Assembly (NCBI GenBank): GCA_963847665.1 | Contig: CAWKAO010000003.1 | Location: 85,453 to 149,452, forward strand | Origin: an uncultured Actinomycetes bacterium | Lineage (GTDB): Bacteria > Actinomycetota > Humimicrobiia > Humimicrobiales > Humimicrobiaceae | Direction: 5' to 3' | Length of the DNA stretch: 64,000 nucleotides | Part shown: positions 1 through 64,000 of the stretch, in pieces | How the letters are laid out: every line of letters begins with the position of its first letter | How positions within the stretch are numbered: position 1 is the first letter of the stretch | Notes under the pieces: generated by a model | What the model saw: the letters and a program-made list of their open reading frames with translations, nothing else | Databases searched by the model: none | What the model was told of the DNA's origin: nothing | Made by a program: the position numbers and the translations under genes

Positions 1-852
1 ATGATACCGCCTACTATCAATAAGAATATCATACTTACAATCAACGACCTTGCCTTTATAAGGTTCCCGCACTTTAACTTTGATTGGTTTGTAAAAAAAT
101 ACACAAAGCTGGTCTCAAAAAATGCAGGCCGGGCAAAAAAAATTATAGCGATATCAAAAAGCACAAAAAATGACATAATAAAATACTTTTGCACTGCAGA
201 AACAAAAATCGATGTGACACACCTGGCTGCAGAAGAATTCTTTAAAAAGCTTGATGACAGTGGTATCGATCCTGACTTGCTTAAAAAATTCAATATCAGA
301 AAGAATTTTATCCTATCGGTTGGGACAATAGAACCGAGGAAAAATTATGTAACACTCATAAGAGCTTTTAACAAATTAAAAGATAGCTATACTGATTTTG
401 ACCACAACCTTGTCATTGTAGGAAGGACGGGCTGGAAGAGTGAAGCAGCTTACCAGGAATATGAAACCAGCGCCTATAAAAAGGATATAATTTTTTTAGG
501 AAGGATATCTGATGAAGATCTACTGCAGCTTTATAATGCTGCAGACCTCTTTGTGTATCCATCTATATTTGAAGGATTCGGATTACCTGTAGTCGAAGCA
601 ATGCAGTGCGGACTTGCTGTGGTTGCTTCTGATACCTCCTCCATACCTGAGATCGTCAGTGATAAAAGATCGCTGTTTAACCCTGCAGATGAAATGGATA
701 TGGCAGATAAAATAATTGCAGTATTGAAAGATAAAAAATTAAAAGATGAGCTTTCTGAAAAATCTTTAAAAGAGGTGAAAGCATTTAATTGGAAAAAAAC
801 TGCCGAAAAAACGCTTGAGATCTATCGAAAAGCAATAAAAAAAGCAAATTGA
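1..852 (+). CDS. Glycosyltransferase, GT4 family (GT-B fold), C-terminal portion. The 5' end is truncated by the window start.
   Basis: Translation contains the GT4 C-terminal signature 'EGFGLPVVEAMQCGLAVVASDTSSIPEIV' (EX7E-type donor-binding region). The ORF is open to position 1 and ends with TGA at 850-852. Confidence 0.8.
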   Translation: MIPPTINKNIILTINDLAFIRFPHFNFDWFVKKYTKLVSKNAGRAKKIIAISKSTKNDIIKYFCTAETKIDVTHLAAEEFFKKLDDSGIDPDLLKKFNIRKNFILSVGTIEPRKNYVTLIRAFNKLKDSYTDFDHNLVIVGRTGWKSEAAYQEYETSAYKKDIIFLGRISDEDLLQLYNAADLFVYPSIFEGFGLPVVEAMQCGLAVVASDTSSIPEIVSDKRSLFNPADEMDMADKIIAVLKDKKLKDELSEKSLKEVKAFNWKKTAEKTLEIYRKAIKKAN

Positions 853-905
853 TCCCAAAACCTGAATATTTTTTTCTACTACAGTTTACTTTCAACTGCT
901 TTGAC

Positions 906-2222
906 TTAACCTATTTTCATAATACTGATCTCTGAATCAAGGTCAGCAATACCCTCAGCAATATTTCTATGCATAATATTTAAAGTCATCATGTTTATAA
1001 TCCAGTCGCAATAAGTCTTTGTGTCCTTGTTCCCAACTGAAGGTGAAACATAATAAGTTCCCCCCATGAGATTTATTTTCTGCTTGAAGACCACCCTGAT
1101 AATCTCCCCTGGCTTATAAATTCTTGTTTTTATCCTGTTTAGCCTGCTGTTTGTGCCATATACAATACTGTTTCTATGGTCCGTTATTCTTATACCGAAT
1201 ATCGGAGTCTCTACAATCGCATTAAACTTTACATCGAATGCTATCTTTACTTCATCTCCATATTTGCAGAAATCCAGTACATTACCATCCTTATCAAGCA
1301 GGTTTATCTGTGTTATTTCTGCATCCCCTGAACCAAACCTGTTTTCAAAGTCCCCGCCACCACTGATTTTGGATAGCTTATCTATTTCATCAGCATCGAT
1401 GACTTTTCTTTTACTGTCGATGACAGATTTAAATATCTTTCTTCTTTCCTCTCTCTGCTGTTCTATTATCCTGTTTCGCTCAAGTTCTTCAACAAAGGCC
1501 CTGTATTTGCTTACCACTTTTATAGAATCACCGATCTCGATTATTTTTCCATTCCTTAAAAAAATAACATGCTTGCAGAGGTCTGCTATTGTCTCAAGAT
1601 CATGGGATACGATTACAATAGTTTTGCCTCTCCTAACGAAATCATAGATGACCTTATAACACTTTGATTGAAAAGCCTGATCCCCAACAGTTAGCACTTC
1701 ATCAACAAGCAGGATATCCGGATCGACATTTATTGCTATAGAAAAACCAAGTCTCATATACATACCTGAAGAGTAACTTTTAACTGGCATATCTATGAAA
1801 CGGTCAAGCTCGGAAAACTCAACAATACCAGCAAATTTATTGTTGATCTGCTTTCTTTTCAATCCCAGTATTGATGCATTCAGGTAAATATTTTCTCTTC
1901 CAGTAAGGTCTGGATGGAACCCGGCACCAAGCTCAAGCAATGCAGAAACTGTGCCGTTTACTGTTATCACACCTTTAGTGGGTTTTAATACTCTTGCCAT
2001 TATTTTTAGAAGGGTACTTTTCCCGGAACCATTTGCTCCAATGATGCCAAAAGTCTCTCCATGGTCTATATTAAACGAAACATCATCCAGGGCAAGAAAG
2101 GTCTCATATTTATTTCTGCCTTTAAGTATTGTATCTTTTAAGGAGGGGCTTTTCTGGTGACGAATTATATAATTCTTCGTAATGTTTTTTACTTCTATCG
2201 CAAAATCGTTGTTTTTATTCAT
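906..2222 (-). CDS. wzt: Polysaccharide/O-antigen ABC exporter ATP-binding protein (Wzt/TagH-like) with a C-terminal extension
   Basis: Walker A 'GANGSGKST', ABC signature-like 'YSSGMYMRLGFSI' and Walker B 'ILLVDEVL'. An extra ~180-aa C-terminal domain follows the NBD, as in Wzt proteins whose C-terminus binds the glycan terminus. The gene lies directly downstream of an ABC-2 permease. Confidence 0.8.
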   Translation of the reverse strand: MNKNNDFAIEVKNITKNYIIRHQKSPSLKDTILKGRNKYETFLALDDVSFNIDHGETFGIIGANGSGKSTLLKIMARVLKPTKGVITVNGTVSALLELGAGFHPDLTGRENIYLNASILGLKRKQINNKFAGIVEFSELDRFIDMPVKSYSSGMYMRLGFSIAINVDPDILLVDEVLTVGDQAFQSKCYKVIYDFVRRGKTIVIVSHDLETIADLCKHVIFLRNGKIIEIGDSIKVVSKYRAFVEELERNRIIEQQREERRKIFKSVIDSKRKVIDADEIDKLSKISGGGDFENRFGSGDAEITQINLLDKDGNVLDFCKYGDEVKIAFDVKFNAIVETPIFGIRITDHRNSIVYGTNSRLNRIKTRIYKPGEIIRVVFKQKINLMGGTYYVSPSVGNKDTKTYCDWIINMMTLNIMHRNIAEGIADLDSEISIMKIG

Positions 2223-2280
2223 ATCAGAGTTTTTCTTTTTACCAGGATTACATTAGCTCCTTGCATGTATTTCTCTAAGT

Positions 2281-3075
2281 TCAAACTTCCTCTGCAAATC
2301 TCGGCTCGATCCTCTTAAACACATAATAACCAAGAAAGAAGAAACCGAAAGTTATTCCAAGCCCTATAAGTATTATTTCCCATGAAGGCCAGTAAATACC
2401 TTCTGGATATTTTACAAAATAAAAGATATCCCTGTAAAAGGTAACAAACACTGTCATTGGATTTAATTGCATCAAGAACTGGAATCTCTCCGGAACCATT
2501 GTCAGGGGATATATTATTGGTGTACCAAAAAACCACACTGTCATAAGTATTGAGACAAGGTGCTGTAGATCCCTGTAAAGCACATTAAGAGAAGACACAA
2601 GTAGCGTAAAACCCGAAACAAAAAAGATCTCTATGATTATTATGACCGGAAGGTAATAAAGATACATGTAAAATTTATACTTAAATATAGAAAGCACCAC
2701 AAACAATACGACAAGTTCTAAAAGAAAATTAATAAGATTGCTCAGGACAATTGAAAGCGGGATTATTTCTTTAGGAAAATATATCTTTTTAACAAGATTT
2801 GCATTGGATATAACACTGCTTGCTCCATAATTCACAGAATTAGAGAAAAAATTAAAGGGCAGCAGACCGCACAATAGAAAGATCGCAAATTCCTGGATGC
2901 CCTGCCTCAGCACAATCGAAAAGACAAATGAATAGACAAGCATAATAAGGATAGGGTTTAAAAGTGACCAGAAAAAACCAAGGGCAGAACCCCTGTACTT
3001 GACTTTAAGCTCCTTTTTGGTAAGGCTGAATAGGAGCTCCCTGTATGAAAATAAGTTCTTAAAGTAAGTTATCAT
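2281..3075 (-). CDS. wzm: ABC-2 type polysaccharide exporter permease (Wzm/TagG-like)
   Basis: 264 aa with six predicted TM segments. N-terminus 'YRELLFSLTKKELKVKYRGSALGFFWSLLNPIL' matches the conserved Wzm/TagG N-terminal motif. Adjacent to the Wzt-like ATPase. Confidence 0.8.
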   Translation of the reverse strand: MITYFKNLFSYRELLFSLTKKELKVKYRGSALGFFWSLLNPILIMLVYSFVFSIVLRQGIQEFAIFLLCGLLPFNFFSNSVNYGASSVISNANLVKKIYFPKEIIPLSIVLSNLINFLLELVVLFVVLSIFKYKFYMYLYYLPVIIIIEIFFVSGFTLLVSSLNVLYRDLQHLVSILMTVWFFGTPIIYPLTMVPERFQFLMQLNPMTVFVTFYRDIFYFVKYPEGIYWPSWEIILIGLGITFGFFFLGYYVFKRIEPRFAEEV

Positions 3076-3224
3076 TTAAATCCTGTATATTATAGCATTA
3101 TTTTTTTTATTAATAATAACAAAAGCATTATTCACCAGTAAGCAATTCTTCCCAAATCTTGAATAATTCGAAAGTCAGGGTTGCAGTTTGAAGAGTAAGC
3201 CATACCAGTCTTATTAACAATTAT

Positions 3225-5516
3225 TTAAATAAAATCCAGGGAAGTGACCATTATGCCAAGTTCCCTCGTATCGCTTCCAAAACCCCATTGTCTGGGGACC
3301 CATCCCCTGCTCGAAGATATTGTAAAAGTAAAGCTGTCCAGTTGATCTTTTGGAAGACCTATTGTTATATCGTGCCAATCGGTGTCATCAAGATTTATTT
3401 CTTTTATTAGAGTATTATTATAAATAAATCGCACCTGAACAGGTTTTTTCTCTACCTCGGGAGTCATTGATTTTATTTCAAAAGAAAGAGTGTTTCCTTC
3501 TCTTTTTAATACCTCACTGGCATCAATGTCAGTCCATCTTATTTTTCTGCCTTCTATCTGCTCATACTGGTAAAACCCATAATCGTTCTTCCATCCGATA
3601 TTATTCTGCTGGACATTTATTGAAAGTGACGTGAAGGAATTGAATAAGAATAATCCGAAGAAAGCAGCCAGTATTATCCCCAGTATTATTTTTTCAGAAA
3701 CAAGCATCTTAAGATCAGTTGAGACAGCTAATGCTCTTTTTATCTTGAAGGTCATAGCGATTCCTTCTTTTTCAACTCTGATAGGATCTGTTTTGAAAGG
3801 ATTTTCTAATTTCAAATTATCAGGAACCGTTATTTTAATATCCGGGCCTACTTTCATGTATGCAAAAATAAGTCCTATTACAAGCCAGAAAGAAAGCTGT
3901 ATTTCATGAAAGCTTGTATGTGCACCAAGAAGCTGAACTATTACCATACACATAAAAGAGACATATAATCCTGAAAGTAGCCAGTCGCTTCGCTCAAGAG
4001 TCTTTTGCCGCCTCTTATTCCTATAATAGAAAATAACCTTTTTTACTATCAAATAAAAAATGTATAGAATAAGTAAGAACCCGGGCAATCCAAGTTCCGC
4101 CATCACCTGTAGATAGTAGTTGCCTGCAAAATCAACATGGCGCACATCAGCATTGGTTTTTTCATAGTAATTTGGCAATTGCAATATAAACGAGCCAAGA
4201 CCCACTCCTGTTATGGGGTAATCCTTGAACATATTAAAAGCCTGCCCCCATAGAAAATGCCTGTAGGAAGACACCGACCTGAATGCTTCTACAAGGCTAT
4301 TTGAAGACTTATAATTATTAATATACATCCAGACTGTATCTACCATCCTATCTATAGTCGCTACACCTGTTCTTGGTTTGTCGATCTCATTTAACCTTTT
4401 CTCTCCACAGGCTGGCAGAAACAATACCGAAGAAAATATTAAAAACACCAGCAGTAAAATCAACATTGTAACAAATGGACCTTTTTTAGCTTTTGCTCTG
4501 CTTTTATTTATCTTTGCAGAAACAATTCTGCAAAGTGTGACAATAGCGATAATTATAAAAACAAGAAAAGTTATGAAGATCCCAATAAAAGCATTCCTTG
4601 AGCCAGACATAATTCCGGTAATAAAAAATAAGATAAACCCAATAAATACCAGTGTTTTCTGCCACCATCTCTTTAGAAAGATAAAGAGACCAAAATATAA
4701 TGGAAACATGATCACGATATAAATACCAAGAGAATTTGGGTCCGTAAAAGTAGCATTTATCCTGTTAGCATCCACCCAATACTGGAAAGTTCCCAGGTTA
4801 GGATTTACATAATACTGATATAGCCCAAAAACAGAGACAAGTACATTACTTATAATTATCACTACTGTAGCAATTATGATATCTTTCTTTTTCTTAATAA
4901 CATTGAATATAACAAAAAAGAAAGAAAATCCGGTCAGGGCATTAAAAAAGAAATTAATTGTCCAGAATATTGAGTTTGTGGACCTGTCACCCAGGATATT
5001 GACCAGCAGGTCATGGTATTTTGTTGAAAGAAAAGGAAAGAAGTTTGCATACCTGTAAATAGTGACAACTGCAGATATTGTAACGATAAGCATTAAAAAT
5101 AAAACAGGCAACGCAAGGTCCCTGTCAAACCAGATATTTAAGCCAGGGTTAAAATAAAGGATACCCTTTTTATTTAATGCCTTTTTGAAGTAGTTCTCAC
5201 CAGTCTCAGTAAAACGGTTGATCAGAAAACCCATAAAAACAGCAGAAAACAAAAATATTATTATATTCGTGTTCCTGACTGCAAGTACCGTAGTGACGGA
5301 ACTTAAAAGCGGGATCAAAAAGATCAGAAGGAAAAGACCGTATTTCAATCTGTAAACGCTCAATATAAACAATAAAAGGATGAGAGTATTTATAGCAATA
5401 AATAAAAATATATTCTGATACTGCTGTGCCCTGTGATAAACGAAAAACAAAAGAAAAAAGAGGGTAAAAATAAAAGCATTTAATATTTTTTTTCTAAAGA
5501 CTATGTTTACTATCAT
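3225..5516 (-). CDS. Large polytopic membrane protein with an O-antigen ligase/polymerase (Wzy_C-like) core and a ~170-aa C-terminal extracytoplasmic domain
   Basis: 763 aa, at least 12 hydrophobic segments. The central region is typical of the O-antigen ligase family, with a large loop containing conserved R/H residues. The C-terminus is a soluble beta-rich tail ('NIGWKNDYGFYQYEQIEGRKIRWTDIDASEV...'). Confidence 0.55.
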   Translation of the reverse strand: MIVNIVFRKKILNAFIFTLFFLLFFVYHRAQQYQNIFLFIAINTLILLLFILSVYRLKYGLFLLIFLIPLLSSVTTVLAVRNTNIIIFLFSAVFMGFLINRFTETGENYFKKALNKKGILYFNPGLNIWFDRDLALPVLFLMLIVTISAVVTIYRYANFFPFLSTKYHDLLVNILGDRSTNSIFWTINFFFNALTGFSFFFVIFNVIKKKKDIIIATVVIIISNVLVSVFGLYQYYVNPNLGTFQYWVDANRINATFTDPNSLGIYIVIMFPLYFGLFIFLKRWWQKTLVFIGFILFFITGIMSGSRNAFIGIFITFLVFIIIAIVTLCRIVSAKINKSRAKAKKGPFVTMLILLLVFLIFSSVLFLPACGEKRLNEIDKPRTGVATIDRMVDTVWMYINNYKSSNSLVEAFRSVSSYRHFLWGQAFNMFKDYPITGVGLGSFILQLPNYYEKTNADVRHVDFAGNYYLQVMAELGLPGFLLILYIFYLIVKKVIFYYRNKRRQKTLERSDWLLSGLYVSFMCMVIVQLLGAHTSFHEIQLSFWLVIGLIFAYMKVGPDIKITVPDNLKLENPFKTDPIRVEKEGIAMTFKIKRALAVSTDLKMLVSEKIILGIILAAFFGLFLFNSFTSLSINVQQNNIGWKNDYGFYQYEQIEGRKIRWTDIDASEVLKREGNTLSFEIKSMTPEVEKKPVQVRFIYNNTLIKEINLDDTDWHDITIGLPKDQLDSFTFTISSSRGWVPRQWGFGSDTRELGIMVTSLDFI

Positions 5517-5537
5517 AGATCAGTATTAATGTGCACC

Positions 5538-6977
5538 TTAATATGCGCCCCTGTTAAAAAACATCCTTAATATTGTCAGGATGATTATCCTGAATTCAAG
5601 TGCGATCGACCAGTTCTGGATATAATACAGATCCAGTTTCATGCGCTCCTCATAATTGACATCGCTTCTTCCGCTTACCTGCCATAATCCGGTAATGCCC
5701 TGATTTACCTCCATCCTTTTTTTCTCCCAATCCATTAGTCTGTCACCCTCAGGTATGGCAAGAGCCCTTGGGCCTATGACACTCAGCTCGCCTTTCAGGA
5801 CATTTATGATCTGGGGCAGCTCATCAATAGATGTCTTCCTTAAAAACTTACCGACTTTTGTAATCCTTGGATCATCTTTAAGCTTAAAATCCCCGCCCTG
5901 GCTACGGTCATAGAGTTTGTTAAGTATCTCTTTTTCCTTATCAGCTCCAGTCCGCATCGTCCTGAACTTATAGATCCTTATCTTCTTGAAGTCCTTACCA
6001 TACCTTTCCTGGGTAAAAAGGACAGGGCCCTTGGAGTTAAGCTTTATCATAGTCCCGATAACAGGATAAATAATCAAAAAGAGTAAAAACAGAACGAGCC
6101 CTATGGAATAGTCGATCAAATACTTAAAAAACTTATCTATCCCCCTTATAGTTATTTCCTGGATCTGGATAAGAGGTATTCCCATGTATTCAAATATTTT
6201 CATCCTTGATACAGAGAATTCGAAAAGTGATGGTGAAAGCTGTATTTCTATGTTCTGGTTCTTCACCTTATCGAGAAGAAGCAGTATATCAAAATACTTT
6301 ATATCACTTGATGATATTATCACCCGGTTTATATTATATTTTGATATGACTTCTTCAAAGTTTTCTATATTTCCGATTATCTTTATATCACTGTATCTCC
6401 CACTATTTTCCTTGTTCTTTATACTGCCGGATTTATCCACAAATCCTACGATATTTATATTCTCATATCCTTTTTTATCAAATGTATGCGCTATTCTGTA
6501 TCCTTCCTCATTGATGCCGACTATCAGAGTGTTTATCCTGAGTCCTGCTCTTCTATAAAACCAGAATATTATCCTTTTGATGACCACCCTGCTTAATATC
6601 AGTATAGCAAGCGTTATTAGTGCTGTATAAAAAAGCCATGCCCTTGAGAGCTGGAATGCATCTTTCTGCAGATAATAATTGAATATTATTACAATGAAAA
6701 TTCCAGAAAGCACACCTATGATTATTCCCTGGGCTTCACCCATGCCCCGGTAGAGGTTCTTGTAATTATAAAGCTTCCTTAAAAACAGGATAAGTATAAT
6801 AAGAAAAATGCATCCTATTGAATAATAAAGGTAATATTTTTCATAGGGCGCATATATTTCACCGGGTTCAATAAATCTTATCCTGTAGGAAATAAAAAAA
6901 GACACTCCAAGGAAAACAAGGTCGCTGAAAAAAACAAGTATGCCAAAAACAAATTCTCTCAGTTTCTGTTTGGACAT
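5538..6977 (-). CDS. Polyprenyl-phosphate hexose-1-phosphate transferase (WbaP/PglC 'bacterial sugar transferase' family), the initiating enzyme
   Basis: N-terminal TM bundle plus the C-terminal sugar-transferase catalytic domain with 'DELPQIINVLKGELSVIGPRA' and 'KPGITGLWQVSGRS' motifs. Overlaps the downstream GT4 by 1 nt. Confidence 0.85.
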   Translation of the reverse strand: MSKQKLREFVFGILVFFSDLVFLGVSFFISYRIRFIEPGEIYAPYEKYYLYYSIGCIFLIILILFLRKLYNYKNLYRGMGEAQGIIIGVLSGIFIVIIFNYYLQKDAFQLSRAWLFYTALITLAILILSRVVIKRIIFWFYRRAGLRINTLIVGINEEGYRIAHTFDKKGYENINIVGFVDKSGSIKNKENSGRYSDIKIIGNIENFEEVISKYNINRVIISSSDIKYFDILLLLDKVKNQNIEIQLSPSLFEFSVSRMKIFEYMGIPLIQIQEITIRGIDKFFKYLIDYSIGLVLFLLFLIIYPVIGTMIKLNSKGPVLFTQERYGKDFKKIRIYKFRTMRTGADKEKEILNKLYDRSQGGDFKLKDDPRITKVGKFLRKTSIDELPQIINVLKGELSVIGPRALAIPEGDRLMDWEKKRMEVNQGITGLWQVSGRSDVNYEERMKLDLYYIQNWSIALEFRIIILTILRMFFNRGAY

Positions 6978-8104
6978 CAGTTCCCTCCGTTGTATTCTCT
7001 ATATTTTTCCACGACAAAATCAGCAAACCTTTTTTCAAATACTTCCCTTGCAAACTTTTTCGCATTCTGTCTTATTATTTGAGGGTCAAGAGAGATGTCA
7101 CCGGATTCAAAGTGTTTTACCGCCTCTATAAGGCTTACCGCATCCTGCTTTTTAAAAAGCAGTCCTGTCTGGCCATCTATGACAGTCTCCAGCAGGCCTC
7201 CGCTTCCAAACCCGATGACGGGAGTGCCACTTGCCTGTGCTTCCACAGGTGTAATCCCGAAATCTTCTTCCCCGGGAAATATAAATGCTTTTGCATTGCT
7301 GTAATGTCCCACAATGCTTTCGAAGGGCTGCCATCCGAGAAATGTTATATTTTTGCCCGCCATCTTCTTTAGTCTCTTTAATTCCGGACCTTCTCCTATT
7401 ATGACAAGGGGTTTGCCCAGCATGTTGAAAGCTTCAACAGCAATATCTATTCTCTTATACGATACAAGCTGGCTCACCACAAGGTAGTAATCCTGTTTCT
7501 TTTCAATAAAGTGGAATCTATCTATATCCACTGGAGGATAGATAACCGCTGCATCCCTCCGGTAATATTTTTTTATCCTTTTCCTTACATTATGGGAATT
7601 GCAGACAAAATAATCCACCCTTGCTGCAGAGGCATAGTCCCACAACCTCAGGTAATTAAAATATATCTTTATAAAGGTTTTTTTAAAAACCCCCATTTTT
7701 TCATTATTGAGATAATCAAAGTACATGTTCCAGAGATACCGCATTGGTGAATGGACATAACATATATGGCAGGTCTCAGGTTTTGTTACTACTCCCTTGG
7801 CAATACCAGACTCAGAACTTATAACTATATCATAAGCAGACATGTCAAACTGTTCCACTGCAATGGGCATAAAAGGCAGATAGCTCTGGTATTTGCTTTT
7901 TGAAAAAGGCATCTTCTGTATAAATGAGGTCTGTATCCTGTGCCGGTTTATCTCTTCGCTTACCTTTTCCTTATTATAGACAAGAGTATAAATGTCTATA
8001 CCGGAAAAGACATTACAGATGGACTGGACGACCTTTTCTCCACCCCTCATCCCTGTAAGCCAGTAGTGTACAAGTGCTAATTTTTTATCTGCAAGTAAGC
8101 TCAT
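6977..8104 (-). CDS. Glycosyltransferase, GT4 family
   Basis: GT-B C-terminal motif 'EDFGITPVEAQASGTPVIGFGSGGLLETV'. Confidence 0.8.
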   Translation of the reverse strand: MSLLADKKLALVHYWLTGMRGGEKVVQSICNVFSGIDIYTLVYNKEKVSEEINRHRIQTSFIQKMPFSKSKYQSYLPFMPIAVEQFDMSAYDIVISSESGIAKGVVTKPETCHICYVHSPMRYLWNMYFDYLNNEKMGVFKKTFIKIYFNYLRLWDYASAARVDYFVCNSHNVRKRIKKYYRRDAAVIYPPVDIDRFHFIEKKQDYYLVVSQLVSYKRIDIAVEAFNMLGKPLVIIGEGPELKRLKKMAGKNITFLGWQPFESIVGHYSNAKAFIFPGEEDFGITPVEAQASGTPVIGFGSGGLLETVIDGQTGLLFKKQDAVSLIEAVKHFESGDISLDPQIIRQNAKKFAREVFEKRFADFVVEKYREYNGGN

Positions 8105-8213
8105 TTTTTAAGAGAGAAATTCTTTCTTTTCCCTATTTTTAAGAACAACTCATATTAGTTTAAAAAATAGTTTAATCAATAATCAACTATTTTACTAATT
8201 ATAATTCTTCTAT

Positions 8214-9527
8214 CTAAAGTTTTAATCTCCTATCATTTAAAAATCCCAGTCCTAATGCGATAGATACGGATAATAGCATCATCAAAGTCGGCGCAGTCAT
8301 ATAGTTTTCAGATATTGCAAGTATAAATAATGTTGCTATAGATCCTGAAATTGATAGGTACACCTTTTTTTCAAAAATATCGGAACTTACCCTGTAGGCT
8401 TTGATAAAAACATAGAAGACAAATATCCAGAAGACCATCATAAGGATCAACCCTATTATTCCTGTCTCCGCCATAAAACCAAGATATGAATTATGTGCAT
8501 TTGTGTCATTAAATATTGCCCTGCTGCCATTATAGAATTTTATCAGGCTAGAATATTTATAAAGCGGCAATTGATCAAAGTTCCATGGAATATCATTATA
8601 TCTTGCAAATCCAACACCAAATATAGGGCTAGCCTTTATTAATATTATTGCTTTTTCCCAGAGATTAAACCTGTTAAGCGCACTGGCATCCGTGAATGAA
8701 AACATCTGCGTTATTCTCTGATAAGTACCAGTTAAAAATACAGAAGCGGCAAAGCCGGCAATAAGTATGCCAATATTTCTCAACAGTCTTAATATCGATC
8801 TGCTACTGAGAAGAAAAATAAATACTATTCCTGTTAAAAATCCTGCAATGCTTCCCCTGCTTTTAGTTATCAGTAGGGTTATGGCGATTATTAAAAAAGA
8901 AGAACCATAAAAAATCTTTAAAGTCTTTTCTTTCGCTTCGAGAAAAAATGCAGCTGCAGCAACTCCGACAGTCGCATATACTGAACCGGTGGCATTATGA
9001 GCCTGGTTTTGTGCCACGAAGATCGGTCCGAGATAATTATCGTCAAGCCTCACATTTAGAAAGTGCTGGGCATTGATATATTCAAATATTCCAAGTATTC
9101 CAAAAAAAATAAAGACAATAAAAAGCGCAAAAAAATAGTATCTTAATGCCTTTTCATAATTTAAAAACCTGACTGCAAAAATAAAGAATGCGATGTAACA
9201 GAATAAAAAACCTCCATCATACCGCAGAAATCCAAAAGAAAATAAGTTTCTGAAGGTCTGGTTTGAAATGAAGTAACTCAGTAAGAAATAACTCCCGGCA
9301 ATAGTAATAAGTACCATTGCTTTAAAATTATAAATACTGATGGGAGTACCCCTGAAGAAATTTACCATGCCTACTACAGCAAGAAGTAAAATAGCTGCAA
9401 TGGGTCCATAAATGAATTTATTGGTAAGTAAAAAAACAGGCAATATGGCAACAAGGATATACAGGAGTTCTTTAACTTTAAAGTCTCTTACTGAGAATCT
9501 ATTTATATAAAAACTGTGTTCTTCCAT
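8214..9527 (-). CDS. O-antigen ligase/polymerase-like (Wzy family) membrane protein
   Basis: 437 aa, ~10-12 TM segments, with a large extracytoplasmic loop near the C-terminal third ('NDTNAHNSYLGFMAETGIIGL') typical of the Wzy_C family. Confidence 0.6.
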   Translation of the reverse strand: MEEHSFYINRFSVRDFKVKELLYILVAILPVFLLTNKFIYGPIAAILLLAVVGMVNFFRGTPISIYNFKAMVLITIAGSYFLLSYFISNQTFRNLFSFGFLRYDGGFLFCYIAFFIFAVRFLNYEKALRYYFFALFIVFIFFGILGIFEYINAQHFLNVRLDDNYLGPIFVAQNQAHNATGSVYATVGVAAAAFFLEAKEKTLKIFYGSSFLIIAITLLITKSRGSIAGFLTGIVFIFLLSSRSILRLLRNIGILIAGFAASVFLTGTYQRITQMFSFTDASALNRFNLWEKAIILIKASPIFGVGFARYNDIPWNFDQLPLYKYSSLIKFYNGSRAIFNDTNAHNSYLGFMAETGIIGLILMMVFWIFVFYVFIKAYRVSSDIFEKKVYLSISGSIATLFILAISENYMTAPTLMMLLSVSIALGLGFLNDRRLKL

Positions 9528-9557
9528 AGCAAATAAATCAATATTATTATTTATAAA

Positions 9558-10436
9558 TTATTTCCTCTTAATACGATACAGGACCTTGAACAAGGCAAAT
9601 TCAAGATTCCGTTCAAATCTAAACATATATTCCAGCATTTTATTTACTTTAAGGATTTTTTTTAGAAAATATAGCTCTCCATCATAAACAAACCGCTTTT
9701 TATTCAATACGCTGAAACTTTTTTTTACTGATGCTGAATGCTCATGAAGGACACTCAAGGTGGGGTCATAGATCACTTTTAGTCCATTATCCGCTACTTT
9801 TCTGTAAAGCAGCTCTTCCTCGTAATATATAAAAGTATTTTCATCAAGCTTGTCCACCTTGATAAAGTCAGCTGCATTACAAATAAAAAAAGCACCATTT
9901 ATAAGAAAAACCTCAAATGGGTGGTTTATTTTTTTTACATTCTTGCCAATGCCAAGTATCCTGTCCATTGTCCCGTTATTTCCAAGGTGCAGCAGGCACT
10001 TTAAATAATTAGACTTTTTAAGATGAGGCATCATGAGGGAACCATCAGTATTGATGACTTTTGGCCCCCAGAAGCTGCTGCCTGTTTCTTTAAATCTCCT
10101 CAAGGACTCCTCAAGAAAGCGGCTATTATCTATTACAATGTCTTCATTTGTAAATAAAACCCGCTCATCATCATTTATCAGCACATTGTCATAAAGATAT
10201 TCAAAACCTGCATTGTTTCCTCTTGAATATCCAATGTTCTTGTTTATGCTAAGAAGCCTAATCCTATCCTTATCATATTTGCCGATAACCTTTTTTATTG
10301 TGGTATCACTTTCACTGTTGTTGACGATGACCATTACCCAGTTGTCAAAAGTCTGGGCAAGAAGTGACTGGATCAACCTTTCAAGCAGATCCTCGGTATT
10401 GAAGTTTATTGTTACTATGCCTAGTTTTTCATTCAT
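9558..10436 (-). CDS. Glycosyltransferase, GT2 family (GT-A fold)
   Basis: N-terminal 'GIVTINFNTEDLLERLIQSL' and a DxD-containing region. 8-nt overlap with the upstream GT4 indicates translational coupling. Confidence 0.7.
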   Translation of the reverse strand: MNEKLGIVTINFNTEDLLERLIQSLLAQTFDNWVMVIVNNSESDTTIKKVIGKYDKDRIRLLSINKNIGYSRGNNAGFEYLYDNVLINDDERVLFTNEDIVIDNSRFLEESLRRFKETGSSFWGPKVINTDGSLMMPHLKKSNYLKCLLHLGNNGTMDRILGIGKNVKKINHPFEVFLINGAFFICNAADFIKVDKLDENTFIYYEEELLYRKVADNGLKVIYDPTLSVLHEHSASVKKSFSVLNKKRFVYDGELYFLKKILKVNKMLEYMFRFERNLEFALFKVLYRIKRK

Positions 10437-11625
10437 CTTTTACCCCTGCCAGGTCCTTATATAGGTCCTGCATATCTATAAGCTGATTCTTTAAGCTGAA
10501 CCTGTCTTTAAGTATGCTTATCGCATTTTCCCTGATATTTTTAAGATTATACCTGTTTTGATATACATCCAGGATCTTTTCAGCAAGTGCCTCCCTTTCT
10601 GTATCGACAAGAAACCCGTTTTTACCATCCTCTATTATCTCTGGTATGCCACCCACTTTTGTGGCTATTACAATATTTGCTGAAGCAAATCCTTCAAGGA
10701 TCACCCTTGGAAATGCATCATCTAATACAGGACAGTGGACAAGTACATCAGTAGATCTCAGTATCCCTTTTACATTTTTATTATAACCTATCATAAATAC
10801 TTTATCTTCAAGGCTGTTTTTCTTTATCATCTCTACAAGCCCTTCTTTATATGGCATGTCTTTTTCATTATAGATATCACCGACAAGTACGACTCTGATG
10901 TCTCTACCCTTCAGTTTATCGCTTGCCATGGAATCGACAAGCAAAGCCTGCCCTTTCAGCTCTGATATGTTTCCAATATTCACAATGATGAAGTCTCCGG
11001 TCTCCCTAGTAAAGAAAGCTCCAAGGTCTTCTTCCCTGACATTTTTTATATATTCATCATAATCAAGGCAATCATTGATGATTTTTAGCTTTTTCTTATT
11101 TACTTTCTGGCTGTTATAAGAACTAAAATCCAGAGCAGCTTTTTGTGACACAGCTACTACACTGTCTGCAAAAATCCCAGCAAATCTTGCCCTGATCTTT
11201 TTTTTCCACTTTTTATCAAGTATGTTCTTGAAGCTTATTATAAGCTTTTTCCCTGAAAGTTTTGCAGGAATAGCCACATAAAAGGCTTCCTGGATAGTGT
11301 GACATGAAATAATGTCTATCTTGTTTCTTATTATAAAAAAAAAGAAAATTATATTTATTATTTTTATGCTTATCAAAAACCATATAAGTAAAAATGGATT
11401 ATAATTGACATGCAAAAACGGCATCCTGATTATCCTGGTCTCTATATTGCTCTCAATCAGCCTGTAATACAGTGGACCCTTATCGTCAGGAAGGGCGACG
11501 ACCGGATGAAAACGTTCCTTGTCTATATTTTTTACAATATCCAGGAGAATACTTTCAGCACCTGTTATTTTTGATACCCTTGATATGTATAATATTTTTA
11601 TTTTTTTATCTTCCACATGCACCAT
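10429..11625 (-). CDS. Glycosyltransferase, GT4 family
   Basis: 'EGFASANIVIATKVGGIPEIIEDGKNGFLV' donor-binding motif of GT4 enzymes. Confidence 0.8.
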   Translation of the reverse strand: MVHVEDKKIKILYISRVSKITGAESILLDIVKNIDKERFHPVVALPDDKGPLYYRLIESNIETRIIRMPFLHVNYNPFLLIWFLISIKIINIIFFFFIIRNKIDIISCHTIQEAFYVAIPAKLSGKKLIISFKNILDKKWKKKIRARFAGIFADSVVAVSQKAALDFSSYNSQKVNKKKLKIINDCLDYDEYIKNVREEDLGAFFTRETGDFIIVNIGNISELKGQALLVDSMASDKLKGRDIRVVLVGDIYNEKDMPYKEGLVEMIKKNSLEDKVFMIGYNKNVKGILRSTDVLVHCPVLDDAFPRVILEGFASANIVIATKVGGIPEIIEDGKNGFLVDTEREALAEKILDVYQNRYNLKNIRENAISILKDRFSLKNQLIDMQDLYKDLAGVKDE

Positions 11626-11644
11626 TTTTAAAATTTTATTTACT

Positions 11645-12625
11645 TTATATTATCCTGATATCTTTTTTTCTTTTTATTATTTTTACAATGAAAGGAAGAT
11701 AACTCATAATAAAATAGACTAAAAGCTTTAAATCAAACCCATATTTTTTACGGTACTCCTTTATAGTATTTCTCAATTGCTGGTCTTTAAAGGCATAGAG
11801 CAGTAGATAAGCCTTCTGCCTGTAAAAATCCCCGTATGCATTACTGTCGCTGATATTATTTCCCTGAACAGTCTGTGAAGAATAAGGCTGCATCTGTGAA
11901 ATGTCAATATATCCTTCATGCAAGTGGCTGGCTCTTCTTTCATAGAAAATATGCGCAAGTCTCCTGTAATAATCCTGATGCTGCCTTTTTTTATAAGTTA
12001 TTGAATTTTCAGTCAGTCTTTCCTTTATCAGGAAATCGGGCAGGTTTACAAACCTTACATTATCTGACAGTAACCTGAGATAAAGGTCATAATCCTGTGA
12101 AAACTTAAATTTTTCCCTGTAAGAATATCTGCCATCATTACGAAACATTATCGACGAGTGATACATGCAATTATACTCAAGCATTGTCTTCCCTAGTATT
12201 TCTTCGTTTTCTAAGGCTGTTTCCCTACAGATCTCTTCACCTTTTTCATCGATTATTATCACTGAGGTTCCTGTCAGGTAGATTTCAGGATTACTCTCAA
12301 GGTATTCAAACTGTAACTTTATCCTGTCAGGAAGGGATATATTACCAGCGTCCTGGCGGACAATATATTTTGCTTTTGATATGCTTATCCCCTTAAGAAG
12401 TGAAAATGTCAATCCTAGATTTCTGTCGTTTTTAATGTACTTTAATCTTACATCATTAAAATCATCAATGACCTGTTTAAGGTCATAATCGCAGCCATCA
12501 TCGATTATAATGAGATCAAAGTCCGAATAGGTCTGGTCAAGAATGCTTTTAATGGAATCTGAGACATAGCTTTGGTATCCCAAAACACTCATCAAGACAG
12601 AGACTTTAAAAATTGAATTATTCAT
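11645..12625 (-). CDS. Glycosyltransferase, GT2 family
   Basis: 'VSVLMSVLGYQSYVSDSIKSILDQTYSDFDLIIIDDGCD' shows the GT-A N-terminus with a DDG motif. Confidence 0.75.
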   Translation of the reverse strand: MNNSIFKVSVLMSVLGYQSYVSDSIKSILDQTYSDFDLIIIDDGCDYDLKQVIDDFNDVRLKYIKNDRNLGLTFSLLKGISISKAKYIVRQDAGNISLPDRIKLQFEYLESNPEIYLTGTSVIIIDEKGEEICRETALENEEILGKTMLEYNCMYHSSIMFRNDGRYSYREKFKFSQDYDLYLRLLSDNVRFVNLPDFLIKERLTENSITYKKRQHQDYYRRLAHIFYERRASHLHEGYIDISQMQPYSSQTVQGNNISDSNAYGDFYRQKAYLLLYAFKDQQLRNTIKEYRKKYGFDLKLLVYFIMSYLPFIVKIIKRKKDIRII

Positions 12626-13499
12626 TCCTTTTCTTTAAAGGCAGGAATACGTCCGGTAAAAAAACAACTATCAGGCCTGCAAGTATGGATATGAGCAATA
12701 TTACCGGTACTTCTTTTAAATAATTTATGTTTACTGCTTCTGCTGGAACAGAAGGTTCTTGAGAAATAATGACTGTATTTAATATATAATCTTTATTATC
12801 TAAAATATTGTATTTTATTGAGCTTAAGTCTTCATATATTCTTTTATCTGCAGCTTCAGTAGGATTAAGTTCGTTTAACTTCTCGTTTATCTTCGCTTCG
12901 AGTTCACTTATGGCATTTGCCTTCTGATTGTAATAATTGTCCAGAAAAGTATTTATCAGGGTGCTGTTTATTTTATAAGCAACATCCGGATCATAATAAG
13001 AAATCCTTATTAATAGTACCCTGTTATTATTATCGGTAAGAGTAACAAGAGCAGATAGTATGCTGTCTGCGGTAACTCCATCACCAGTCTGAGCAGCAAC
13101 TTCATCCAAAAAAGATTTATCCTTTATCTGTTTTGAAAGAAAGTTGAGTTTTGATATCTCAAGCTCATCGCCCTTCTGGTTTGAAAGATAAACGTCAATA
13201 CTTGCTGATTCATCAGGGAAGTACTTTAACAGGTCATCATTATAATATACTCCTGAGAGCTTAAGTCTTGACGAGGACTCATAAATGGGTATTTTGATAA
13301 ATGTATACAAAAGGCCTGCAATAAGGATTATGACCATGGTAGCAATAAAAGCCCATTTGCGCCTTAAGAATATTATGAAAATATCTTTTATGGTCAAGCT
13401 ATGTTTCAAAAACTTATCTTCCCTGTAATTACTTTGTCTTGTTCGTCTAAAAAATATTAGAATTTTTTTACAGCTATTTGAGCTATTATTATATAACAT
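12618..13499 (-). CDS. Polysaccharide chain-length determinant (Wzz/PCP-like) protein
   Basis: Bitopic topology with N-terminal TM 'AFIATMVIILIAGLLYTFI' and C-terminal TM 'VILLISILAGLIVVFLP', and a coiled-coil-like periplasmic middle. First gene of the long minus-strand operon, overlapping the next GT2 by 8 nt. Confidence 0.5.
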   Translation of the reverse strand: MLYNNSSNSCKKILIFFRRTRQSNYREDKFLKHSLTIKDIFIIFLRRKWAFIATMVIILIAGLLYTFIKIPIYESSSRLKLSGVYYNDDLLKYFPDESASIDVYLSNQKGDELEISKLNFLSKQIKDKSFLDEVAAQTGDGVTADSILSALVTLTDNNNRVLLIRISYYDPDVAYKINSTLINTFLDNYYNQKANAISELEAKINEKLNELNPTEAADKRIYEDLSSIKYNILDNKDYILNTVIISQEPSVPAEAVNINYLKEVPVILLISILAGLIVVFLPDVFLPLKKRNE

Positions 13500-13604
13500 G
13501 CAAATTATAGATAAAACCTAATATTTCTTTACTTTGTAAATAAAATGTTTTATTTTAGAAAAACTATTTTTACTAAAAACCCGATAATACAATAGAGCAG
13601 TAAT

Positions 13605-14393
13605 ATGCAAACAGTCAGTAGTGGCATTAAGATAGGAGTGATCCCTGCAGCTGGATCTGGTTCCAGGCTTGGTTATCTTTCAAATCTACTCCCCAAGACT
13701 TTGTTTCCCGTCTATGACAGACCTATTCTGCACCATGTGATAAACCTTATGGAATCCCTTGGAATTGAGGATATTTACATAATCATCAATATTCATAAAG
13801 AAAAAATAAAAGAATATCTAAAAAATTCCCATGACGGGTTAAAAGCCAGAATACATTTTGTCGAACAGAAAGAATTAAATGGCACTGCTAATGCAATAAT
13901 GCTGATAAAGAATTATACTAAAAATCAACCTTTTCTTACCATGCTTGGTGATGAATGTATTTTCAATGATACTTTACAGGATTTTATAAAACTCTTCTAT
14001 AAAAATGATTGCGTGGCTGCAGAAATAGTAATCAGGGAAAAGGACAGGGAAATCATTATGCAGACATGTTGTGCAAGAATGGCAAAAGATAACAGGATAA
14101 TCGAGATAATTGAAAAACCTACTGAACCAAGTACAAATATCAGGGGTTGTGGAGTTTACCTTTTTGGCCCCGGTATATTTGAATTTATTGAAAAAACAGA
14201 GATAAATCCTTTAAGAAATGAGAAAGATATTACAACTGCCATAGACAATGTAGCAAAAGCTAAAAAAGCATTTGGGTACTTTTTAAAAGGATCGACCATC
14301 AATATAAATAATGCAGATGAGCTTCTGAAAGCAAGCAGTCTTGCTAAAAAATATATAAACTCTTTTCACGTTGGCAAAAATAATTCTTTCTAA
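13605..14393 (+). CDS. Sugar-1-phosphate nucleotidyltransferase (RmlA/GlmU-N-like NTP_transferase family)
   Basis: N-terminal 'GVIPAAGSGSRLGYLSNLLPKTLFPV' is the G-x-G-x-R-L nucleotide-binding signature. 262 aa. Confidence 0.75.
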   Translation: MQTVSSGIKIGVIPAAGSGSRLGYLSNLLPKTLFPVYDRPILHHVINLMESLGIEDIYIIINIHKEKIKEYLKNSHDGLKARIHFVEQKELNGTANAIMLIKNYTKNQPFLTMLGDECIFNDTLQDFIKLFYKNDCVAAEIVIREKDREIIMQTCCARMAKDNRIIEIIEKPTEPSTNIRGCGVYLFGPGIFEFIEKTEINPLRNEKDITTAIDNVAKAKKAFGYFLKGSTININNADELLKASSLAKKYINSFHVGKNNSF

Positions 14394-14409
14394 CCCTCTG
14401 GACTTACGT

Positions 14410-15678
14410 CTATTTTACTTCAAATCTCTTATTGCTTATAAAAAACCAGACCATAAGTATTATAAATGAAATAAACTCTCCAAGTATCACAGCTATGATT
14501 ATGCCGTTTATCTTAAAAAATGGGATAAAGATAGCAAAAAGCCCGACTTTTATTCCTTCAATAACTGGGTTCAGCTTTAAAATACTGTTACCACTGCCCT
14601 GGTAGCTTGCCATGTATTTAATAGTCAGGTTTACCGGGATAAAGATTACGGGTATCAGTATCATCTGGCCATAGCGGACGGTCGTAGTATCCACCACATC
14701 AAAAAAGACCCTTAATAAAAATGGTGTAATAAACCAAAAGATAACAAAAAGTAATACTCCGGTCAAAATTATGAGAACTAGGCCTTTTTTTAATATCCTC
14801 CTGTTATCCCCTTCGGTTCTTGAGGCAAGCTTTACAGTCGGGACGTTTACAAGGGTCTTTAGGCCGTTTTTTATAAAAGATGGAAATATATTTATTATGC
14901 TGTAAATACCTACAGTTGCAGCATTTGCGGCGGCATCAAGTATAAGTTTTTCAACGTTTGTAGCAATTACAGAAGCTACTGATGAACCGGTGATCTTGAT
15001 TCCATGCTTTATGAGTTCTTTATCTTTTTCCTTGTCCACAGGATCATGTCTGATACTTTTAAAGATTATGAAGTAATATATCACATTAAAGACGGCGACT
15101 ATCAGGATAAAAGCAAGTATAGTAAAAAGATAATTACGGTAATAGAACAGTATAAGTGCGCAGACACCAAACCTGATAACAGCCATTATGGTGTTAAATA
15201 TCAATATCTGCTTGAACTTCCTTTCACCATAGAAATATGACTCCCATATATTGAAGCCATAATATACTGGCAGCAGCAGGCTGGAGAAAATAAGGGCCAT
15301 TTTTACATCACTATTTTTATAATAAGTAAATGCAAGTATAACCATTATTATACTGCCGGCTAGGGAAGCTAAGGTGCTTATTTTTGTAGCTTTTATAAAA
15401 AAAGACCGGTACTTTTTTGCTACTGCTTTAGTTACAGAATTATTAAGTCCATTAATTGAGCATATTACAAGTATGTTAAATACAGAGAAGAAAATCTTAT
15501 AATTTCCCAGATCCTCTAAAGATAAGAATTTGACAAGCAGATAATTAAGAAAAAATCCATCAAGTGAGGCAATAAAGAGGTTCAATATGCTATAAACACT
15601 ATCATTGAAATTACCTTTAATATATCTGATCAAAAGGCCTGGATCAAAATATTTTTTTAATTTTTTTTTATTAAACAA
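14410..15678 (-). CDS. wzx: Wzx-type polysaccharide flippase (MOP/PST superfamily)
   Basis: 422 aa, ~12 TM segments with PST-family organisation. Convergent with the nucleotidyltransferase. Confidence 0.7.
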   Translation of the reverse strand: MFNKKKLKKYFDPGLLIRYIKGNFNDSVYSILNLFIASLDGFFLNYLLVKFLSLEDLGNYKIFFSVFNILVICSINGLNNSVTKAVAKKYRSFFIKATKISTLASLAGSIIMVILAFTYYKNSDVKMALIFSSLLLPVYYGFNIWESYFYGERKFKQILIFNTIMAVIRFGVCALILFYYRNYLFTILAFILIVAVFNVIYYFIIFKSIRHDPVDKEKDKELIKHGIKITGSSVASVIATNVEKLILDAAANAATVGIYSIINIFPSFIKNGLKTLVNVPTVKLASRTEGDNRRILKKGLVLIILTGVLLFVIFWFITPFLLRVFFDVVDTTTVRYGQMILIPVIFIPVNLTIKYMASYQGSGNSILKLNPVIEGIKVGLFAIFIPFFKINGIIIAVILGEFISFIILMVWFFISNKRFEVK

Positions 15679-15723
15679 TTTCAGGATATTATAAAGATAT
15701 CAACTTATATTTATTTTAAAATG

Positions 15724-16230
15724 TTATTTTACTGCTTTCAGGATAAACCCTGTTGTAAGGATGTCACTATTCACATTTAAAAGATTGTTTTCTTCAGCTT
15801 TTATTTCCTGTTTTACGAGATTTTTGAGATTATTACTTATGAATTTTATTTTTTCTTTAAAAAAAATATCTTTATCAATTTTTTTAAACCTCTCAAGATA
15901 TTTTTCCATATCGATTAAAAATTGGATACTACGGTAAGTACCCTGAAAATAAACGGATACTTCCCTGAAGCCAATCTCCCATAATTTTATGCTGAGCCAC
16001 TTGTATGAATAGACATTTAAATTATTTATGGGCTCAGTACCAAAAATAAACGGGCATGAAAATATTAGTTTTCCCCCATCATTTAGGTGATCATATATTT
16101 GTTTAAGGTCTTCCTCCGGATTTTCTAAATTATTATCCTTTATTATCGCGACATCATATTGTTTTTTGTTTAGATCACAATTGCCATAAAAGCAGATATC
16201 GCTGTCTTTCCTTAAATCCAGCGATCTCAT
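15724..16230 (-). CDS. Remnant of a class I SAM-dependent methyltransferase (C-terminal half only)
   Basis: 'YDVAIIKDNNLENPEEDLKQIYDHLNDGGKLIFS' matches motif II / post-II of the Methyltransf_11 family. A TAG lies 2 codons upstream of the Met and no GxGxG motif I is present in any frame upstream. Overlaps the 3' end of the next gene by 56 nt. Confidence 0.4.
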   Translation of the reverse strand: MRSLDLRKDSDICFYGNCDLNKKQYDVAIIKDNNLENPEEDLKQIYDHLNDGGKLIFSCPFIFGTEPINNLNVYSYKWLSIKLWEIGFREVSVYFQGTYRSIQFLIDMEKYLERFKKIDKDIFFKEKIKFISNNLKNLVKQEIKAEENNLLNVNSDILTTGFILKAVK

Positions 16231-17200
16231 TTTCTATAAAATGATCATTAAAAAAATCCCTGAGAGAAAAATCACCGGTCTCATTGACAACTGCTTTAGC
16301 AGCATCGATGCTTTGGAAGACTGCCTCCGAAAGCAGGCATCTGTTAATATAGTCTATCCACTGATCTGAAGTCGTTCTCTCTATATTCTTATACTTACCT
16401 TCAGTTTTTAATATTCCTCTGCCTAGATGCATATAAACCACATTATTATCATCATCAAATGCTCTTGTCGAATTAATATTATATATCTCCAGGGTCTCAG
16501 GTATAAGGTCCACTGATTCAGGTTCATCAAATGTATTTCTCGCAGCAAAGACCCCATAGTCATTTTTTAAAAACTCATGTATCAGCTTGTCGCCTATATC
16601 ATAAGCGGGCAGTTCAGGCATAAAACTTAAATTCAATTTTTTATAAAGTTGAAAATCGATAAGATATCCACAAACATGAAGGACGCCCTCTGGTACCCTT
16701 TCTTTTGTCAATCTAAAACCAGAAGCCCTGATCTTATTGTCTAGTTTTGAGAGCAGAAATTGCAACCATCCATATTTACAGACAACTGTATCTGAATGAA
16801 ACGTCACAACGTATTTTGCATTCTGATCTATTAGCCTTACCCCGACTTCCATTGCAATTCCATTAGAGTAAGAACCTCTTTCCTTTGGTTCGGTACGGAT
16901 GAACACCAGATTTACATCATTTAATTCATTCATCCATCCCAGGTTTTCAACAGGAGAATGGTCATCTATTACCCATAGCTCATAGGGAATATCTGTAAAT
17001 TTTTTAATACATTCTATACTTAGCCTCGTAAGAATCGATGCATCTTTATTAGGCTGGTAACTGACGATCAGTATTTTAGGAGCATCGGCAGGTCTTCTAT
17101 TATTTGCATTATATTTTATTTCATACTGTTTCCCATCAAATTCCAAGATTGTGTTTAGATATTTATTGCTTTCTAACCAGTTTTCCATCTTATTCCTCAT
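16175..17200 (-). CDS. Putative GT-A-fold glycosyltransferase
   Basis: 'KILIVSYQPNKDASILTRLSIECIKKFTDIPYELWVIDDHS' gives an N-terminal Rossmann-like pattern with a DxD-type motif. Weak family assignment. Confidence 0.45.
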   Translation of the reverse strand: MRNKMENWLESNKYLNTILEFDGKQYEIKYNANNRRPADAPKILIVSYQPNKDASILTRLSIECIKKFTDIPYELWVIDDHSPVENLGWMNELNDVNLVFIRTEPKERGSYSNGIAMEVGVRLIDQNAKYVVTFHSDTVVCKYGWLQFLLSKLDNKIRASGFRLTKERVPEGVLHVCGYLIDFQLYKKLNLSFMPELPAYDIGDKLIHEFLKNDYGVFAARNTFDEPESVDLIPETLEIYNINSTRAFDDDNNVVYMHLGRGILKTEGKYKNIERTTSDQWIDYINRCLLSEAVFQSIDAAKAVVNETGDFSLRDFFNDHFIENEIAGFKERQRYLLLWQL

Positions 17201-17247
17201 AATCTGCTGATTACAATATTTTTAAGTATTATTGACTTGGAACTAGC

Positions 17248-18240
17248 CTATTCAATGATAGACACTTCGTTGTTCCATTTGAGCTTCTTGAAGATCTCAA
17301 TATTTTTATATTTTTCCTGATTCAGATCTCCATAATAATCAAGATTGCTGTAGAGTTCTGAAATTATATCTGCTATATCAAATTGAGGTTGGAATCCAAG
17401 TTTGGTCTTGGCTCTTTCTATTTTTACTTTATAGTTTCTAAAATCCTGAATATTATTGATCTCCAATTTTATTTTTTCATTAGTCAATTTTTCAATCTCA
17501 CTTTTTACAAGATCTCCAACCTGGCCGACTGTATAATTACCGGATGCTACATTGAAGCACCCACTTATAGAATATACAGCTTGTATCGACCTGAGATAAG
17601 CTGAAACAGCATCCCGGATATCAAAAATTGGCCGCCATATTGATGGATTATTGATCGTAATCTTTCGCTCAGTAATAGCTGTTTTTAACATAGTGTTTAC
17701 TATCAGGTCAAATCTCATTCTCGGACTGTGTCCACATACTGTTCCCTGCCTTAAAGCAATAACTGAAAAGTCATCATCATGTAATTGAAATACTCCCCGC
17801 TCCCCCTGAAGTTTTGAAATACCATAAGGGTAAAAACAGGCCACAGGTGAATCTTCATCGTATAATTCATCAACAGTGTATCCATAGATCGAGCAAGAAG
17901 AAGCATATATAAATCTTCTTATTCCTGCCTGTTTACAAATAAAAGCCAGGTAAGCCGGGAGCGCAGCATTATAAATAAAATTCTTCGCGGGACTATATTC
18001 AGCCATCGGATCGTTGGAAAGACCAGCTAAAAAAATAAACTGGTCGAAACCGGTAAAGTCCTGTTTCTGGCAATTAAATAAATCCTTTTTTATAACAGTG
18101 ACATTTTCAGGCAGATGGTTACCAAACCAGCAAAGGTCGATCACCGTAATATCATAACCGTGCTCTATTAGTTCAGGTATCAATCTGGAGCCTATATAAC
18201 CTGCACCTCCACCAATAAGTAAGCGTATTTTTTTATCCAT
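17248..18240 (-). CDS. NAD-dependent nucleotide-sugar epimerase/dehydratase (extended SDR family)
   Basis: 'LLIGGGAGYIGSRLIPEL' glycine-rich NAD-binding motif and the 'YGISK' (YxxxK) catalytic motif. Confidence 0.8.
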   Translation of the reverse strand: MDKKIRLLIGGGAGYIGSRLIPELIEHGYDITVIDLCWFGNHLPENVTVIKKDLFNCQKQDFTGFDQFIFLAGLSNDPMAEYSPAKNFIYNAALPAYLAFICKQAGIRRFIYASSCSIYGYTVDELYDEDSPVACFYPYGISKLQGERGVFQLHDDDFSVIALRQGTVCGHSPRMRFDLIVNTMLKTAITERKITINNPSIWRPIFDIRDAVSAYLRSIQAVYSISGCFNVASGNYTVGQVGDLVKSEIEKLTNEKIKLEINNIQDFRNYKVKIERAKTKLGFQPQFDIADIISELYSNLDYYGDLNQEKYKNIEIFKKLKWNNEVSIIE

Positions 18241-18975
18241 TTAGTTCCTTTTTGACTTTAATAATTTATTATACCTGTCACAGATCAATGATGTATCCCT
18301 GGGGGCAATAAAAGAAACATCTTTAACTGAAATTGTCCCGATCTTTTTTCGTTCGTCCAGTCCACAGGCATATTCGTAAACTGTTTTCCTTTTTCCCCCA
18401 ATATGAATAATGCCAGTTATATTTTCTCCATTTTTAAGTATATCAATGATCTTTTTTGCAATTACACTTACATTTTCACGGCTGGTCCACTGATCAATAA
18501 AAGCTTTTTCATATGGGAATACATTTGGACCAAAACTTGTCCTGATTATCAAAGAATTATTGTAAAGATGTACGGCGCATTCTCCCCCCAGTTTGGACCA
18601 TGCATATTTATTCACCGGGAATACAGGATCGTATTCTTTATATTTCCCCTTGTCACCTTTGAAAACATAATCGGTTGAAATATAAATAAGCCATAAGTTA
18701 TATTTTAAACATAGCTTAACAATATTAGCCGTACCAATAATATTTATATCTATACCTTTTATAGGGTCTTCATTGACTTTTGGCGGAGAAGTAAATGCAG
18801 CAGCATGTATTACTAGCTTATATTTTTTACTCCTTTATAAAATTATCCATCTTTTTATGGTCAGTGATATCAAATTCTCCATGTGAGGGAAAATACGCTT
18901 CCGGGACAAGTTTTTTGAGTTCACTTCCCAGCATACCGCTCCCACCTGTAATAAGAACTTCTTCGGGATTAATCA
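18241..18975 (-). pseudogene. rmlD: dTDP-4-dehydrorhamnose reductase (RmlD) interrupted by a +1 frameshift in an A6 run
   Basis: The N-terminal 49 codons ('MINPEEVLITGGSGMLGSELKKL...DNFIKE') end at TAA (18827-18829, minus strand). The RmlD reading continues in the +1 frame ('KKYKLVIHAAAFTSPPKVNED...NKYAWSKLGGE...') down to 18241. The shift falls within the A6 run 'gagtaaaaaatat'. Confidence 0.7.
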
Positions 18976-19066
18976 TTTAGTATCCTATAAATTATTTGAA
19001 TAAATAAAATTATTAGAACGTTCGTCATTAAGCCAACCGTTTAGAGTAAGGCCAGTTTTGTCTTTT

Positions 19067-19627
19067 TCAGAAATGAAGTTCAGTAATATGGATTATGCTT
19101 TCGAATTTCTGTTTTAAATCCTTTTTACATAGCGACCAGTCAAAATCTTCTGCAAGCGGTGAGATACTTGCTTCGCATCCGGGACTGTATTCTCCTGTAC
19201 AGAAGTACTCTATCAAGCTGTTTTTTACCAGCAGTATTCCATGGGCAAACCCCGGCGGGACCCAGATCCATTCAGCTATATTACTCTCGGGATCATTTGG
19301 CATATCATAAGCAATAATATTTCCAAGAGTAGGTGAGTTCTTTCTTATATCAAGCGCAAAATCGACTAAATGCCCTGATAAGGGCCTGACTAATTTCCCC
19401 ATATATGGGTTCCATTGAAAGTGAAGACCCCTAAAAGCACCAGTGTAGGAAAAACTCTCATTTGCCTGTACAAAATTTTTACCTTTTAAAAAACCAATAT
19501 CATCGTTATTGAGAAGGTCACTTTTTCTATACTGCTCCGTAAAGTACCCCCGGTGATCACGGAAACGCTCAAAAACTACTACTTTAACTTCCGGTATGGC
19601 CAGTTCTCTGATTTCTTTGATCTTCAT
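19067..19627 (-). CDS. rmlC: dTDP-4-dehydrorhamnose 3,5-epimerase
   Basis: 186 aa. 'FERFRDHRGYFTEQY', 'GLHFQ' and the cupin core are typical of RmlC. Confidence 0.85.
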   Translation of the reverse strand: MKIKEIRELAIPEVKVVVFERFRDHRGYFTEQYRKSDLLNNDDIGFLKGKNFVQANESFSYTGAFRGLHFQWNPYMGKLVRPLSGHLVDFALDIRKNSPTLGNIIAYDMPNDPESNIAEWIWVPPGFAHGILLVKNSLIEYFCTGEYSPGCEASISPLAEDFDWSLCKKDLKQKFESIIHITELHF

Positions 19628-19769
19628 AGGTTTTTCCTTAAATTTAAATATTTTCTTCTAAATTTTAATCTTTTTAGGTTAACTTATCACTAATATAATA
19701 TCAATAAATAAAAGAGGTTTTCAAAGCTTATTGAATATTTCTACATAAGCTTTACATGACTTATTATTA

Positions 19770-20699
19770 TCATAAAGACCAGAATTGATCAGCGATATCC
19801 TGCCTGTATTTTTTATAATTTTCAATACAGTACTCCATTTTTTCTGCAAGCTTCCTGTGGTCAAAATCCCTGTACTGCTTAAAAATCTCGTTTGAAACAT
19901 TAGCAAGAAGTTCAGGAGCAAAATTAAGAACTTCTGCCATAGCCCCCGTATCAAAACCTACAACCGGGATACCGCAGGAAAGAGCTTCGATGACAGAATT
20001 GGGGCAAGCAGGATTTAGCTGGCAATGCACCAAAATATCCGATTTCCTCAGTTCGTCCCCGATCTGTTTCTTATCCATCCTGCCAAGGCATCTTATATAA
20101 TCCCTGTCAGTATATTTTAAGACGTCATCACTTGTTATAGGCCCAATGACCTTAAGCTCCAGGTCATAGCTTCCCTTCAAACTGTCCATTGCAAGCACTA
20201 CCGGTTCTATCATGTCTCTATTCCTAAACGAACCAGTAGTGACAAATATGATCTTATCCTTATTAAATTTTCTTTCTGAAGGATAGAAAATAGTCTTATC
20301 TGCACCATTATTAATAATCACATATTTATCTTTACTGAGTTCACCCATAATGGTAAAACATTCGAGTCTGCTGTATTTACTCTGGAATATGATAAAATCC
20401 GAGTATTTAAAGTATTCCCGCTTTATATGCCTGTTTAACCAAAGATATTTTAATCCATGTTTTGAAGGATAATAGATTCCGTCAAGCCGCTGTATTATTG
20501 GATATTTTTTCGATTTAAAATATTCTAAAATGGTCTTATTATAAGATATGGGAAAGAATATCTTATCTGCTTTTTTAAAGTCAGAATCTTCATCATAGTA
20601 CCTGTGATTATTTTTTATCATGTATTCTTGCAGGTACTGCATAAATGTCGAAGGGCCCCCGACATTTCTGGTAAAAGTCTTAAATGGTATAAAGATCAT
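19770..20699 (-). CDS. Glycosyltransferase, GT4 family
   Basis: GT-B fold with C-terminal 'PNSVIEALSCGIPVVGFDTGAMAEV'. Confidence 0.75.
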   Translation of the reverse strand: MIFIPFKTFTRNVGGPSTFMQYLQEYMIKNNHRYYDEDSDFKKADKIFFPISYNKTILEYFKSKKYPIIQRLDGIYYPSKHGLKYLWLNRHIKREYFKYSDFIIFQSKYSRLECFTIMGELSKDKYVIINNGADKTIFYPSERKFNKDKIIFVTTGSFRNRDMIEPVVLAMDSLKGSYDLELKVIGPITSDDVLKYTDRDYIRCLGRMDKKQIGDELRKSDILVHCQLNPACPNSVIEALSCGIPVVGFDTGAMAEVLNFAPELLANVSNEIFKQYRDFDHRKLAEKMEYCIENYKKYRQDIADQFWSL

Positions 20700-21020
20700 A
20701 ATTATTTCAATAAATATAATTCAGGCTAAAATATATCAAATTATGAAAAGTATTAATACAATAAAATATATAAAAGAGAATTTTTTAATTCATCAATTCA
20801 GTTAAAAAAAAGATGGAATTTCACTAAACTGAATTATTATTTTTTATTTAAAGATCTATAATTAACTTTAAAATTTTAATATATTTTTATATATTTCAGG
20901 TATTATGCTTTATAAGTATCGTCAGTGTTTTATTTGATTCAGATTAAAAAAACAGTATTCCTAATTATTAATATTAAAATTAAATAAACATTTTATTGAT
21001 CAATTTTCAGAAATATCAAG
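20700..21020. promoter_or_regulatory. AT-rich divergent promoter region between the GT4 operon and the ATP-grasp gene. Contains a perfect 9-bp inverted repeat.
   Basis: 321-bp non-coding gap between divergent start codons. The inverted repeat is aattcagtt (20795-20803) / aactgaatt (20827-20835), separated by 23 nt. Confidence 0.3.
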
Positions 21021-22250
21021 ATGAAAAAAATAATGATACTTGGCGCTGGAGATTTCCAGGTCCCCTTGATCAAAGAAGCAAAAAAAATGGGCCTGAACGT
21101 GATCGTTATAGGTCCAAAGGGAGAATATCCGGGGTTTGAACTCGCAGACCAGAAATACTACCTTGATGTAAGAGACAGGGAAAAGATACTGGAATTAGCA
21201 AAAAATAACCATATTGACGGTATAGCCACAGACCAAACGGACTTACCTGTCAGGACTGTGGCATATATCGCTGAAAAATTAGGTTTATATGGAATAGGTT
21301 CAGACACCGCAAATCTATTTTCAGACAAATACCTTATGAGGGAAAAATGCAGAAGTCTGGGTCTACCGGTTTTGAATTATGGACTTTTTAATGATATAAG
21401 CTCCGCAACGAAATATTGTGAAAAATACGGTTTTCCGAAGGTCATAAAACCTGTTGATAACCAGGGAAGCAGAGGGGTTTTTAAAATATATAACATTGAT
21501 GATCTTGAAAAATTTTTTGTACAGGCACAGAATTATTCTTCAAATAACTCTGTCCTTATCGAGGAGTTTATAGATGGTTGGGAATTTGTAGTGGATAGCC
21601 TGACTATAAATCATGAATATAAAAACCTCATAATAGGTGATTCACATCTCTTTAAAATAAGAAATATGTTTATTCCTAAAAAAAGATTATTCCCTACGAT
21701 TGTCGGTAAAGAAACTCAAGATCAAGTCCTTGAAATGGACAGAAAAATAATAAGGGGGTATGGTCTAAGAAATGGGATCACTTTTGCTGAATACATCTGG
21801 GATAAAAAAACCAATAAAATATATTTACTGGAAATAGGGGCCAGAGGACAGGGTGTTTACATATCTTCTGACATAATCCCTGAATTTACCGGATTAAATG
21901 TTAACAGATTTATTTTAAATACGGCGATAAGAAATTCTTATAAAGTCGTGTTGAGTATCAACAAAAAAATATCTGCAGGTTACATGGCTTTTTATCTTCC
22001 CGAAGGAATTGTGACAGATATATCTGGTATAAAAAAACTAAATAAAATTGATGGAGTTATCGGCCATAACTTATATTCAATCAAAAAAAATCAGCAAATT
22101 AGATCTATCGATGATAAATCTGCAAGAAAGACTATAGCTCTTAAGGCTTATAATAGAAAAGAGCTTGATATTTTAATAAATAGAGTTAAATCTATTTTAA
22201 CTATAAAAGTAAAAACACAAAAAGGTTTAAGCTCAATAGTATGGGATTGA
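21021..22250 (+). CDS. ATP-grasp domain carboxylate-amine ligase
   Basis: 409 aa. Pre-ATP-grasp Rossmann N-terminus 'KIMILGAGDFQVPLIKEAKKMGLNVIVIG' followed by an ATP-grasp core ('KPVDNQGSRGVFKI', 'IEEFIDGWEF'). Confidence 0.75.
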   Translation: MKKIMILGAGDFQVPLIKEAKKMGLNVIVIGPKGEYPGFELADQKYYLDVRDREKILELAKNNHIDGIATDQTDLPVRTVAYIAEKLGLYGIGSDTANLFSDKYLMREKCRSLGLPVLNYGLFNDISSATKYCEKYGFPKVIKPVDNQGSRGVFKIYNIDDLEKFFVQAQNYSSNNSVLIEEFIDGWEFVVDSLTINHEYKNLIIGDSHLFKIRNMFIPKKRLFPTIVGKETQDQVLEMDRKIIRGYGLRNGITFAEYIWDKKTNKIYLLEIGARGQGVYISSDIIPEFTGLNVNRFILNTAIRNSYKVVLSINKKISAGYMAFYLPEGIVTDISGIKKLNKIDGVIGHNLYSIKKNQQIRSIDDKSARKTIALKAYNRKELDILINRVKSILTIKVKTQKGLSSIVWD

Positions 22251-22562
22251 TTAAAATAGCATAAACGATCTTTATATTTAATTATAAATCTTATGGTTTT
22301 TAAAGTTTTCCTTAAAAATAACAAATTAAACATATTTTTAATCCTTGTCTATCTTGTTTTACCGTTTATTTTTTTTGAAGGCAGCTTCAGGTTAAACACT
22401 CTTATACAGGGTTTTGCAGATACCAATAACTCACAGATCCCCATTCTTTTACTGAAGATTAATACTATCAAAGCATTACAGTTTCCGTTCTGAAATCCTT
22501 ATGAATTAAACGGGTTTCCATTTTTTGCTAATATTCAGTCTGGTATTTTCTATCCAGTCACA

Positions 22563-24722
22563 TTGGTATTGGGATTAATATTTCCACTCATAACTGCTTA
22601 TAATCTGACAGTATTTCTCAGCTATTCACTTGCAGGTATTTTTATGTACCTCTTTTTAAATGAATATAAATTGGAGAAAGCAGCTAGTTTTACAGCGGGT
22701 CTTATTTTTATGTTCAGCGGTTCACTGATCGCACATAAAAGCCACCTAGTGTTACTCAATACAGTAATCTGGTTACCACTAATTCTGCTTTTCCTGGAGA
22801 AATTTTTCAGATCAAAGAGATTTGAGTTTCTACTTTTAGCATCTATTGTTTACAGCATAGCTTTTTTTGGAGGGGCAATTCATACATTCCTTATCATTTC
22901 TTTGATTTTATTGATTTTTATTGTTTTTAAGGTATTTTTTTCGGACTACGGTAGCAATTATTATTTCCTTTATTCACTTATTATTTTCATAATAGGATTT
23001 TTAATAGTTCTTGCACAGGCACTACCGGCAATCGAGCTTGTATCACTAGCACGAAGTGAAAAACTTTCATATGAGGGATTCACGCTCAATTCATACAATC
23101 CTAAAATGGCTGTCACTTTATTCTTCCCTTATATTTTTGGTTTTAAGCATAATTTGACCAGTGCTTTTTATTATCCCCACTGGTTTGGTTATGATGAAGT
23201 TGGTGAAGTACTTCGTTACTTTGGTATTTTTACCATTCCAGTTTTTATATTTGGTTTCTTCAAAAAAGACAAAAATAAATATTTATGGTTCTTTTTATTG
23301 TTTATTTCGATATTCCTCTTAACCGGTAAATATAATCCACTTTATAAGATAGTATATTATATACCTGTTTTGAATCTATTCCATTTTCCTGCACGCGATT
23401 GGTTGGAATTTAGCTTCGCCTTTGCCATTATCTGTGGATTTGGTTTCAATGACCTGGTCAAAGCCGATAATAAAAAATTTAAAAACATTATATCAGGAAT
23501 TATAATATTCTTTACCTTTGTACTGGCATCATTTTCAGTATTCTATTTCCTGTTTAAATATAGTCTAAAAGATGAGATATCGGGTTTTTTCAGCAGTTTT
23601 TTAAAAAAGGAATTCTTAAGTGAAAGCATAGATATATCAAACTACGCAGTATATATGCCCCTTATTATAATTGGTACTCTAATAGTATTTTTGATCATTT
23701 TCCTATATAAAAGAAATAAAATAACATATGCCCTGCTTATAATATTTATTTTTTTGGACCTTTTATCAGTCGGCAGGGTATATGATGATAATACTAAAAA
23801 CATCATTTTAAATAAATCCGATTATGAAGATGGATTCATATATAAAGAAAACAAGGAAGAATCATTCAGAGTCTTTGTAATAGATGAGATACCCGAAAAG
23901 GATCTGTTTAAACCCAATATGAATGTACAATTTGGCCTGGAAAGTATTGACGGTTACGAGCCGTTATTTTTAAATGATTATTCTGATATGTTTATGAAAA
24001 AATTTATAAATTATGGCTTGATATGGAGTGAAGATTATAAAAAATACTTAATCAATAATAATCTGCTTTCAGTCTCAAACTGCAAATACATAGCTTTGAG
24101 TAAAGAGCACCTGAATGATTATATAAATCATATTAGGGAACAATCAGGTGGAAGTGATAGTGGATTAGAAGATTATGAGATTATTTACGAAGCAAATAGC
24201 AGTATAATACTGGAAAATAAGAAGTATCAGCCAAGGTTTTATTTTGCTGGAAAACTTATAAATGTCCAGAACATAGATGAGGCAAAAGATATAATCTGGG
24301 ATGATAAGGCTGGCGATGTAAAGTTCGATCCTTCATCAGATGTTATTGCCGAAAACATCAATTTTGAAAATACATCCTTTGAAGCACAGAACAACAGGCT
24401 GGAAATAATATCCAGCAAAAACAACAGTATTGAATTGGATATATCTGCACAGGAAAATTCATTTCTTGTATTTTCCGATACTTTTTACCCCGGGTGGAGA
24501 GCTTATGTGGATGGAAAAGAGACAGAGATCTACAGGACAAACGGTCTCTTTAAAGGAATATATATACCTGCAGGCAAACACATGATAGTTTTTAATTTTA
24601 TGCCCAGCCATTTCATTTTATACAGTACGATAAGTCTAATAAGTTTTTCAGGATGTATTTTAACGATAATAATATTAATTGCCAGAAGGAGGAGAAAAAG
24701 TATTTCTATTTCAGGACAATGA
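22563..24722 (+). CDS. YfhO-family GT-C glycosyltransferase (glycopolymer glycosylation type). The N-terminus is probably incomplete.
   Basis: Polytopic membrane protein with the YfhO C-terminal domain 'FYPGWRAYVDGKETEIYRTNGLFKGIYIPAGKHMIVFNF'. The same frame is open upstream from 22293 except for a single TGA at 22491-22493. Confidence 0.7.
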   Translation: MVLGLIFPLITAYNLTVFLSYSLAGIFMYLFLNEYKLEKAASFTAGLIFMFSGSLIAHKSHLVLLNTVIWLPLILLFLEKFFRSKRFEFLLLASIVYSIAFFGGAIHTFLIISLILLIFIVFKVFFSDYGSNYYFLYSLIIFIIGFLIVLAQALPAIELVSLARSEKLSYEGFTLNSYNPKMAVTLFFPYIFGFKHNLTSAFYYPHWFGYDEVGEVLRYFGIFTIPVFIFGFFKKDKNKYLWFFLLFISIFLLTGKYNPLYKIVYYIPVLNLFHFPARDWLEFSFAFAIICGFGFNDLVKADNKKFKNIISGIIIFFTFVLASFSVFYFLFKYSLKDEISGFFSSFLKKEFLSESIDISNYAVYMPLIIIGTLIVFLIIFLYKRNKITYALLIIFIFLDLLSVGRVYDDNTKNIILNKSDYEDGFIYKENKEESFRVFVIDEIPEKDLFKPNMNVQFGLESIDGYEPLFLNDYSDMFMKKFINYGLIWSEDYKKYLINNNLLSVSNCKYIALSKEHLNDYINHIREQSGGSDSGLEDYEIIYEANSSIILENKKYQPRFYFAGKLINVQNIDEAKDIIWDDKAGDVKFDPSSDVIAENINFENTSFEAQNNRLEIISSKNNSIELDISAQENSFLVFSDTFYPGWRAYVDGKETEIYRTNGLFKGIYIPAGKHMIVFNFMPSHFILYSTISLISFSGCILTIIILIARRRRKSISISGQ

Positions 24723-25694
24723 TATTTTCTTTCTTTTACCAGTGAAGATAAATGGCAAGCCTACGATACCGGTTATTACACTCACAGAAAAAATATATAG
24801 TGAAAGTGCTGTTGCTGATTCTGCAGATAGTCCATATTGACCTAGGATTGAAATATATGATATCTCCCTTAACCCTATACCTGAAATAGAGATCGGTATC
24901 ACGGTTATAAACCACACTATACAACTTGAAATGCTTATATCAAAAAAGGATAACCTGATACCAATAGAATAAGCAATGAGATAATTAATTGCAAAAAAAA
25001 TAGTATGTATAACAAAACTTAAAAAAAAGAGCATAAATAAAAATCCGGGGATTTTTTAAATAAAACTTTATGATCTCATCAATCAGAATAAAAGTCTCCT
25101 TTATTTTAATAATGATCTTTTTATCCGTCTTCCATTTTTTAAGAATCCTTTTAATATCGCCCCTTTTAACAAATAATATCAACAGGATCGACAATATACA
25201 GATGGATAGAAAAATACACCAGACTATTAGTTTTATTTTTAATTGAAAAAAGGGCTCAGTGAGAAAGCAGCAACCCCTAGAATAAATAATGAAAGAAAAC
25301 CTATCGTACGGTCAAAAAAAATCGATAAAATATTCCTTGTCTTGTTATAAGAAGTGTCGCTTCCCACCCAGACAGCTTTTACAATATCCCCTCCAAGAGC
25401 CCCTGGCATAACAAGGTTAAAGGTCGAGGACATCATCATGTACCTGAAATAATCCCAATTACTTAACTGCCTGAGGTCATCTGTATTTACGAGCTTCCAC
25501 CTTATACCATTCAGCCAGACTCTTAAGATTGACATTAAAACAGAGACGGCCAGAATCCAAAAGGAGATTTTTTTTAACGTATTGAAAAGTATTCCAAAAT
25601 CAACCTTATAAATAAGGAAAACAACAGAAGCAGCTAATACCAGTATTCTCAAAAATATGAAAATCAGCTTTTTTGTTTTGCCCTGCATAACCAT
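24711..25694 (-). pseudogene. Flippase-like (LPG-synthase TM-region / UPF0104 family) membrane protein, split across three frames
   Basis: The N-terminal fragment (25239-25694, 'ILRVWLNGIRWKLV...PGALGGD') and C-terminal fragment (24711-25034) are bridged by a third-frame ORF (24985-25194). Same architecture as the intact paralog at 60234-61274. Confidence 0.5.
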
Positions 25695-25717
25695 GAATGA
25701 AATCCGTTATGGTATTT

Positions 25718-26870
25718 TTATATTTCTTTTATATGGTAGCCCGTTTTTTCAAACCAACCATTGGAGTCTCTTACAATTTCACCGGGTTCGTAATAAAACT
25801 GGAATTCAAGGCATGATCCTTGATCGAAACCATCAGGAATATTGAACGCTTCACCTGGTCTCTGGTGAAAGAACTCGATCTGGTATCTTTTATCTATTTG
25901 CTCTGAAATGACTGGAATTTGCTTTTCTGAAGTGATTTTACCCAGCAATCTGTCGATATTCAAGCCCAGTAAATCGATCCCATACCTGTATTTTATGATC
26001 TTCCATATATGTCCACCATCAAACCTCGGGGCAGCCTCTATAAGATTAAATTCCCCATCGTTATATTTGCCCTGCATATATATGCAACCATTTTTAATTT
26101 TTGATATTATAATAAAATTTTTAACAAATTCCACGATCTTTTCTTGATCCTTCGGTGGTATTTCACTTGGAATGATATGATTTTTTAACAACTCCGACAG
26201 GCATATCAGGTCGTATTATCTCCGGTATACTTTCCTCTACAAGTATCCTGTCACTTATGAATGTAAAAAGTGCGATCCCCCGATAGACAAAAACAAGTAT
26301 ATTAAATTCACTGCCATTTAAAAATTCTTCGACTATCACTTTTTAAAACCTGGATTGTGCACTGCACCTTAAATAAATATTTTACAGTTCGCTGCTTGCC
26401 TGTGACTTTTCTTACTCCACGCTGTCCCTGGCTGTTAACAGGTTTTATTATTGCAGGAAATTTATCCCATTTTTCAAAATCCGCAGTTTAGAACCAGTCT
26501 TATATTTTACTGGTCTGAGATTATTGGCTATTCAAAAATCTTCGGAAATCTCCCTTATTTATAAACATTTGGACCTGATCTAATCAAAGTCAAATGGCAG
26601 ACCAAGCTTCCTCAGACACTTCTGCTATTGCCGGCATTGCAATATCAGAACCAGTGGAATAGACAAGATCAAAATTATTTTTTTTGTATAATCAAGAACT
26701 GATTTTATATCTGTAATATTTATCTGCTCAAAATGGTCAATAAACGGGAGTGCCATACCCTCTTTTTGCCAGCTTAAACCGTGGACTTTAAATCCCTGTT
26801 TTTTGAAATAAAGGATCGCATCGATCTGGGGATGTGTTATACCAAGTATCAAGACTTTTTTAGAATCCAT
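25718..26870 (-). pseudogene. Decayed paralog of the ATP-grasp ligase
   Basis: N-terminal fragment (26625-26870, 'KKVLILGITHPQIDAILYFKKQGFKV') and C-terminal fragment (25718-26191, ATP-grasp C-domain). The intervening 26192-26624 translates to 'IKPVNSQGQRGV...', matching 'IKPVDNQGSRGV' of the 21021 gene, but is riddled with stops and frame changes. Confidence 0.6.
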
Positions 26871-26891
26871 TTTTTACTTTTAGCTCTGCAC

Positions 26892-27648
26892 TCATATCTC
26901 CAGATTATTATAAAGCTTTTTCCAGAGTTTCATAAATTCCACTGTTTCTGGCATCCTTGGTATTTCCAATGAATTTTGCATAAATAGCCTGATTTTTGCG
27001 GGTATCTGTGAAAGAACCATTATTTTATTTCCAAGTATGATTGACTCCTGTATATTATGTGTAATAAAAACAATCGTTGTCTCAGTTTTCTGCCATATTT
27101 CGATCAGTTCATTTTGAAGGGTATTACGGGTCTGTGCATCTAGTGCCCCAAATGGTTCATCCATCAATAGGATTTTAGGTTTTATAGCAAATGCTCTTGC
27201 AATCGCCACTCTCTGACGCATTCCACCTGAAAGCTGGCGTGGATAAGCATTTTTAAATCCTGATAATTTTACCATCTCCAGAAAATGCAGGGCTATTTCC
27301 AATCTCTCTGCTTTTTTTAACTTCCTGAATTTAAGGTTTAGGGGATAAATTATATTCTCAAGAACTGTCTTCCAGTGAAAAAGTTGATCATAACCCTGGA
27401 AAACCATTATCCTGTCAGGTCCTGGTTTGTTTACAGGTATTGCCCTCGACTTTAATATTGCCTTCGTCTTTTTTTTCAAAGCAGCTTATACATCTTAGTA
27501 AAGTGGTCTTGCCACAACCTGATGGTCCCAGTACAGTCAGGAAGTCGCCATATTCAAGAGCAAGCGATACGCCATTTAGTACAACTAATGTCTTGTTGTT
27601 TATGGTGAACTTCTTTTTTAGATCTTCTATTTCAAGTACAAATCCCAT
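26892..27648 (-). pseudogene. ABC transporter ATP-binding protein (NitT/TauT family, SsuB/TauB-like) with a frameshift
   Basis: The Walker A fragment (27415-27648, 'GPSGCGKTT') and the Q-loop/signature/Walker B fragment (26892-27479, 'LSGGMRQRVAIARA', 'ILLMDEPFGALD') overlap in different frames. The junction is near 27440, where a 1-nt indel converts 'KVEG|IPVNKPGPDRIMVFQ'. Confidence 0.6.
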
Positions 27649-28437
27649 TCAATCAGAGATCCCCCATTTTATAATGGTCCTTTTTTCAACCTGTTTCATC
27701 AAAACTTCTTCGATCATTATTCCAATAATCACTATTACAAAAAGACCTGCAAATACGTCGGGTATTTCAAGGAAATACCTTTTCTGATATATATACCATC
27801 CCAGTCCACCTATCAGACCAGTAGCTCCAAATACCATTTCAGCCCCCACCAGTGCCCTCCAGCTCCTGGACCATGCTATTTTTAGACCTGAAAAAATATG
27901 AGGGAAAGCATTGGGTATCATCACTGAAAAAACAAGATGTAATTCTGACATGCCCAGACTCCTGCCCAATTCTATCTGCGTTTTAGGTACCGTGCGAAAT
28001 CCTGCAATTGAATTTACAATCACCGGCCAAATAACAGAATGGACGATGATTATTATTATTGCTTTTGCTCCCAACCCGACAATAAGCATTACTATCGGTA
28101 AAAGCGCAATACCGGGAAGTGGGTGCATTATGGATATTACCAGGTCAAGGATATGCGCAAAACTTTTATTGACCATATAAAATGCTGTCAGGATGAAAGC
28201 AGCGATCATACCGATCGCAATACCAGTAAATATTAGATACAAGGAATAGAGCGTATACTTTATGATCTCGCCTGAAATGATATTTTTCCACAATGCAACA
28301 AAAATAATAGATACGGGGGGTATAAGATTTGTTGAAGAAATAACAAACCTGGCCAGAAGTTCCCAAATTAAAAATACTGAAGCCAAAAATCCAAGCTTTA
28401 TAAATATTCCGGAGTATTTTTTCCTAAATGAAACCAT
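27649..28437 (-). CDS. ABC transporter permease (NitT/TauT family, SsuC/TauC-like)
   Basis: 262 aa, 6 TM segments, with the EAA-like loop 'ELGRSLGMSELHLVFSVMIPNAFPHI'. Confidence 0.8.
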   Translation of the reverse strand: MVSFRKKYSGIFIKLGFLASVFLIWELLARFVISSTNLIPPVSIIFVALWKNIISGEIIKYTLYSLYLIFTGIAIGMIAAFILTAFYMVNKSFAHILDLVISIMHPLPGIALLPIVMLIVGLGAKAIIIIIVHSVIWPVIVNSIAGFRTVPKTQIELGRSLGMSELHLVFSVMIPNAFPHIFSGLKIAWSRSWRALVGAEMVFGATGLIGGLGWYIYQKRYFLEIPDVFAGLFVIVIIGIMIEEVLMKQVEKRTIIKWGISD

Positions 28438-28485
28438 TCCAAGAATTCATTTTCTTCAAATATAGCCTGATAATAACGTATTAAT

Positions 28486-29463
28486 TCAATTTGCTTTCGA
28501 AGGATCAAGGTTATCCCAGATAAGTTCCGAGACATCTGTGGTTGTCTTCTGGACATAATCCGAGCTTTTCATAAAATCCAGAAACTTCAACATACCTTCT
28601 GGATTTTTAGAAAAAACCACTCCAGGCCATGTCAATTGCTTATATACTTCTTCACTTTCAAGGTCCATATCTTCTGCAAGCAATTTTGCTGCTTCTTCTG
28701 GATTTTCATTTATCCAATTTATTGAGTCATCAAGAGCTGAATCAATCGCTTTATAAAGGGAAGGGTTGCTGTTTTTAAATTTTTCAGTGCTGATGACAAC
28801 TAAAAAAGTAAATTGGGAGCCAAAGCAATCTTTTTCAGCATCAAGTACCTGATGTATGCTCTTATCTTCAAGCTCCATAAAAATATAGGGAGGTGATGTA
28901 AAATGAGCATCTATCTCTATCTTATTGATAAGAGCATTTGCTGCGTCTGGATGTGCCATCGCGACAATCTGATTATCAAGAGCTTTTGGGTCACCAAGCT
29001 GTTGTTTACATGCCATAGATAGGAGGATATGCTGGATACTTCCCGGCCCGGGTAGGGCTATCTTCATTTCTGGCTTTATATCATTGAGTGTCTTTATTTC
29101 TTCGTGATATGTCTGTAAACCAAGCGGCATCTTACATAGGGCTCCTAATACCTTAACGCCCAGATCTTTATTCCAGGATATTAAAAAAGGTGGAACACCC
29201 ATACTGCCGATATCGACTGCTCCGGATGCTATTGCTTCATTTATCGTCCCGCCCGATCCTAACTGGACCCATTCCACCTCAGCTCCCTCATAATATTTTT
29301 CAATAAGGTTTTTCTTTTGCATTATCATAAGAGGAGCATACCCCAGTCCGAATTGTTGAGCTATTACTACTTTTTGTGATTCCTGGGCAGCAGACTTGCA
29401 TCCCGGTAAAACAAAGATTAATATAAAAAAAATAACTAAAAAAATTATAGAATATTTCCTCAC
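28486..29463 (-). CDS. ABC transporter substrate-binding lipoprotein (NMT1/SsuA/TauA-like)
   Basis: Signal peptide with lipobox 'LPGC'. Periplasmic-binding-protein type II fold features. Confidence 0.7.
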   Translation of the reverse strand: MRKYSIIFLVIFFILIFVLPGCKSAAQESQKVVIAQQFGLGYAPLMIMQKKNLIEKYYEGAEVEWVQLGSGGTINEAIASGAVDIGSMGVPPFLISWNKDLGVKVLGALCKMPLGLQTYHEEIKTLNDIKPEMKIALPGPGSIQHILLSMACKQQLGDPKALDNQIVAMAHPDAANALINKIEIDAHFTSPPYIFMELEDKSIHQVLDAEKDCFGSQFTFLVVISTEKFKNSNPSLYKAIDSALDDSINWINENPEEAAKLLAEDMDLESEEVYKQLTWPGVVFSKNPEGMLKFLDFMKSSDYVQKTTTDVSELIWDNLDPSKAN

Positions 29464-29685
29464 AAGAACACTCCTTGGATTTAATTTTTTTAATCTGAAA
29501 AATTATATCATTTGTAAATAATTTTATAAATACTTTATTCATTAATCAGAGGATCTGATTACTAGTTAATGGTTTTTAAGTATTAAATATTTTTATTCTT
29601 TGCTAAAATGCCATAGAACACAATTTTTAAATTTGACTATATCTTTATATATTAAAATGCTGGATTATAAGAAGGATAAAACTCC

Positions 29686-30357
29686 TTGGGGTCAGTAGAT
29701 ATATTGGGATTCAGTCCAGGTTTTATCAGTATGGTAATTACTGTGCTTATAAAATGCTACGGCAAGGATCTGAACATCCGAATAATAAAAAATATTGCCA
29801 TTGAGGGAAATATCCCTTACAAAATATCCGGACCTGCTTATGATACGATAATGCACACTGAATGGGACGCGGGACACGTCTACAATCGAAAAAATTTTCT
29901 TGGTGTCGGTAATGTATTATCAAAAAAAACAGTATTTGATTTTTTTTATAAAAACTATTCACTGGATTTCAAAATGTATTGCAATATTATTCATCCAGGT
30001 GCAGATATCGCAGAAAATATAAAAATAGGATTTGGAAATTTTCTTAATTATGGTGTAACTATTGGCCCGTTTTCTGAAATAGGTAATTTCGTCACTTTTA
30101 ACAGACACGTCGGTATTGGTCACCATACTCAGATATCGGATTTTTGTGTAATAAATCCAGGGGTCAATATTGCAGGTTTTTGTGAAATTGGAGAGGGTTC
30201 GTCTATAGGTATGGGTTCAAACATTATAGATGGAATAAAAATCGGTAAAAACGTTATAATCGGCGCGGGTTCACTAGTAAATAAGGACATAGAAGATAAT
30301 GTTGTAGCATATGGAATTCCCGCAAAAACCATCAGGGTAAATGACCAAATAAAGTAA
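29686..30357 (+). CDS. Sugar N/O-acetyltransferase of the NeuD/PglD/WeeI family (left-handed beta-helix)
   Basis: N-terminal alpha/beta domain followed by hexapeptide repeats: 'IGEGSSIGMGSNIIDGIKIGKNVIIGAGSLVNKDIEDNVVAYGIPAK'. Confidence 0.7.
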   Translation: MGSVDILGFSPGFISMVITVLIKCYGKDLNIRIIKNIAIEGNIPYKISGPAYDTIMHTEWDAGHVYNRKNFLGVGNVLSKKTVFDFFYKNYSLDFKMYCNIIHPGADIAENIKIGFGNFLNYGVTIGPFSEIGNFVTFNRHVGIGHHTQISDFCVINPGVNIAGFCEIGEGSSIGMGSNIIDGIKIGKNVIIGAGSLVNKDIEDNVVAYGIPAKTIRVNDQIK

Positions 30358-30386
30358 AAATTTTTATCTTAAATTGAATATCAGAA

Positions 30387-31220
30387 ATGTCTAAACTAAT
30401 AATAAATTTTGCTCCTACAGGTATGAAGCCAACGAAAGACTGGACCCCTCATGTGCCAATAACACCAGATGAAATAATAGAGCAGGTGCACGAGGCATAT
30501 GATCTGGGCATAACTATTGTACACCTGCATGCAAGAGACAGCCAGACTGGAAAGCCGGATTATAGAGCTTTTATCTATGAAAAAATTATCAGTGGCATAA
30601 GAAAACACTGTAAAGATTTGATTATCAGCCTTTCAACAAGCGGCAGGTCTTTTTCAGAGTTCGAAAAAAGATCAGAGGTATTGCAGCTAAAACCTGATTT
30701 AGCGTCACTAACAATGTCATCACTGAATTTTCTTCATGATTCTCATATGAACGATCCTGAAATGATAAATAAATTAGCTTGTAGGATGAATGAATTAGGA
30801 GTACACCCCGAGATCGAATGTTTTGATAGTGGGATGGTAAATTATGCCAAATACATGATAAGTAAAAACATCCTGAAACCACCTCTTTATTGGAACCTTT
30901 TGTTTGGAAACATTTTTACTGCCCAGCCTGATCTGGCAAATATAGGCATTACAGTAAGGGATCTTCCCCCGGACTCTATTTATGCCTTTGCTGGTCTGGG
31001 AGCTTCTCAACTTAAAGTATCTACATATGCTATTGCTTCAGGTGCCCCAGGTGTCAGGATAGGGATAGAGGACAATGTGTATTACGATGCTAAAAAATCT
31101 TTGTTTGCATCAAACTTCATGCTGGTAAAAAGAATCCACCAGATCTCTGAGATTTTTGAAAGAGAAATCATGAAACCTTCAGAATTCGGAGCAATGGGAT
31201 TTTATAATTCAAAAAAATGA
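30387..31220 (+). CDS. BKACE-family enzyme (3-keto-5-aminohexanoate cleavage enzyme-like, DUF849)
   Basis: 'LIINFAPTGMKPTKDWTPHVPITPDEIIEQVHEAYDLGITIVHLHARD' is the characteristic BKACE TIM-barrel N-terminus with the metal-binding H-x-H. Confidence 0.65.
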   Translation: MSKLIINFAPTGMKPTKDWTPHVPITPDEIIEQVHEAYDLGITIVHLHARDSQTGKPDYRAFIYEKIISGIRKHCKDLIISLSTSGRSFSEFEKRSEVLQLKPDLASLTMSSLNFLHDSHMNDPEMINKLACRMNELGVHPEIECFDSGMVNYAKYMISKNILKPPLYWNLLFGNIFTAQPDLANIGITVRDLPPDSIYAFAGLGASQLKVSTYAIASGAPGVRIGIEDNVYYDAKKSLFASNFMLVKRIHQISEIFEREIMKPSEFGAMGFYNSKK

Positions 31221-33229
31221 AACTTTTTTATCGTTCAAGTCCTTATAAGTATATTATACTGGCAATTTTAATAAACCTTCTTTTGTTCTCACTATTTTTT
31301 TGTTTTATTACACCGAGATATCAGTCAAACGATGACAGTACAATGGAAGGGATCGCTTCAGGTATAAGGACAGGACAGCCTTCTGAATACCTGGTTTTCA
31401 TTGACATATTAATAGGAAAATTGCTTGTTTTTTTGTATAGCAACCTTATAAATATAAACTGGTACCCGGTTTTATTTTATTTACTGCATTTCATATCAAT
31501 GTCAATAATGTGTTTTTGCCTGCTTTTAAGAAAAAAGTTTTTACCGGGACTTGCCTTTTATTTGCTTATCTTTGCATTTTTTGAATTGTTTCTGCTTACA
31601 AATATACAGTTTACTACAACTTCATTTGTTTCTGCTATATCAGGTGTAATATTATTTTTGTCATTTCTTGATTCCAGGGGCTCCAGGTTCTATATCGCAA
31701 CAGTTATAAGTATTTTTTTATTTATAATCTCAGAATTTATAAGACACTATATGTCTTTCCTGGTACTCGGACTTTTTTCTATTTTGTTATTATTTAAGTT
31801 CATTAAAAAACCGGGGCTTAAAATACCAGTTTTTCTGATAATAACAGCTGTTCTTTTTACTTTGATTTATTTCCACAATATTAACTACTACCAGAAAGAT
31901 CCTAAATGGGCTTTTTATATCCAGTATAATAAGCTTAGACCCGAAATCAGTGATTATCCGCAAAAAAAATATAGTGAAAGTACAAAGGATGTTTACAGGA
32001 TTGTGGGTTGGAGTGAAAATGATGTCAAAATGTATAAATCCTGGTTTTTTAGTGATCTTGAATTGTATTCCCTTGAAAAAGTCCAATATATTGTAGACAG
32101 CATCAGTAATGATAACGGGCCAAAAGAGACATTTGATGTGTGGAAGAAGGCATTTAATGATCTGAATTTGAAAATCAGGATTTTTACAATATTTTTTTTA
32201 ATAGTTCTGATTATTGAAGCAATAAAAAACAGGAACAAATATCTTTTATTTACGACAATACCCCCTTTTATAATATCTTTATACTTTTCATATACCAACA
32301 GGTTGCCCAACAGATTATTTATACCACTAATATTTTTTACCATCCTCACATCCGCTTTTTTTAAAAGTGATTTTGTTTTCCTGACTGCACTAAAAAGTAA
32401 GAAAAAGACATTTATGCTTATATCACTAGCAGTCTGTATTATCATATTCTCTTCAATTTTTATTACCACTTCAATCGCAAGCAGGACAAACTTTGAAAAA
32501 CAGGAAGAATTTAATGAAAAAATAAGCAGGATGAAAGAACATGACTTTATATATGTCAGATGGGGTGCTGCGCCATTGCATGATAAAAAAATTTCATTTA
32601 CCATCCCGGAAAATCTTAAAGGTCTCAAGTATATACAGCAGGGATGGTTGCAGCACAGCCCGATATACAATGAGATACTACTTAAATATTCAATTGAAAA
32701 TATCTATACAGATATAATCCTAAGGAATGATATCAGGGTCTTATGTACCAAGGATCAGGGTAAATTATTAAAAATATTTATTGAAGAGCACTATGGTGTC
32801 TATATTGAAAGTAGTATCGATTCGAATTTTAATGGGGGTTACAATATAACAAGTTTTTACATTCCTGACGGTCCTTTAAGCCTTCTTTTTAAAAGGGCAT
32901 ATTTCTACAAATATGGTAAAGGTGCAAGTAATGATGAAGCTTTAAAATATTATAAATTACTTCAAACAGGAGGCCTTCGATCGGATGCAATCGGCATTGA
33001 AATAAAAAAAATACTTCTAAGTGAAGGCTCGCTGCTCGAAAGTAAAAGTGATAAAGAATTTTTAATAGCATTGTATGCTGTGTTCTTTGATAGAAAACCT
33101 GATATTACAGGACAGGTCATGTGGTTACAGAAATTAAGTAACGGCTACTCACGCTCAGATATTATTGATTCTTTTCTGGCATCGGTTGAATTTCAAAAAA
33201 AATATAAAGATAGCCTGGATACTTTGTGA
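31217..33229 (+). CDS. Polytopic membrane protein (GT-C-like N-terminal region) with a C-terminal DUF4214 domain
   Basis: About 11 TM segments, acidic motif 'QSNDD' in the first extracytoplasmic loop. C-terminal 'FLIALYAVFFDRKPDITGQVMWLQKLSNGYSRSDIIDSFLASVEFQKKY' matches the DUF4214 consensus. Overlaps the BKACE gene by 4 nt. Confidence 0.5.
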   Translation: MKLFYRSSPYKYIILAILINLLLFSLFFCFITPRYQSNDDSTMEGIASGIRTGQPSEYLVFIDILIGKLLVFLYSNLININWYPVLFYLLHFISMSIMCFCLLLRKKFLPGLAFYLLIFAFFELFLLTNIQFTTTSFVSAISGVILFLSFLDSRGSRFYIATVISIFLFIISEFIRHYMSFLVLGLFSILLLFKFIKKPGLKIPVFLIITAVLFTLIYFHNINYYQKDPKWAFYIQYNKLRPEISDYPQKKYSESTKDVYRIVGWSENDVKMYKSWFFSDLELYSLEKVQYIVDSISNDNGPKETFDVWKKAFNDLNLKIRIFTIFFLIVLIIEAIKNRNKYLLFTTIPPFIISLYFSYTNRLPNRLFIPLIFFTILTSAFFKSDFVFLTALKSKKKTFMLISLAVCIIIFSSIFITTSIASRTNFEKQEEFNEKISRMKEHDFIYVRWGAAPLHDKKISFTIPENLKGLKYIQQGWLQHSPIYNEILLKYSIENIYTDIILRNDIRVLCTKDQGKLLKIFIEEHYGVYIESSIDSNFNGGYNITSFYIPDGPLSLLFKRAYFYKYGKGASNDEALKYYKLLQTGGLRSDAIGIEIKKILLSEGSLLESKSDKEFLIALYAVFFDRKPDITGQVMWLQKLSNGYSRSDIIDSFLASVEFQKKYKDSLDTL

Positions 33230-33323
33230 TGATTAGTTGGAATTATATAGAATACTTGCCGAATTTCAGTCATTATTAGTCACTTACATTTTAAAACAGA
33301 ACTATTTATTCTACAGAAAATAT

Positions 33324-34529
33324 TTAAATACTATTTTTGTCATCTTTAAAAAAACTTTTTATCACCTTTATTATCCTGTCCAGGTCTTCTTTATTTAAAT
33401 CATAAAAAAGCGGTAGTCTTAATATGCGATCCGATACATCTTCAGTTACAGGAAAGTCACCTGGTCTGTAACCCAACTTCGCTCCCATAGGGGATAAGTG
33501 AAGCGGCAAAAAATGGAATACAGCAATGATGTTGCTTCTTTTAAAATGATCCATCAGATCATTTCTTGTTTTTAGATCATTTAATAATATATAAAAAATA
33601 TGGCTGTTATGAGTGCAGTTATCGGGTATTACAGGTAGTCTTAAAAGTCCTTTTTTTTGAAATATTTCAAGATTTTCATAATAATGATTCCAGATATAAG
33701 ACCTTTTTTTATTTATATTATAAATTTTTTCAAATTGAGCATATAGAAAAGCAGAAAGCACCTCTGAGGGAAGGAATGATGAACCAATATCCACCCAGCT
33801 ATATTTATCGACTTCACCCCTGAAAAATTTGCTCCTGTTCGTACCCTTCTCTCTTATTATCTCTGCTCTCTCAAAAAAACTTTCATCATTTAACAAAAGT
33901 GCTCCACCCTCACCGCAAATTACATTTTTAGTCTCATGAAAGCTATAACAGCCTAGATTTCCAATACTGCCGAGATAACTATCCTTATATTTTGCTTCTA
34001 TGGCATGGGCAGCATCTTCAATAAGGATAAGGTTATAGTTTCTTGCAATTTGTACTATCTTATCCATTTCACAGGAGACACCTGCATAGTGGATCAGGAC
34101 AATAGCCCTGGTAAACGGGTTTATTGCTTCTTCAATTTTGTCTTCATCGATATTTAAAGTATCTTCCCTGATTTCTGCAAACCTTATGGTCGCATTTCTT
34201 ATGTAAAATGAGTTTGCAGCAGAAACAAAATTAAATGAAGGCATTATGACTTCATCTTCCTTTTTAATGCCAGCAAGTATTGCTGTCATATCCAGGGCAC
34301 TTGAGCATGACGTGGTCAGCAAGGCTTTTTTTACCCCATATCTTGCCTGGATAAAATCATGGCACTTTGTGGTGAAATCCCCGTCCCCGCTTATTTTTCC
34401 GCTTTCAACAGCCTGCTTTATATAGGAAAGCTCATTTCCGACTATTGAAGGTTTATTAAACGGGATCTTTGCGGTTTGCTTTTTTTCTGTTTCCTTCAAT
34501 ATATTTATTTTATTAATGTTCACTGTCAC
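33324..34529 (-). CDS. DegT/DnrJ/EryC1/StrS-family PLP-dependent sugar aminotransferase (ArnB/PglE-like)
   Basis: 'ALLTTSCSSALDMTAILAGIKKEDEVIMPSFNFVSAANSF' and 'YSFHETKNVICGEGGALL', which includes the PLP-lysine region. Confidence 0.85.
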   Translation of the reverse strand: MTVNINKINILKETEKKQTAKIPFNKPSIVGNELSYIKQAVESGKISGDGDFTTKCHDFIQARYGVKKALLTTSCSSALDMTAILAGIKKEDEVIMPSFNFVSAANSFYIRNATIRFAEIREDTLNIDEDKIEEAINPFTRAIVLIHYAGVSCEMDKIVQIARNYNLILIEDAAHAIEAKYKDSYLGSIGNLGCYSFHETKNVICGEGGALLLNDESFFERAEIIREKGTNRSKFFRGEVDKYSWVDIGSSFLPSEVLSAFLYAQFEKIYNINKKRSYIWNHYYENLEIFQKKGLLRLPVIPDNCTHNSHIFYILLNDLKTRNDLMDHFKRSNIIAVFHFLPLHLSPMGAKLGYRPGDFPVTEDVSDRILRLPLFYDLNKEDLDRIIKVIKSFFKDDKNSI

Positions 34530-35454
34530 TATTTATATTGATTGTATCTCTTATGACATACTGAGGCTGTTTATTCTGTGACATAAAAATCCTTCCAACA
34601 TATTCACCTATTAAGCCTACTGAGATCAGCTGTATTCCCGAAAAGAAAAGGATAGCAACAATTGTCGAAGTCCAACCTGTAACAAGAACCGAATCTAACA
34701 TTTTTCTTATCAGTAATATTAATGCGATTATAAAACCTGCTGCAGCACATAATAAACCAAAAAATAATGCGATCCTTAAAGGTTTTACTGAAAAGTTAGT
34801 AAATCCGTTAAACCATAGCCGCAATAATTTAATGAAACTGTAATTCGACTTTCCATGTGCTCTTTTTTTATGCTCTATGTTTACCACTCCTATATTGCTT
34901 GTAATTCTTAAAACAAGACCAGGCAGGTAGGGATATGGTCCCTGGTATTCCAGTATCTCTGTAGCAAGGTATTTTCTAATTACAAAATAACTTGAAGTTT
35001 TTAAATTTCTTGGCTTTTTTAACAGGATATTTGCCATAACAGCATTGATGGTACTGCCAAATTTTCTGAAAATGTTGTGTTTTTTATTAATATAATTTGC
35101 ATATATGATATCATAGCCTTCATCTAACTTTTTTATAAGTTTCCAGATCTCTTCAGGAGGAGTCTGGAGATCATCATCCATAAAAACTGCAACTTCGCCC
35201 TGTATAAACTTTAAACCTGCGATCATTGCATTGTGCTGGCCAAAATTTCTGGAAAGGTTTACAAGTTTGATAGAGTTGTATGATTGTGCTAACTTTAAGC
35301 ACCTGCTGTAACTTGAATCAGTACTCCCGTCGTTCACAAGAATTATTTCATAAGAAACCTTTTCATCTAATTCCCTTAGAAGTCTACCAACGACTTCATC
35401 AATTGTGTTTTCTGAATTATAAACCGGTATGATTATGGATAACATAAAAGACAT
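34513..35454 (-). CDS. Polyprenyl-phosphate sugar synthase, GT2 (GtrB/ArnC/DPM1-like) with two C-terminal TM helices
   Basis: 'MSFMLSIIIPVYNSENTI...ILVNDGSTDSS...VFMDDDLQTPPEEI' plus a C-terminal TM pair. The ORF is open to 35586, but the GT2 consensus starts at the Met at 35454. Overlaps the aminotransferase by 17 nt. Confidence 0.8.
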   Translation of the reverse strand: MSFMLSIIIPVYNSENTIDEVVGRLLRELDEKVSYEIILVNDGSTDSSYSRCLKLAQSYNSIKLVNLSRNFGQHNAMIAGLKFIQGEVAVFMDDDLQTPPEEIWKLIKKLDEGYDIIYANYINKKHNIFRKFGSTINAVMANILLKKPRNLKTSSYFVIRKYLATEILEYQGPYPYLPGLVLRITSNIGVVNIEHKKRAHGKSNYSFIKLLRLWFNGFTNFSVKPLRIALFFGLLCAAAGFIIALILLIRKMLDSVLVTGWTSTIVAILFFSGIQLISVGLIGEYVGRIFMSQNKQPQYVIRDTININSDSEH

Positions 35455-35694
35455 AAAAATATTCTTTCTATTTATGTTTATTAATACTTCGGCAGAAATT
35501 TTAATTACTCTTATTTTAGACATTATATAATAATTATCCATATTTTTTAGTGCTAATAATGATATTAAAGGAAGTATTCTTACCATTTATGTTAAGAATA
35601 CATGCTGATATAATGAGACTGCCAACAGTTACCCAGTAAATATCACTTGCCGAAGCTGGAAAAAAGAACAGTTAAGCAAGATTTATAAATTTAT

Positions 35695-37334
35695 TTGATA
35701 TTTAAAAGTATGTATTTTTTTAGTTCTATCAGAAGTTTTGCAGACAGTAAATATAAGTTGATCATAGTACTTTTTTTCATTATCTTCTTCATAATTGGTA
35801 TATTATCGGTAAGTGATTATGGGATTTCAACAGATGAAGGAGTCCAGCGTGATTTAGGCAATAATGCCTTAAATCTTGTTCTTAAAAATGATAAGGCCAT
35901 ATTTGAATATGAAAATAAGTACCATGGTACTGGTTTTACACTACCCCTAACCATCCTGGTGAAAAGCTTAAATATTAAGAATTTAAGGACTATTTTTTTA
36001 ATCAGGCATTATTTTACTTTTTTATTATTCTACATCTCAGTTATATTCTTCTACTTACTTTGCAGGAAATATTTTTAAGGACTGGAAACTTGGACTGCTT
36101 GGAGGCATTTTTTTAGTCCTTTCACCAAGAATATTTGCAGATTCATTTTACAACCCAAAAGACCTTCCTTTTTTATCAGCTTTTATTGTTTCTATTTTTA
36201 CTCTTAGCAGGTTTCTTGAGACTAAAAATATAAAATTTGCATTCTTACACGGTTTTGCTACAGGATTTGCTACAAGTATCAGGATAATAGGTATCATCAT
36301 TGTCTTTTTTACTTTTCTTTTTTTTATTTTTGATCTGATCCAGATAAAAAAACAGAAAAAAACCATAAATTCATCGCACATCTCCAATGTAATAATAAAT
36401 CTTTTAATATATCTATTTATTATGATAACTATTTTTCTTCTTTTTATGCCTGCACTGATTCCAAACACTATAAATAATTTTATTGGTGCCATAAAGCTTA
36501 TGTCAGACTATCCACACTCAAAAATAGGTCTTTACATGGGAAATATCATTTACGATACCAACCTTCCCTGGCATTATTTGCCTGTAAATATAGCAATAAT
36601 GACACCTATAATTTACACAGTATTATTTCTTTCAGGTTTAATATATTTTTTCAGCCGTTTCAGAAAAAATCTGGATACTTTTTATACCGAAAACAAATAT
36701 ATCATTATTGCTATTTTGTGGTTTTTTATTCCTGATGTTTTCCCAGATATTACTGAGCTCCAACCTGTATAACGGATGGAGGCAGATGTATTTTATCTAT
36801 CCAGCTTTATTGATCATCACACTGATCGGTATTAAATTTTTATTTGATTTCTTTAAAAAAAAGTTGAGTATCAAGAAATATAATGTAGTTGCTACAATTA
36901 TTACCTGTATATTAATCATTAATATAGCTTTTATTGCACAACTAATGATACGGCAGCATCCATACCAATATGTTTATTATAATATACTTGCAGGGAGAAA
37001 CCTGGAAGAGGTAAAGGAAAAGTATCCACTTGATTACTGGGGATTATCTTTCAAAGATGGGCTTGAATACATTCTAAGGACTGATAGCAGGGAAAAGATA
37101 ACTTATTATAACGGAGCCGGGCCAACAAGCTATTCTCAGCTTCTTCTGGATAAACAAGACAGTAAAAGATTAGTTTACGTCAATGATATCGATAAAGCCG
37201 ATTATTATTTAGATAATTATAAAAATATGGATTCTGAATATTACAAACCTTTTAACGGTTTTAGTCTCGAGAAAAAAGTCTTCAGTCTAATAGTAGATAG
37301 CGGAGAAATATTAACTGTTTATAAACTGAAATAG
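35695..37334 (+). pseudogene. Decayed paralog of the ~540-aa GT-C-fold membrane glycosyltransferase (GtrC-type)
   Basis: Three consecutive frames carry the colinear homologue of 43662-45311. A +1 shift sits at ~36072 in a T5 run ('CRKYF|KDWKLG' vs paralog 'CKKIFKDWKFG'). A second shift at ~36745 is a non-homopolymer 2-nt indel ('WFFIP|VFSQILLSSNLYNGW' is restored if 'at' is removed). Confidence 0.7.
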
Positions 37335-37422
37335 TGTGATCTGGCTTCTAATAATCTATAGACTTCGGTCAATAACGTTGAAACAAGAGTCTTTTCATCT
37401 TAACTATCATAATCTTATAAGA

Positions 37423-38487
37423 TTATAAATAACTTGTATAAATCTCCTTATAATATCTTCCAGCCAGTATTTTCCAGTCCAGCTCATCTACTTTTTGAAA
37501 ACCATTTTCTATTATCCTGACCCTCTGGTCACCATCATTTATAATCGATTTACAATTATCAGTAAGGTCCAAGATATCATCAACAGGACTTATCATGGCA
37601 TTCTGGCCGTTTATTGCTATATCATGCACCATGCCTACATCAGTGCTGACTACAGGTATGCACATAGCAAAAGATTCCATCAGAGCCTTTGGTCCCCCCT
37701 CAGTCCTTGAAGTGATAAGATACAGATCAAGGGCTCTATAATAATAAGGTATTTTTAATACATCCCTTGGGTAGAAATGTGCAAACGGGATACCTGCTTC
37801 TTTAAGTTTTTCTTTTACAAACCCTCTTGCAGGCCCGGTTAGCAGAACAAAAACAGGAAAGTCTTTTCTCAACCTTTTAACGACCTCGCAGAATATATCA
37901 GGGCCTTTTATAAGTTTGGGTTTTAAACCTTCGCCCCATCCGTCACCGTCTTTCTGGAAAGAGCCGATACATATAGAACCTTCGGGGATCATAAGCTTTC
38001 TTCTAATCTCTTCCCTGTCTTGTTTAAGGAAACTTTTAAAATATCCGACATCTATTCCTATAGGTATTATGATTATCTTTTCAGATGGAATCCCCCATTT
38101 TATAAGATTGTCCCTGCTCATGGTACATGAAGTAGTAACAACATCTATTTTTTTAGAGATTTCAGATAAATTATCTATATATTCCCTGTCCTTATCAGTA
38201 CCGTGATACCAGGTTAGAATAATATTATTAGTATTTGAGATATAATTATGTATGTCTGGCAAGTATGTGTTTCTTGACCCAAAATGTAATATCTGATTTT
38301 TTATGCCTGATAATCTCCTCTTAGAAGATTTAACAAGCTTTATATCAAGATCAAAAATCCTTTTTATATTTTGCGCTATGGATCGGCCTTCCCAGGCAAT
38401 GACCCATTCTATCCCTTCTATAACATAGTAGATATTTTTTTTATGGCTCAATCTCATCGTATCCTGATAAAATTTATCTCTATTCAA
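37423..38487 (-). CDS. Glycosyltransferase, GT4 family
   Basis: 'RTEGGPKALMESFAMCIPVVSTDVGMVHDI' GT-B donor-binding motif. Confidence 0.8.
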   Translation of the reverse strand: MNRDKFYQDTMRLSHKKNIYYVIEGIEWVIAWEGRSIAQNIKRIFDLDIKLVKSSKRRLSGIKNQILHFGSRNTYLPDIHNYISNTNNIILTWYHGTDKDREYIDNLSEISKKIDVVTTSCTMSRDNLIKWGIPSEKIIIIPIGIDVGYFKSFLKQDREEIRRKLMIPEGSICIGSFQKDGDGWGEGLKPKLIKGPDIFCEVVKRLRKDFPVFVLLTGPARGFVKEKLKEAGIPFAHFYPRDVLKIPYYYRALDLYLITSRTEGGPKALMESFAMCIPVVSTDVGMVHDIAINGQNAMISPVDDILDLTDNCKSIINDGDQRVRIIENGFQKVDELDWKILAGRYYKEIYTSYL

Positions 38488-38580
38488 AAAAAAATAAATT
38501 TAATAGAATTAATAAATAAAATATAATAAAATTTCAGAGCTAAATTATATTATAAAATCATCATTTATATAAATAGAAAA

Positions 38581-39901
38581 TGAATCCGGATTTGTTTTAC
38601 GACCAGCTTATAAAAAAAGAAACAAGATATAGCTGTAGTAGGGCTCGGCTATGTCGGTCTTCCATTGCTTATCGAACTTTCCAGATATTTTGATGTCATC
38701 GGCTTTGATTTAAACAGGCAACGAATATCGGAATTGAGGGAAAATCACGACAAGGACAGGAATGTAAGCATTGAAGAACTTACAGGTATTAAATGTAAAT
38801 ATACTGCCGACGTATAAGATCTTAATCTGGCTAACTTCTTTATAATCGCAGTACCTACTCCCATAGATACTGATAAAAACCCTGACATTACACTCTTAAG
38901 GGAGGCGACAATTACTGCTGGTGAGAATATGCCGTCTGGCTCTATCGTTGTCTATGAATCAACTGTATATCCTGGTGTCACTGAAGAAATCTGCATTCCT
39001 TTACTTGAGGAACATTCAAATCTAAAAAGTGGGCGGGACTTTTTTGTCGGTTACTCGCCCGAAAGGGTCAACCCTGGGGACAGGCAGCACACCCTTAAAA
39101 ATATACAGAAAGTCATATCTGCACAGGATGATGATTCTCTGGAAGTAATATCAAAAGTCTACAATAAAATTGTACCTGCTGGTGTTTTTAAGGCTTCAAG
39201 CATAAAAGTCGCAGAAGCCGCCAAAGTCATTGAAAACACCCAGAGAGATCTTAATATAGCTCTTATCAATGAACTTGCTATTATTTTTTCTAAAATGCGA
39301 TATCGATACAAGTGAGGTCCTTGAGGCAGCATCGACTAAATGGAACTTTATTAAATTTTATCCGGGCCTTGTCGGAGGGCATTGTATTGGAGTGGACCCA
39401 TACTACCTTACTTACAAAGCAAAAAAAATAGGATACCAGCCGGATGTGATACTTGCAGGCAGGAAAATAAATGATGGGATGGGATTATTTATTGGTCAGG
39501 AAATAATTAAAAACCTGGAAACAACCTACAAGGATATTAAAGGATCAAAAGCTATTATCTTCGGAATTACTTTTAAAGAGAACGTATCAGACATCAGAAA
39601 TTCCAGGGTGACTGATATTTATGATCACCTAAAGGTAAATGGTATAGATGCTCTTATATATGATCCTATTGCTAATAAAAATGATGTAAAAAAACATTAT
39701 GGAATAGATCTCATCGAGTTTGAAGAAATTAAAGGGGCAGATGCATTTATTTTTTGTGTATCACATAATGAGTTTAAAAATATTGATCTTAAAAGCTTAA
39801 AAGAAAAACAGAACAAAGAAAATCCTTTTATTTTTGATATAAAATGGATATTTAGAAAAGAAGATATAGAAAAGCTTGGTTACAGATACTGGAGAGTATA
39901 A
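38581..39901 (+). pseudogene. UDP-N-acetylhexosamine 6-dehydrogenase (TviB/WbpO/Cap5O-like), multiply disrupted
   Basis: (1) Frameshift in an A7 run at 38611-38617 between 'MNPDLFYDQLIKK' and 'DIAVVGLGYVGLPLLIEL'. (2) In-frame TAA at 38815-38817 ('[21 protein letters not shown]'). (3) Frameshift at ~39285-39300 between 'NELAIIF..' and '[16 protein letters not shown]...GGHCIGVDPYYL'. Confidence 0.75.
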
Positions 39902-40795
39902 ATGAGGCTTAATGAACTTAAGTTTAACAAGAAAATAAAAATACTTGTTACAGGCTGCGCAGGTTTTATCGGCAGCAATATAATGGAATTCCTACTCAGT
40001 AGGGATATGGCTGTTATCGGCCTAGATGATTTTTCTACAGGAACAAAAGATAATATGGATGAAGTTATCAATTCAATTTCTGAAGTCAATGAAAATCCGG
40101 ATTTCAAGTTTATCCAGGGAGATATAAGAGATTATAATTCATGTATTGCGGCGACAAAAAGTACAGACATTGTACTTCACCATGCTGCACTTGGTTCAGT
40201 TCAACGCTCAATTGAAAATCCCGCTGATTCAAGTTCTGTAAATATCGAAGGCACCCTTAATTTGTTAAGAGCTTCAACAGAAAACAAAGTCAAAAAATTT
40301 ATATATGCATCTTCATCATCTGTTTATGGTGATACAGCAATACTGCCAAAAGTCGAAGACATGCCTCCCAATCCAAAATCCATTTATGCAGTGACTAAAC
40401 TAACAGCAGAGTATTATTGCCGCCTGTATTTTGAAATGTTTGGTTTAATGACAATATCATTGAGATATTTTAATGTATTTGGAAGACGTCAAAACCCTGG
40501 TTCCATTTATTCAGCGGTCATACCAAAATTTTTAAAGAAGATTTCAGAGAACCAGCAACCTGAGGTATATGGAGATGGAAATCAGAGCAGGGATTTTACA
40601 TATATTGATAATGTAATATTTGCCAATTATCTTGCTATGACTTCGGAGAATGACAGATTGTATGGCAATTTTTACAATATCGCATGCGCAAAGAGGATCA
40701 GCCTCAATGAAATCATAGGTTTTATTTCAAAGACAAAGGGCATCCAATGTTACACCGGTCTATCTTCCAGAAAGAAAAGGAGATGTAAGGCATAG
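39902..40795 (+). CDS. UDP-sugar 4-epimerase of the WbpP/TviC type (extended SDR), with two frameshifts in the last ~50 codons
   Basis: 'KILVTGCAGFIGSNIMEFLL' NAD motif. The true C-terminus ('PVYLPERKGDVRHSLAGIEKAKK' then 'ILGYYPLVCFDEGFKRTCGSILNK*') is reached only after frame changes at ~40740 and in an A6 run at ~40825. The stop is at 40897-40899. Confidence 0.7.
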   Translation: MRLNELKFNKKIKILVTGCAGFIGSNIMEFLLSRDMAVIGLDDFSTGTKDNMDEVINSISEVNENPDFKFIQGDIRDYNSCIAATKSTDIVLHHAALGSVQRSIENPADSSSVNIEGTLNLLRASTENKVKKFIYASSSSVYGDTAILPKVEDMPPNPKSIYAVTKLTAEYYCRLYFEMFGLMTISLRYFNVFGRRQNPGSIYSAVIPKFLKKISENQQPEVYGDGNQSRDFTYIDNVIFANYLAMTSENDRLYGNFYNIACAKRISLNEIIGFISKTKGIQCYTGLSSRKKRRCKA

Positions 40796-41048
40796 CCTTG
40801 CAGGAATAGAAAAAGCAAAAAAGGATCCTGGGTTATTATCCGCTTGTATGTTTTGATGAAGGCTTCAAACGGACCTGTGGATCTATTTTAAATAAATAAT
40901 AGGTTTTACACCCTTCGACCTCATATCTATATTCATGCATAGATGATTCATATATCCCTCATAATCGACTATAGCAATTTGACATATTAAAAAAAATAAT
41001 AGTAATAATATTCTTATAAATGTATAATGATTTTTTTAAAAAAATTAA

Positions 41049-41744
41049 ATGAAAAATCATATGAAAATAAATTTTCCAGAGAAGAAATTTATTATTAGCC
41101 TTTTTTCTATTACATTGACACTTGCAATTCTAAGTATATTGGGGACAGGTATCGAGATTTTATTTGGGGCATGGAAGATTATGGGAATTAATTATCTTTT
41201 TAATTTTGGGTCAGAACAAAATATTCCTACTATATTTACAACTTTTCTATTCCTTTTGGCAGCACTTCTTCAATTTTTTATTTATCTAAATACAAAAAAA
41301 AGTAGGATTTCTAGATATTGGATTGGACTGTTTTTGTTATTTATATACTTAGCCATTGACGAAGTTTGTGTTGTTCATGAGAGAATCTTAAGAACTGCTA
41401 AACAAATTTTTTCATCAGCGAATTTTAATTCCCATTTTATAATAATGGCTACTGTTTTTATTATTACAGTGATTTTTTTATTTTATAGGTTTTTATTTCT
41501 TATTCCAAAAAAATATTTATTAATTGCAATTCTCTCGGCGATTGTTTATCTTGTGGGCGCAGTAGGTTTTGAAGTTATATCGATTTTTTATCTTAAGACT
41601 TCTAAGGGTGGTTTCATATTGGAGATGATATCCACTATAGAGGAGCTACTTGAAATAACAGGGATTATCTTATACATTAGTTTTATCCTTAAGTATATTA
41701 AAAACGAATTAGATGAACAAGGATTAATAATAAAAATAACATGA
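41049..41744 (+). CDS. Hypothetical integral membrane protein (~6 TM)
   Basis: Hydrophobicity pattern only. No recognisable motif. Confidence 0.35.
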   Translation: MKNHMKINFPEKKFIISLFSITLTLAILSILGTGIEILFGAWKIMGINYLFNFGSEQNIPTIFTTFLFLLAALLQFFIYLNTKKSRISRYWIGLFLLFIYLAIDEVCVVHERILRTAKQIFSSANFNSHFIIMATVFIITVIFLFYRFLFLIPKKYLLIAILSAIVYLVGAVGFEVISIFYLKTSKGGFILEMISTIEELLEITGIILYISFILKYIKNELDEQGLIIKIT

Positions 41745-41821
41745 CCTCTTTTATTCTATTATATCCACTTATTAATTTACATTATCTTACTTTCTATTCA
41801 ATTTAATCGAATATATATTAT

Positions 41822-43622
41822 ATGAAAATTATTATTTCAATTTTAATAGCTCTTTTTTTATGTGTTTCAGGTATTTTTGGAGTTGCTTTTATCAAAAATG
41901 CGAGCAAGCCTGAATCAGCGAATAATATAGAAACAACATTAAAAGAAATTGTTGAAACTGCCGGAGAGAAAGTTTCAAATATAAACCAATCTTCAGAATA
42001 TGAGCAGACTAACGTACAGGAAACAATAACTGGAACTGAGTTGAAAGATACAGCAATAGATAAAATAACTTCTGGTGATATAGGTATTGAGTCTCTACCT
42101 TGATGGAGACAGAAATACAGGAATATATCTGGGTAATGCCGTATATGGAGTGAAATCAGATGAAGCTGCTAAAGTCTTTGGAGATGAATATAGAAATACA
42201 GGATTTTATCTTGAATGGGATAGGGCGGGATACGAATTTGAACCCGGTTCTGTTCATTATCTTTATATGTATAATGACATTCCCGGACAGGAGGAGTCCT
42301 ATATAAAAAAAGAAGTAAAGATACCGGGTGACTTAAATACAGCAGGTAATATTATAATGTATCTTGAATTTCCCGTAGAAACAGTACTGGATGAGGGTAA
42401 AAAAGAATTAGGCTTTTCCGGTTGGGCAGTCGATAAAAACAGTAGCAGCGGTACTAACATAGATAGGATCGAGTTTTATCTGGACGGTCCAAGAGGATTT
42501 GGCAAGCTTTTAGGTAATGCAGATTATGGATCTGCAAGGGATGATATTGCAACAAATTATGGCAGTGAATTTATGAACAGTGGTTTCAGGTTTAAATTGG
42601 ACATAAGCGGATTTACAAATGGGTCGCAGCATTCCATTTATATTTATGCAATCTCAGGTTCCGGACAATATCAATTGATCATTAAAAATATAAATATTGC
42701 TGGAGAGTTAAAGAGGCCAGACTCAAATATCTTTATTTCCACCAGTCTTGAAGATGACCCCCAAACAAATCCTGTAGTTATTTCTGGCTGGCTGGCTGAC
42801 ATAGAATATGCTGTCCAAAGAATAGTATTTGTATCAGATGTCAATGGCAATGAAGATATCTTCAGCATGAATCTTGATGGTTCGGATTTAAAGCAGCTTA
42901 CAGATACTCCAGGTGCAGATCTTTATCCAGCAGCATCGTCAGATGGTAAAAGAATACTTTATTCCTCGGATGTAAATGGTGTCTGGCAGATAATGGTAAT
43001 GGACTGGGACGGCTCAAATAAGAAGCAGCTTACATTTAATTCCGAGAGAAATGGAGACCCAAGCTGGTCATTTGATGATAGATATGTCTATTATGAAATC
43101 TTCCAAGATGAAAACTGGGAACTTTACAAAATGGATATAAATGGCAGCAATGTCCAGCGCCTTACTATTAACCCTGTTGTAGATGACTGGCACCCCTTTG
43201 GCCATTCAAGCCAGTACAAGATACTTTATGAAGTGGGGATATCAGGATCCTATGATCTGTATATTATGAATGATGACGGAACAGACATTATAAAAATACT
43301 TGATATACCATTTGATAAAAGAGTTCCCTCGATGTCACCTGATGGAAAATATATCATTTTTCAGGGGAAAGCCTCGGGCGATAAAAATTATAACATTTAT
43401 ATAGTACAGGAAGATGGAAAGAATTTAAAAAAACTTACCAACAATGGGTCTCTGGATGGTCACGCCTTAATATCACCAGATAACCAGCATATTGTCTATG
43501 AGAGTGATCAAAAGGGTAAAAAGCAATTATTTTTGATGAATTTTGATGGTTCTGATAATAAACAACTTACTTTTAACACTAATTACTCATCCTACATGCC
43601 AGATTTCATTTTTATAAAATAG
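41822..43622 (+). CDS. Secreted protein with two tandem ~90-aa N-terminal repeats and a C-terminal TolB-like PD40 beta-propeller. The reading frame is broken at ~42095.
   Basis: Signal peptide 'MKIIISILIALFLCVSGIFG'. Repeats: '...YLDGDRNTGIYLGNAVYGVKSDEAAKVFGDEYRNTGFYLEWD...' and 'IEFYLDGPRGFGKLLGNADYGSARDDIATNYGSEFMNSGFRFKLD...'. PD40 repeats follow ('SPDGKYIIFQG...YNIYIV', 'DIYIMNDDGTD'). The 41822 and 42087 ORFs are the same gene in two frames. Confidence 0.55.
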
Positions 43623-43661
43623 CAGAGAAAATTTTCAAATCTATTTTATAAAAACAAGCCT

Positions 43662-45311
43662 TTGTTATATTATAAAAATATGCATTTTCTGGAGAATGTT
43701 AAAAACTTAGCCGAAAAAAAATATAAGTTTATAATAATCTCTTTCTTCATCTTATTTTTAATTATTGGGATCTTGATTGTTAAAGACTATGGATACTCTA
43801 CAGATGAAGAATATGAAAGAGAACTGGGTAATGACGCTTCAAATCTTGTCTTGAAGAACGATACAAGCTTGTTTGGTATCAGTTATATGTTTCATGGTAC
43901 AGCTTTTACGTTCCCTTTAACAATTATGCAGAAGATTTTTAATATTGAAAATCCAAGGACTACCTTTTTACTTAGGCACTATTCTACTTTTTTACTATTT
44001 TATATAGCTGTTATATTTTTTTATTTACTATGTAAAAAAATTTTTAAAGATTGGAAATTTGGATTTCTTGCAAGTATTTTTTTGGTACTTTCCCCAAGAA
44101 TATTTGTTGATTCATTTTATAATCCCAAGGATCTGCCATTTTTATCATTTTTTATAATTTCCATTTTCACTCTTCAAAGATTTTTCGAGACTAAAAATAT
44201 TAAATTCGCTTTTTTGCATGGTTTCGCTTCAGGATTTGCTGTAGCTTCCAGAATAATAGGTATTATTATACCCTTTTTTACAATTCTTTTTTTTATTGCA
44301 GATTTGTTAATAGAAAAAAAGCAACTAAGAGAAGATAGTAAAACTCAAAGATCCTCTAAAAAAATTCAATACCTACTTATTTATTTATTTATAACAATAA
44401 CTGTTTTTCTTATCTTGATGCCAGCCATGCTACCGGACCCTTTAAATAATTTTATTGCTGCTATAAGAAGAATGTCAGATTATCCCCTTAATGCCAGATT
44501 TCTATATATGGGACAAAATATATCTAGTCTTAACAACCTTCCCTGGCATTATTTACCAGTGAATATAATAATAATGACTCCAATAGCTTATACTGTGTTA
44601 TTCTTTATTGGTCTGGCATTTTTTATTAGCAATATACGAAAAAACATACTTATTTTTTACATACAAAATAAGTATATCATTATAGCTGTTTTATGGTTTT
44701 TTATCCCAGTATTTGCTGCGATACTTTTGAAATCAAATCTATATAATGGATGGAGACAGATGTATTTTATCTATCCAGCATTCTTAATAATCGCATTAAA
44801 GGGTGTCAATTCTTTATATGGGATCTTTAGACAGAAACTGGCACTAAAAACGTATAACTGTTTAGCTGCTGTTATTACTGTATTTCTCATCTTTAACTCC
44901 ATATTTATACTACAGTTGATGATAAAAGAGCATCCATATCAATATATATACCACAACATTATTGCAGGAAAAAATTTAATAGAAGTAAAAGATGATTTTA
45001 CTCTCGACTACTGGGGATTATCATTTAAAGATGGGCTTGATTATATCTTGAAGACCGATAATCGAATTAGAATAACTTATACGTCCCGAAACAGCCCAAA
45101 AGAAAAATCTGAATATCTTTTATCGGAGCAGGACAGCAAAAGACTAGTTTTTGTTACTGATATTAATGAAGCAGATTATTTCTTAAATCATTATAAATCC
45201 TCTGATATAAGACTGGAATTGCAAGGAATAAAGCAAGAATACTTAATAAATAAAGTATATAGTCTGACTGTTGGTGGTGCAGAAATAATGACAGTATTTA
45301 AATTAAGATAG
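43662..45311 (+). CDS. GT-C-fold membrane glycosyltransferase (GtrC-type), paralog 1 of 4
   Basis: 549 aa, ~11 TM segments. Acidic motif 'YSTDEEYE' in the first extracytoplasmic loop, conserved 'FYNPKDLPFLSFF' and 'LPWHYLPVNIIIMTP'. Colinear with 53719-55341, 61311-62927 and the pseudogene at 35695-37334. Confidence 0.65.
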   Translation: MLYYKNMHFLENVKNLAEKKYKFIIISFFILFLIIGILIVKDYGYSTDEEYERELGNDASNLVLKNDTSLFGISYMFHGTAFTFPLTIMQKIFNIENPRTTFLLRHYSTFLLFYIAVIFFYLLCKKIFKDWKFGFLASIFLVLSPRIFVDSFYNPKDLPFLSFFIISIFTLQRFFETKNIKFAFLHGFASGFAVASRIIGIIIPFFTILFFIADLLIEKKQLREDSKTQRSSKKIQYLLIYLFITITVFLILMPAMLPDPLNNFIAAIRRMSDYPLNARFLYMGQNISSLNNLPWHYLPVNIIIMTPIAYTVLFFIGLAFFISNIRKNILIFYIQNKYIIIAVLWFFIPVFAAILLKSNLYNGWRQMYFIYPAFLIIALKGVNSLYGIFRQKLALKTYNCLAAVITVFLIFNSIFILQLMIKEHPYQYIYHNIIAGKNLIEVKDDFTLDYWGLSFKDGLDYILKTDNRIRITYTSRNSPKEKSEYLLSEQDSKRLVFVTDINEADYFLNHYKSSDIRLELQGIKQEYLINKVYSLTVGGAEIMTVFKLR

Positions 45312-45327
45312 CGATAATATTCCCTTA

Positions 45328-46341
45328 TTAATCAACATTCATAATGCAGATATCAGATTTACCTTTATTTATTGATACGTAAGCTATTTTCTTACCATCC
45401 GGTGCCCATGATAGATTCCCATCATCTGATAAATTGTTTGATGAATTCACCTGATCTGATCCGTCAGAATTCATAATATAGATCTCGACATTGCTATCCC
45501 TTTCTGATATAAAAGCTATTTTCCTGCCATCTGGGGACCACGAAGCTGCCGCGTCAGAAGCCGGATTATCTGTCAATCTTGTCTGACCTGTACCATCAGC
45601 ATTCATACTGTATATTTCAACATTATTATTACTAAAAGAAGTAAAAACTATTTTTGTATTATCTGGAGACCAGTCAGGGTAAAGATCATCACCAGGATTA
45701 TCTGTCAATCTTGTCTGGCCTGAACCATCAGCATTCATACTGTATATTTCAGAGTTGCCATCACGTCTTGATTGAAAAAGGATTTTTTTACTATCTAAAG
45801 ACCAAGCAATAGAAGCAGAGTCAGAAGCCGGATTATCTGTCAATCTTGTCTGGCCTGAACCATCAGCATTCATACTGTATATTTCCCAATTGCTATTTCT
45901 GTCTGACATAAAAGCAATTTTCTTGCCATCAGGCGACCAGACAGGGTACGAATCATTTGCTGGATTATTTGTTAGATTATATTCCGTTGATCCGTCAGAA
46001 TTCATAATATAGATCTCAATATTGCCATCCCTTTCTGTTATAAAAGCTATTTTCTTGCCGTCTGGCGACCACGAAGCTGCCGCGTCAGAAGCCGGATTAT
46101 CTGTCAATCTTGTCTGGCCTGAACCATCAGCATTCATACTGTATATTTCCCAATTGCCATCTCTGTTTGACATAAAAGCAATTTTCTTGCCATCAGGCGA
46201 CCAGGCAGGTGAACGATTATCCAAAGAGTCATGAGTGAGAATTATCTTTCCTGTGAGAATCTCTTCATTTTGGCATGCAGAGTTTAGTAAAAAGAAAAAA
46301 ATAACAAATATTGATAGTAATAAAAAAAAGCTTCTCTTCAT
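45328..46341 (-). CDS. Lipoprotein made of seven TolB-like PD40 beta-propeller repeats
   Basis: Lipobox 'LLNSAC'. Repeats of the type 'SPDGKKIAF.S.RDGNWEIYSMNADGSGQTRLTDNPASD'. Confidence 0.7.
   Translation of the reverse strand: MKRSFFLLLSIFVIFFFLLNSACQNEEILTGKIILTHDSLDNRSPAWSPDGKKIAFMSNRDGNWEIYSMNADGSGQTRLTDNPASDAAASWSPDGKKIAFITERDGNIEIYIMNSDGSTEYNLTNNPANDSYPVWSPDGKKIAFMSDRNSNWEIYSMNADGSGQTRLTDNPASDSASIAWSLDSKKILFQSRRDGNSEIYSMNADGSGQTRLTDNPGDDLYPDWSPDNTKIVFTSFSNNNVEIYSMNADGTGQTRLTDNPASDAAASWSPDGRKIAFISERDSNVEIYIMNSDGSDQVNSSNNLSDDGNLSWAPDGKKIAYVSINKGKSDICIMNVD
45541..46150. repeat. Near-identical intragenic tandem DNA repeats (132-141-nt period) encoding the PD40 blades
   Basis: 'ggattatctgtcaatcttgtctggcctgaaccatcagcattcatactgtatatttc' recurs at 45563, 45704, 45830 and 46094 with 0-3 mismatches. 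An ~80-nt block at 45541-45620 is repeated at 46071-46150. Confidence 0.7.
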
Positions 46342-46548
46342 TTTTTATTTAATTAATCTTCTAATATTAAAAAGAAATTATATTTTTATTTTTATATATT
46401 TTCTAAATATATTTTATATTAATTATAAATAAGTTAGAATAACCAATGATATTAAGTTTATTTTAGAAATAATAATTTATCTGTTTATTTCTTCCTTGGT
46501 GATTTATTACATATTTATCCAATAAATAGATAGCTAAGAGTGATTTAA

Positions 46549-47286
46549 TTGGAAAATATATTATCAATAGTAATACCTGCCTATAATGAGCAGAGCAGCA
46601 TCGAGTGTACACTAGATAAAATAATTGAGTATTTTCAAGATACAAACACAACATTTGAATTAATAATAGTCGATGATGGAAGTAGCGATAATTCATTAGA
46701 AATACTAAAAAAATACAGAGCACTAAAATATAAAAATATACTTCCAAATAAGATTATTCTTTTAAATAACAAACGGAATATGGGAAAAGGTTTCTCTGTA
46801 CAAAGAGGAGTACTGAAGTCCAAAGGTAAATTTGTTTTGTTTACCGATGCTGACCTATCTACACCGATAGAAGAAGTTGGAAAAATGCTTCTTTACTTGC
46901 AAAATGGTTATAATATCACTTTAGGCTCTAGAAGTTTGAAAGAATCCAAAGTCATTATCAGACAAAATATTTTAAGACAATCGATGGGAAAAATTTTTAA
47001 CAAGCTTGTGCGTTTGTTTTTGAATATAAAATATTCTGACACCCAATGTGGTTTTAAATGTTTTGATAGAAAAGCAGTTGACATGATCTTTCCAATCCTG
47101 AAAATAATGGATTTCAGTTTTGATGTTGAAATACTTTATTTGGCTCAAAAGCTAGGATTAAATGTAATAGAAATTCCTGTCAGATGGAAAAATGTAGAGG
47201 ATTCTAAAGTAAATATAATAAAAGACTCAATCAAGATGCTCTACAACTTGACCAGAATACGAAGGATACACAAAAAAATTCTATAA
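46549..47286 (+). CDS. Polyprenyl-phosphate sugar synthase, GT2 (DPM1/Ppm1-like, no C-terminal TM)
   Basis: 'LSIVIPAYNEQSSI...LIIVDDGSSDNS...FTDADLSTPIEEV' and 'DTQCGFKCF'. 245 aa. Confidence 0.8.
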   Translation: MENILSIVIPAYNEQSSIECTLDKIIEYFQDTNTTFELIIVDDGSSDNSLEILKKYRALKYKNILPNKIILLNNKRNMGKGFSVQRGVLKSKGKFVLFTDADLSTPIEEVGKMLLYLQNGYNITLGSRSLKESKVIIRQNILRQSMGKIFNKLVRLFLNIKYSDTQCGFKCFDRKAVDMIFPILKIMDFSFDVEILYLAQKLGLNVIEIPVRWKNVEDSKVNIIKDSIKMLYNLTRIRRIHKKIL

Positions 47287-47380
47287 AGCTTTTTGATATA
47301 TTTATTCTGATTTAATAAAAGGAATTTTAGATTATTATAAATTTAATAGTATTCAATTTATAAATAAAGAAAATCACCAT

Positions 47381-48823
47381 ATGACTGAAAACGGAAAAAA
47401 GAGATTATTATATCTAATTATCTTCCTAATTTTTATAGTTTCAGTTTTCTCAACAAACTACATCATGATCAGTAATGATGTACCAGTCAAGGATGCAGGC
47501 GAATATCTATTAATGGCCTACAATTTCGAGAAATACGGAACTTTTTCACTTGAGACCAGAGATATCCCTGACCCTGAACCGACTGCGTACAGGGAACCTG
47601 TGTTTCCTGCATATATGGCCTTTTGTATTTTAATAAATCCGGCAATAAATAATATGGACAGGGAAACACTGTTTAAAGAAGGAAATTTTTATATAAAAGT
47701 AATGCAAATACCTGTTTTGCTAATATTGTCTTTCCTGGTATTTTATATAGTCTTTCTAATCACCAAAAATCCTGTAACAAGCTTTATTACATTGTTTCTG
47801 GTCGGGACAAGTATGACTCTTTCCGATACTGTTTCAAGGTTGTTGTCTGAAAATATTTCGGCATTGCTGATTATTCTAACAGCAATATTTTTTTATAAAT
47901 TAATAACACAGAAAAAAATAATTTTTTTTATCTTATCAAGTATTTCTTTAGGCATTTTAATCCTGGATAAAGCTGTATTCTTATACTTCATTTTTATTGC
48001 CTTCATTTTCTTACTCATTTATTATCTAAAAACAAAATTCTGCACGAAAAAGATATTTATAACGGGATTATTGATTTTTATTCTGACCAGCTCTATTATA
48101 CCCGGTGCATGGATGGCAAGAAATTATTATCACTTTGGCCATTTTGCATTAACCGGAAGAGGAGGAATAGTGCTGTTAGTGCGTGCAGAAAAAAATCTGA
48201 TGACACCAAAAGAATACCTGGCATCATTTTTTTATTGGTCTCCTAGCGAAAAAGTCAGGACGTTGATTTTATCAAAAATTTTATCGGAAAAAGATTATGA
48301 GAGGTTAGATAGGTCTAATAAAAATAGTTTCTATTACCAGGTCACGAGAGTGGAATTAGGTGTTAAGAATGTTCCTGAAACCAATACAATATCACCTGAA
48401 TATACTACCTTTGAAAAAGATTCAGAACTCAGAAAAAAAGCTATTGACCTGATCTTAAAACATCCTATTCGACATATTCTCGCTATACCTCAATTCGTAT
48501 GGAGAGGGCTTTTCCCTGAATCGGGTTTTTTAATAGACCTGCCTGGCAGTACAGAGTTCAAGATTGCAAATAATAACATACTTAATCTATTCATATCCTT
48601 CAGTTTCTTTTACATGTTTATTTTTAGCATTAGAAAAAAAATGTGGAACTTATTTGCATTCTTACTACCCGGAATTTATTTGTTTTCAATAAATTCTTTA
48701 ATGACTCATAATATCGCAAGATATAGCGCACCCATCATCCCGGTTTTAATAATAAGTACTGTGCTTTTCTTTTATTTCAGATTGAAACAACCACACAGCC
48801 ATTCAATTAAAAAAACGGGGTAG
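47381..48823 (+). CDS. GT-C-fold glycosyltransferase of the ArnT/PMT type (GT39/GT83-like)
   Basis: 480 aa polytopic protein. First-loop motif 'NDVPVKDAGEYLLMAYN' and a general ArnT-like TM arrangement. Confidence 0.6.
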   Translation: MTENGKKRLLYLIIFLIFIVSVFSTNYIMISNDVPVKDAGEYLLMAYNFEKYGTFSLETRDIPDPEPTAYREPVFPAYMAFCILINPAINNMDRETLFKEGNFYIKVMQIPVLLILSFLVFYIVFLITKNPVTSFITLFLVGTSMTLSDTVSRLLSENISALLIILTAIFFYKLITQKKIIFFILSSISLGILILDKAVFLYFIFIAFIFLLIYYLKTKFCTKKIFITGLLIFILTSSIIPGAWMARNYYHFGHFALTGRGGIVLLVRAEKNLMTPKEYLASFFYWSPSEKVRTLILSKILSEKDYERLDRSNKNSFYYQVTRVELGVKNVPETNTISPEYTTFEKDSELRKKAIDLILKHPIRHILAIPQFVWRGLFPESGFLIDLPGSTEFKIANNNILNLFISFSFFYMFIFSIRKKMWNLFAFLLPGIYLFSINSLMTHNIARYSAPIIPVLIISTVLFFYFRLKQPHSHSIKKTG

Positions 48824-48852
48824 AAATTTAATCAAATCAATTAGCAGTATTA

Positions 48853-50859
48853 TTATTCAGAATATTTAATCTCATATATTTCAAGATTTTTTATCACTGC
48901 GGTACCATCATCTAAGGTATAGATCCTGAAATATATATTTCCGCTTTCTGGGATCTCTCCTGAATTTAATATTTCTATTATCTGGGTAAATTTTTCACCT
49001 GGATCCTCAAGGGCAACATTGAACTCCTGTTCAGGTCTGTCATACCCATCGGCAAAGAAATCAAAATTTATATAAGCGTCGCTAAAGGTTTCATTTTTGA
49101 TCTCAAAACTTATCAGATAATCCGTATTGTCTTTAATATCTATAGGTGTTTTTAAAACCTTAAGAATATTTTTTCCACCATTTAAAAATATACTTTTCTT
49201 ATCAGGCAATATCTCCATATTTTCATATTCCGCAGAATCTAGAGTTTTATAATCAAGCAATGGGTTAATTGAAGACTTTTTAAAAGAGTAAAGGACAAAA
49301 TCTTCAAAACCGACTATTGAGTCATCAAATTTTTTATTGATCCTCTTAAATAAATATTTTTCCGGGACTCTATCATCCTGCACCGCACTTCCATTGACTA
49401 CGACAAGGATTTCCTGGCTCTTATTCATAAACGAAAGCGCTTTTTTAAATATTACCTCTTCCCTGAGATCATTTGACCTTATACTGTAAGGGCAAATCCT
49501 CCCGAAGGTATCAGACTGTGGAAAGTATATATCCTTGTTCAGATAAGCGACAATTGTATGGACGTCAATATCTTTATAACCTACTATCACTGTATTTTTA
49601 AGGTCAAAATTTCCATCGATATATTCTGCGATCTGTTTTCCTGAAGAATAAGGATACCTATAATCATAATAAGCTGCTGTGGCTGAGCTGCTTATAGTTA
49701 GTGATAGGACTAATATTAAAAATATTTTACCCAGTAAAATATTTTTATTTCGCTTAAATCTAATAAGGTAAGCACTTCTGTCATCCTGTAGGTCAGATAG
49801 CCAGATGCACGCGGCCATAAATATAAAAATCAGTCCACCGTGCCTTGTGCCGCCGTATATAAAATAAATCGCACCTATAAGGGTTGAAGCACCGATCAAA
49901 TATAGCCATGCTATTCTTTTTTTCATTAACAGGACTGGAAATAAAAATATTACCAGCGAAAGTATATAAAGATAAACATGGTTAAATCTTAAAAGAAATG
50001 AATAGATAAGATTAGTATTCCTGAACTCAAAACCAAAACGTGGTATCTGCAAAAAGACAGATATTATATATTTGGATGCCAGAAAAGGAAATCTGCTTAG
50101 TTGTTCGGCTGTCACATTAAATATAGTCGTCACTGATGGTCCCCAAACAGTCCCCTGTATCGCCTGTGAGCCAAGTTCCCAGAAAAGCAGCACAAAACCT
50201 GCAATGATTATCAATGAAAAGATAGATAATTTTGTCCTGGTTGTTTGTTTAAGAATATCTCTTCTGTCAGAAATAAAATCGATTATCATTAACAGCAAAA
50301 AAAATAAAGATATTAGAAAAGTATATAGATGGGCCTGGCCCATAAAAAATAATGCAATCGATATGGGGATCAGATTCTTATACTTATCCCTGTAAAGAAC
50401 GCAAAAAATAATGATCGGCAGGACCCCCAGCGCATAATTTCTTGAAACTATTGAATATTCATAAAATGGAAAGTATCCAAAAACAAATAAAACATTGATT
50501 ATTTTATTAAAGGGGGAATATTTCACAAAGAGAAAACAGGTTGAGGAGGATAATATCAAATGGACTATTTTCATACTTTCAGGATTTCCAGTCGCGAAGT
50601 GGGAGATCAAATACAGAATGGCGTTCCATAAAAAAGGATGCCCATAATTATCCCGCATATTGAAAAGAAATTCCCGGATATTACTGCTTCCTATTGCAAT
50701 GTTCCAGGCTTTTGCTTCATCGCCCCAGAGTTCATGGCGGAGGATGAGTATTACACTTAAAATCAAAAATAAAGCAGTTATGATATAAGGAAAAGCTTTC
50801 TCCAAGGTTTGGTATTTTTTACTGTTAAGATTTGACATTTTTCTTTGAGTCCGAAACAT
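48853..50859 (-). CDS. GT-C-like polytopic membrane protein with a conserved ~120-aa C-terminal soluble domain (domain type A)
   Basis: N-terminal ~400 aa with about 11 TM segments and a 'WGDEAKAW' first-loop acidic motif. The C-terminal 'DYLISFEIKNETFSDAYINFDFFADGYDRPEQEFNV...ILNSGEIPESGNIYFRIYT...IKNLEIYEI' is homologous to the C-terminus of 55365-57488. Confidence 0.5.
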   Translation of the reverse strand: MFRTQRKMSNLNSKKYQTLEKAFPYIITALFLILSVILILRHELWGDEAKAWNIAIGSSNIREFLFNMRDNYGHPFLWNAILYLISHFATGNPESMKIVHLILSSSTCFLFVKYSPFNKIINVLFVFGYFPFYEYSIVSRNYALGVLPIIIFCVLYRDKYKNLIPISIALFFMGQAHLYTFLISLFFLLLMIIDFISDRRDILKQTTRTKLSIFSLIIIAGFVLLFWELGSQAIQGTVWGPSVTTIFNVTAEQLSRFPFLASKYIISVFLQIPRFGFEFRNTNLIYSFLLRFNHVYLYILSLVIFLFPVLLMKKRIAWLYLIGASTLIGAIYFIYGGTRHGGLIFIFMAACIWLSDLQDDRSAYLIRFKRNKNILLGKIFLILVLSLTISSSATAAYYDYRYPYSSGKQIAEYIDGNFDLKNTVIVGYKDIDVHTIVAYLNKDIYFPQSDTFGRICPYSIRSNDLREEVIFKKALSFMNKSQEILVVVNGSAVQDDRVPEKYLFKRINKKFDDSIVGFEDFVLYSFKKSSINPLLDYKTLDSAEYENMEILPDKKSIFLNGGKNILKVLKTPIDIKDNTDYLISFEIKNETFSDAYINFDFFADGYDRPEQEFNVALEDPGEKFTQIIEILNSGEIPESGNIYFRIYTLDDGTAVIKNLEIYEIKYSE

Positions 50860-51093
50860 ATTAGGTAATGATATTTATTATAATTTATTATAGAAACTTG
50901 AAAAGACTTTGATCAACAAGAATATACCATATAATGACAGAATCAAATTATAATGTTAATTATTTTATTTTAATCAATAATAAATTAAATGTTTAAAAAT
51001 ATCTCTTAAAAATTTATAATAAGAAAAAATATTTTTTTCGGACCTGACATAGTAATCAGAACTTTTTCATGGACTGATATCCTTGAGGGAAAA

Positions 51094-52689
51094 ATGACGG
51101 AAAATTTTAACCATCAATTAAATGACTCCAACAGCTTTGGTAATGATATCAAGTCCATCTTCATAAAAGACTATAAATTTATAATATTTGCTTTTATTTT
51201 CGCTATCACTACACACATATTACTATGGATAGCATACCCGCTTCACTGGGGCCCGGATGGTCCAAATTACATTTATTACTACCTGGATATTTTTAATAAA
51301 AATCCATTATTTCCGATGATTTTGACATACAGGACTCCTGTTGCGCCTCTTTTCTATGGGTTTTTATTGGAGCTCGGTGGAAGCATTGCTGTTTCAATGG
51401 TAATTGAGGTCCTATCGCTTCTTCTTATTCCTGCAGTTTATTTACTGTCACTATCATGGGGAAAATATTCTGCCAGGGTAGCGACTATACTTTTTATCGC
51501 ATTCCTGCCATATCAAATTCAGTTTCACCAGATCAGTTCAGATGCTCTCTTCTCATGGTTTGTACTGATTTTCTTTCTTTCGCTTAAATATGCTATCGCT
51601 CATAAAAATATCTATTCATGGTTGATATCGGGTATTATTGCATCTTTGACAATCCTTACCAGGCCTTCAGGCCTTGTAATAGTTATTATCCCTGTTGTCT
51701 TATTTTTCCTTAATCTAAAATTTAAAAAAATATTAAAACTTGCCGGAGTCTTCCTATTATGTATAATTGTTTTTCTTGGCTCATTTATTATTTTTAAGGG
51801 AGTAAGGTTAAACGACTATGGTCTGTCCAGAGGCTCAAATTATACCGCTTTTATGAGGATCTACACTCTTCAGGAATCTTTATGGAGCCCGGATAATGGG
51901 CCAGAATCAAAAAAACTTGTTTCAATAGTCGAGGAAAAACTTCTAACTACAGATCTTTATAAAAAATATGATATCGATATTAAAAAGGTTCTGGCACACC
52001 AACCAAACAGAAGAATACTTGGAGATATCATAGTCACAGTTGACCGGGTAGAAGGCTGGAACACTGAATATGAGCTTTTAAAAAAAGTCGCCTATGAGTC
52101 AATTAAGGCCAGCTCTTTTTCATTTCTTGAACATTATTTAAGGGATATATTATTGCTTATCACCATAAACCAAGATGTCCCGGAAGCCCCTGGAATAAAT
52201 GATACAAAAATATACCTGAACGATATAAATTCTTATACTGAAGAGGATCTTCCCAAACCAACAGAAGGAGAGTTAATTCCTTTTTCAAATACCTGGTGGA
52301 TGCTTTCCCGCCCAGATGGAAGTCTTCCCAGTACCTTGCAACTAAGTAATTTCAATGAAAGATATGAGGCTATTGTATCAGACATTGACAATCCAGGAGG
52401 TTCAGAAAAGCTTGTAAAGCTAGTAAACAGGTTATGGGATACGATTAATATACCTATCTCATATTTTTGGGTGTTTGGAATTTTTGCAATAATATTTTCT
52501 AAAAAGTTAAACAGGATTTTATTGATCACGATAATCATTTTTTCTCTGATAATAATTGTCGGCACATTGTATGCGGCACATGTATATACACGATACAGGC
52601 TACCACTTGACCCTTTATTGATGATAGCAGGTGTTGCAGGATTTTTTTCGATAATCGAAAGAATCCATCAAAAAAATCAAAATAATTAA
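51094..52689 (+). CDS. GT-C-fold glycosyltransferase (ArnT/PMT-like)
   Basis: 531 aa, multi-TM, first loop 'YPLHWGPDGPNYIYY'. ArnT-like architecture. Confidence 0.5.
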   Translation: MTENFNHQLNDSNSFGNDIKSIFIKDYKFIIFAFIFAITTHILLWIAYPLHWGPDGPNYIYYYLDIFNKNPLFPMILTYRTPVAPLFYGFLLELGGSIAVSMVIEVLSLLLIPAVYLLSLSWGKYSARVATILFIAFLPYQIQFHQISSDALFSWFVLIFFLSLKYAIAHKNIYSWLISGIIASLTILTRPSGLVIVIIPVVLFFLNLKFKKILKLAGVFLLCIIVFLGSFIIFKGVRLNDYGLSRGSNYTAFMRIYTLQESLWSPDNGPESKKLVSIVEEKLLTTDLYKKYDIDIKKVLAHQPNRRILGDIIVTVDRVEGWNTEYELLKKVAYESIKASSFSFLEHYLRDILLLITINQDVPEAPGINDTKIYLNDINSYTEEDLPKPTEGELIPFSNTWWMLSRPDGSLPSTLQLSNFNERYEAIVSDIDNPGGSEKLVKLVNRLWDTINIPISYFWVFGIFAIIFSKKLNRILLITIIIFSLIIIVGTLYAAHVYTRYRLPLDPLLMIAGVAGFFSIIERIHQKNQNN

Positions 52690-52703
52690 AAAGGCAGACC
52701 GCT

Positions 52704-53660
52704 ATGAAACTTTTTATACAGGTACCATGCTTTAATGAAGAAGCATTTATCAGAGATACGCTTGATGCTTTCCCTGAAAAAATTAATGGCATAGACACAA
52801 TAGAAATCCTTATAATCGATGATGGCAGTAGCGATAATACTATAGAAGTCGCAAAAAAATGGGGTATCGAGCATATTTTAAAACTTCCGGGACATTTGGG
52901 CCTTGCAAAGGCATATATTGCAGGTATAGAGTACTGCCTTAAAAATGGTGCTGACATTATAGTCAATACAGATGCTGATAACCAATATTATTCTGAGGAT
53001 ATAGAAACCCTTGTAAAGCCCATACTGGGGAGGGAGGCAGAATTAGTAATCGGGACAAGACCGATCGATGAAATAAAGACTTTTTCATTTACGAAAAAAC
53101 TGCTTCAGAAATTTGGAAGCTGGGTTGTTAGGGTTGTCTCAAATTCTGAAGTTAAAGATGTCACCAGCGGATTCAGGGCACTTACCAGAGATGCAGCAAG
53201 TAAAATAAACGTCTTTTCCAATTATACCTACACAGTCGAAACAATAATCCAGGCTGGCCTGAGCGGCATTACAACAATTTCCGTTCCGATCAGGGTCAAC
53301 AAACAGACCAGGCCTTCAAGACTGATCCGGAATATTCCTGAATATATTTTCAGGAATCTGTTCACTATACTTAGAATTTTTTTACTCTATAAACCCTTTC
53401 GGTTTTTTGCACTGATAAGCTTAATATTCGGCATTCCCGGTATTACACTCGGCATAAGATATTTATACATTCTCGTAAATGGTATCCCCGGGCAACATAT
53501 TCAATCCCTTATACTTTCAGCTATACTTATAATCGCTGGAGTCTTATTTTTTATCCTTGGGTTGCTGGGAGACCTTATATCAGTTAACAAGAAACTTTTG
53601 ATCGATATAAAAGCATCTTTAAGATTATCAAAATTCGATGGAGATAAAAACAATAATTGA
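52704..53660 (+). CDS. Polyprenyl-phosphate sugar synthase, GT2 (GtrB-like) with C-terminal TM pair
   Basis: 'KLFIQVPCFNEEAFI...LIIDDGSSDNT...VNTDADNQYYSEDI' followed by two C-terminal TM helices. Immediately upstream of GT-C paralog 2. Confidence 0.8.
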   Translation: MKLFIQVPCFNEEAFIRDTLDAFPEKINGIDTIEILIIDDGSSDNTIEVAKKWGIEHILKLPGHLGLAKAYIAGIEYCLKNGADIIVNTDADNQYYSEDIETLVKPILGREAELVIGTRPIDEIKTFSFTKKLLQKFGSWVVRVVSNSEVKDVTSGFRALTRDAASKINVFSNYTYTVETIIQAGLSGITTISVPIRVNKQTRPSRLIRNIPEYIFRNLFTILRIFLLYKPFRFFALISLIFGIPGITLGIRYLYILVNGIPGQHIQSLILSAILIIAGVLFFILGLLGDLISVNKKLLIDIKASLRLSKFDGDKNNN

Positions 53661-53718
53661 TTTTTAACATATGATTGTTATATATAAAAATAAATATTTT
53701 TATTAAAAAACTTTTTAT

Positions 53719-55341
53719 ATGCTAGAAAGAATAAAAAAAATAGCTGAAAATAATTACAGGGTCATTGTAATTATTTTTTTTATAGCTTTTCTTATAATCG
53801 GCCTGATTTCTGTCGGCGATTATGGATTTTCCACAGATGAAGGACTGCAGTATGATCTTGGGAACTCTGCTGTAAAATTGTTATTAAATAATGATAGGGT
53901 CATTTATGAATTAAATAACAGGTATCATGGCACGGCTTTTACACTCATCATGACCATAATACAGAGAAATTTTGATATCAGTGACACAAGGACTATTTTT
54001 TTATTAAGACATTATTTTACTTTTTTACTTTTCTTTACCTCAGTTATACTTTTCTATTTTCTCTGCAGGAACATTTTTAAATCATGGAAAATCGGATTAC
54101 TTGGCAGCATCTTCCTGGTCCTTTCTCCAAGAATATTTGTAGACGCTTTCTATAATCCAAAAGATCTTCCTTTTTTATCTATGTTTGTTATTTCTATCTT
54201 TACACTCAATAGGTTCCTTGAAAAAGGTGGGCTAGGGCTGGCATTTTTTCATGGGATAGCTTCAGGTTTTGCCTGTAGCATGAGAATTGTCGGTGTATTG
54301 GTTCCCTTTTTCACAATATTATTTCTTATTTTTGAACTGGTCCTTAAAAAAAAGGACAGCCAAAATACTAAAGACATGCAGATCAAAAAAAGGATACAGC
54401 ATCTGCTGATATACTTACTTATTACGATAATTGTCTTTCTCGTACTTATGCCTTCTATCGTTACAGATCCTATAAAACATTTCTTTGCCGCCATCAAGCA
54501 TATGTCAGATTTTCCCCATAACACTACATTTTTATATATGGGACAGGTTTTAACCACCGGAAATGGCCTGCCCTGGCATTATTTGCCTGTAAATATATTA
54601 ATAATGACTCCTATTCCCTATACCATTTTATTTTTTATAGGGATCGTATTTTTATTCGTCCAGGTAAAAAGAAAAAACGGGATTTATTATAATGCGAACA
54701 AATATATTATTATTGCTGTCTTATGGTTCTTAATGCCTGTACTTTCTGCAATTTTTTTAAGCTCCAATATGTACAACGGATGGCGCCAGATGTATTTTGT
54801 TTATCCGGCATTTTTAATAATAGGGTTAAATGGTGTTAAAAAAATATATGGGATTTTTGAGAAAAAATTAAAGCCGGGATACTATAATATTATTTCAATA
54901 ATGATTACTGGTCTATTATTAATTAATATAGTATTTTTTACACAGATAATAGTAAGATTGCACCCATATGAATATGTCTATCACAATATGCTTGCAGGAA
55001 AAGACCTGAAAGAAGTCAAAGAAAACTTCATACTTGATTACTGGGCTTTATCCTATAAAGACGGTTTTGAATATATTTTAAGAACTGATAATAGAGATAA
55101 AATAACTTTTACAGTAAGATGTGCTCCAAAGGAATCGCTAATATCTCTTTTCCCGGAGCAGGATAGAAATAGGTTGAAATACGTTACTAACATCCAGGAT
55201 GCAGATTATTTTTTGAATAATTATCAGTGCGGTGATCTGATCCTTGAATCACAGGGAGTCGAGCAGTCAGACTTGAAGAATAAGGTATACTCTACATATT
55301 TAAATGGTGTAGAATTACTGGTAGTCTATAAGTTAAAATAA
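53719..55341 (+). CDS. GT-C-fold membrane glycosyltransferase (GtrC-type), paralog 2 of 4
   Basis: 540 aa. 'DYGFSTDEGLQYDLGN', 'FYNPKDLPFLSMF' and 'LPWHYLPVNILIMTP' are colinear with 43662-45311. Confidence 0.65.
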   Translation: MLERIKKIAENNYRVIVIIFFIAFLIIGLISVGDYGFSTDEGLQYDLGNSAVKLLLNNDRVIYELNNRYHGTAFTLIMTIIQRNFDISDTRTIFLLRHYFTFLLFFTSVILFYFLCRNIFKSWKIGLLGSIFLVLSPRIFVDAFYNPKDLPFLSMFVISIFTLNRFLEKGGLGLAFFHGIASGFACSMRIVGVLVPFFTILFLIFELVLKKKDSQNTKDMQIKKRIQHLLIYLLITIIVFLVLMPSIVTDPIKHFFAAIKHMSDFPHNTTFLYMGQVLTTGNGLPWHYLPVNILIMTPIPYTILFFIGIVFLFVQVKRKNGIYYNANKYIIIAVLWFLMPVLSAIFLSSNMYNGWRQMYFVYPAFLIIGLNGVKKIYGIFEKKLKPGYYNIISIMITGLLLINIVFFTQIIVRLHPYEYVYHNMLAGKDLKEVKENFILDYWALSYKDGFEYILRTDNRDKITFTVRCAPKESLISLFPEQDRNRLKYVTNIQDADYFLNNYQCGDLILESQGVEQSDLKNKVYSTYLNGVELLVVYKLK

Positions 55342-55364
55342 AACAAGAGGGATAAACGTTTAAT

Positions 55365-57488
55365 ATGAAAAATAAGAAATTGAAAGTATTGCTCATAATC
55401 CTGACATCAATAATAATTTTTGCAGGTTTTTTACTTCTTGTCCTCCCTTTTTTAAAATTATCTATCAAAGGTACTGAGTTTAGTGGCATTATGTTGATTT
55501 TATCAGGCAGCATAATAATGCTGGGGCTTGAAAGATTGGAAAACTTAACAGGTAGATTTTTTAAAAAGCTTTTTTCTGCAATTAAAGATGAGGGAAGACC
55601 CCATCTTATTTTTTTGCTGATCATATTTATATCCGGAATCATTTTCAGGATTATTTTTATTACAAAACAGATCAATTACAGTGAAGCATTTATTTACCTT
55701 GATTATCTGAGAGAGAGGACTTTTAATGACCTTTTCTTCTACTCATCCGCAGATAATTTTATTCTTAATAATCTCTTTATGAAGCCATTGTCTTTAATAT
55801 CCAGTGATCTATGGGTCTTAAGGTTGCCTTCATTAATAGCAGGTATGATTATAATCCCCGCATCTTATGTCACAACAAGGATCTTATATAATAAGCATGC
55901 AGCACTGATCGCTTCAGCAATCATATCCTCCTCTTCATACTTCATTTATTATTCTACCGATATGAGAGGCGTCTCTCTTCTTCTACTTGTTTTTCTATTT
56001 ACCGTAATGACTGCTACGTTTTTAAGAAAAAACGATGAGATGATCGCATGGGTCTTTATATCATTGCTATCAGCTTTAGGATTCTATCTAACCGCTTTTT
56101 ATTTTTTACCTTTTATGACAGTTATGATTTGGCTTATTCTTTCTGCAATTTTTAAGGACACTGCATATAGTCTGTGGAATGCAATAAAACGTGTTCTTTT
56201 AGTTGCAGCTGTGTCTTTTATGTTTACTTTTCTTTTTTATATTCCAGTTATCATAACTTCAGGAATAAGAGATACGGTAAACTTTAATTTTTCAAAAGCT
56301 GAAAATTTAAAATTAGCGCTTAAATCCTTAATAGACCTGATCAGGCCAGAATGGATTGGCTTAAATGCAATTATTAACTTGATTTTTATAATTCTGTTAT
56401 TTATTGCAGTTATCTTTTCAGTAACTATAAGCAGAAAAAATAAAAAGCATAAGATTTCCTTATTTTATGCTGTCGCAATAGTAATTACTATATTTATGCT
56501 TTCTTTAGTAAAATTTTCTTCTGCAGTTTCAATGGCTTTTATTCCACTATCCTTGATCATTATTGCATCATATGGAATAAGCTACATCCTGGGAACTGAC
56601 AGAATATTAAATGGAACAGCAATAAACAGAAAGTTATCCCGGTCAGCAGCTATTTTCGCAACAGTGTCTTTGATTGCAATATTTTCTGTGGGGCTTATTT
56701 TTAATTCTATTTCACTTATAAATGTGACTGACACTTTAAAGGATTCTGACAGGATTGTATCAGATTACGGCAGTAAATTTACAACTGGAAATAAAGTGAT
56801 CCTTCAAAAACCAGCTGATTATCTGATGATGTACTCACTTAAAACCCAGGGAATTAACTATACAGGATATGAAGATGTCTTATACCCTGATAATAATATT
56901 ATTATTTTAGTAAGCAAATCAGCCGGGCAAAATGTTGATGAAATATTAAATAACTTCTACTCGACACACGACCTTCTATCTCTAGGTTTTACAGATCCTG
57001 AAATCTTAAAAGATTATCCTACCGCAACAATTTACGAATCCAGAAATAGGGTTGTGGCAGATAATATTATTTTTGATCTGACCGATCCTTCAAATGAAAA
57101 TAATATTGAAATGGAAAAATTCATATTCTCCTCTGAACCTGAGATTGACGAGTTTCTTTTAGATGATTTTAATCCGGAATCTCTAAAATATGTAAAAATA
57201 TCTGTCAGCCTTCAAAAAGATACAGAATACCTAATAAGATTTAAGATCAAAGCAGACCAACTGACCAATAAGATATTTATTGATTTTTTCGGAGACAATT
57301 ATGACAATCCTGATCAGGAATTTAATATTGACCCTGAAACAATCAAACAGGGCTCCTTTGTAGAGGTCAGAAAGGTCATTAATTCAGGTGAATTTAAAGA
57401 TGGGATAGATACATTTTTCAGGATTTTCACATATGCTAACGGGCACCTACAGATACAGGATCTCAAGATCTATAAGGTTGATGATTAA
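55365..57488 (+). CDS. GT-C-like polytopic membrane protein with the same conserved C-terminal domain (type A) as 48853-50859
   Basis: 707 aa. ~13 TM segments, then a soluble region ending 'EYLIRFKIKADQLTNKIFIDFFGDNYDNPDQEFNI...VINSGEFKDGIDTFFRIFT...IQDLKIYKV'. Confidence 0.5.
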   Translation: MKNKKLKVLLIILTSIIIFAGFLLLVLPFLKLSIKGTEFSGIMLILSGSIIMLGLERLENLTGRFFKKLFSAIKDEGRPHLIFLLIIFISGIIFRIIFITKQINYSEAFIYLDYLRERTFNDLFFYSSADNFILNNLFMKPLSLISSDLWVLRLPSLIAGMIIIPASYVTTRILYNKHAALIASAIISSSSYFIYYSTDMRGVSLLLLVFLFTVMTATFLRKNDEMIAWVFISLLSALGFYLTAFYFLPFMTVMIWLILSAIFKDTAYSLWNAIKRVLLVAAVSFMFTFLFYIPVIITSGIRDTVNFNFSKAENLKLALKSLIDLIRPEWIGLNAIINLIFIILLFIAVIFSVTISRKNKKHKISLFYAVAIVITIFMLSLVKFSSAVSMAFIPLSLIIIASYGISYILGTDRILNGTAINRKLSRSAAIFATVSLIAIFSVGLIFNSISLINVTDTLKDSDRIVSDYGSKFTTGNKVILQKPADYLMMYSLKTQGINYTGYEDVLYPDNNIIILVSKSAGQNVDEILNNFYSTHDLLSLGFTDPEILKDYPTATIYESRNRVVADNIIFDLTDPSNENNIEMEKFIFSSEPEIDEFLLDDFNPESLKYVKISVSLQKDTEYLIRFKIKADQLTNKIFIDFFGDNYDNPDQEFNIDPETIKQGSFVEVRKVINSGEFKDGIDTFFRIFTYANGHLQIQDLKIYKVDD

Positions 57489-57567
57489 TTTAACAGGATA
57501 TTTTTACATATCATTTAGATGGAAAAAAATATATAATATCGACAGTTAAAAACAGCAAAAAGGTTTT

Positions 57568-59235
57568 ATGGAATTAAAAAGCGGATATATAGATTTTATT
57601 CAAAGATATGTTCCTAAAGTACTGACTCATTTAGATAGAGACCCTGATTCAATAAATTTCGGGTGTTGCGACAGAAATTACTGGCATCTCAGATCAAGTG
57701 ACTTTGCTTCTGCTATTCTTCAGCAAACCAGTCTCACGCTTTCACTGTTATACAGCACTGATTTTGAAGGAAACAGGTATTACAAAAATCGTAATATATA
57801 TGATTGGGCGATCGGTTCGATCGATTATTGGAAAAGAATTCAGCACCGTGATGGTTCTTTCAATGAGTATTTCCCAAATGAACATGGGTTTCCGCCCACT
57901 GCTTTTTCCTTATTTGCTATTGCCTATTCTTATATGCTTTTAAAACTTAATGACAATTCAGTAATAGATTCAATGCTTAAATCTGTAAAATGGCTTTCCC
58001 AAAGGGAAGAGTTTAAAGCATACAATCATGAAATAGCCTCAATAAGTGCCTTATACTGTACTTATCTGATAACAGACCAGAAGTGGATTCTAGAAGTTGT
58101 GAATAAAAAATTAGATGTTTTTCTAAGAGGCCAGTCTGGGGAAGGGTGGTTTCCAGAGCAAGGGGGCGCCGACCTCGGTTACCTGACAGTCACTTTTGAT
58201 ATGTTTTCTGAGTATTACTGGCTCAGCAGGGACAGTAAAGTTATTGAACCATTAAATAAAGTTACAGATTTTATTAAATATTTCTGTCACCCTGATAAAA
58301 CATATGGAGGTGAATACGGTTCAAGGAATACCATATATTTTTTACCCAGCAGTCTTGAAGTCTTATCCAGTATCGGAAATTTCAATGCTAAACAGATAAA
58401 AGATTTTTTATTTAAGAATACGGGTGGTTATGATTATTTCCAGAACTCTATCGACGACAGATACCTGCTTCATTATGTGATGCACTCTTTTTTAAGGGCT
58501 CTTCAAAAAGAAAATGAATTAAAAAAGGGAAACGGGACCAGTGATAAGAATAATTACCAGGAAAATCTACAATACAATTTCCATAAAGAGTTGCCCTGCT
58601 TTAAAAACCATGAAAAATATTTTTCAGATAGCGGCTTGCTAACCTTGAAAAATGACAATTATTTTGCGGTGGTCAGTGCAAAGAAAGGTGGGGTAATCAA
58701 AGTATTTGATTCTGGTAACGAGATATTTGCCGATTTTGGATTCAGGGCGATCCATAAAAATAATACGATTTCTGCAACTAACTGGCTTGATGATTCATAT
58801 AAGATAAAAATTGAAAAAAATACTATAACAGTCAAAGGTTATTTCAATAAAATAAAACTCCAGCATTCGTCCACTCTAAGGCATTTTCTACTACGGATTT
58901 TTTCCCCTTTTTTAAATAGTATTTTAAGGGAGTTTTTATATAAGAAACTAATATTCATAGACAAACATTCAAATATCAAATTCGAAAGAACTATAAACCT
59001 AAGACATAGTAATATTCAAATAACAGATATTATCACTGATAATAATGAAATGCTACCCCTTCATTCAGCACCAAATATTTCATTAAGATTTGTTGCTTCA
59101 GATAAATTTTTCAGCAAGACTGACCTTCTGAGTGAAAAAAGGATCGAACTGGATGGAGTAAAAGCCATAAAAATTATTCAGGATTTTAACGTTTTCTCGA
59201 AAAATACAAGTACCCTGGTTGAGAAGTTATCATGA
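57568..59235 (+). CDS. Hypothetical soluble protein (555 aa), possibly a polysaccharide-modifying enzyme
   Basis: No TM segment or signal peptide. W/Y/H-rich N-terminal half ('NYWHLRSSDFASAIL', 'DYWKRIQHRDGSFNEYFPNEHGF') weakly resembles alpha/alpha-toroid lyase/epimerase folds. No firm family assignment. Confidence 0.35.
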   Translation: MELKSGYIDFIQRYVPKVLTHLDRDPDSINFGCCDRNYWHLRSSDFASAILQQTSLTLSLLYSTDFEGNRYYKNRNIYDWAIGSIDYWKRIQHRDGSFNEYFPNEHGFPPTAFSLFAIAYSYMLLKLNDNSVIDSMLKSVKWLSQREEFKAYNHEIASISALYCTYLITDQKWILEVVNKKLDVFLRGQSGEGWFPEQGGADLGYLTVTFDMFSEYYWLSRDSKVIEPLNKVTDFIKYFCHPDKTYGGEYGSRNTIYFLPSSLEVLSSIGNFNAKQIKDFLFKNTGGYDYFQNSIDDRYLLHYVMHSFLRALQKENELKKGNGTSDKNNYQENLQYNFHKELPCFKNHEKYFSDSGLLTLKNDNYFAVVSAKKGGVIKVFDSGNEIFADFGFRAIHKNNTISATNWLDDSYKIKIEKNTITVKGYFNKIKLQHSSTLRHFLLRIFSPFLNSILREFLYKKLIFIDKHSNIKFERTINLRHSNIQITDIITDNNEMLPLHSAPNISLRFVASDKFFSKTDLLSEKRIELDGVKAIKIIQDFNVFSKNTSTLVEKLS

Positions 59236-60182
59236 CCGATTATTCCATAATAATACCATGTTATAATGAGCAGGATAGCATAGAAGAGCTATATGATAGG
59301 CTATTAACTATCTTTAAAAGTTTAGGTGCCTCTTCTGAGATAATTTTTATCGATGACGGCTCAATAGATGATACATGGGAGAAAATAATTGGTTTAAGCA
59401 AAAAGGACCCTGGAGTCAAGGGCGTCTCCTTCAGGCGGAATTTCGGAAAATCCATGGCATTTTCATGTGGCTTTGACCTTGCAATTGGTGAAGTGATATT
59501 TACTATTGATGGTGATCTGCAGGACACCCCGGAAGAGATCCCAAAATTCATTGAAAAATTGAATGAGGGGTATGACCTTGTTTCAGGCTGGAAAAGAAAA
59601 AGAAAAGATACTTTTGCCAAGGTAGCTGCTTCAAGGATATTTAATTTTTTTACATCTCGGTTGACTGGTGTTAGGATACATGACTTTAATTGCGGTTTTA
59701 AAGCCTATAGAAAAAAGGTCATAAAAAATCTTGATATTTATGGTGATCTTTTCCGTTTTATTCCTGCAATTGTGAAATGGAACGGGTTTAAGGTAGGGGA
59801 AATAGTAGTAGAGCATAATGTAAGGAAATATAGCAAATCAAAATATGGTCCGAGGCGATTATTGAGGGGGTTTTTTGACTTATTTACAATTCTATTTCTA
59901 TCAAGATACTTAAGAAAACCACTGCATTTTTTTGGAGTTGTCGGGGGGGCAATATTATTGATAGGCTTTGGGATAAACCTGTATCTCGCGATTATATGGT
60001 TTCAGGGGCAGCTGATAGGAGGCAGGCCTTTACTTATTTTAGGGACCTTGCTAATGATCATAGGAATTCAATTTACAATGACAGGTTTGCTGGCAGAAAT
60101 GATAGCACATTTCCAGACTAAAATGGACAGGTCAATATATCCTATCGCAGAAAAAACTGACAATATTGACAGGTTTAAATAA
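59232..60182 (+). CDS. Polyprenyl-phosphate sugar synthase, GT2 (GtrB/ArnC-like) with C-terminal TM pair
   Basis: 'YSIIIPCYNEQDSI...IIFIDDGSIDDT...FTIDGDLQDTPEEI' plus two C-terminal TM helices. 4-nt overlap with the upstream gene. Confidence 0.8.
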   Translation: MTDYSIIIPCYNEQDSIEELYDRLLTIFKSLGASSEIIFIDDGSIDDTWEKIIGLSKKDPGVKGVSFRRNFGKSMAFSCGFDLAIGEVIFTIDGDLQDTPEEIPKFIEKLNEGYDLVSGWKRKRKDTFAKVAASRIFNFFTSRLTGVRIHDFNCGFKAYRKKVIKNLDIYGDLFRFIPAIVKWNGFKVGEIVVEHNVRKYSKSKYGPRRLLRGFFDLFTILFLSRYLRKPLHFFGVVGGAILLIGFGINLYLAIIWFQGQLIGGRPLLILGTLLMIIGIQFTMTGLLAEMIAHFQTKMDRSIYPIAEKTDNIDRFK

Positions 60183-60233
60183 AAATTTATATTCAGATTT
60201 AAATAATATTAGATAAAATCCTCAACTTAAAAT

Positions 60234-61274
60234 ATGAGTAGCATAGCTTCCAAAATTTCGGGGAAAAAAACCCTGATAATTAGATTAACTGCCAGCCTGA
60301 TTATAACTGGCAGTTTTATTTATTTTCTCGTTAAATACCTTGATATAAATGATTTCAAACAGCTTTTTAGCAACATTAATATTTATTTTTTCCTGATGGC
60401 CCTTCTACTTCATTCTTTCGATTATGCTATCAGGAGTTTCAGGACAATACTTATACTGGACCTTAAAATGAAAAGCTTCAGTAATATGTTCTTTATGTAT
60501 TCAAGATATTACCTGCTTAACAAGATCCTGCCTTTCAGGCTTGGGGAGCTTTCCTTTATTTATTTTCTAAAGAATGAATACAATACTTCATATGGCAAAG
60601 CAGTGGGGATACTTATTTATTTTCGTATCATAGACCTTCTGACTGTGCCTATTTTCTTTATAGCGGCATACTTGTTTAACTACTCAACCTTCCAGAGTGC
60701 AAACAATTCTGCAATCCTCGTAATATCTTTTATTTCTTTAATACTGATTTTCTTAATCTTTATCTTTTTTAAGAGAATTTTAGATAAGTTGTATTATTTC
60801 TTTTTTTGGCTTTCAAAAAAGTTCAATTTTTTCCAAAAAAAATTATATTTAAACCTACTTAAAAAACTTGAAAATTTTACCATTGAGACCAAAGCATTTA
60901 TTAACTGGAAGACAAATTTAAACACTGCATTATTACTTCTCTTTGACAGGTTTTTGGTTTACCTTATTATGTTCCTGCTATTTATTGGTTTTGGTATAAA
61001 GATCAATTTTGGGATTTTTATCATAGCCTCAAGCCTATCTATCCTCACCAATGTTCTTCCGATCAATGGAGTCGGCAATTTCGGGACATTTGAGGCCGGT
61101 TGGACATTTGGATTTATACTGGCCGGGTATAACAGGAACCTATCACTTGTTTCAGGCTTTGGCATTAATATAATTTATTTTATTTTTACTGTTGTCGTAC
61201 TTATAATAGGTTTCTTTATTTCAGACTACAGAGCCAAATTTTTCAGGACCGTCAGATCAAAAATAAAAAGATAA
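60234..61274 (+). CDS. Flippase-like membrane protein (lysyl-PG synthase TM-region / UPF0104 family)
   Basis: 346 aa, ~8 TM segments. 'ILPFRLGELSFIYFLK' matches the conserved P-x-R-x-G-E loop of this family. Directly downstream of a GtrB-like gene. Confidence 0.6.
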   Translation: MSSIASKISGKKTLIIRLTASLIITGSFIYFLVKYLDINDFKQLFSNINIYFFLMALLLHSFDYAIRSFRTILILDLKMKSFSNMFFMYSRYYLLNKILPFRLGELSFIYFLKNEYNTSYGKAVGILIYFRIIDLLTVPIFFIAAYLFNYSTFQSANNSAILVISFISLILIFLIFIFFKRILDKLYYFFFWLSKKFNFFQKKLYLNLLKKLENFTIETKAFINWKTNLNTALLLLFDRFLVYLIMFLLFIGFGIKINFGIFIIASSLSILTNVLPINGVGNFGTFEAGWTFGFILAGYNRNLSLVSGFGINIIYFIFTVVVLIIGFFISDYRAKFFRTVRSKIKR

Positions 61275-61310
61275 CGTGGGCCTTTTCATAATGAAAAAAA
61301 TAGCAACTTT

Positions 61311-62927
61311 TTACTTCAAGTAATAAGGATAATACCTTAATCTGTAGACAGTCGAGATCTCCCCGCCATTAACAAGCACACTGTATACTTTATTTTTGGG
61401 ATTCAGGTATTCGTCTTCTTCAAACCTGTGGTTAATGATCAAATATTCAGTCTCTTCGAGAGTATTGACAAAAACAAGGCGCTCTTTATCCTGTTCAGAA
61501 AACATATATTCAGCAGCTTCATTACTGCCTTCTCTGGTCGTATAAGTTATCCTTTTCCTGTTATCTGTTTTTAAGATAAACTCCAGGGCGTCTTTATATG
61601 CCATGCCCCAGTAATCAAGTATAAACCTTCCTTTTACCACTTTCATATCCCTGCCAGCAAGAATATTGTAATAGATGTATTGATAGGGATGCTGCCTGAC
61701 CATAAGCTGGGTTATATATACCTGGTTCATGATAATAGCTGCAGCAAGAATCATAGCAGCAAGATTATAATATTTTATCTTTAACTTAGTAAATAATAGT
61801 CTATACATAAACTTTACTCCATTAAGGGCAAGTATCAGCAATGCCGGATATATAAAATACATCTGCCGCCAGCCGTTATATAATGTTGAACCTAATATTA
61901 TTACAGCAAGGACCGGAATAAAAAACCACATAATAGAGATAATGATAAATTTATTCTCCAAATAATAATCTATAAGGCCCTTTCTGAAGTGGCTGAAAAA
62001 ATATAAAAGTCCTATAAAGAATAGAATAGAGTAAGGTATTGGTGTCATTAGCAAAATATTAACAGGTAAATAGTGCCATGGTAAATCAAAACTCGATAAA
62101 TATTGCCCCATATATAAAAACCTTGTATCAAGGGGGAAATCAGACATTGTCTTTAATGCAGCGATAAAATTATTTAAGGGATCAGGAAGCAGCGCAGGCA
62201 TCAAGGCAAGAAAAACTATTATTGTCACAAACAGATAAATAAGAAGAATCATTATTTGTCTGTTAGTTTTTATATAAATGCTGTTATTAGTTTGTTTTTT
62301 TAATATTAATAGGTCAAGGATAAAAAATAATATTGTAAAAACAAAAATAAGAATACTGATTATTCTTAGGCCAGTTGCAATTCCAGTAACAATCCCATGT
62401 AAAAATGCATAACTTGCAGACCGCTTTTGCAGAAACCTGTAAAGTGTAAAAATTGCAATAATAAATAATGATAAGAATGGCAAGTCTTTAGGATTATAAA
62501 ATGAGTCAGCAAATATCCTAGGAGAAAGTACCAAAAAAACACTTCCAAGCAGGCCCAGTTTCCATGATTTAAAAATATTCCTGCAGAGAAAATAGAAAAA
62601 TATCACTGAGGTATAAAACAGTATAAAAGTAGCGTAATGCCTTAAAATAAATACTGTACTAGTATTATTAATATTAAAGATTCTTTCTATTATAGTTAAA
62701 ATAAGGGTGAAGGTGGTGCCATGGTATTTGTTGATATGTCCATAAATAGACCTATCGTTTCTTAATAATAATTTTATTGCTGAAATACCAAGATTTTTTT
62801 GAGAATTTTCATCCCAGGTGATCCCATAGTCTTTGACAGATAAAATACCAATTATCAAAAATATACTAAAAAATATTATTATAATTATCTTATGATTTCT
62901 ATCCGTAAAGTCTTTGATTTTATCCAT
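61311..62927 (-). CDS. GT-C-fold membrane glycosyltransferase (GtrC-type), paralog 3 of 4
   Basis: 538 aa. 'DYGITWDENSQKNLG', 'FYNPKDLPFLSLF' and 'LPWHYLPVNILLMTP'. Confidence 0.65.
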   Translation of the reverse strand: MDKIKDFTDRNHKIIIIIFFSIFLIIGILSVKDYGITWDENSQKNLGISAIKLLLRNDRSIYGHINKYHGTTFTLILTIIERIFNINNTSTVFILRHYATFILFYTSVIFFYFLCRNIFKSWKLGLLGSVFLVLSPRIFADSFYNPKDLPFLSLFIIAIFTLYRFLQKRSASYAFLHGIVTGIATGLRIISILIFVFTILFFILDLLILKKQTNNSIYIKTNRQIMILLIYLFVTIIVFLALMPALLPDPLNNFIAALKTMSDFPLDTRFLYMGQYLSSFDLPWHYLPVNILLMTPIPYSILFFIGLLYFFSHFRKGLIDYYLENKFIIISIMWFFIPVLAVIILGSTLYNGWRQMYFIYPALLILALNGVKFMYRLLFTKLKIKYYNLAAMILAAAIIMNQVYITQLMVRQHPYQYIYYNILAGRDMKVVKGRFILDYWGMAYKDALEFILKTDNRKRITYTTREGSNEAAEYMFSEQDKERLVFVNTLEETEYLIINHRFEEDEYLNPKNKVYSVLVNGGEISTVYRLRYYPYYLK

Positions 62928-62953
62928 TTGAAAAAATTATATATTAATTCTAT

Positions 62954-63997
62954 TTAACATTTACCGCTTAACGCACTGATAATTTTTTCAGCAGCATCAA
63001 AACCCATCTTGATCGCAATATGTCCATTGACATACTGAAACAGACCCTGCCTGCCTGCAGTTTCCAGATTATGTATTCCATCAAAGAAATCCTGCAGCTT
63101 TTTCAGATGCTTTTCATATCCAAGCTTATAGACCGGGTAACCATACCTGTACCTGTAGACATTTACCTCAAGAATATCATCTTTTGATGTTATATTTTCC
63201 CTGAAAACATCCTCCAGAGCTTTGCTCCTGCAATACTCATCATCGTTCCACCATATGTCATCTCCGCTGCTGCTTATTTCAGCAACAAGTATGGTCGTAT
63301 CTGGCAGTACCGTATCATGGCTGAAGTAAGAAGAATCATATATTCGGTTAAAGCTGTGTTCCCTGAAATACATAAAAGAAACAGGTAAAACTTTTGGTTT
63401 ATTTACAAGGATCCCGACAAATACAATGGACCTGAACTCTAAAAAATTAGCAGAGGCGATAATATCGGAAGACGGTACAGGATTTATACTTAAAATAGCT
63501 TCATTTATAGGCACTGTGCTTATGACTCCATCAAATTCATGGTTTTCTATTCTATCACTTTTCTTTATTGAAACACTTGAGACATGACTATTATCAATAT
63601 TTATATTGACCATCGATGAATTCAGGAGGATCTTCCCACCTGCCTTCCTGATCTCCTCTTCCATTTTCTCTATAATTCCCCTGTATCCCTTGGCAGTGGT
63701 AAAAAGCTGGCCATCGACATTTTCAACAAATTTTTCTGTACTATTTTTCCTGGAAAACCTTGTTCTTAACGGTGAGATCAATTTATTTAAAAATATGGAG
63801 GCAGAGATATTCGGTATTCTCTCCTTCGCAAATTCCGAAGAAAATTTATCAGGATATATTCCCCAGACGTGATATATGTAATCTTTAAAAAAAAGCTCAT
63901 ACAATATCCTGCCATAAAAACCCAGCAGCACAGTCTCTGAATTTTCTTTTTCCGGTTTCCTGATCTTTCTCTGCAGATTATTCTTAACGAGGCTCAA
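62954..63997 (-). CDS. FAD/NAD(P)-dependent oxidoreductase (amine-oxidase / phytoene-desaturase-like fold), C-terminal part. The N-terminus lies beyond the window end.
   Basis: C-terminal 'TAGRQGLFQYVNGHIAIKMGFDAAEKI' is typical of the FAD-binding C-terminal helix of this superfamily. The ORF is open to the window edge. Confidence 0.45.
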   Translation of the reverse strand: MSLVKNNLQRKIRKPEKENSETVLLGFYGRILYELFFKDYIYHVWGIYPDKFSSEFAKERIPNISASIFLNKLISPLRTRFSRKNSTEKFVENVDGQLFTTAKGYRGIIEKMEEEIRKAGGKILLNSSMVNINIDNSHVSSVSIKKSDRIENHEFDGVISTVPINEAILSINPVPSSDIIASANFLEFRSIVFVGILVNKPKVLPVSFMYFREHSFNRIYDSSYFSHDTVLPDTTILVAEISSSGDDIWWNDDEYCRSKALEDVFRENITSKDDILEVNVYRYRYGYPVYKLGYEKHLKKLQDFFDGIHNLETAGRQGLFQYVNGHIAIKMGFDAAEKIISALSGKC

Positions 63998-64000
63998 TAT

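Follow-up and report, generated by a model that had tools for sequence, protein, structure and literature searches.

The window, a 64,000-nucleotide stretch of a contig from an uncultured bacterium, carries two adjoining forward-strand genes that are both interrupted in the record. The first encodes a TviB/WbpO-like UDP-N-acetylhexosamine 6-dehydrogenase and the second a WbpP/TviC-like UDP-N-acetylhexosamine (or uronate) C4-epimerase. The question is whether these lesions reflect the recent loss of an acidic-sugar branch in the organism or an error in the consensus from which the contig was built.

The dehydrogenase gene (38580..39901, forward strand) encodes 439 amino acids after two extra bases are removed and one stop is read through, and its lesions, two single-base frameshifts and one in-frame TAA, were confirmed in the record. 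Frame 0 starts at ATG 38580, and the conserved IAVVGLGYVGLP motif sits in frame +1 with no separate start codon, which calls for a +1 correction inside an A7 run (38612..38618, forward strand). This run covers codons 11-13 and has one A too many for the frame. When it is read as A6, the N-terminus MNPDLFYDQLIKKKQDIAVVGLGYVG is restored, which is colinear with MNPGLFYKQLIDKKKKIAVIGLGYVG of P0001, one of the 439-amino-acid metagenome proteins P0001-P0010. The TAA replaces codon 79 (38815..38817, forward strand), a position at which orthologues have I, S, N or A, and a GATC motif lies directly 3' of it (38818-38821). Since the residues on both sides of the TAA align with orthologues, it is a single-codon substitution rather than a product of paired indels. 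The second frameshift is one surplus base outside any homopolymer, ATG[C]GAT, placed at 39298 (forward strand) because the best orthologue, P0001, reads IIFSKMDIDTSEV; the same orthologue reading rules out a nearby T6 run (39284-39289) as its site.

The epimerase gene (39902..40899, forward strand) encodes 331 amino acids after removal of two extra bases, both on the forward strand and within the final 50 of its 331 codons. The first surplus base lies somewhere within 40733..40748, and the second at 40817..40827, in or beside an A6 run (40817-40822) adjoining GGATCC. A third frameshift was considered from the frame-0 ending TDLWIYFK-stop, whose W is conserved in distant homologues. It was rejected, as this W is absent from the closest orthologue and the 331-amino-acid length and 161-nt spacer found on a Logan contig (below) fit the frame-1 ending. 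A sequence-only reading had described these five lesions, and all of them are present, with the TAA exactly where it was given and two epimerase shifts in the last 50 codons. Its view that the TAA is a base substitution, not explicable as a homopolymer error, also holds. Its A7 run is genuine but was given as 38611-38617, one base too early, and its third dehydrogenase lesion, put at about 39290, was close to the actual site.

The same reading named the genes as TviB/WbpO and TviC/WbpP, which is right at the family level (best matches TviB, 440 bits; TviC, 284 bits; and the WbpP structure). The repaired dehydrogenase has its best NCBIfam match in TviB (NF011729, UDP-GlcNAc C6-dehydrogenase), over profile positions 8-419 of 425; TviB is the top-scoring family, yet its score of 440.4 bits stays below the equivalog cut-off of 592 bits. 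Against the nucleotide-sugar dehydrogenase subfamily (TIGR03026), it scores 363.5 bits over residues 16-419 and passes the cut-off of 189.8. The repaired epimerase matches TviC best (NF011728, UDP-GlcNAcA C4-epimerase), over profile positions 17-334 of 348 and with 283.6 bits against an equivalog cut-off of 760. With both scores far under these cut-offs, the pair consists of relatives of TviB and TviC, not of equivalogs.

Close homologues of the dehydrogenase all contain the three Pfam domains of UDPG_MGDP_dh (N, central and C). The GLGYVG motif (Rossmann GxGxxG) and the GLVGGHCIGVDPYY cysteine motif are intact and the same as in orthologues, and GGHCIGVDP is intact as well. The catalytic role of the GxGxxG and cysteine motifs is established for the nucleotide-sugar dehydrogenase family. 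The closest relatives in protein searches are 67% identical over the full length, P0001 among them, and 73% identical when an internal 279-amino-acid query is used. A scan of GTDB representatives returned only relatives of at most 52% identity, few of them with an adjacent epimerase. JGI annotates homologues of this enzyme as UDP-GlcNAc/UDP-GalNAc dehydrogenase, which is the sole pointer to its substrate. The closest solved structures of the repaired epimerase are WbpP (1sb8, 286 bits, E 3e-84, residues 10-315) and 3ru7 (273 bits), so that WbpP/WbgU-type extended-SDR UDP-HexNAc 4-epimerases are its nearest relatives. Its motifs TGCAGFIGS (GxxGxxG), SSSSVYG and YAVTK align with these solved relatives, and GxxGxxG and YAVTK are intact.

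The two genes abut (39901/39902), as expected of operon partners. The orthologous pair is 2 nt apart in two related loci, L023 and L024. In the former, which belongs to the MAG GCA_014894525.1, a 439-amino-acid dehydrogenase is followed by a 327-amino-acid epimerase that is 63.8% identical to the one in the window; across L023 and P0001-P0010, the dehydrogenase is 63-67% identical. These relatives and the window pair share the lineage-specific residues TGCAGFIGS, GSVQRSIE and NPKSIYAVTKLTAEYYCRL, and loci of this type are likewise neighboured by GT4, GT2, LPG_synthase_TM and hexapeptide-transferase genes. Unlike the window copies, theirs are uninterrupted; the comparison with orthologues proposed in the sequence-only reading gives single open reading frames for both enzymes. 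Their loci also contain an asparagine-synthase-like amidotransferase gene, and no ATP-grasp or DegT gene was called in them. A conserved link of the pair with an ATP-grasp ligase and an aminotransferase, as suggested earlier, did not emerge. In 21 distant reference loci, the surroundings of the dehydrogenase contain no ATP-grasp relative, and none was called in the orthologous locus; the sole aminotransferases, present in 9 of the 21, are generic DegT-type ones (24-28% identity). Only two of these reference loci have an epimerase of 43-47% identity, about 2 kb downstream of their dehydrogenase.

The same pairing of a 6-dehydrogenase with an extended-SDR C4-epimerase is known from WbpO/WbpP of Pseudomonas aeruginosa serotype O6, which serves UDP-GalNAcA synthesis. 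WbpP (1sb8) and the repaired epimerase both have GxxGxxG, YxxxK, FGRRQ and GDVRHSLA. Identity to that system is only moderate, however, and the reaction order and substrate of the window pair are predicted. The setting also differs: the window pair, both genes of which are interrupted, lies in a low-GC uncultured bacterium, within an island that has many GT-C transferases. The best NCBIfam matches, near end to end, are TviB/TviC of the Salmonella Typhi Vi capsule, and there too the genes are adjacent and co-oriented. Further Vi capsule genes (tviD, tviE, vex) were not seen.

The damage is not confined to the pair. Between 18.2 and 40.9 kb, seven functionally unrelated genes (RmlD-like, LPG_synthase_TM, ATP-grasp, ABC ATPase, PMT_2-like, dehydrogenase and epimerase) carry 17 single-base frameshifts, 13 of the insertion type and 4 of the deletion type, and two stops, interleaved with perfect genes; the stretch at 27.65-35.6 kb is clean. 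Upstream of the pair, a PMT_2-like GT-C membrane glycosyltransferase gene (35710..37334, forward strand; 540 amino acids when repaired) has single-base insertions at about 36061 and in a T6 run (36722-36727). An intact GT4-type glycosyltransferase gene (37423..38457, reverse strand) lies between the broken genes, and Logan contigs from two other runs encode a 100% identical protein. A second cluster of three genes lies on the reverse strand (24714..27648). It consists of LPG_synthase_TM (24714-25694) with two frameshifts, at 25026 and 25241, ATP-grasp (about 25721-26870) with seven frameshifts and one stop, and ABC ATPase (26895-27648) with one frameshift, at 27426. The stitched translations of the first and last fit full Pfam profiles. 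That of the ATP-grasp gene aligns end to end with the 382-amino-acid P0220, every piece of it finding its place on this homologue in spite of seven frameshifts within 1.15 kb. Intact ATP-grasp and LPG_synthase paralogues in the window are too distant to guide repair of the broken copies. The RmlD-like reductase gene (18244..18976, reverse strand) has one single-base insertion at about 18829.

Seven lesions are packed into the three adjacent dehydrogenase, epimerase and PMT_2-like genes, that is, into 3.9 kb of 64 kb, and none was found in the 41 kb of flanking coding sequence (1-18 kb and 41-64 kb of the window). The clustering is therefore not due to chance. Each frameshift in these three genes is one extra base, two per gene. 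Throughout the damaged region, all 17 indels are single-base, conserved motifs are spared, and the segments on either side of each lesion are equally similar to orthologues (52-76% identity per segment). The marks of relaxed constraint, namely lost conserved residues, mixed indel sizes and substitutions far outnumbering indels, are not what these genes display. The window contains 368 runs of at least six bases, and only 23 of them fall in the three genes, which shows that the lesion process is local and rules out generic homopolymer error. An error tied to a methylation motif was also set aside: of the seven lesions, the TAA and the A6 shift adjoin a GATC, a marginal result when GATC occurs 4 times per kb.

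The same locus is found in assemblies of other public runs, independent ones of ERR12037370 and ERR15459714 among them, where it was compared through gene tables (lengths, spacers and protein identity). The Logan contig Oz6nqsu9 (run ERR12037370) encodes aminotransferase and GT4 proteins 100% identical to those of the window, and its spacers equal those of the window (123, 0, 161, 89 and 124 nt). On this contig, the dehydrogenase (1320 nt, 439 amino acids), which has no single uninterrupted frame in the record, is intact, and so are the epimerase (996 nt, 331 amino acids) and the PMT_2-like gene (1623 nt, 540 amino acids). Each of these three genes has exactly 2 nt more in the window. In run ERR15459714, one contig keeps dehydrogenase codons 1-128 open, spanning the A-run and TAA sites, and contigs of this run end within the PMT_2-like, dehydrogenase and ABC ATPase genes. 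In the window the ABC ATPase is frameshifted, whereas another run has an identical permease and a binding-protein gene of unchanged length. No permease gene was called after the binding-protein gene on Oz6nqsu9, which hints at real gene disruptions or rearrangements in the population. A Logan contig from ERR12037369 also has the first PMT_2-like frameshift, with an identical 122-amino-acid product, but not the second. The first is thus probably a real segregating allele, unless ERR12037369 is the read set behind the window contig. Look-ups of the exact 297-, 210-, 128-, 151- and 116-amino-acid fragments found none of these products, a result of little weight since the 128- and 297-amino-acid products are on record for the source contig. 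No literature was found on the run and analysis accessions.

A sibling ENA assembly, ERZ25039603, provides a further comparison. Its contig_63680 (L022), which has a Flye-style name, is identical to the window over 6061-10741. Over window positions 3407-6060, it differs by 59 SNPs, 37 of them at codon position 3 and 35 synonymous, a pattern that marks a diverged allele as functional. This tract also has 15 single-base indel positions, which break two genes that are intact in the window, a ligase-like gene and a priming transferase. So many indels beside so few neutral-looking SNPs are not the pattern that natural decay produces.

The explanation we favour, and consider somewhat probable, is that the lesions are a consensus artefact in strain-variable tracts. 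The source contig (707,984 bp) would come from a long-read metagenome assembly, in which co-occurring strains with diverged alleles of the variable glycan island may have been collapsed to one consensus. A polisher would leave single-base indels, mostly insertions, plus chimeric codons in such tracts, and monomorphic tracts would come out perfect. Flye collapses strains of about 98.65% identity, and indels are among the leading reasons why ORFs are frameshifted in Nanopore-based assemblies (PMC8302730; PMC9262707). Nanopore/Flye assemblies with collapsed strains likewise have otherwise conserved genes truncated by single-base indels, which are locally enriched at sites of allelic difference between strains, and intact versions in other assemblies (PMC8302730, PMC9262707). 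In contrast to those cases, one neighbouring lesion here recurs in the assembly of another run. Two further features count against an artefact: the TAA is a clean single-codon substitution, and the lesions affect whole genes and leave the intervening 1-kb GT4 gene untouched, a distribution also compatible with relaxed selection.

These features lend themselves to genuine, recent and strain-specific decay, a possible but doubtful alternative, in which the UDP-GalNAcA branch, the PMT_2-like gene and other island genes were inactivated and sister strains stayed intact. Such decay would amount to loss or remodelling of the surface glycan, with phage or grazing as conceivable selective pressures. 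In its favour, the lesions are in the record and clustered in whole genes, one of them is a base substitution, and the sharing of the first PMT_2-like frameshift but not the second with another run is the nested pattern expected of stepwise decay. The breaks of the ERR15459714 contigs inside the PMT_2-like, dehydrogenase and ABC ATPase genes also count for it, as they indicate that these genes are polymorphic in nature. However, 17 indels would need roughly 1-2% neutral divergence, and the intact neighbours (1007 amino acids in three proteins) are 100% identical to those of other runs, so the backbone is almost clonal. Decay also fits poorly with indels that are all single-base and biased 13:4 towards insertion, with the absence of any degraded conserved residue, with broken genes that form no functional set (the ABC ATPase is hit and its permease is not) and with the indel excess of the sibling assembly inside an allele whose SNPs show purifying selection. 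The claim, argued from the TAA, that the acidic-sugar branch is truly inactivated is therefore not established and is probably wrong, since the genes are intact in near-identical strains and the damage spans seven unrelated genes.

It is highly improbable that the A7, A6 and T6 tracts are slipped-strand switches of phase-variable glycan genes and that the window represents the OFF state. The position of the A7 tract at codons 11-13 of the dehydrogenase, the shifts associated with the A6 tract of the epimerase and the T6 tract of the PMT_2-like gene and the coexistence of intact and shifted alleles in related samples would suit such switching. The tracts are only 6-7 bases long, however, and runs of at least six bases are found in the window 368 times without effect. 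No gene is switched by one tract alone: further lesions lie outside tracts (39298, the TAA at 38815 and about 40740), so one slip could not restore function, and the ATP-grasp frameshifts are mostly outside runs. Recoding, in which programmed +1 frameshifting and stop read-through would give full-length enzymes, is supported only by the common direction of the six shifts in the dehydrogenase, epimerase and PMT_2-like genes. The sites are heterogeneous (homopolymer, ATG[C]GAT and others) and have no common shift-site motif, orthologues are single ORFs, and an Rfam scan found no non-coding RNA element in the window. In near-identical strains, genes shorter by exactly 2 nt specify the same proteins in a single frame, and these uninterrupted alleles in other runs effectively refute recoding already.

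If the consensus artefact is the cause, this contig, and probably the sibling assemblies too, contain local clusters of single-base errors in strain-variable glycan loci, and pseudogene calls and pathway-loss conclusions drawn from the contig are not trustworthy without the reads. If the lesions are real, they would show that surface-glycan genes have been turned off very recently in individual strains, a matter of moderate interest to population genomics. A stronger form of this real-lesion reading, which we regard as unlikely, is that a near-clonal population carries a mosaic of strain-specific loss-of-function alleles across one large surface-glycan island. The affected genes would then differ by strain, being the dehydrogenase, epimerase and PMT_2-like genes here and the ligase-like and priming transferase genes in the sibling, and the alleles would arise from an unusually insertion-biased single-base indel process. 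Such a mosaic would imply rapid, perhaps phage-driven, glycan inactivation or a local hypermutation mechanism. The pair itself is an ordinary UDP-GalNAcA-type module, and even real lesions would not make it a new kind of system. Under the favoured explanation, it is an operon pair that is probably functional and whose two enzymes, judged by family, would together supply UDP-N-acetylgalactosaminuronic acid to a surface glycan in this bacterium.

The TviB/WbpO-like dehydrogenase (38580-39901, + strand) and the WbpP/TviC-like epimerase (39902-40899, + strand) both carry lesions, as the sequence-only reading had observed, and three-frame translation with frameshift-aware alignment confirmed them. 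In the translation of 38560-40920, the dehydrogenase starts at an ATG at 38580 in frame 0 and its conserved motif 'IAVVGLGYVGLP' lies in frame +1, which calls for a correction within the A7 run (38612-38618). This run and its shift had been recognized earlier, one base off in position. Downstream of the run, the frame meets an in-frame TAA at exactly the place claimed (38815-38817), which is a substitution, since alignable residues flank the stop on both sides. A second +1 shift occurs near 39298, where P0001, a metagenome orthologue, has 'IIFSKMDIDTSEV'; frameshift-aware alignment identifies the C of ATG[C]GAT (39298) as the additional base, and the shift is therefore outside the nearby T6 run. 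The epimerase requires +1 corrections at ~40733-40748 and in the A6 run 40817-40822, which agrees with the two frame changes previously described in its last 50 codons. With four bases removed and the stop read through, the two genes encode proteins of 439 and 331 aa.

The frame-0 end of the epimerase (40868-40899, 'TDLWIYFK*') contains a W that matches one conserved in distant homologues. It was rejected because the closest orthologue has no such W and the gene length in the Logan assemblies of public runs agrees with the frame-1 ending 'CGSILNK*'. GATC lies directly 3' of the TAA (38815-38821), and GGATCC adjoins the A6 shift (40817-40828). Of the seven lesions that the dehydrogenase, epimerase, and PMT_2-like gene carry together, two are within 4 nt of GATC, at a GATC density of 4 per kb; this hints, marginally, at basecalling error tied to methylation motifs.

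The repaired dehydrogenase scored 363.5 bits with the nucleotide-sugar dehydrogenase subfamily model (cut-off 189.8). Its best-scoring model was TviB, whose equivalog cut-off of 592 bits it does not reach (440 bits), and that of the repaired epimerase was TviC (284 bits, below 760); the nearest solved structures to this epimerase are WbpP (1sb8, 286 bits) and WbgU. The dehydrogenase shares 60-67% identity with hundreds of metagenome proteins that are exactly 439 aa long, several of them named UDP-GlcNAc/UDP-GalNAc dehydrogenase by JGI. The metagenome-assembled genome GCA_014894525.1 encodes a 63% identical dehydrogenase, with a 327-aa epimerase 2 nt downstream of it; this epimerase has 63.8% identity to that of the window and shares lineage-specific residues with it. 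These scores, structure matches, and locus make the pair a relative of TviB/TviC and WbpO/WbpP and an equivalog of neither; the earlier TviB/TviC-like assignment is supported at family level. Judged by family, the pair most likely supplies UDP-N-acetylgalactosaminuronic acid. The ATP-grasp ligase, proposed as a possible user of uronic acids, is not linked to the pair in the reference loci and the orthologous locus compared, and the DegT-type aminotransferases beside distant homologues of the dehydrogenase are generic. The organism has no close protein relatives.

The window is a single large glycan island with a priming phosphotransferase, Wzy/ligase-like genes, many GT2 and GT4 genes, at least five PMT_2-type GT-C genes, YfhO, and a Wzx-like gene. 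Several of its other genes are damaged. The PMT_2-like GT-C glycosyltransferase (35710-37334, +; 540 aa repaired) has two single-base insertions, at ~36061 and in the T6 run 36722-36727. On the - strand, the RmlD-like reductase (18244-18976) has one extra base at ~18829, the LPG_synthase_TM gene (24714-25694) two frameshifts, the ATP-grasp gene (~25721-26870) seven frameshifts and one stop, and the ABC ATPase (26895-27648) one frameshift. Once stitched, the RmlD-like, PMT_2-like, LPG_synthase_TM, and ABC ATPase translations gave Pfam family matches that span the lesion points, two of the four over full-length profiles, and the stitched ATP-grasp translation aligned end to end with P0220, a 382-aa homologue. 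The dTDP-sugar 3,5-epimerase (19067-19627) and SDR epimerase (17248-18240) beside the RmlD-like gene are intact, as are two further components of the ABC transporter, its permease (27649-28437) and its binding protein (28486-29463).

In total, the window has 17 frameshifts, all single-base (13 insertion-type and 4 deletion-type), and two stops, every one within 18.2-40.9 kb with perfect genes interleaved. No lesion was found in the remaining 41 kb, except for one ORF overlap: on the - strand at 15724-17200, ORFs of 341 and 168 aa with a weak DUF2194 match overlap by 56 nt (16175-16230) and may be one further frameshifted gene. Generic homopolymer error was ruled out, as only 23 of the window's 368 runs of six or more bases are in the PMT_2-like, dehydrogenase, and epimerase genes. 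GT-C-type membrane glycosyltransferases are unusually dense at 41-64 kb (PMT_2/PMT matches at 43662, 47381, 53719, and 55365) and at 22563-24722 (YfhO at 22563); they alternate with GT2 genes and PD40 beta-propeller proteins, and these stretches include several large ORFs of 530-700 aa without a family match.

Near-identical strains were represented by the Logan contigs, on which the products of the aminotransferase (33324-34529) and GT4 (37423-38457) genes are 100% identical. The 14,241-bp contig Oz6nqsu9 of ERR12037370 encodes a dehydrogenase of 439 aa, an epimerase of 331 aa, and a PMT_2-like protein of 540 aa, with all spacers matching the window's in length. Each of the three window genes is therefore exactly 2 nt longer, and every shift in them is a one-base insertion. 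On an ERR15459714 contig, codons 1-128 of the dehydrogenase are open, including the A-run and the TAA site. Contigs of this run end within the PMT_2-like gene, dehydrogenase, and ABC ATPase, which indicates that these genes are polymorphic in nature. The counterpart of ~27.6-28.5 kb on the ERR12037370 contig has no 262-aa permease called past the NMT1-like binding-protein gene; an opposite-strand 67-aa ORF and a 58-aa in-frame remnant occupy its position, and in this strain the permease may be disrupted or the junction may differ.

The source contig (707,984 bp) is present in NCBI and ENA. Two proteins of the window fall into clusters whose shorter representatives come from a sibling assembly (ERZ25039603 contig_63680, a Flye-style name); these representatives are identical up to one point and out of frame thereafter. 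The DNA comparison, which spans window 1-10741, showed zero differences at 6061-10741, and 59 SNPs with 15 single-base indel positions at 3407-6060. The indels are in the majority insertions, mostly outside homopolymers, and disrupt two genes intact in the window. Third codon positions account for 37 of the 59 SNPs, and 35 SNPs are synonymous; this pattern marks a functional, diverged allele, with which 15 frameshifts cannot be compatible. We estimate, from mutation spectra in general, that a ratio of about one indel to each neutral-looking SNP exceeds that of natural decay by a factor of 5-20. The simplest reading of this tract is a collapsed-strain consensus error. Flye collapses strains of ~98.65% identity (PMC8302730), and in Nanopore-based assemblies, indels are a leading source of frameshifted ORFs (PMC9262707). 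Synteny breaks off abruptly at 10741, within a GT4 gene (10429-11625), so either the island beyond is strain-variable or one assembly is chimeric.

Taken together, the lesions of the pair are probably a consensus artefact, for which we infer both the sequencing technology and the strain collapse. Intact alleles exist elsewhere, the indels are exclusively single-base and biased to insertion, motifs are unharmed, and conservation is the same before and after the lesions. The sibling assembly behaves alike. The broken genes are also functionally incoherent; one example is the broken ABC ATPase, for which another run has an identical permease and a binding-protein gene of equal length. Moreover, the runs share 1007 identical aa in intact neighbours, and on a backbone so nearly clonal, 17 neutral indels would not have had time to arise. 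Real strain-specific decay of the pair is less probable, even though the lesions are grouped gene by gene and the TAA is a clean substitution. The window's 122-aa N-terminal PMT_2 fragment is also encoded on an ERR12037369 contig, which therefore has the first PMT_2 frameshift in common with the window but is open over the second site; this nested pattern favours real decay. Phase variation would be improbable, and recoding far more so.

The proposed genuine inactivation of the acidic-sugar branch is thus unsupported by the available evidence, and an assembly artefact is the probable explanation. Nothing in the pair or its lesions is outside known kinds, and pseudogene calls in the glycan island of the source contig are unreliable.

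Follow-up and report, generated by a model that had tools for sequence, protein, structure and literature searches.

In a 64-kb stretch of DNA, hereafter the window, a gene for a GT-C glycosyltransferase (GT-C1) is enclosed by two genes, A and B, both of which encode PD40 β-propeller proteins (Table 1). This arrangement raises the question of whether the propellers are TolB-like periplasmic scaffolds that position the acceptor of the enzyme, as a previous sequence-only reading had proposed, or surface proteins of a more ordinary kind. As judged from the ORFs scanned among the neighbours from 37 to 63 kb, the whole window is composed of glycan biosynthesis genes, namely those for a priming phosphotransferase, a Wzt-like ABC ATPase, O-antigen-ligase-like proteins, sugar-modifying enzymes and many GT-C and GT2 proteins, with seven to eight GT-C paralogues interspersed with three GT2 genes. 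The usual layout of a polyprenyl-phosphate-sugar GT2 donor synthase accompanied by GT-C enzymes, as in GT-C O-mannosyltransferase systems (PMT/PMT_2, TMEM260-like), is thus present in the window, and this likeness is a property of the neighbouring genes, not of the propellers. GT-C1 passed the Pfam PMT_2 model (PF13231) narrowly, at 27.3 bits against a gathering threshold of 26.1. The stop codon of gene A lies 39 nt before the start of GT-C1, in agreement with the close spacing (40 nt) read earlier, and gene B, which is convergent on the opposite strand, ends 16 nt past the end of GT-C1. A promoter and terminator scan gave a result no better than that for shuffled sequence. Based on the gene A homologues rather than on a marker gene in the window, the host is probably an uncultured low-GC Humimicrobiia-like actinobacterium.

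Table 1. Coordinates of the features described in the window.
Feature	Position (nt)	Strand	Description
Gene A, 5' fragment	41822-42103	+	93 codons; stop TGA 42101-42103
Gene A, +1 frame break	42084-42100	+	Between TAG 42081-42083 (body frame) and TGA 42101-42103 (leader frame)
Gene A, body ORF	42087-43622	+	511 aa; frame differs from 41822-42103
Predicted Ig-like (Big_7-type) domain 1	42087-42335	+	Residues 1-83 of the 511-aa ORF; A3 profile 52.5 bits, alignment A1
Predicted Ig-like (Big_7-type) domain 2	42336-42710	+	Residues 84-208; β-sandwich with a short inserted helix
Gene A, propeller	42816-43622	+	Residues 244-511 and stop codon; six PD40 blades (by eye)
GT-C1 (paralogue 1)	43662-45311	+	PMT_2-family GT-C glycosyltransferase, polytopic membrane protein
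Gene B	45328-46341	-	337 aa; signal peptide with Cys23, then seven PD40 blades
Gene B, blade 1	46096-46227	-	
Gene B, blade 2	45964-46095	-	
Gene B, blade 3	45829-45963	-	
Gene B, blade 4	45697-45828	-	
Gene B, blade 5	45565-45696	-	
Gene B, blade 6	45433-45564	-	
Gene B, blade 7	45331-45432	-	
74-nt exact repeat, copy 1	46084-46157	-	Gene nt 185-258; end of blade 1 to start of blade 2
74-nt exact repeat, copy 2	45820-45893	-	Gene nt 449-522; end of blade 3 to start of blade 4
56-nt exact repeat, third copy	45695-45750	-	Gene nt 592-647; end of blade 4
Fourth copy of the tract	45565-45618	-	End of blade 5; 2 mismatches in 54 nt
50-nt exact repeat	45536-45585	-	Blade 5/6 junction; identical to 46067-46116 at blade 1/2 junction
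GT-C1 paralogues	61311-62927; fragments at 35695-37334		

The likeness of both proteins to TolB is confined to the C-terminal propeller of PD40 repeats. In the TolB equivalog model (NCBIfam TIGR02800, cut-off 343.15 bits), the whole proteins scored 297.4 bits (gene B) and 158.3 bits (gene A), both below the cut-off, and the best matches covered only model positions about 240-399, which correspond to the propeller. Neither protein gave a Pfam match to the TolB_N domain, and the locus does not resemble the tolQRA-tolB-pal operon of a diderm bacterium: the ORFs examined nearby encode glycosyltransferases and sugar-modifying enzymes, with no Tol-Pal gene among them. Furthermore, gene B is seven-bladed and gene A has Ig-like domains and a membrane anchor, unlike TolB, and the likely host is an actinobacterium. 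The envelope of Actinomycetota usually has a single membrane, and if this assumption is right for the host, a Tol-Pal-like periplasmic role does not apply.

The seven PD40 blades assigned earlier to the convergent gene were recovered in gene B as seven stretches on the minus strand matching Pfam PF07676 (E 2.1e-73, 241 bits, above the gathering threshold). Its N-terminus, read by eye as ...FFFLLNSAC(23)QNEE, was compared with the lipobox criterion of [LVI][ASTVI][GAS]C ending a signal peptide; Ala at -1 and Ser at -2 fit this motif, and Asn at -3 is non-canonical, so that the earlier description of the product as a lipoprotein is uncertain.

Reading frame and domain structure of gene A

Positions 41822-43622 had been taken to encode a single signal-peptide protein, but two frames were found in this interval. 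In the 5' fragment, a hydrophobic N-terminal segment (anchor or signal) is followed by a linker rich in Ser, Thr and Glu and by the initial strands of Ig-like domain 1, the N-terminal part of which is severed by the frame break; in the homologues, this N-terminus and the body share one frame. Upstream, TAG 42081-42083 closes the body frame, and the leader frame stops at TGA 42101-42103, so the break must lie within 42084-42100. Deletion of C 42093 in silico restored the sequence ...GDIGIEFYLDG, for which the body frame as given reads SLYLDG. Accordingly, of the two tandem "EFYLDG" domains described earlier, the tandem copies do precede the propeller, but the first EFYLDG occurs in no reading of the sequence as given.

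The break reflects either an error of the assembly or a genuine mutation that inactivates the gene. The latter, which would make gene A a pseudogene or a leaderless cytoplasmic 511-aa fragment and leave the GT-C flanked by one working propeller, is a serious possibility that we hold at somewhat below even. It is favoured by the break interval itself, which contains no homopolymer, unlike most other breaks examined in the window, by the absence of all nine single-base-repaired gene A versions from a collection of 15 billion proteins, and by an in-frame TAA (38815) and frameshifts in nearby genes, which resemble decay. On the other hand, at least eleven disruptions are spread over 64 kb in which the biosynthetic genes are otherwise conserved, and most of those examined sit at A/T runs of 6-8, fitting residual long-read indel errors. 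The 511-aa body is otherwise undamaged, with 59% identity to the homologue P0002 along its length. L001 also has a +1 shift from leader to body, with its break at a CCCC run; the other 21 homologues with a readable N-terminus have an unbroken frame of about 590-610 aa. With so many frame breaks in the assembly, its gene models need repair before use. Programmed +1 frameshifting was ruled out because the sites in the window and L001 differ and the 21 other homologues are in frame. An alternative genetic code was likewise ruled out, as TGA, TAA and TAG each terminate long ORFs; the in-frame stop of the dehydrogenase gene in the window is TAA.

In gene A, an anchor (or signal) segment is joined through an acidic Ser/Thr linker to a predicted pair of Big_7-type Ig-like domains, which precede a PD40 propeller of six blades. 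Structure prediction and homologue search, which had been suggested for the tandem domain, gave the following: the AlphaFold model was an Ig-like β-sandwich (pLDDT 95.8) giving generic Ig/E-set matches in the fold search, and an exhaustive profile search matched 1016 proteins at E ≤ 1e-3, with 2-8 copies each, including amidases and subtilases. Of ten hits examined, nine had a Big_7 domain, and in these nine the annotation fell on the profile-matched stretch. Searched against PDB sequences, the domain profiles matched only an amidase, 8c4d, and that marginally (E 0.05), and neither domain copy matched the Pfam Big_7 model (PF17957) itself, even at E ≤ 1. When membership of Big_7 is taken as an Ig-like β-sandwich fold combined with homology to recognised members, the window domains have both. 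They share with the Big_7 domains of secreted enzymes the β-sandwich fold and the occurrence as tandem copies in secreted proteins, and differ in a conserved "YG..R.D.A...G....NSGF" helix insertion and in the fusion to a PD40 propeller. Domains of this type are widespread in secreted bacterial proteins.

The C-terminal position of the propeller, as read earlier, was borne out by the match to PF07676 (E 5.7e-30, 103 bits, above the gathering threshold). Its blades are diverged, the longest internal DNA repeat being 12 nt. An AlphaFold model of the whole 511-aa protein, built from a two-sequence alignment, reached a pLDDT of 58 and was left out of the fold search; the strand pattern of its propeller was blade-like.

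Relation of the propellers to the GT-C enzymes

About 28 loci match gene A over its full length, nearly all of them in Actinomycetota MAGs, including Candidatus Hydromicrobium (class Humimicrobiia), and the family is almost confined to Humimicrobiia-like members of the phylum. In at least 14 MAGs, another gene A subtype lies in a conserved block of the order GT1-GT2-GT1-PD40 paralogue-gene A-GDSL esterase-polysaccharide deacetylase-GT-C-GT2, in which the upstream PD40 paralogue has the same Ig-Ig-PD40 architecture and the GT-C matches TMEM260-like protein O-mannosyltransferase and PMT_2. The linkage of gene A to glycan-synthesis genes in general is real. The earlier expectation of a conserved linkage to glycosyltransferases held to this extent, but not for direct adjacency to a GT-C gene, which was found only in the window and L001. 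Gene A and a GT-C being neighbours in both of these closest loci, some functional tie to GT-C enzymes may exist.

In another reading, the neighbouring GT-C enzymes would modify the propellers rather than be helped by them: the Ser/Thr-rich linkers that follow the anchor would be O-glycosylated in the manner of Pmt-type O-mannosylation. Pmt-dependent protein O-mannosylation exists in actinobacteria, several GT-C genes of the window match PMT_2/PMT families, the GT-C of the conserved block resembles a protein O-mannosyltransferase, and Ser, Thr and Glu abound in the linkers of window-type gene A proteins. We nevertheless regard this as unlikely, given that linkers of the other subtype consist mainly of Glu and Pro and contain little Ser or Thr, that gene B has no such linker, and that membership of the PMT_2 family does not establish a protein acceptor. 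To our knowledge, no described PMT system has a PD40 partner, and a literature search of titles and abstracts retrieved none.

It seems decidedly unlikely that the anchor-Ig-Ig-PD40 family, with its two to three paralogues per Humimicrobiia-like Actinomycetota genome, is an obligatory extracytoplasmic part of a GT-C-dependent envelope glycosylation machine in this deep-branching actinobacterial group, with gene B as a rapidly varying surface propeller. If true, this would explain the constant presence of the family in the conserved glycan block, and the blade conversions of gene B would alter an exposed binding face.

The proposal of the sequence-only reading, in which both propellers act as extracytoplasmic scaffolds holding or presenting the acceptor of the intervening GT-C, draws on the 39-nt and 16-nt spacings around GT-C1, on the L001 homologue abutting a GT-C gene and on the GT-C of the conserved block. 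Against it, the adjacent enzyme is not the same, being paralogue 1 on the same strand in the window and a convergent GT-C of the paralogue 6 type in L001; L002, which has the same gene A subtype as the window, has housekeeping genes after gene A and no GT-C within 4 kb downstream; and the conserved-block GT-C stands about 4 kb from gene A, behind the two secreted enzymes. Neither 10-kb flank of L001 contains gene B, no GT-C or GT2 was detectable at any of 80 loci with gene B relatives, and gene A is frame-broken in the window. The scaffold proposal was thus not upheld, and we give it little credence.

Blade repeats in gene B

Gene B contains exact intragenic DNA repeats of 74, 56, 56, 50 and 37 nt, and their spacings are all multiples of 3, so that recombination could physically remove or add entire blades. 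Copy 1 of the 74-nt repeat includes a 56-nt tract common to blades 3 and 4. As noted earlier, four blades carry near-identical tracts: blades 1, 3 and 4 are identical over 54-56 nt, and blade 5 differs at 2 positions. Blades 2 and 6 are 86% identical overall. When the synonymous codons of gene B were redrawn (300 draws), the expected longest repeat was 17.8 ± 3.8 nt with a maximum of 35, as compared with the observed 74. Tracts of 54-62 identical nt adjoin segments that are only 51-79% identical between blade pairs, and the mismatches are strongly clustered in pairs 1-3, 1-4 and 3-4 (permutation p at most 2.5e-4). This patchy identity points to gene conversion among the blades, and the recent intragenic recombination proposed from the repeats was thereby substantiated. 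The observations indicate that the blades of gene B have been partly homogenised by gene conversion or unequal recombination, and partial homogenisation among existing blades fits them better than fresh amplification from a single blade. Identity reaches 70-80% in pairs 1-3, 1-4, 3-4, 3-5 and 2-6, and the median of 56.8% over 21 pairs falls just short of the 60% above which a propeller is termed "highly repetitive" (PMC9218822). All relatives retrieved in a search for strain variants of gene B stood at about 64% identity or below.

Among 80 related PD40 genes, in-frame, blade-spaced DNA repeats were common (longest repeat: median 24 nt, maximum 71 nt), and the longest was 30 nt or more in 22. 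Continuous amplification and high internal symmetry are known for propellers (PMC9218822; PMC6805158), and recently amplified symmetric propellers were described by Chaudhuri, Soding and Lupas (2008), as cited in PMC9218822. Gene B shares with the amplified propellers (Afanasieva et al., 2019, PMC6805158; Pereira and Lupas, 2022, PMC9218822) near-identity even at synonymous sites and in-frame repeats, in a phenomenon that recurs across propeller lineages and phyla, and differs from them in being partial and mosaic, with half-blade tracts and the blade pairs 1/3 and 2/6. Its homogenisation is a new example of documented propeller-gene behaviour.

That the repeats are an assembly or polishing artefact, such as collapse or artificial homogenisation of the array, is highly improbable: the many frame breaks of the window do reveal an imperfect assembly, mis-assembly can distort the number of blades in highly repetitive propellers (PMC9218822), and the exact gene B protein is absent from a protein collection in which same-contig neighbours are present, but the ORF is intact, its count of seven blades is complete, and its first strand and last blade are each distinct. 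Furthermore, the repeats of 50-74 nt are under typical read length and anchored by diverged flanks, and comparable repeats occur in 22 of 80 related genes from other assemblies. Moreover, an independently assembled 19-kb contig (run ERR15459714) begins inside the 74-nt repeat, as expected if reads contain it. Exact look-ups among encoding contigs gave no match for gene B, GT-C1 or P0001.

Overall interpretation

With moderate confidence, we favour the view that both proteins are ordinary surface PD40 propellers, distinct from TolB, encoded in an envelope glycan cluster, with gene B blade-homogenised and neither being a dedicated partner of the GT-C. The large cell-envelope glycan cluster would encode two extracytoplasmic propeller proteins, assigned to the surface from N-terminal hydrophobic segments read by eye. 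Gene B would be a stand-alone seven-bladed propeller with a signal peptide, shaped by the usual amplification and differentiation of propeller genes. Both products would be ligand-binding modules displayed on the cell surface, possibly glycosylated in their linkers, and their position next to GT-C genes would reflect a region given over as a whole to envelope biogenesis.

If this explanation is true, the mosaic gene conversion among PD40 blades would be a documented case of modest value. It would also provide the first description of a clade-restricted surface family, consisting of an anchor, two Ig-like domains and a PD40 propeller, and of its link with a conserved envelope-glycan block; the Humimicrobiia-like actinobacteria that have this block are a group with a virtually unstudied cell envelope.

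Repeats among the blades of gene B

Gene B, which encodes a putatively secreted PD40 propeller protein, consists of seven blades of 44-45 aa each, the last of which is truncated. Comparison of the gene with itself revealed exact repeats of 74, 56, 56, 50, 37, and 33 nt at spacings of 264, 135, 399, 531, 264, and 267 nt, all of them in frame, and Tandem Repeats Finder reported periods of 132 and 267. When synonymous codons were redrawn from the window's own usage (300 draws), the expected longest repeat was 17.8 ± 3.8 nt and no draw exceeded 35 nt, as against the observed 74 nt. Two independently encoded copies of the shared 18-residue peptide would coincide in sequence with a probability of about 6e-8. 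At the DNA level, blades 1 and 3 were 88% and blades 2 and 6 were 86% identical. The 3' halves of blades 1, 3, and 4 proved to be identical and their 5' halves only 51-79% identical, and the mismatch positions between blades were significantly clustered. Origin from a single recent duplication was contradicted by this mosaic pattern; identical tracts beside diverged halves are instead the signature of gene conversion, or of unequal exchange, between blades already present. The recombination proposed in the sequence-only reading was thus supported by repeats far above codon expectation together with the clustered mismatches.

Gene B has thousands of relatives that are about 50-60% identical to it, and no relative above 64% was detected. 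For comparison, 80 relatives of the gene in other metagenomes were examined for exact repeats in frame and at blade spacing: the longest one per gene had a median length of 24 nt and a maximum of 71 nt, and it reached at least 30 nt in 22 genes and at least 50 nt in 4. The 74 nt of gene B therefore stand at the top of the range of its relatives, on the same continuum. Continuous amplification of propellers, with blades nearly identical even at the nucleotide level, has been described in all lineages (PMC9218822; PMC6805158). Gene B is a further example of this known kind, namely a PD40 propeller with probable concerted evolution of its blades, although its median blade identity of 57% lies just below the 60% criterion for highly repetitive propellers (PMC9218822).

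A warning has been issued on the assembly of highly repetitive propeller genes (PMC9218822), and the exact gene B protein was not found in a collection of 15 billion proteins, although the same 708-kb contig is represented there by the gene A body, the GT2 gene, and GT-C2; the stored gene call for the repetitive gene B may differ from the ORF in the window. That the repeats are an assembly artefact is nevertheless unlikely, considering that the ORF is intact, that the repeats do not reach read length and are embedded in diverged flanks, and that related genes from other assemblies carry comparable repeats. In addition, an independent 19-kb contig (run ERR15459714) begins at about window position 46120, within the 74-nt repeat, which is where a de Bruijn assembly would break if the reads contain the repeat.

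Organisation of the locus and disrupted reading frames

The window has a G+C content of about 33%. As had been claimed, the glycosyltransferase gene GT-C1 is flanked by two PD40 proteins, which was confirmed by Pfam, with intergenic gaps of 39 and 16 nt. The membrane protein directly upstream of gene A gave no match in Pfam or NCBIfam; it is kept on the opposite strand (7790-8467, 180 bits) in the cluster L001, which carries the closest relative of gene A.

Features of the locus and disrupted genes in the window
Feature	Position	Strand	Remarks
Gene A leader ORF	41822-42103	+	93 aa; ORF listing
Gene A body ORF	42087-43622	+	511 aa; Pfam PD40 repeats, E 5.7e-30
Stretch NIFISTSLEDDPQTNPVVISGWLADIEY	42711-42815		in gene A, after Ig-like domain 2
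GT-C1 ORF	43662-45311	+	549 aa; Pfam PMT_2 (GT-C family), 27.3 bits, narrowly above cut-off 26.1
Gene B ORF	45328-46341	-	337 aa; Pfam, seven PD40 stretches, E 2.1e-73
GT-C expansion	43662-62927		seven to eight paralogues
GT-C paralogues	43662, 47381, 48853(-), 51094, 53719, 55365, possibly 57568, 61311(-)
Close paralogue of GT-C1	61311-62927
GT2 genes interleaved with GT-C paralogues (n = 3)	46549, 52704, 59232
Polytopic membrane protein	41049-41744		231 aa
AT-rich tandem repeat	46375-46431		22-nt unit, 2.5 copies; divergent intergenic region, gene B / GT2 gene 46549
UDP-glucose/GDP-mannose dehydrogenase gene	38590-39901		in-frame TAA at 38815, frameshift near 39290
Epimerase gene (tail)	40740-40900		two shifts near 40760-40860
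GT-C1-like fragments	35695-37334
RmlD fragment; LPG_synthase_TM in three pieces; ABC ATPase in two pieces	18244-18834; 24714-25706; 26895-27648

The leader (93 codons) and the body (511 codons) of gene A lie in different frames. Since the body frame extends upstream no further than the TAG at 42081-42083 and the leader frame stops at TGA at 42101-42103, a +1 break must fall within 42084-42100. Deletion of C 42093 would yield ...GDIGIEFYLDG, matching IEFYLDG of the second domain copy. Two tandem domain copies do exist, but the earlier description of both as EFYLDG domains silently spanned the frameshift. Unbroken homologues measure about 590-610 aa, and in all 21 homologues with a readable N-terminus, L001 aside, the hydrophobic N-terminal segment and the body share one frame; among these, only the window and L001 are broken. 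The L001 protein, P0002, is 59% identical to gene A overall, and its break lies at a different site, beside a CCCC run. There (about 9820-10060), a signal/anchor ORF runs one frame off the P0002 body with the CCCC run in the overlap, and dropping one C would join both frames. A conserved programmed frameshift was ruled out by the differing break sites and the in-frame state of the other readable homologues.

Besides gene A, many further genes of the window are split by frameshifts or in-frame TAA, and A or T runs of 6-8 occur in most break intervals examined, a pattern that points to indel errors left over from long-read sequencing, or alternatively to decay of the cluster; the source is an imperfectly assembled actinobacterial MAG. 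The break interval of gene A, unlike most of the others, has no such run, and none of nine single-base repairs was present in the 15-billion-protein collection, so that two explanations were retained. The break in gene A is probably a sequence or assembly error; real inactivation is a possible but less favoured explanation.

The tandem N-terminal domain of gene A

Alignment of the two copies in the window with the two of P0002 revealed 23 invariant positions, and the window copies gave no Pfam match of their own. Against 1.84 billion representative proteins, an exhaustive search with the domain profile returned 1016 matches at E <= 1e-3, with 2-8 copies per protein. Ten of these were checked for annotation; they include N-acetylmuramoyl-L-alanine amidases and subtilases, and nine carry a Big_7 (PF17957) match, which coincides with the matched stretch where compared. 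AlphaFold2, run on a 37-sequence alignment, predicted domain 2 as a beta-sandwich with one short helix (pLDDT 95.8). The co-location with Big_7 and this model together identify the tandem domain as a bacterial Ig-like module of divergent Big_7 type. Modules of this kind are common in secreted proteins, and its presence points to an extracytoplasmic location and to nothing more specific. Exactly two copies were found in 43 of 47 ORFs matching gene A in the profile search, and the 674-aa PD40 paralogue, which in most MAGs lies a short distance upstream of gene A, likewise has two. The stretch NIFISTSLEDDPQTNPVVISGWLADIEY resembles the initial strands of another Ig-like domain, leads directly into the propeller, and may be the remnant of a third copy.

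Proposed glycosyltransferase partnership and genomic neighbourhood

Both proteins had been called TolB-like. Their resemblance to TolB holds for the PD40 propeller, where they match the TolB equivalog model below its cut-off; Pfam detected no TolB N-terminal domain in either. It had further been proposed that the propellers are scaffolds positioning the acceptor of the GT-C enzyme. However, across the 600 kb that make up the 80 loci with gene B relatives, a phmmer search found neither GT-C nor GT2, gene B was not found in the 10-kb flanks of the L001 cluster, and no PD40/GT-C partnership was described in the titles and abstracts searched; the scaffold idea is therefore unsupported. The alternative that the Ser/Thr-rich linkers are glycosylation substrates of the GT-C enzyme is equally speculative. 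The observation itself was confirmed in part, and the earlier proposal was accordingly supported in part, for recombination among the blades and not for partnership with GT-C.

When 185,579 species genomes were scanned with a gene A alignment, full-length matches were obtained at about 28 loci. Almost all of these come from MAGs of uncultured Actinomycetota, among them Candidatus Hydromicrobium (class Humimicrobiia). In at least 14 Humimicrobiia-like MAGs, the homologue lies within a conserved block (L004-L022, about 1-21500 each) in the order GT1, GT2, GT1, PD40 paralogue (674 aa), 153-aa gene, gene A, 177-aa gene, DUF11/GDSL esterase, polysaccharide deacetylase, GT-C (TMEM260-like/PMT_2), GT2, and B12/radical SAM, with gene A about 4 kb from GT-C and not adjacent to it. 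Gene A of the window represents a second subtype, common to the loci L001, L002, and L003 at 57-59% identity; both subtypes occur in one MAG (L002 and L017), and they are therefore paralogues. In L001, the window-type gene A is convergent with a directly neighbouring GT-C that belongs to a different paralogue group, and the cluster has GT-C4/5/6-like genes, GT2, and the 231-aa membrane protein in common with the window. In L002, it is followed by genes assigned by eye from sequence as SIS-domain isomerase-like, Nif3-like, and RNase H. From the block and these neighbours, linkage to envelope-glycan genes is a property of the gene A family, whereas direct adjacency to GT-C is not conserved. Gene A encodes a clade-restricted, conventionally built, probable surface protein, the conserved block represents a candidate locus for envelope-glycan assembly in the Humimicrobiia-like class, and both propeller proteins of the window belong to an actinobacterial envelope-glycan cluster.

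Follow-up and report, generated by a model that had tools for sequence, protein, structure and literature searches.

Two otherwise dissimilar membrane proteins, A and B, of an uncultured Actinomycetes bacterium share a C-terminal module. This module is confidently predicted as a β-sandwich carbohydrate-binding module (CBM) that is CBM4/CBM16/CBM22/CBM70-like and has a fold of the galactose-binding-domain-like class. Judged from its sequence relatives, the module is a rare, so far unnamed family of its own. Both proteins are encoded in the window, which is the whole 64,000-nucleotide stretch of DNA analysed (Table 1).

The shared module and its sequence family

Both open reading frames (ORFs) were confirmed, and all eight peptides quoted from them in the original prediction were found in the translations. 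As had been claimed, the C-termini align; a single significant BLASTP segment joins residues 566–664 of A to residues 607–705 of B, with 37% identity, 65% positives, and two gaps (E=2e-17, composition-based statistics). All remaining BLASTP segments between A and B have E≥0.06. With either C-terminus as query, tblastn found only two copies of the module in the window, at 49164–48868 in A and at 57183–57479 in B. When every six-frame ORF of the window was searched with an iterated HMM of the family (option --max), the modules of A and B were matched with E-values of 6e-36 and 2e-32, and no third copy was revealed (next-best match, E=0.49). A full-length relationship between the A and B families, scored 99.7% by hhalign, was rejected, as the score is driven by the module. 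After trimming of the module no significant profile–profile similarity is left (probability 3.4%, E=0.013), in agreement with the earlier statement that the membrane parts are not obviously paralogous. The proposed size of about 120 residues also holds, the structural domain spanning approximately residues 540–666 of A and 580–706 of B with an easily aligned core of 100 residues. Hence, the similarity of the two C-termini is confirmed as real at the sequence level, and only some 100–125 C-terminal residues are in common. Homogenisation of the two modules within the genome was considered and rejected, because their mutual identity of 37% is no higher than their identity to modules of other genomes or host types. 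The A module, for instance, is 41–43% identical to the modules of the homologues P0003 and P0005.

Exhaustive HMMER searching yielded 110 representatives of the module family at E≤1e-3, of which 45 reach E≤1e-10. The family emerged solely from this search, since word-indexed homology searches with the module returned one or two matches only. A scan of a genome collection with a tighter alignment found three loci, a number restricted by the two peptide patterns used in the scan. No tblastn match was found in the annotated plasmid and phage collections, and the window has no Rfam match. The family signature reads Y...D-F-x-G-x-x-Y-D-x-P-E-Q-E...N-S-G-x-x-P...F-R-I-F-T. In the numbering of A, Tyr581, Asp600, Tyr606, Asp607, Gln611, and Arg645 are near-invariant, and Glu612, Asn632, Ser633, Gly634, Pro637, and Thr648 are highly conserved. 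Members occur in poorly studied lineages, namely in low-GC metagenome-assembled genomes (MAGs) labelled Actinomycetota and in an Anaerotruncus MAG. High-GC members such as P0012 are present as well.

Table 1. Positions of the proteins, module copies, and neighbouring genes in the window
Feature	Position	Strand	Remarks
Protein A	48853–50859	minus	668 aa
Module copy 1	48856–49242	minus	A residues ~540–668; alignable core 566–664 (nt 48868–49164)
Protein B	55365–57488	plus	707 aa; PMT_2-type GT-C membrane glycosyltransferase; module at C-terminus
Module copy 2	57102–57485	plus	B residues ~580–707; alignable core 607–705 (nt 57183–57479)
YfhO-type GT-C	22293–24722	plus	Pfam YfhO E=2e-18; without module
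PMT_2-type GT-C paralogue	43662–45311	plus	540-aa family (Pfam); without module
Further 540-aa-family PMT_2-type copy	53719–55341	plus	
Further 540-aa-family PMT_2-type copy	61311–62927	minus	
More distant PMT_2-like proteins	47381–48823 and 51094–52689		
GT2, ArnC/GtrB type	59232–60182	plus	Candidate maker of lipid-linked donor; Pfam Glycos_transf_2 E=8.6e-32
Second GT2, DPMS/ArnC-like	52704–53660	plus	Membrane-anchored; Pfam; PDB matches DPMS 1.3e-13, ArnC 2.9e-8
Third GT2	46549–47286	plus	245 aa; Pfam Glycos_transf_2 E=6e-29
Flippase-like membrane protein	60234–61274	plus	LPG_synthase_TM, Pfam E=6.4e-29; candidate lipid-linked-sugar flippase

Predicted fold, host proteins, and membrane side

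Structure prediction from the family alignment gave a confident all-β fold, as the original prediction of a β-rich module had it. The predicted structure is a two-sheet β-jelly-roll within the class of about 120–160 residues, and CBMs form most of its best structural matches. Matches in a viral fold library were limited to CBM-like domains of the generic phage tail and receptor-binding sort. At the sequence level, sub-threshold matches to CBM_4_9 (PF02018) occur in 17 of 70 family members (best 3.2e-4) and to CBM_4_9_1 (PF22637) in 7 of 70, and the family profile matches the CBM70 chain 4d0q with an E-value of 0.004 over half of the domain. None of the 70 members scanned against Pfam reaches the curated threshold of a CBM family model, the two copies in the window have no Pfam match even at E≤1, and no Pfam or NCBIfam model names the module. 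The earlier remark that it is not a recognised named domain is therefore half right: it has no family name, but structure and profile searches place it in the common, known fold class of CBM4/9/16/22/70-like jelly-rolls. Since these searches reach that class, we regard the module not as an unrecognisable domain but as a family that is of a known kind and merely has no name yet. The idea of a carbohydrate-binding-type domain is borne out insofar as the predicted fold is that of β-sandwich CBMs and the module is carried by membrane enzymes that decorate glycans. It differs from the known families in several respects. Identity to CBM70 of Streptococcus pneumoniae hyaluronate lyase (PDB 4d0q; PMC4175358) is only 13%, with a match below any family threshold; CBM70, CBM4, CBM16, and CBM22 are found on secreted glycoside hydrolases or lyases, whereas the present module is on membrane transferases; and the motif set DFxGxxYDxPEQE, NSG, and FRIFT is peculiar to the present family.

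The position of the module varies among its hosts, being internal, C-terminal, N-proximal, or in tandem. It is internal in 44 YfhO-type proteins, the commonest hosts, and C-terminal in 13 B-type, four A-type, and four T5-type proteins as well as in one 540-aa PMT_2-type protein (P0039, a relative from elsewhere). Pfam detected YfhO in 15 and PMT_2 in 8 of the 54 host proteins scanned (best PMT_2 E=1.1e-10; the PMT_2 count is pooled over host types). P0004, P0008, and P0036 are B homologues with the architecture of B. In P0074 the module follows an AlgX SGNH domain, and P0012, a protein having no hydrophobic segments, contains three modules in tandem. Among members of the A family the module is present, replaced, or absent. 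On the YfhO, PMT_2, and AlgX-domain hosts, it is a discrete appended non-catalytic module, as befits a CBM. By this distribution, the module is a mobile accessory domain, a discrete unit appended to several unrelated polytopic enzymes. The YfhO-type gene of the window lacks it exactly at the insertion point that is occupied in more than 40 homologues; in the alignment, the module region of P0022 (606 to 754) corresponds to just 16 codons of this gene. TGA recoding was rejected as the source of an in-frame stop in the same gene, as TGA terminates 13 of 39 genes here. Pfam matches to ChW, Calx-beta, NHL, and Amidase_3 were also seen, possibly originating from weak, partial module matches (P0048, P0059, P0097, P0108, and P0111); not being attributable to confirmed module hosts, they were left out of the evidence.

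In the YfhO-type hosts, the module falls in the region published as a large loop, which is predicted to be extracellular (PMC5836110). A crude hydropathy and charge count of A and B gave an odd number of hydrophobic segments before the module, with a positive-inside bias. From the loop position and this count, the module of A and B most likely lies outside the cytoplasmic membrane, as originally proposed.

Membrane proteins and gene cluster

Both proteins had been described as GT-C-like. For B this is supported by a Pfam match to PMT_2 (PF13231; E=1.9e-6; its 28.6 bits exceed the curated cut-off, 26.1), with no sequence match in the PDB among solved GT-C structures. For A, which has no profile similarity to the GT-C families in the window, the description is conjectural. 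A is composed of a membrane part of about 400 residues with approximately nine hydrophobic segments (crude scan), a soluble linker domain of about 140 residues, and the C-terminal module. None of the 50 homologues found has a Pfam domain, and no match to a GT-C Pfam family was found in 30 members at E≤1; A itself has no Pfam or NCBIfam match and no relative in the PDB. Compared by hhalign, its membrane part scored probabilities of at most 5.7% with the B-type, 540-aa PMT_2-type, and YfhO-type proteins and those starting at 47381 and 51094, and at most 0.6% with Wzy, Wzx, and flippase-like proteins. A single-sequence AlphaFold model of full-length A was unusable (pLDDT 43). The A family has an RHExWxDE motif directly after the first hydrophobic segment, in which His42, Trp45, and Asp47 are invariant and Glu43 and Glu48 are at least 90% conserved. 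Further downstream, His100, Glu134-Tyr135, and Arg140-Asn141-Tyr142 are conserved. The segment count and the motif appear compatible with, but not specific to, GT-C. The membrane part of A belongs to an orphan family with a putative transferase role. A-type proteins were found in surface-glycan loci only. As their C-terminal β-domain is swapped, it is reasonable to consider the A type as a possible new family of transferases.

The gene content of the setting is that of a surface-glycan locus and includes many GT-C paralogues. The window also encodes Wzy_C, Bac_transf, GT4, Wzx, and DegT genes. The GT2 at 59232–60182 has full-length PDB matches to ArnC (3e-49), GtrB (sll0501; 7e-37), and DPMS (2e-22). 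This gene and the GT2 gene at 52704–53660 lie on the strand of B with short intergenic gaps, so that candidate polyprenyl-phosphate sugar synthases are encoded together with the GT-C proteins. The flippase-like protein scores 42.1 bits with the TIGR00374 'flippase-like domain' model, slightly below the cut-off of 43.2, and no GtrA-family flippase was found among the cluster ORFs scanned. The window shows neither an ABC-transporter nor a chain-terminator context. A similar cluster elsewhere (locus L001) contains a homologue of B with the same architecture and, beside the cluster, a 51% identical homologue of the flippase-like protein. In locus L004, an A-type protein and the adjoining YfhO-type protein both carry the module.

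Possible role of the module

The attachment of a CBM to a GT-C enzyme is a principle already established for EmbC, AftD, and ORF12. ORF12 of Citrobacter youngae, the GT-C enzyme on which family GT136 was founded, belongs to a three-component system for pentofuranose glycosylation, and its purified C-terminal CBM binds the unmodified O-polysaccharide backbone (PMC11127046). As in ORF12, a β-rich module follows the final transmembrane helix of a GT-C enzyme (here B, and putatively A), and the candidate partners are a GT2-type lipid-sugar synthase and a flippase-like protein. The present proteins differ from ORF12 in the module, which is described as immunoglobulin-like in ORF12 and is a CBM4/16/70-like jelly-roll here (a comparison by description, not by sequence); in the hosts, which are of the PMT_2, YfhO, or orphan A type instead of GT136; and in the organisms, since ORF12 is from a Gram-negative O-antigen producer and the present proteins are from MAGs labelled Actinomycetota as well as from an Anaerotruncus MAG. 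The CBM of mycobacterial EmbC binds acceptor analogues and is required for full activity, and a tryptophan mutation in CBM-like subdomain II of its C-terminal domain reduces polymer extension (PMC3044687). CBMs have also been described on the GT-C transferase AftD (bioRxiv 10.1101/2019.12.22.885152), and both AftD and Staphylococcus aureus YfhO are said to bear carbohydrate-binding domains (PMC8035078). EmbC and AftD are GT-C transferases with a lectin-like β-sandwich module that faces the extracytoplasmic side and recognises the acceptor glycan; the same arrangement and function are proposed for the present proteins. A C-terminally membrane-anchored GT2, a flippase, and a YfhO/PMT_2-type GT-C are likewise encoded together in the YfhO/CsbB/GtcA and GtrA/B/C-type systems, which decorate wall polymers outside the cell (PMC5836110, PMC8035078). 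Unlike those systems, the present locus has an LPG_synthase_TM 'flippase-like' protein with no GtrA among the scanned cluster genes, and unusually many GT-C paralogues.

We infer that the CBM-like module is probably displayed extracytoplasmically to bind the acceptor glycan for enzymes that decorate the surface glycan, and most likely holds these enzymes on the polymer they decorate. The ArnC/GtrB/DPMS-like GT2s would charge polyprenyl phosphate with sugars, the flippase-like protein would translocate the loaded lipid so that the sugar faces outwards, and GT-C enzymes such as B would pass the sugar to the polymer made by neighbouring Wzx/Wzy-type genes. Binding of this acceptor by the module could raise its local concentration or position it at the transferase. 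Its contribution to activity may be small, given that ORF12 did not need its CBM for catalysis in the assay conditions used (PMC11127046).

That catalysis is possible without the ORF12 CBM also fits glycan binding for localisation or quality control, such as anchoring to peptidoglycan or a wall polymer, or reading of a terminal modification as by the Wzt CBM in O-antigen export. CBMs that read chain-terminal marks are known in glycan export (cited in PMC11127046), and the fold and context evidence is equal to that for acceptor binding. We nevertheless consider such a role improbable, because it is the transferases themselves that carry the module, and the simplest common requirement of these hosts, which are of at least five families, is the acceptor polymer, and because of the ABC-transporter- and terminator-free context. 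Similarly unlikely is a protein–protein interaction or assembly domain that, with no glycan binding, forms a complex of pathway enzymes or docks on an S-layer or envelope protein. One β-sandwich common to different enzymes of one pathway would suit such a domain. Against it, the best structural matches are mostly CBMs and the sequence-level links are to CBM families only; the P0012 triplication and the P0074 AlgX fusion are typical of glycan-binding modules; and modules from a single genome resemble each other no more than do modules from different genomes, giving no hint of co-evolving homotypic partners. Chance or compositional similarity, conceivable in Lys/Asn/Ile-rich proteins from a genome of about 33% GC, is refuted by the BLASTP E-value obtained despite composition-based statistics, by the family size with its high-GC members, and by the confident fold.

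With acceptor binding as the preferred reading, a further-reaching view is tentative and rather doubtful as a whole: that the module is a new CAZy-level CBM family, a glycan-recognising 'address tag' that has been shuffled between extracytoplasmic envelope enzymes of five or more unrelated families and directs all of them to one cell-wall polymer, and that the A type is an unrecognised membrane glycosyltransferase family with RHExWxDE as its catalytic loop. In any case, the domain family is well defined by its signature motif, has a confident structural model, and deserves a name. With it, YfhO-type, PMT_2-type, and orphan membrane proteins of uncultured Gram-positive-like lineages, whose module region is currently unannotated, can be annotated better. 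The module may also serve as a marker of proteins that act on one class of surface polymer, and if they do so, that polymer could be sought with the module as a probe, for instance in the form of a fluorescent fusion.

The shared C-terminal module of proteins A and B

Protein A and protein B are encoded where the original prediction placed them (see table), and every peptide quoted there was found in the translations. Their C-termini share a domain, referred to as the module. BLASTP with composition-based statistics gave a sole significant segment, in which residues 566-664 of protein A align with residues 607-705 of protein B (37% identity, 65% positives, 2 gaps; E=2e-17); chance similarity of the two C-termini is excluded. 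Outside the module, no BLASTP segment was better than E=0.06. The window holds exactly two module copies, as found by tblastn with either C-terminus as query, and an iterated family HMM, applied unfiltered to every six-frame ORF of the window, returned the same two only. The membrane parts had been described as otherwise different, and hhalign of the A family (homologues of protein A) against the B family without the module gave a probability of 3.4%. At the profile level, the membrane parts of the two families are unrelated. Hence, the BLASTP, tblastn, HMM, and hhalign results confirm the original observation in full.

Features of the window and of locus L005, one of six loci compared with it
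Feature	Position	Strand	Size or remark
YfhO-type gene	22293-24722	+	ATG start at 22293; in-frame TGA at 22491-22493 ('FPF*NPY')
DUF4214 protein	31217-33229	+	670 aa
Split GT-C copy, 540-aa PMT_2-type	35728-37328	+	three reading frames
UDP-glucose dehydrogenase	38614-39898	+	two frames, split near 39.25-39.3 kb
PD40 (TolB-like) propeller protein	42087-43622	+	
PD40 (TolB-like) propeller protein	45328-46341	-	
Protein A	48853-50859	-	668 aa
Protein B	55365-57488	+	707 aa
ORF between protein B and ArnC-like GT2	57568-59235	+	555 aa; overlaps GT2 start by 4 nt
L005 four-gene run (GCA_019058415.1, JAHPZC010000005.1)	8001-16410		same strand; 662/654/805/654 aa
L005 example of the second C-terminal domain	8001-9989		

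The module family is real but rare. Word-indexed searches of 5.8 billion clusters found 1-2 relatives only, and exhaustive HMMER on 1.84 billion representatives found 110 proteins at E<=1e-3, 45 of them at E<=1e-10. In 185,579 species genomes, a pattern-based scan located three module loci, which belong to an 'Actinobacteria bacterium' MAG (L001), Candidatus Calidifonticultor of the class Ca. Humimicrobiia, Actinomycetota (L002), and an Anaerotruncus MAG (L003). The window's proteins are singleton clusters.

In P0012, a protein with three module copies, the repeat period is ~152 aa; the module unit therefore includes ~40 residues N-terminal to the 100-aa core. An alignment of 70 sequences of this extended unit was the input for an AlphaFold model of residues 524-668 of protein A (pLDDT 92.9, pTM 0.87), which is all-beta with ten strands, as had been anticipated. 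Numbered as in protein A, the conserved residues of the family are Y581, D600, G603 (which is Ala in protein A itself), Y606-D607, Q611-E612, N632-S633-G634, P637, R645, and T648. No Pfam or NCBIfam model matched the window's two copies. Across the family, a weak yet recurrent sequence signal was seen: sub-threshold Pfam matches among the 70 members are to CBM_4_9 (17) and CBM_4_9_1 (7), and 4d0q is the sole PDB match of the family profile under E=0.01 (E=0.004). Judged from sequence, 17 independent sub-threshold matches to one family among 24,736 cannot be a chance outcome. Hence, the module is an unnamed sequence family inside the beta-jelly-roll CBM fold class, which is very common. The domain had been called unrecognised; this holds for its sequence family but does not place it outside known categories. 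The module represents a rare and new sequence family with an ordinary CBM fold, and the arrangement of a CBM on a GT-C enzyme is already documented.

Host proteins and the orphan family of protein A

We grouped the module-bearing proteins, or hosts, by their non-module parts. YfhO-type hosts carry 50 modules, of which 44 are internal, located after the main helix bundle and before the last helix. PMT_2 proteins like protein B (B-type) carry 13 and A-type proteins four, all C-terminal, and 'T5' type proteins of ~440 aa carry four. The remaining hosts are P0039, a PMT_2-type protein of 540 aa; a group whose modules lie close to the N-terminus, one member being a PMT_2 protein (P0083); P0074, which has an AlgX SGNH domain; and the tandem protein P0012. 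In P0074 (1058 aa), ~12 hydrophobic segments are combined with the AlgX SGNH-like domain (E=1.8e-25) and, at the C-terminus, the module. P0012 has 436 aa and comes from a high-GC source; each of its three modules opens with a strand, 'GGFE/NGSFD...W', of the kind typical for CBM4/9-like domains. The window's YfhO-type gene lacks a module precisely at the insertion place of its homologues: residues 606-754 of the homologue P0022 correspond to just 16 codons, and in an L002 protein the module fills the gap between two segments aligning to the window protein. Judged by these architectures, the module is a mobile accessory unit. In a rough neighbour-joining tree of the 100-aa domain without support values, host types are interleaved within the clade including the window copies, which suggests, but in such a tree cannot prove, that the module has been exchanged between hosts.

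Both proteins had been called GT-C-like. This is borne out for protein B, which matches Pfam PMT_2 at 28.6 bits (cut-off 26.1), but is unproven for protein A. None of 30 A-family members has a Pfam, NCBIfam, or PDB relative, and the family shows no profile similarity to the window's GT-C, Wzy, Wzx, or flippase-like proteins; none of 50 homologues has a Pfam domain. A single-sequence AlphaFold model of protein A, at pLDDT 43, was too poor to inform on its fold. Points consistent with a GT-C assignment are its polytopic nature, a large C-terminal soluble region, its exclusive occurrence in glycan loci, and an RHExWxDE motif directly past the first hydrophobic segment, at the place of the acidic motif in GT-C enzymes, with H42, W45, and D47 invariant and E43 and E48 conserved. 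The C-terminal slot of the family has three states. It holds the module (P0113, P0003, and P0122-P0128), holds another beta-rich domain marked by the motif 'DP.FE...LRIDP..DC', for which hhalign shows no relation to the module (probability 0.3%), or is empty in proteins of about 515-540 aa. The second domain, which has no Pfam name, occupies the C-terminal ~150 aa of P0130-P0155 with the consensus 'W..L..CEF...DP.FE...F.IYFKR...LRIDP...DC.I..I..Y'. Locus L004 has an A-type gene adjoining a YfhO-type gene, with a module on both. The four successive Pfam-free genes in L005 look like a tandem expansion of the A family, kinship being established for the first gene alone.

The surface-glycan region and its disrupted genes

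The window as a whole constitutes a surface-glycan region, and A-family homologues elsewhere always lie in similar surface-glycan/GT loci. It encodes two Wzy_C proteins, a Bac_transf initiating transferase, GT4s, a Wzx-type flippase, a DegT aminotransferase, an epimerase, and a UDP-glucose dehydrogenase. From 42 kb on, a dense cluster contains protein B, GT-C paralogues at 43662, 47381, 51094, 53719, and 61311, three GT2s, one flippase-like protein, and the two PD40 proteins with propeller folds. The GT2 at 59232 has full-length matches to ArnC (3e-49), GtrB (7e-37), and DPMS, and that at 52704 matches DPMS (1e-13) and ArnC. Genes 51094 to 61274 lie on a single strand with short gaps. The cluster has the same anatomy as multi-component transmembrane glycosylation systems (PMC8035078, PMC5836110), and L001 has a closely similar one with a module-bearing B-type protein, a PMT_2 paralogue, a GT2, and a flippase-like protein (51% identity).

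Several further genes were observed. The ORF following protein B forms a singleton cluster, lacks Pfam, NCBIfam, and PDB matches, and has no homologue in the six loci compared with the window. The minus-strand PD40 protein starts with a hydrophobic leader that ends in 'LLNSAC' and resembles a lipoprotein signal, and it has seven repeats with a common near-identical 'MNADGSGQTRLTDNPASD' motif. The sole Pfam match of the 670-aa protein is a C-terminal DUF4214 (E=1.7e-13), the remainder being unannotated.

Three genes within 17 kb are disrupted. The TGA in the YfhO-type gene stands at a position where homologues have Trp (P0007 'FPFWNRY', P0011 'LPLWNEY'). Recoding is ruled out, as TGA is a normal stop in the window, ending 13 of 39 genes, and Trp is encoded by TGG 171 times; hence, it reflects either a sequencing error or a nonsense change from TGG to TGA. 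The split GT-C copy aligns by tblastn with residues 7-119 (frame 2), 105-336 (frame 3), and 339-529 (frame 1) of an intact L001 protein; it represents a pseudogene or a misassembly. The UDP-glucose dehydrogenase is split by comparison with its intact 450-aa homologue in L006 (54-64% identity).

Proposed role of the module

The fold, the CBM family link, the modular behaviour, and direct precedent argue for glycan binding, and the original proposal of glycan binding or acceptor recognition thus appears essentially right. EmbC binds arabinan acceptor analogues through a CBM-like subdomain, mutation of which lowers lipoarabinomannan extension (PMC3044687). ORF12, the GT-C enzyme in a three-component system, has a C-terminal CBM that binds unmodified O-polysaccharide (PMC11127046), and AftD and S. 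aureus YfhO have been noted with carbohydrate-binding domains (PMC8035078). A role in protein-protein assembly is unlikely: the module has sequence links to CBMs, occurs in tandem and AlgX-fused architectures, and shows no extra mutual similarity among copies from one genome. Glycan binding for localisation or quality control, a variant inseparable here from acceptor presentation, is likewise improbable. The structures closest to the module, CBM4 and CBM70, use a groove on the concave sheet to bind chains (PMC4175358), and by analogy a chain-binding mode would be most likely for the module. In support of a location outside the membrane, a crude hydropathy scan counted nine hydrophobic segments in protein A and 13 in protein B, with K+R biased toward the N-terminal side (20 versus 4 and 26 versus 12, respectively). 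In the best-supported reading, the module would be exposed outside the membrane and would bind the polymer that its host enzymes decorate.
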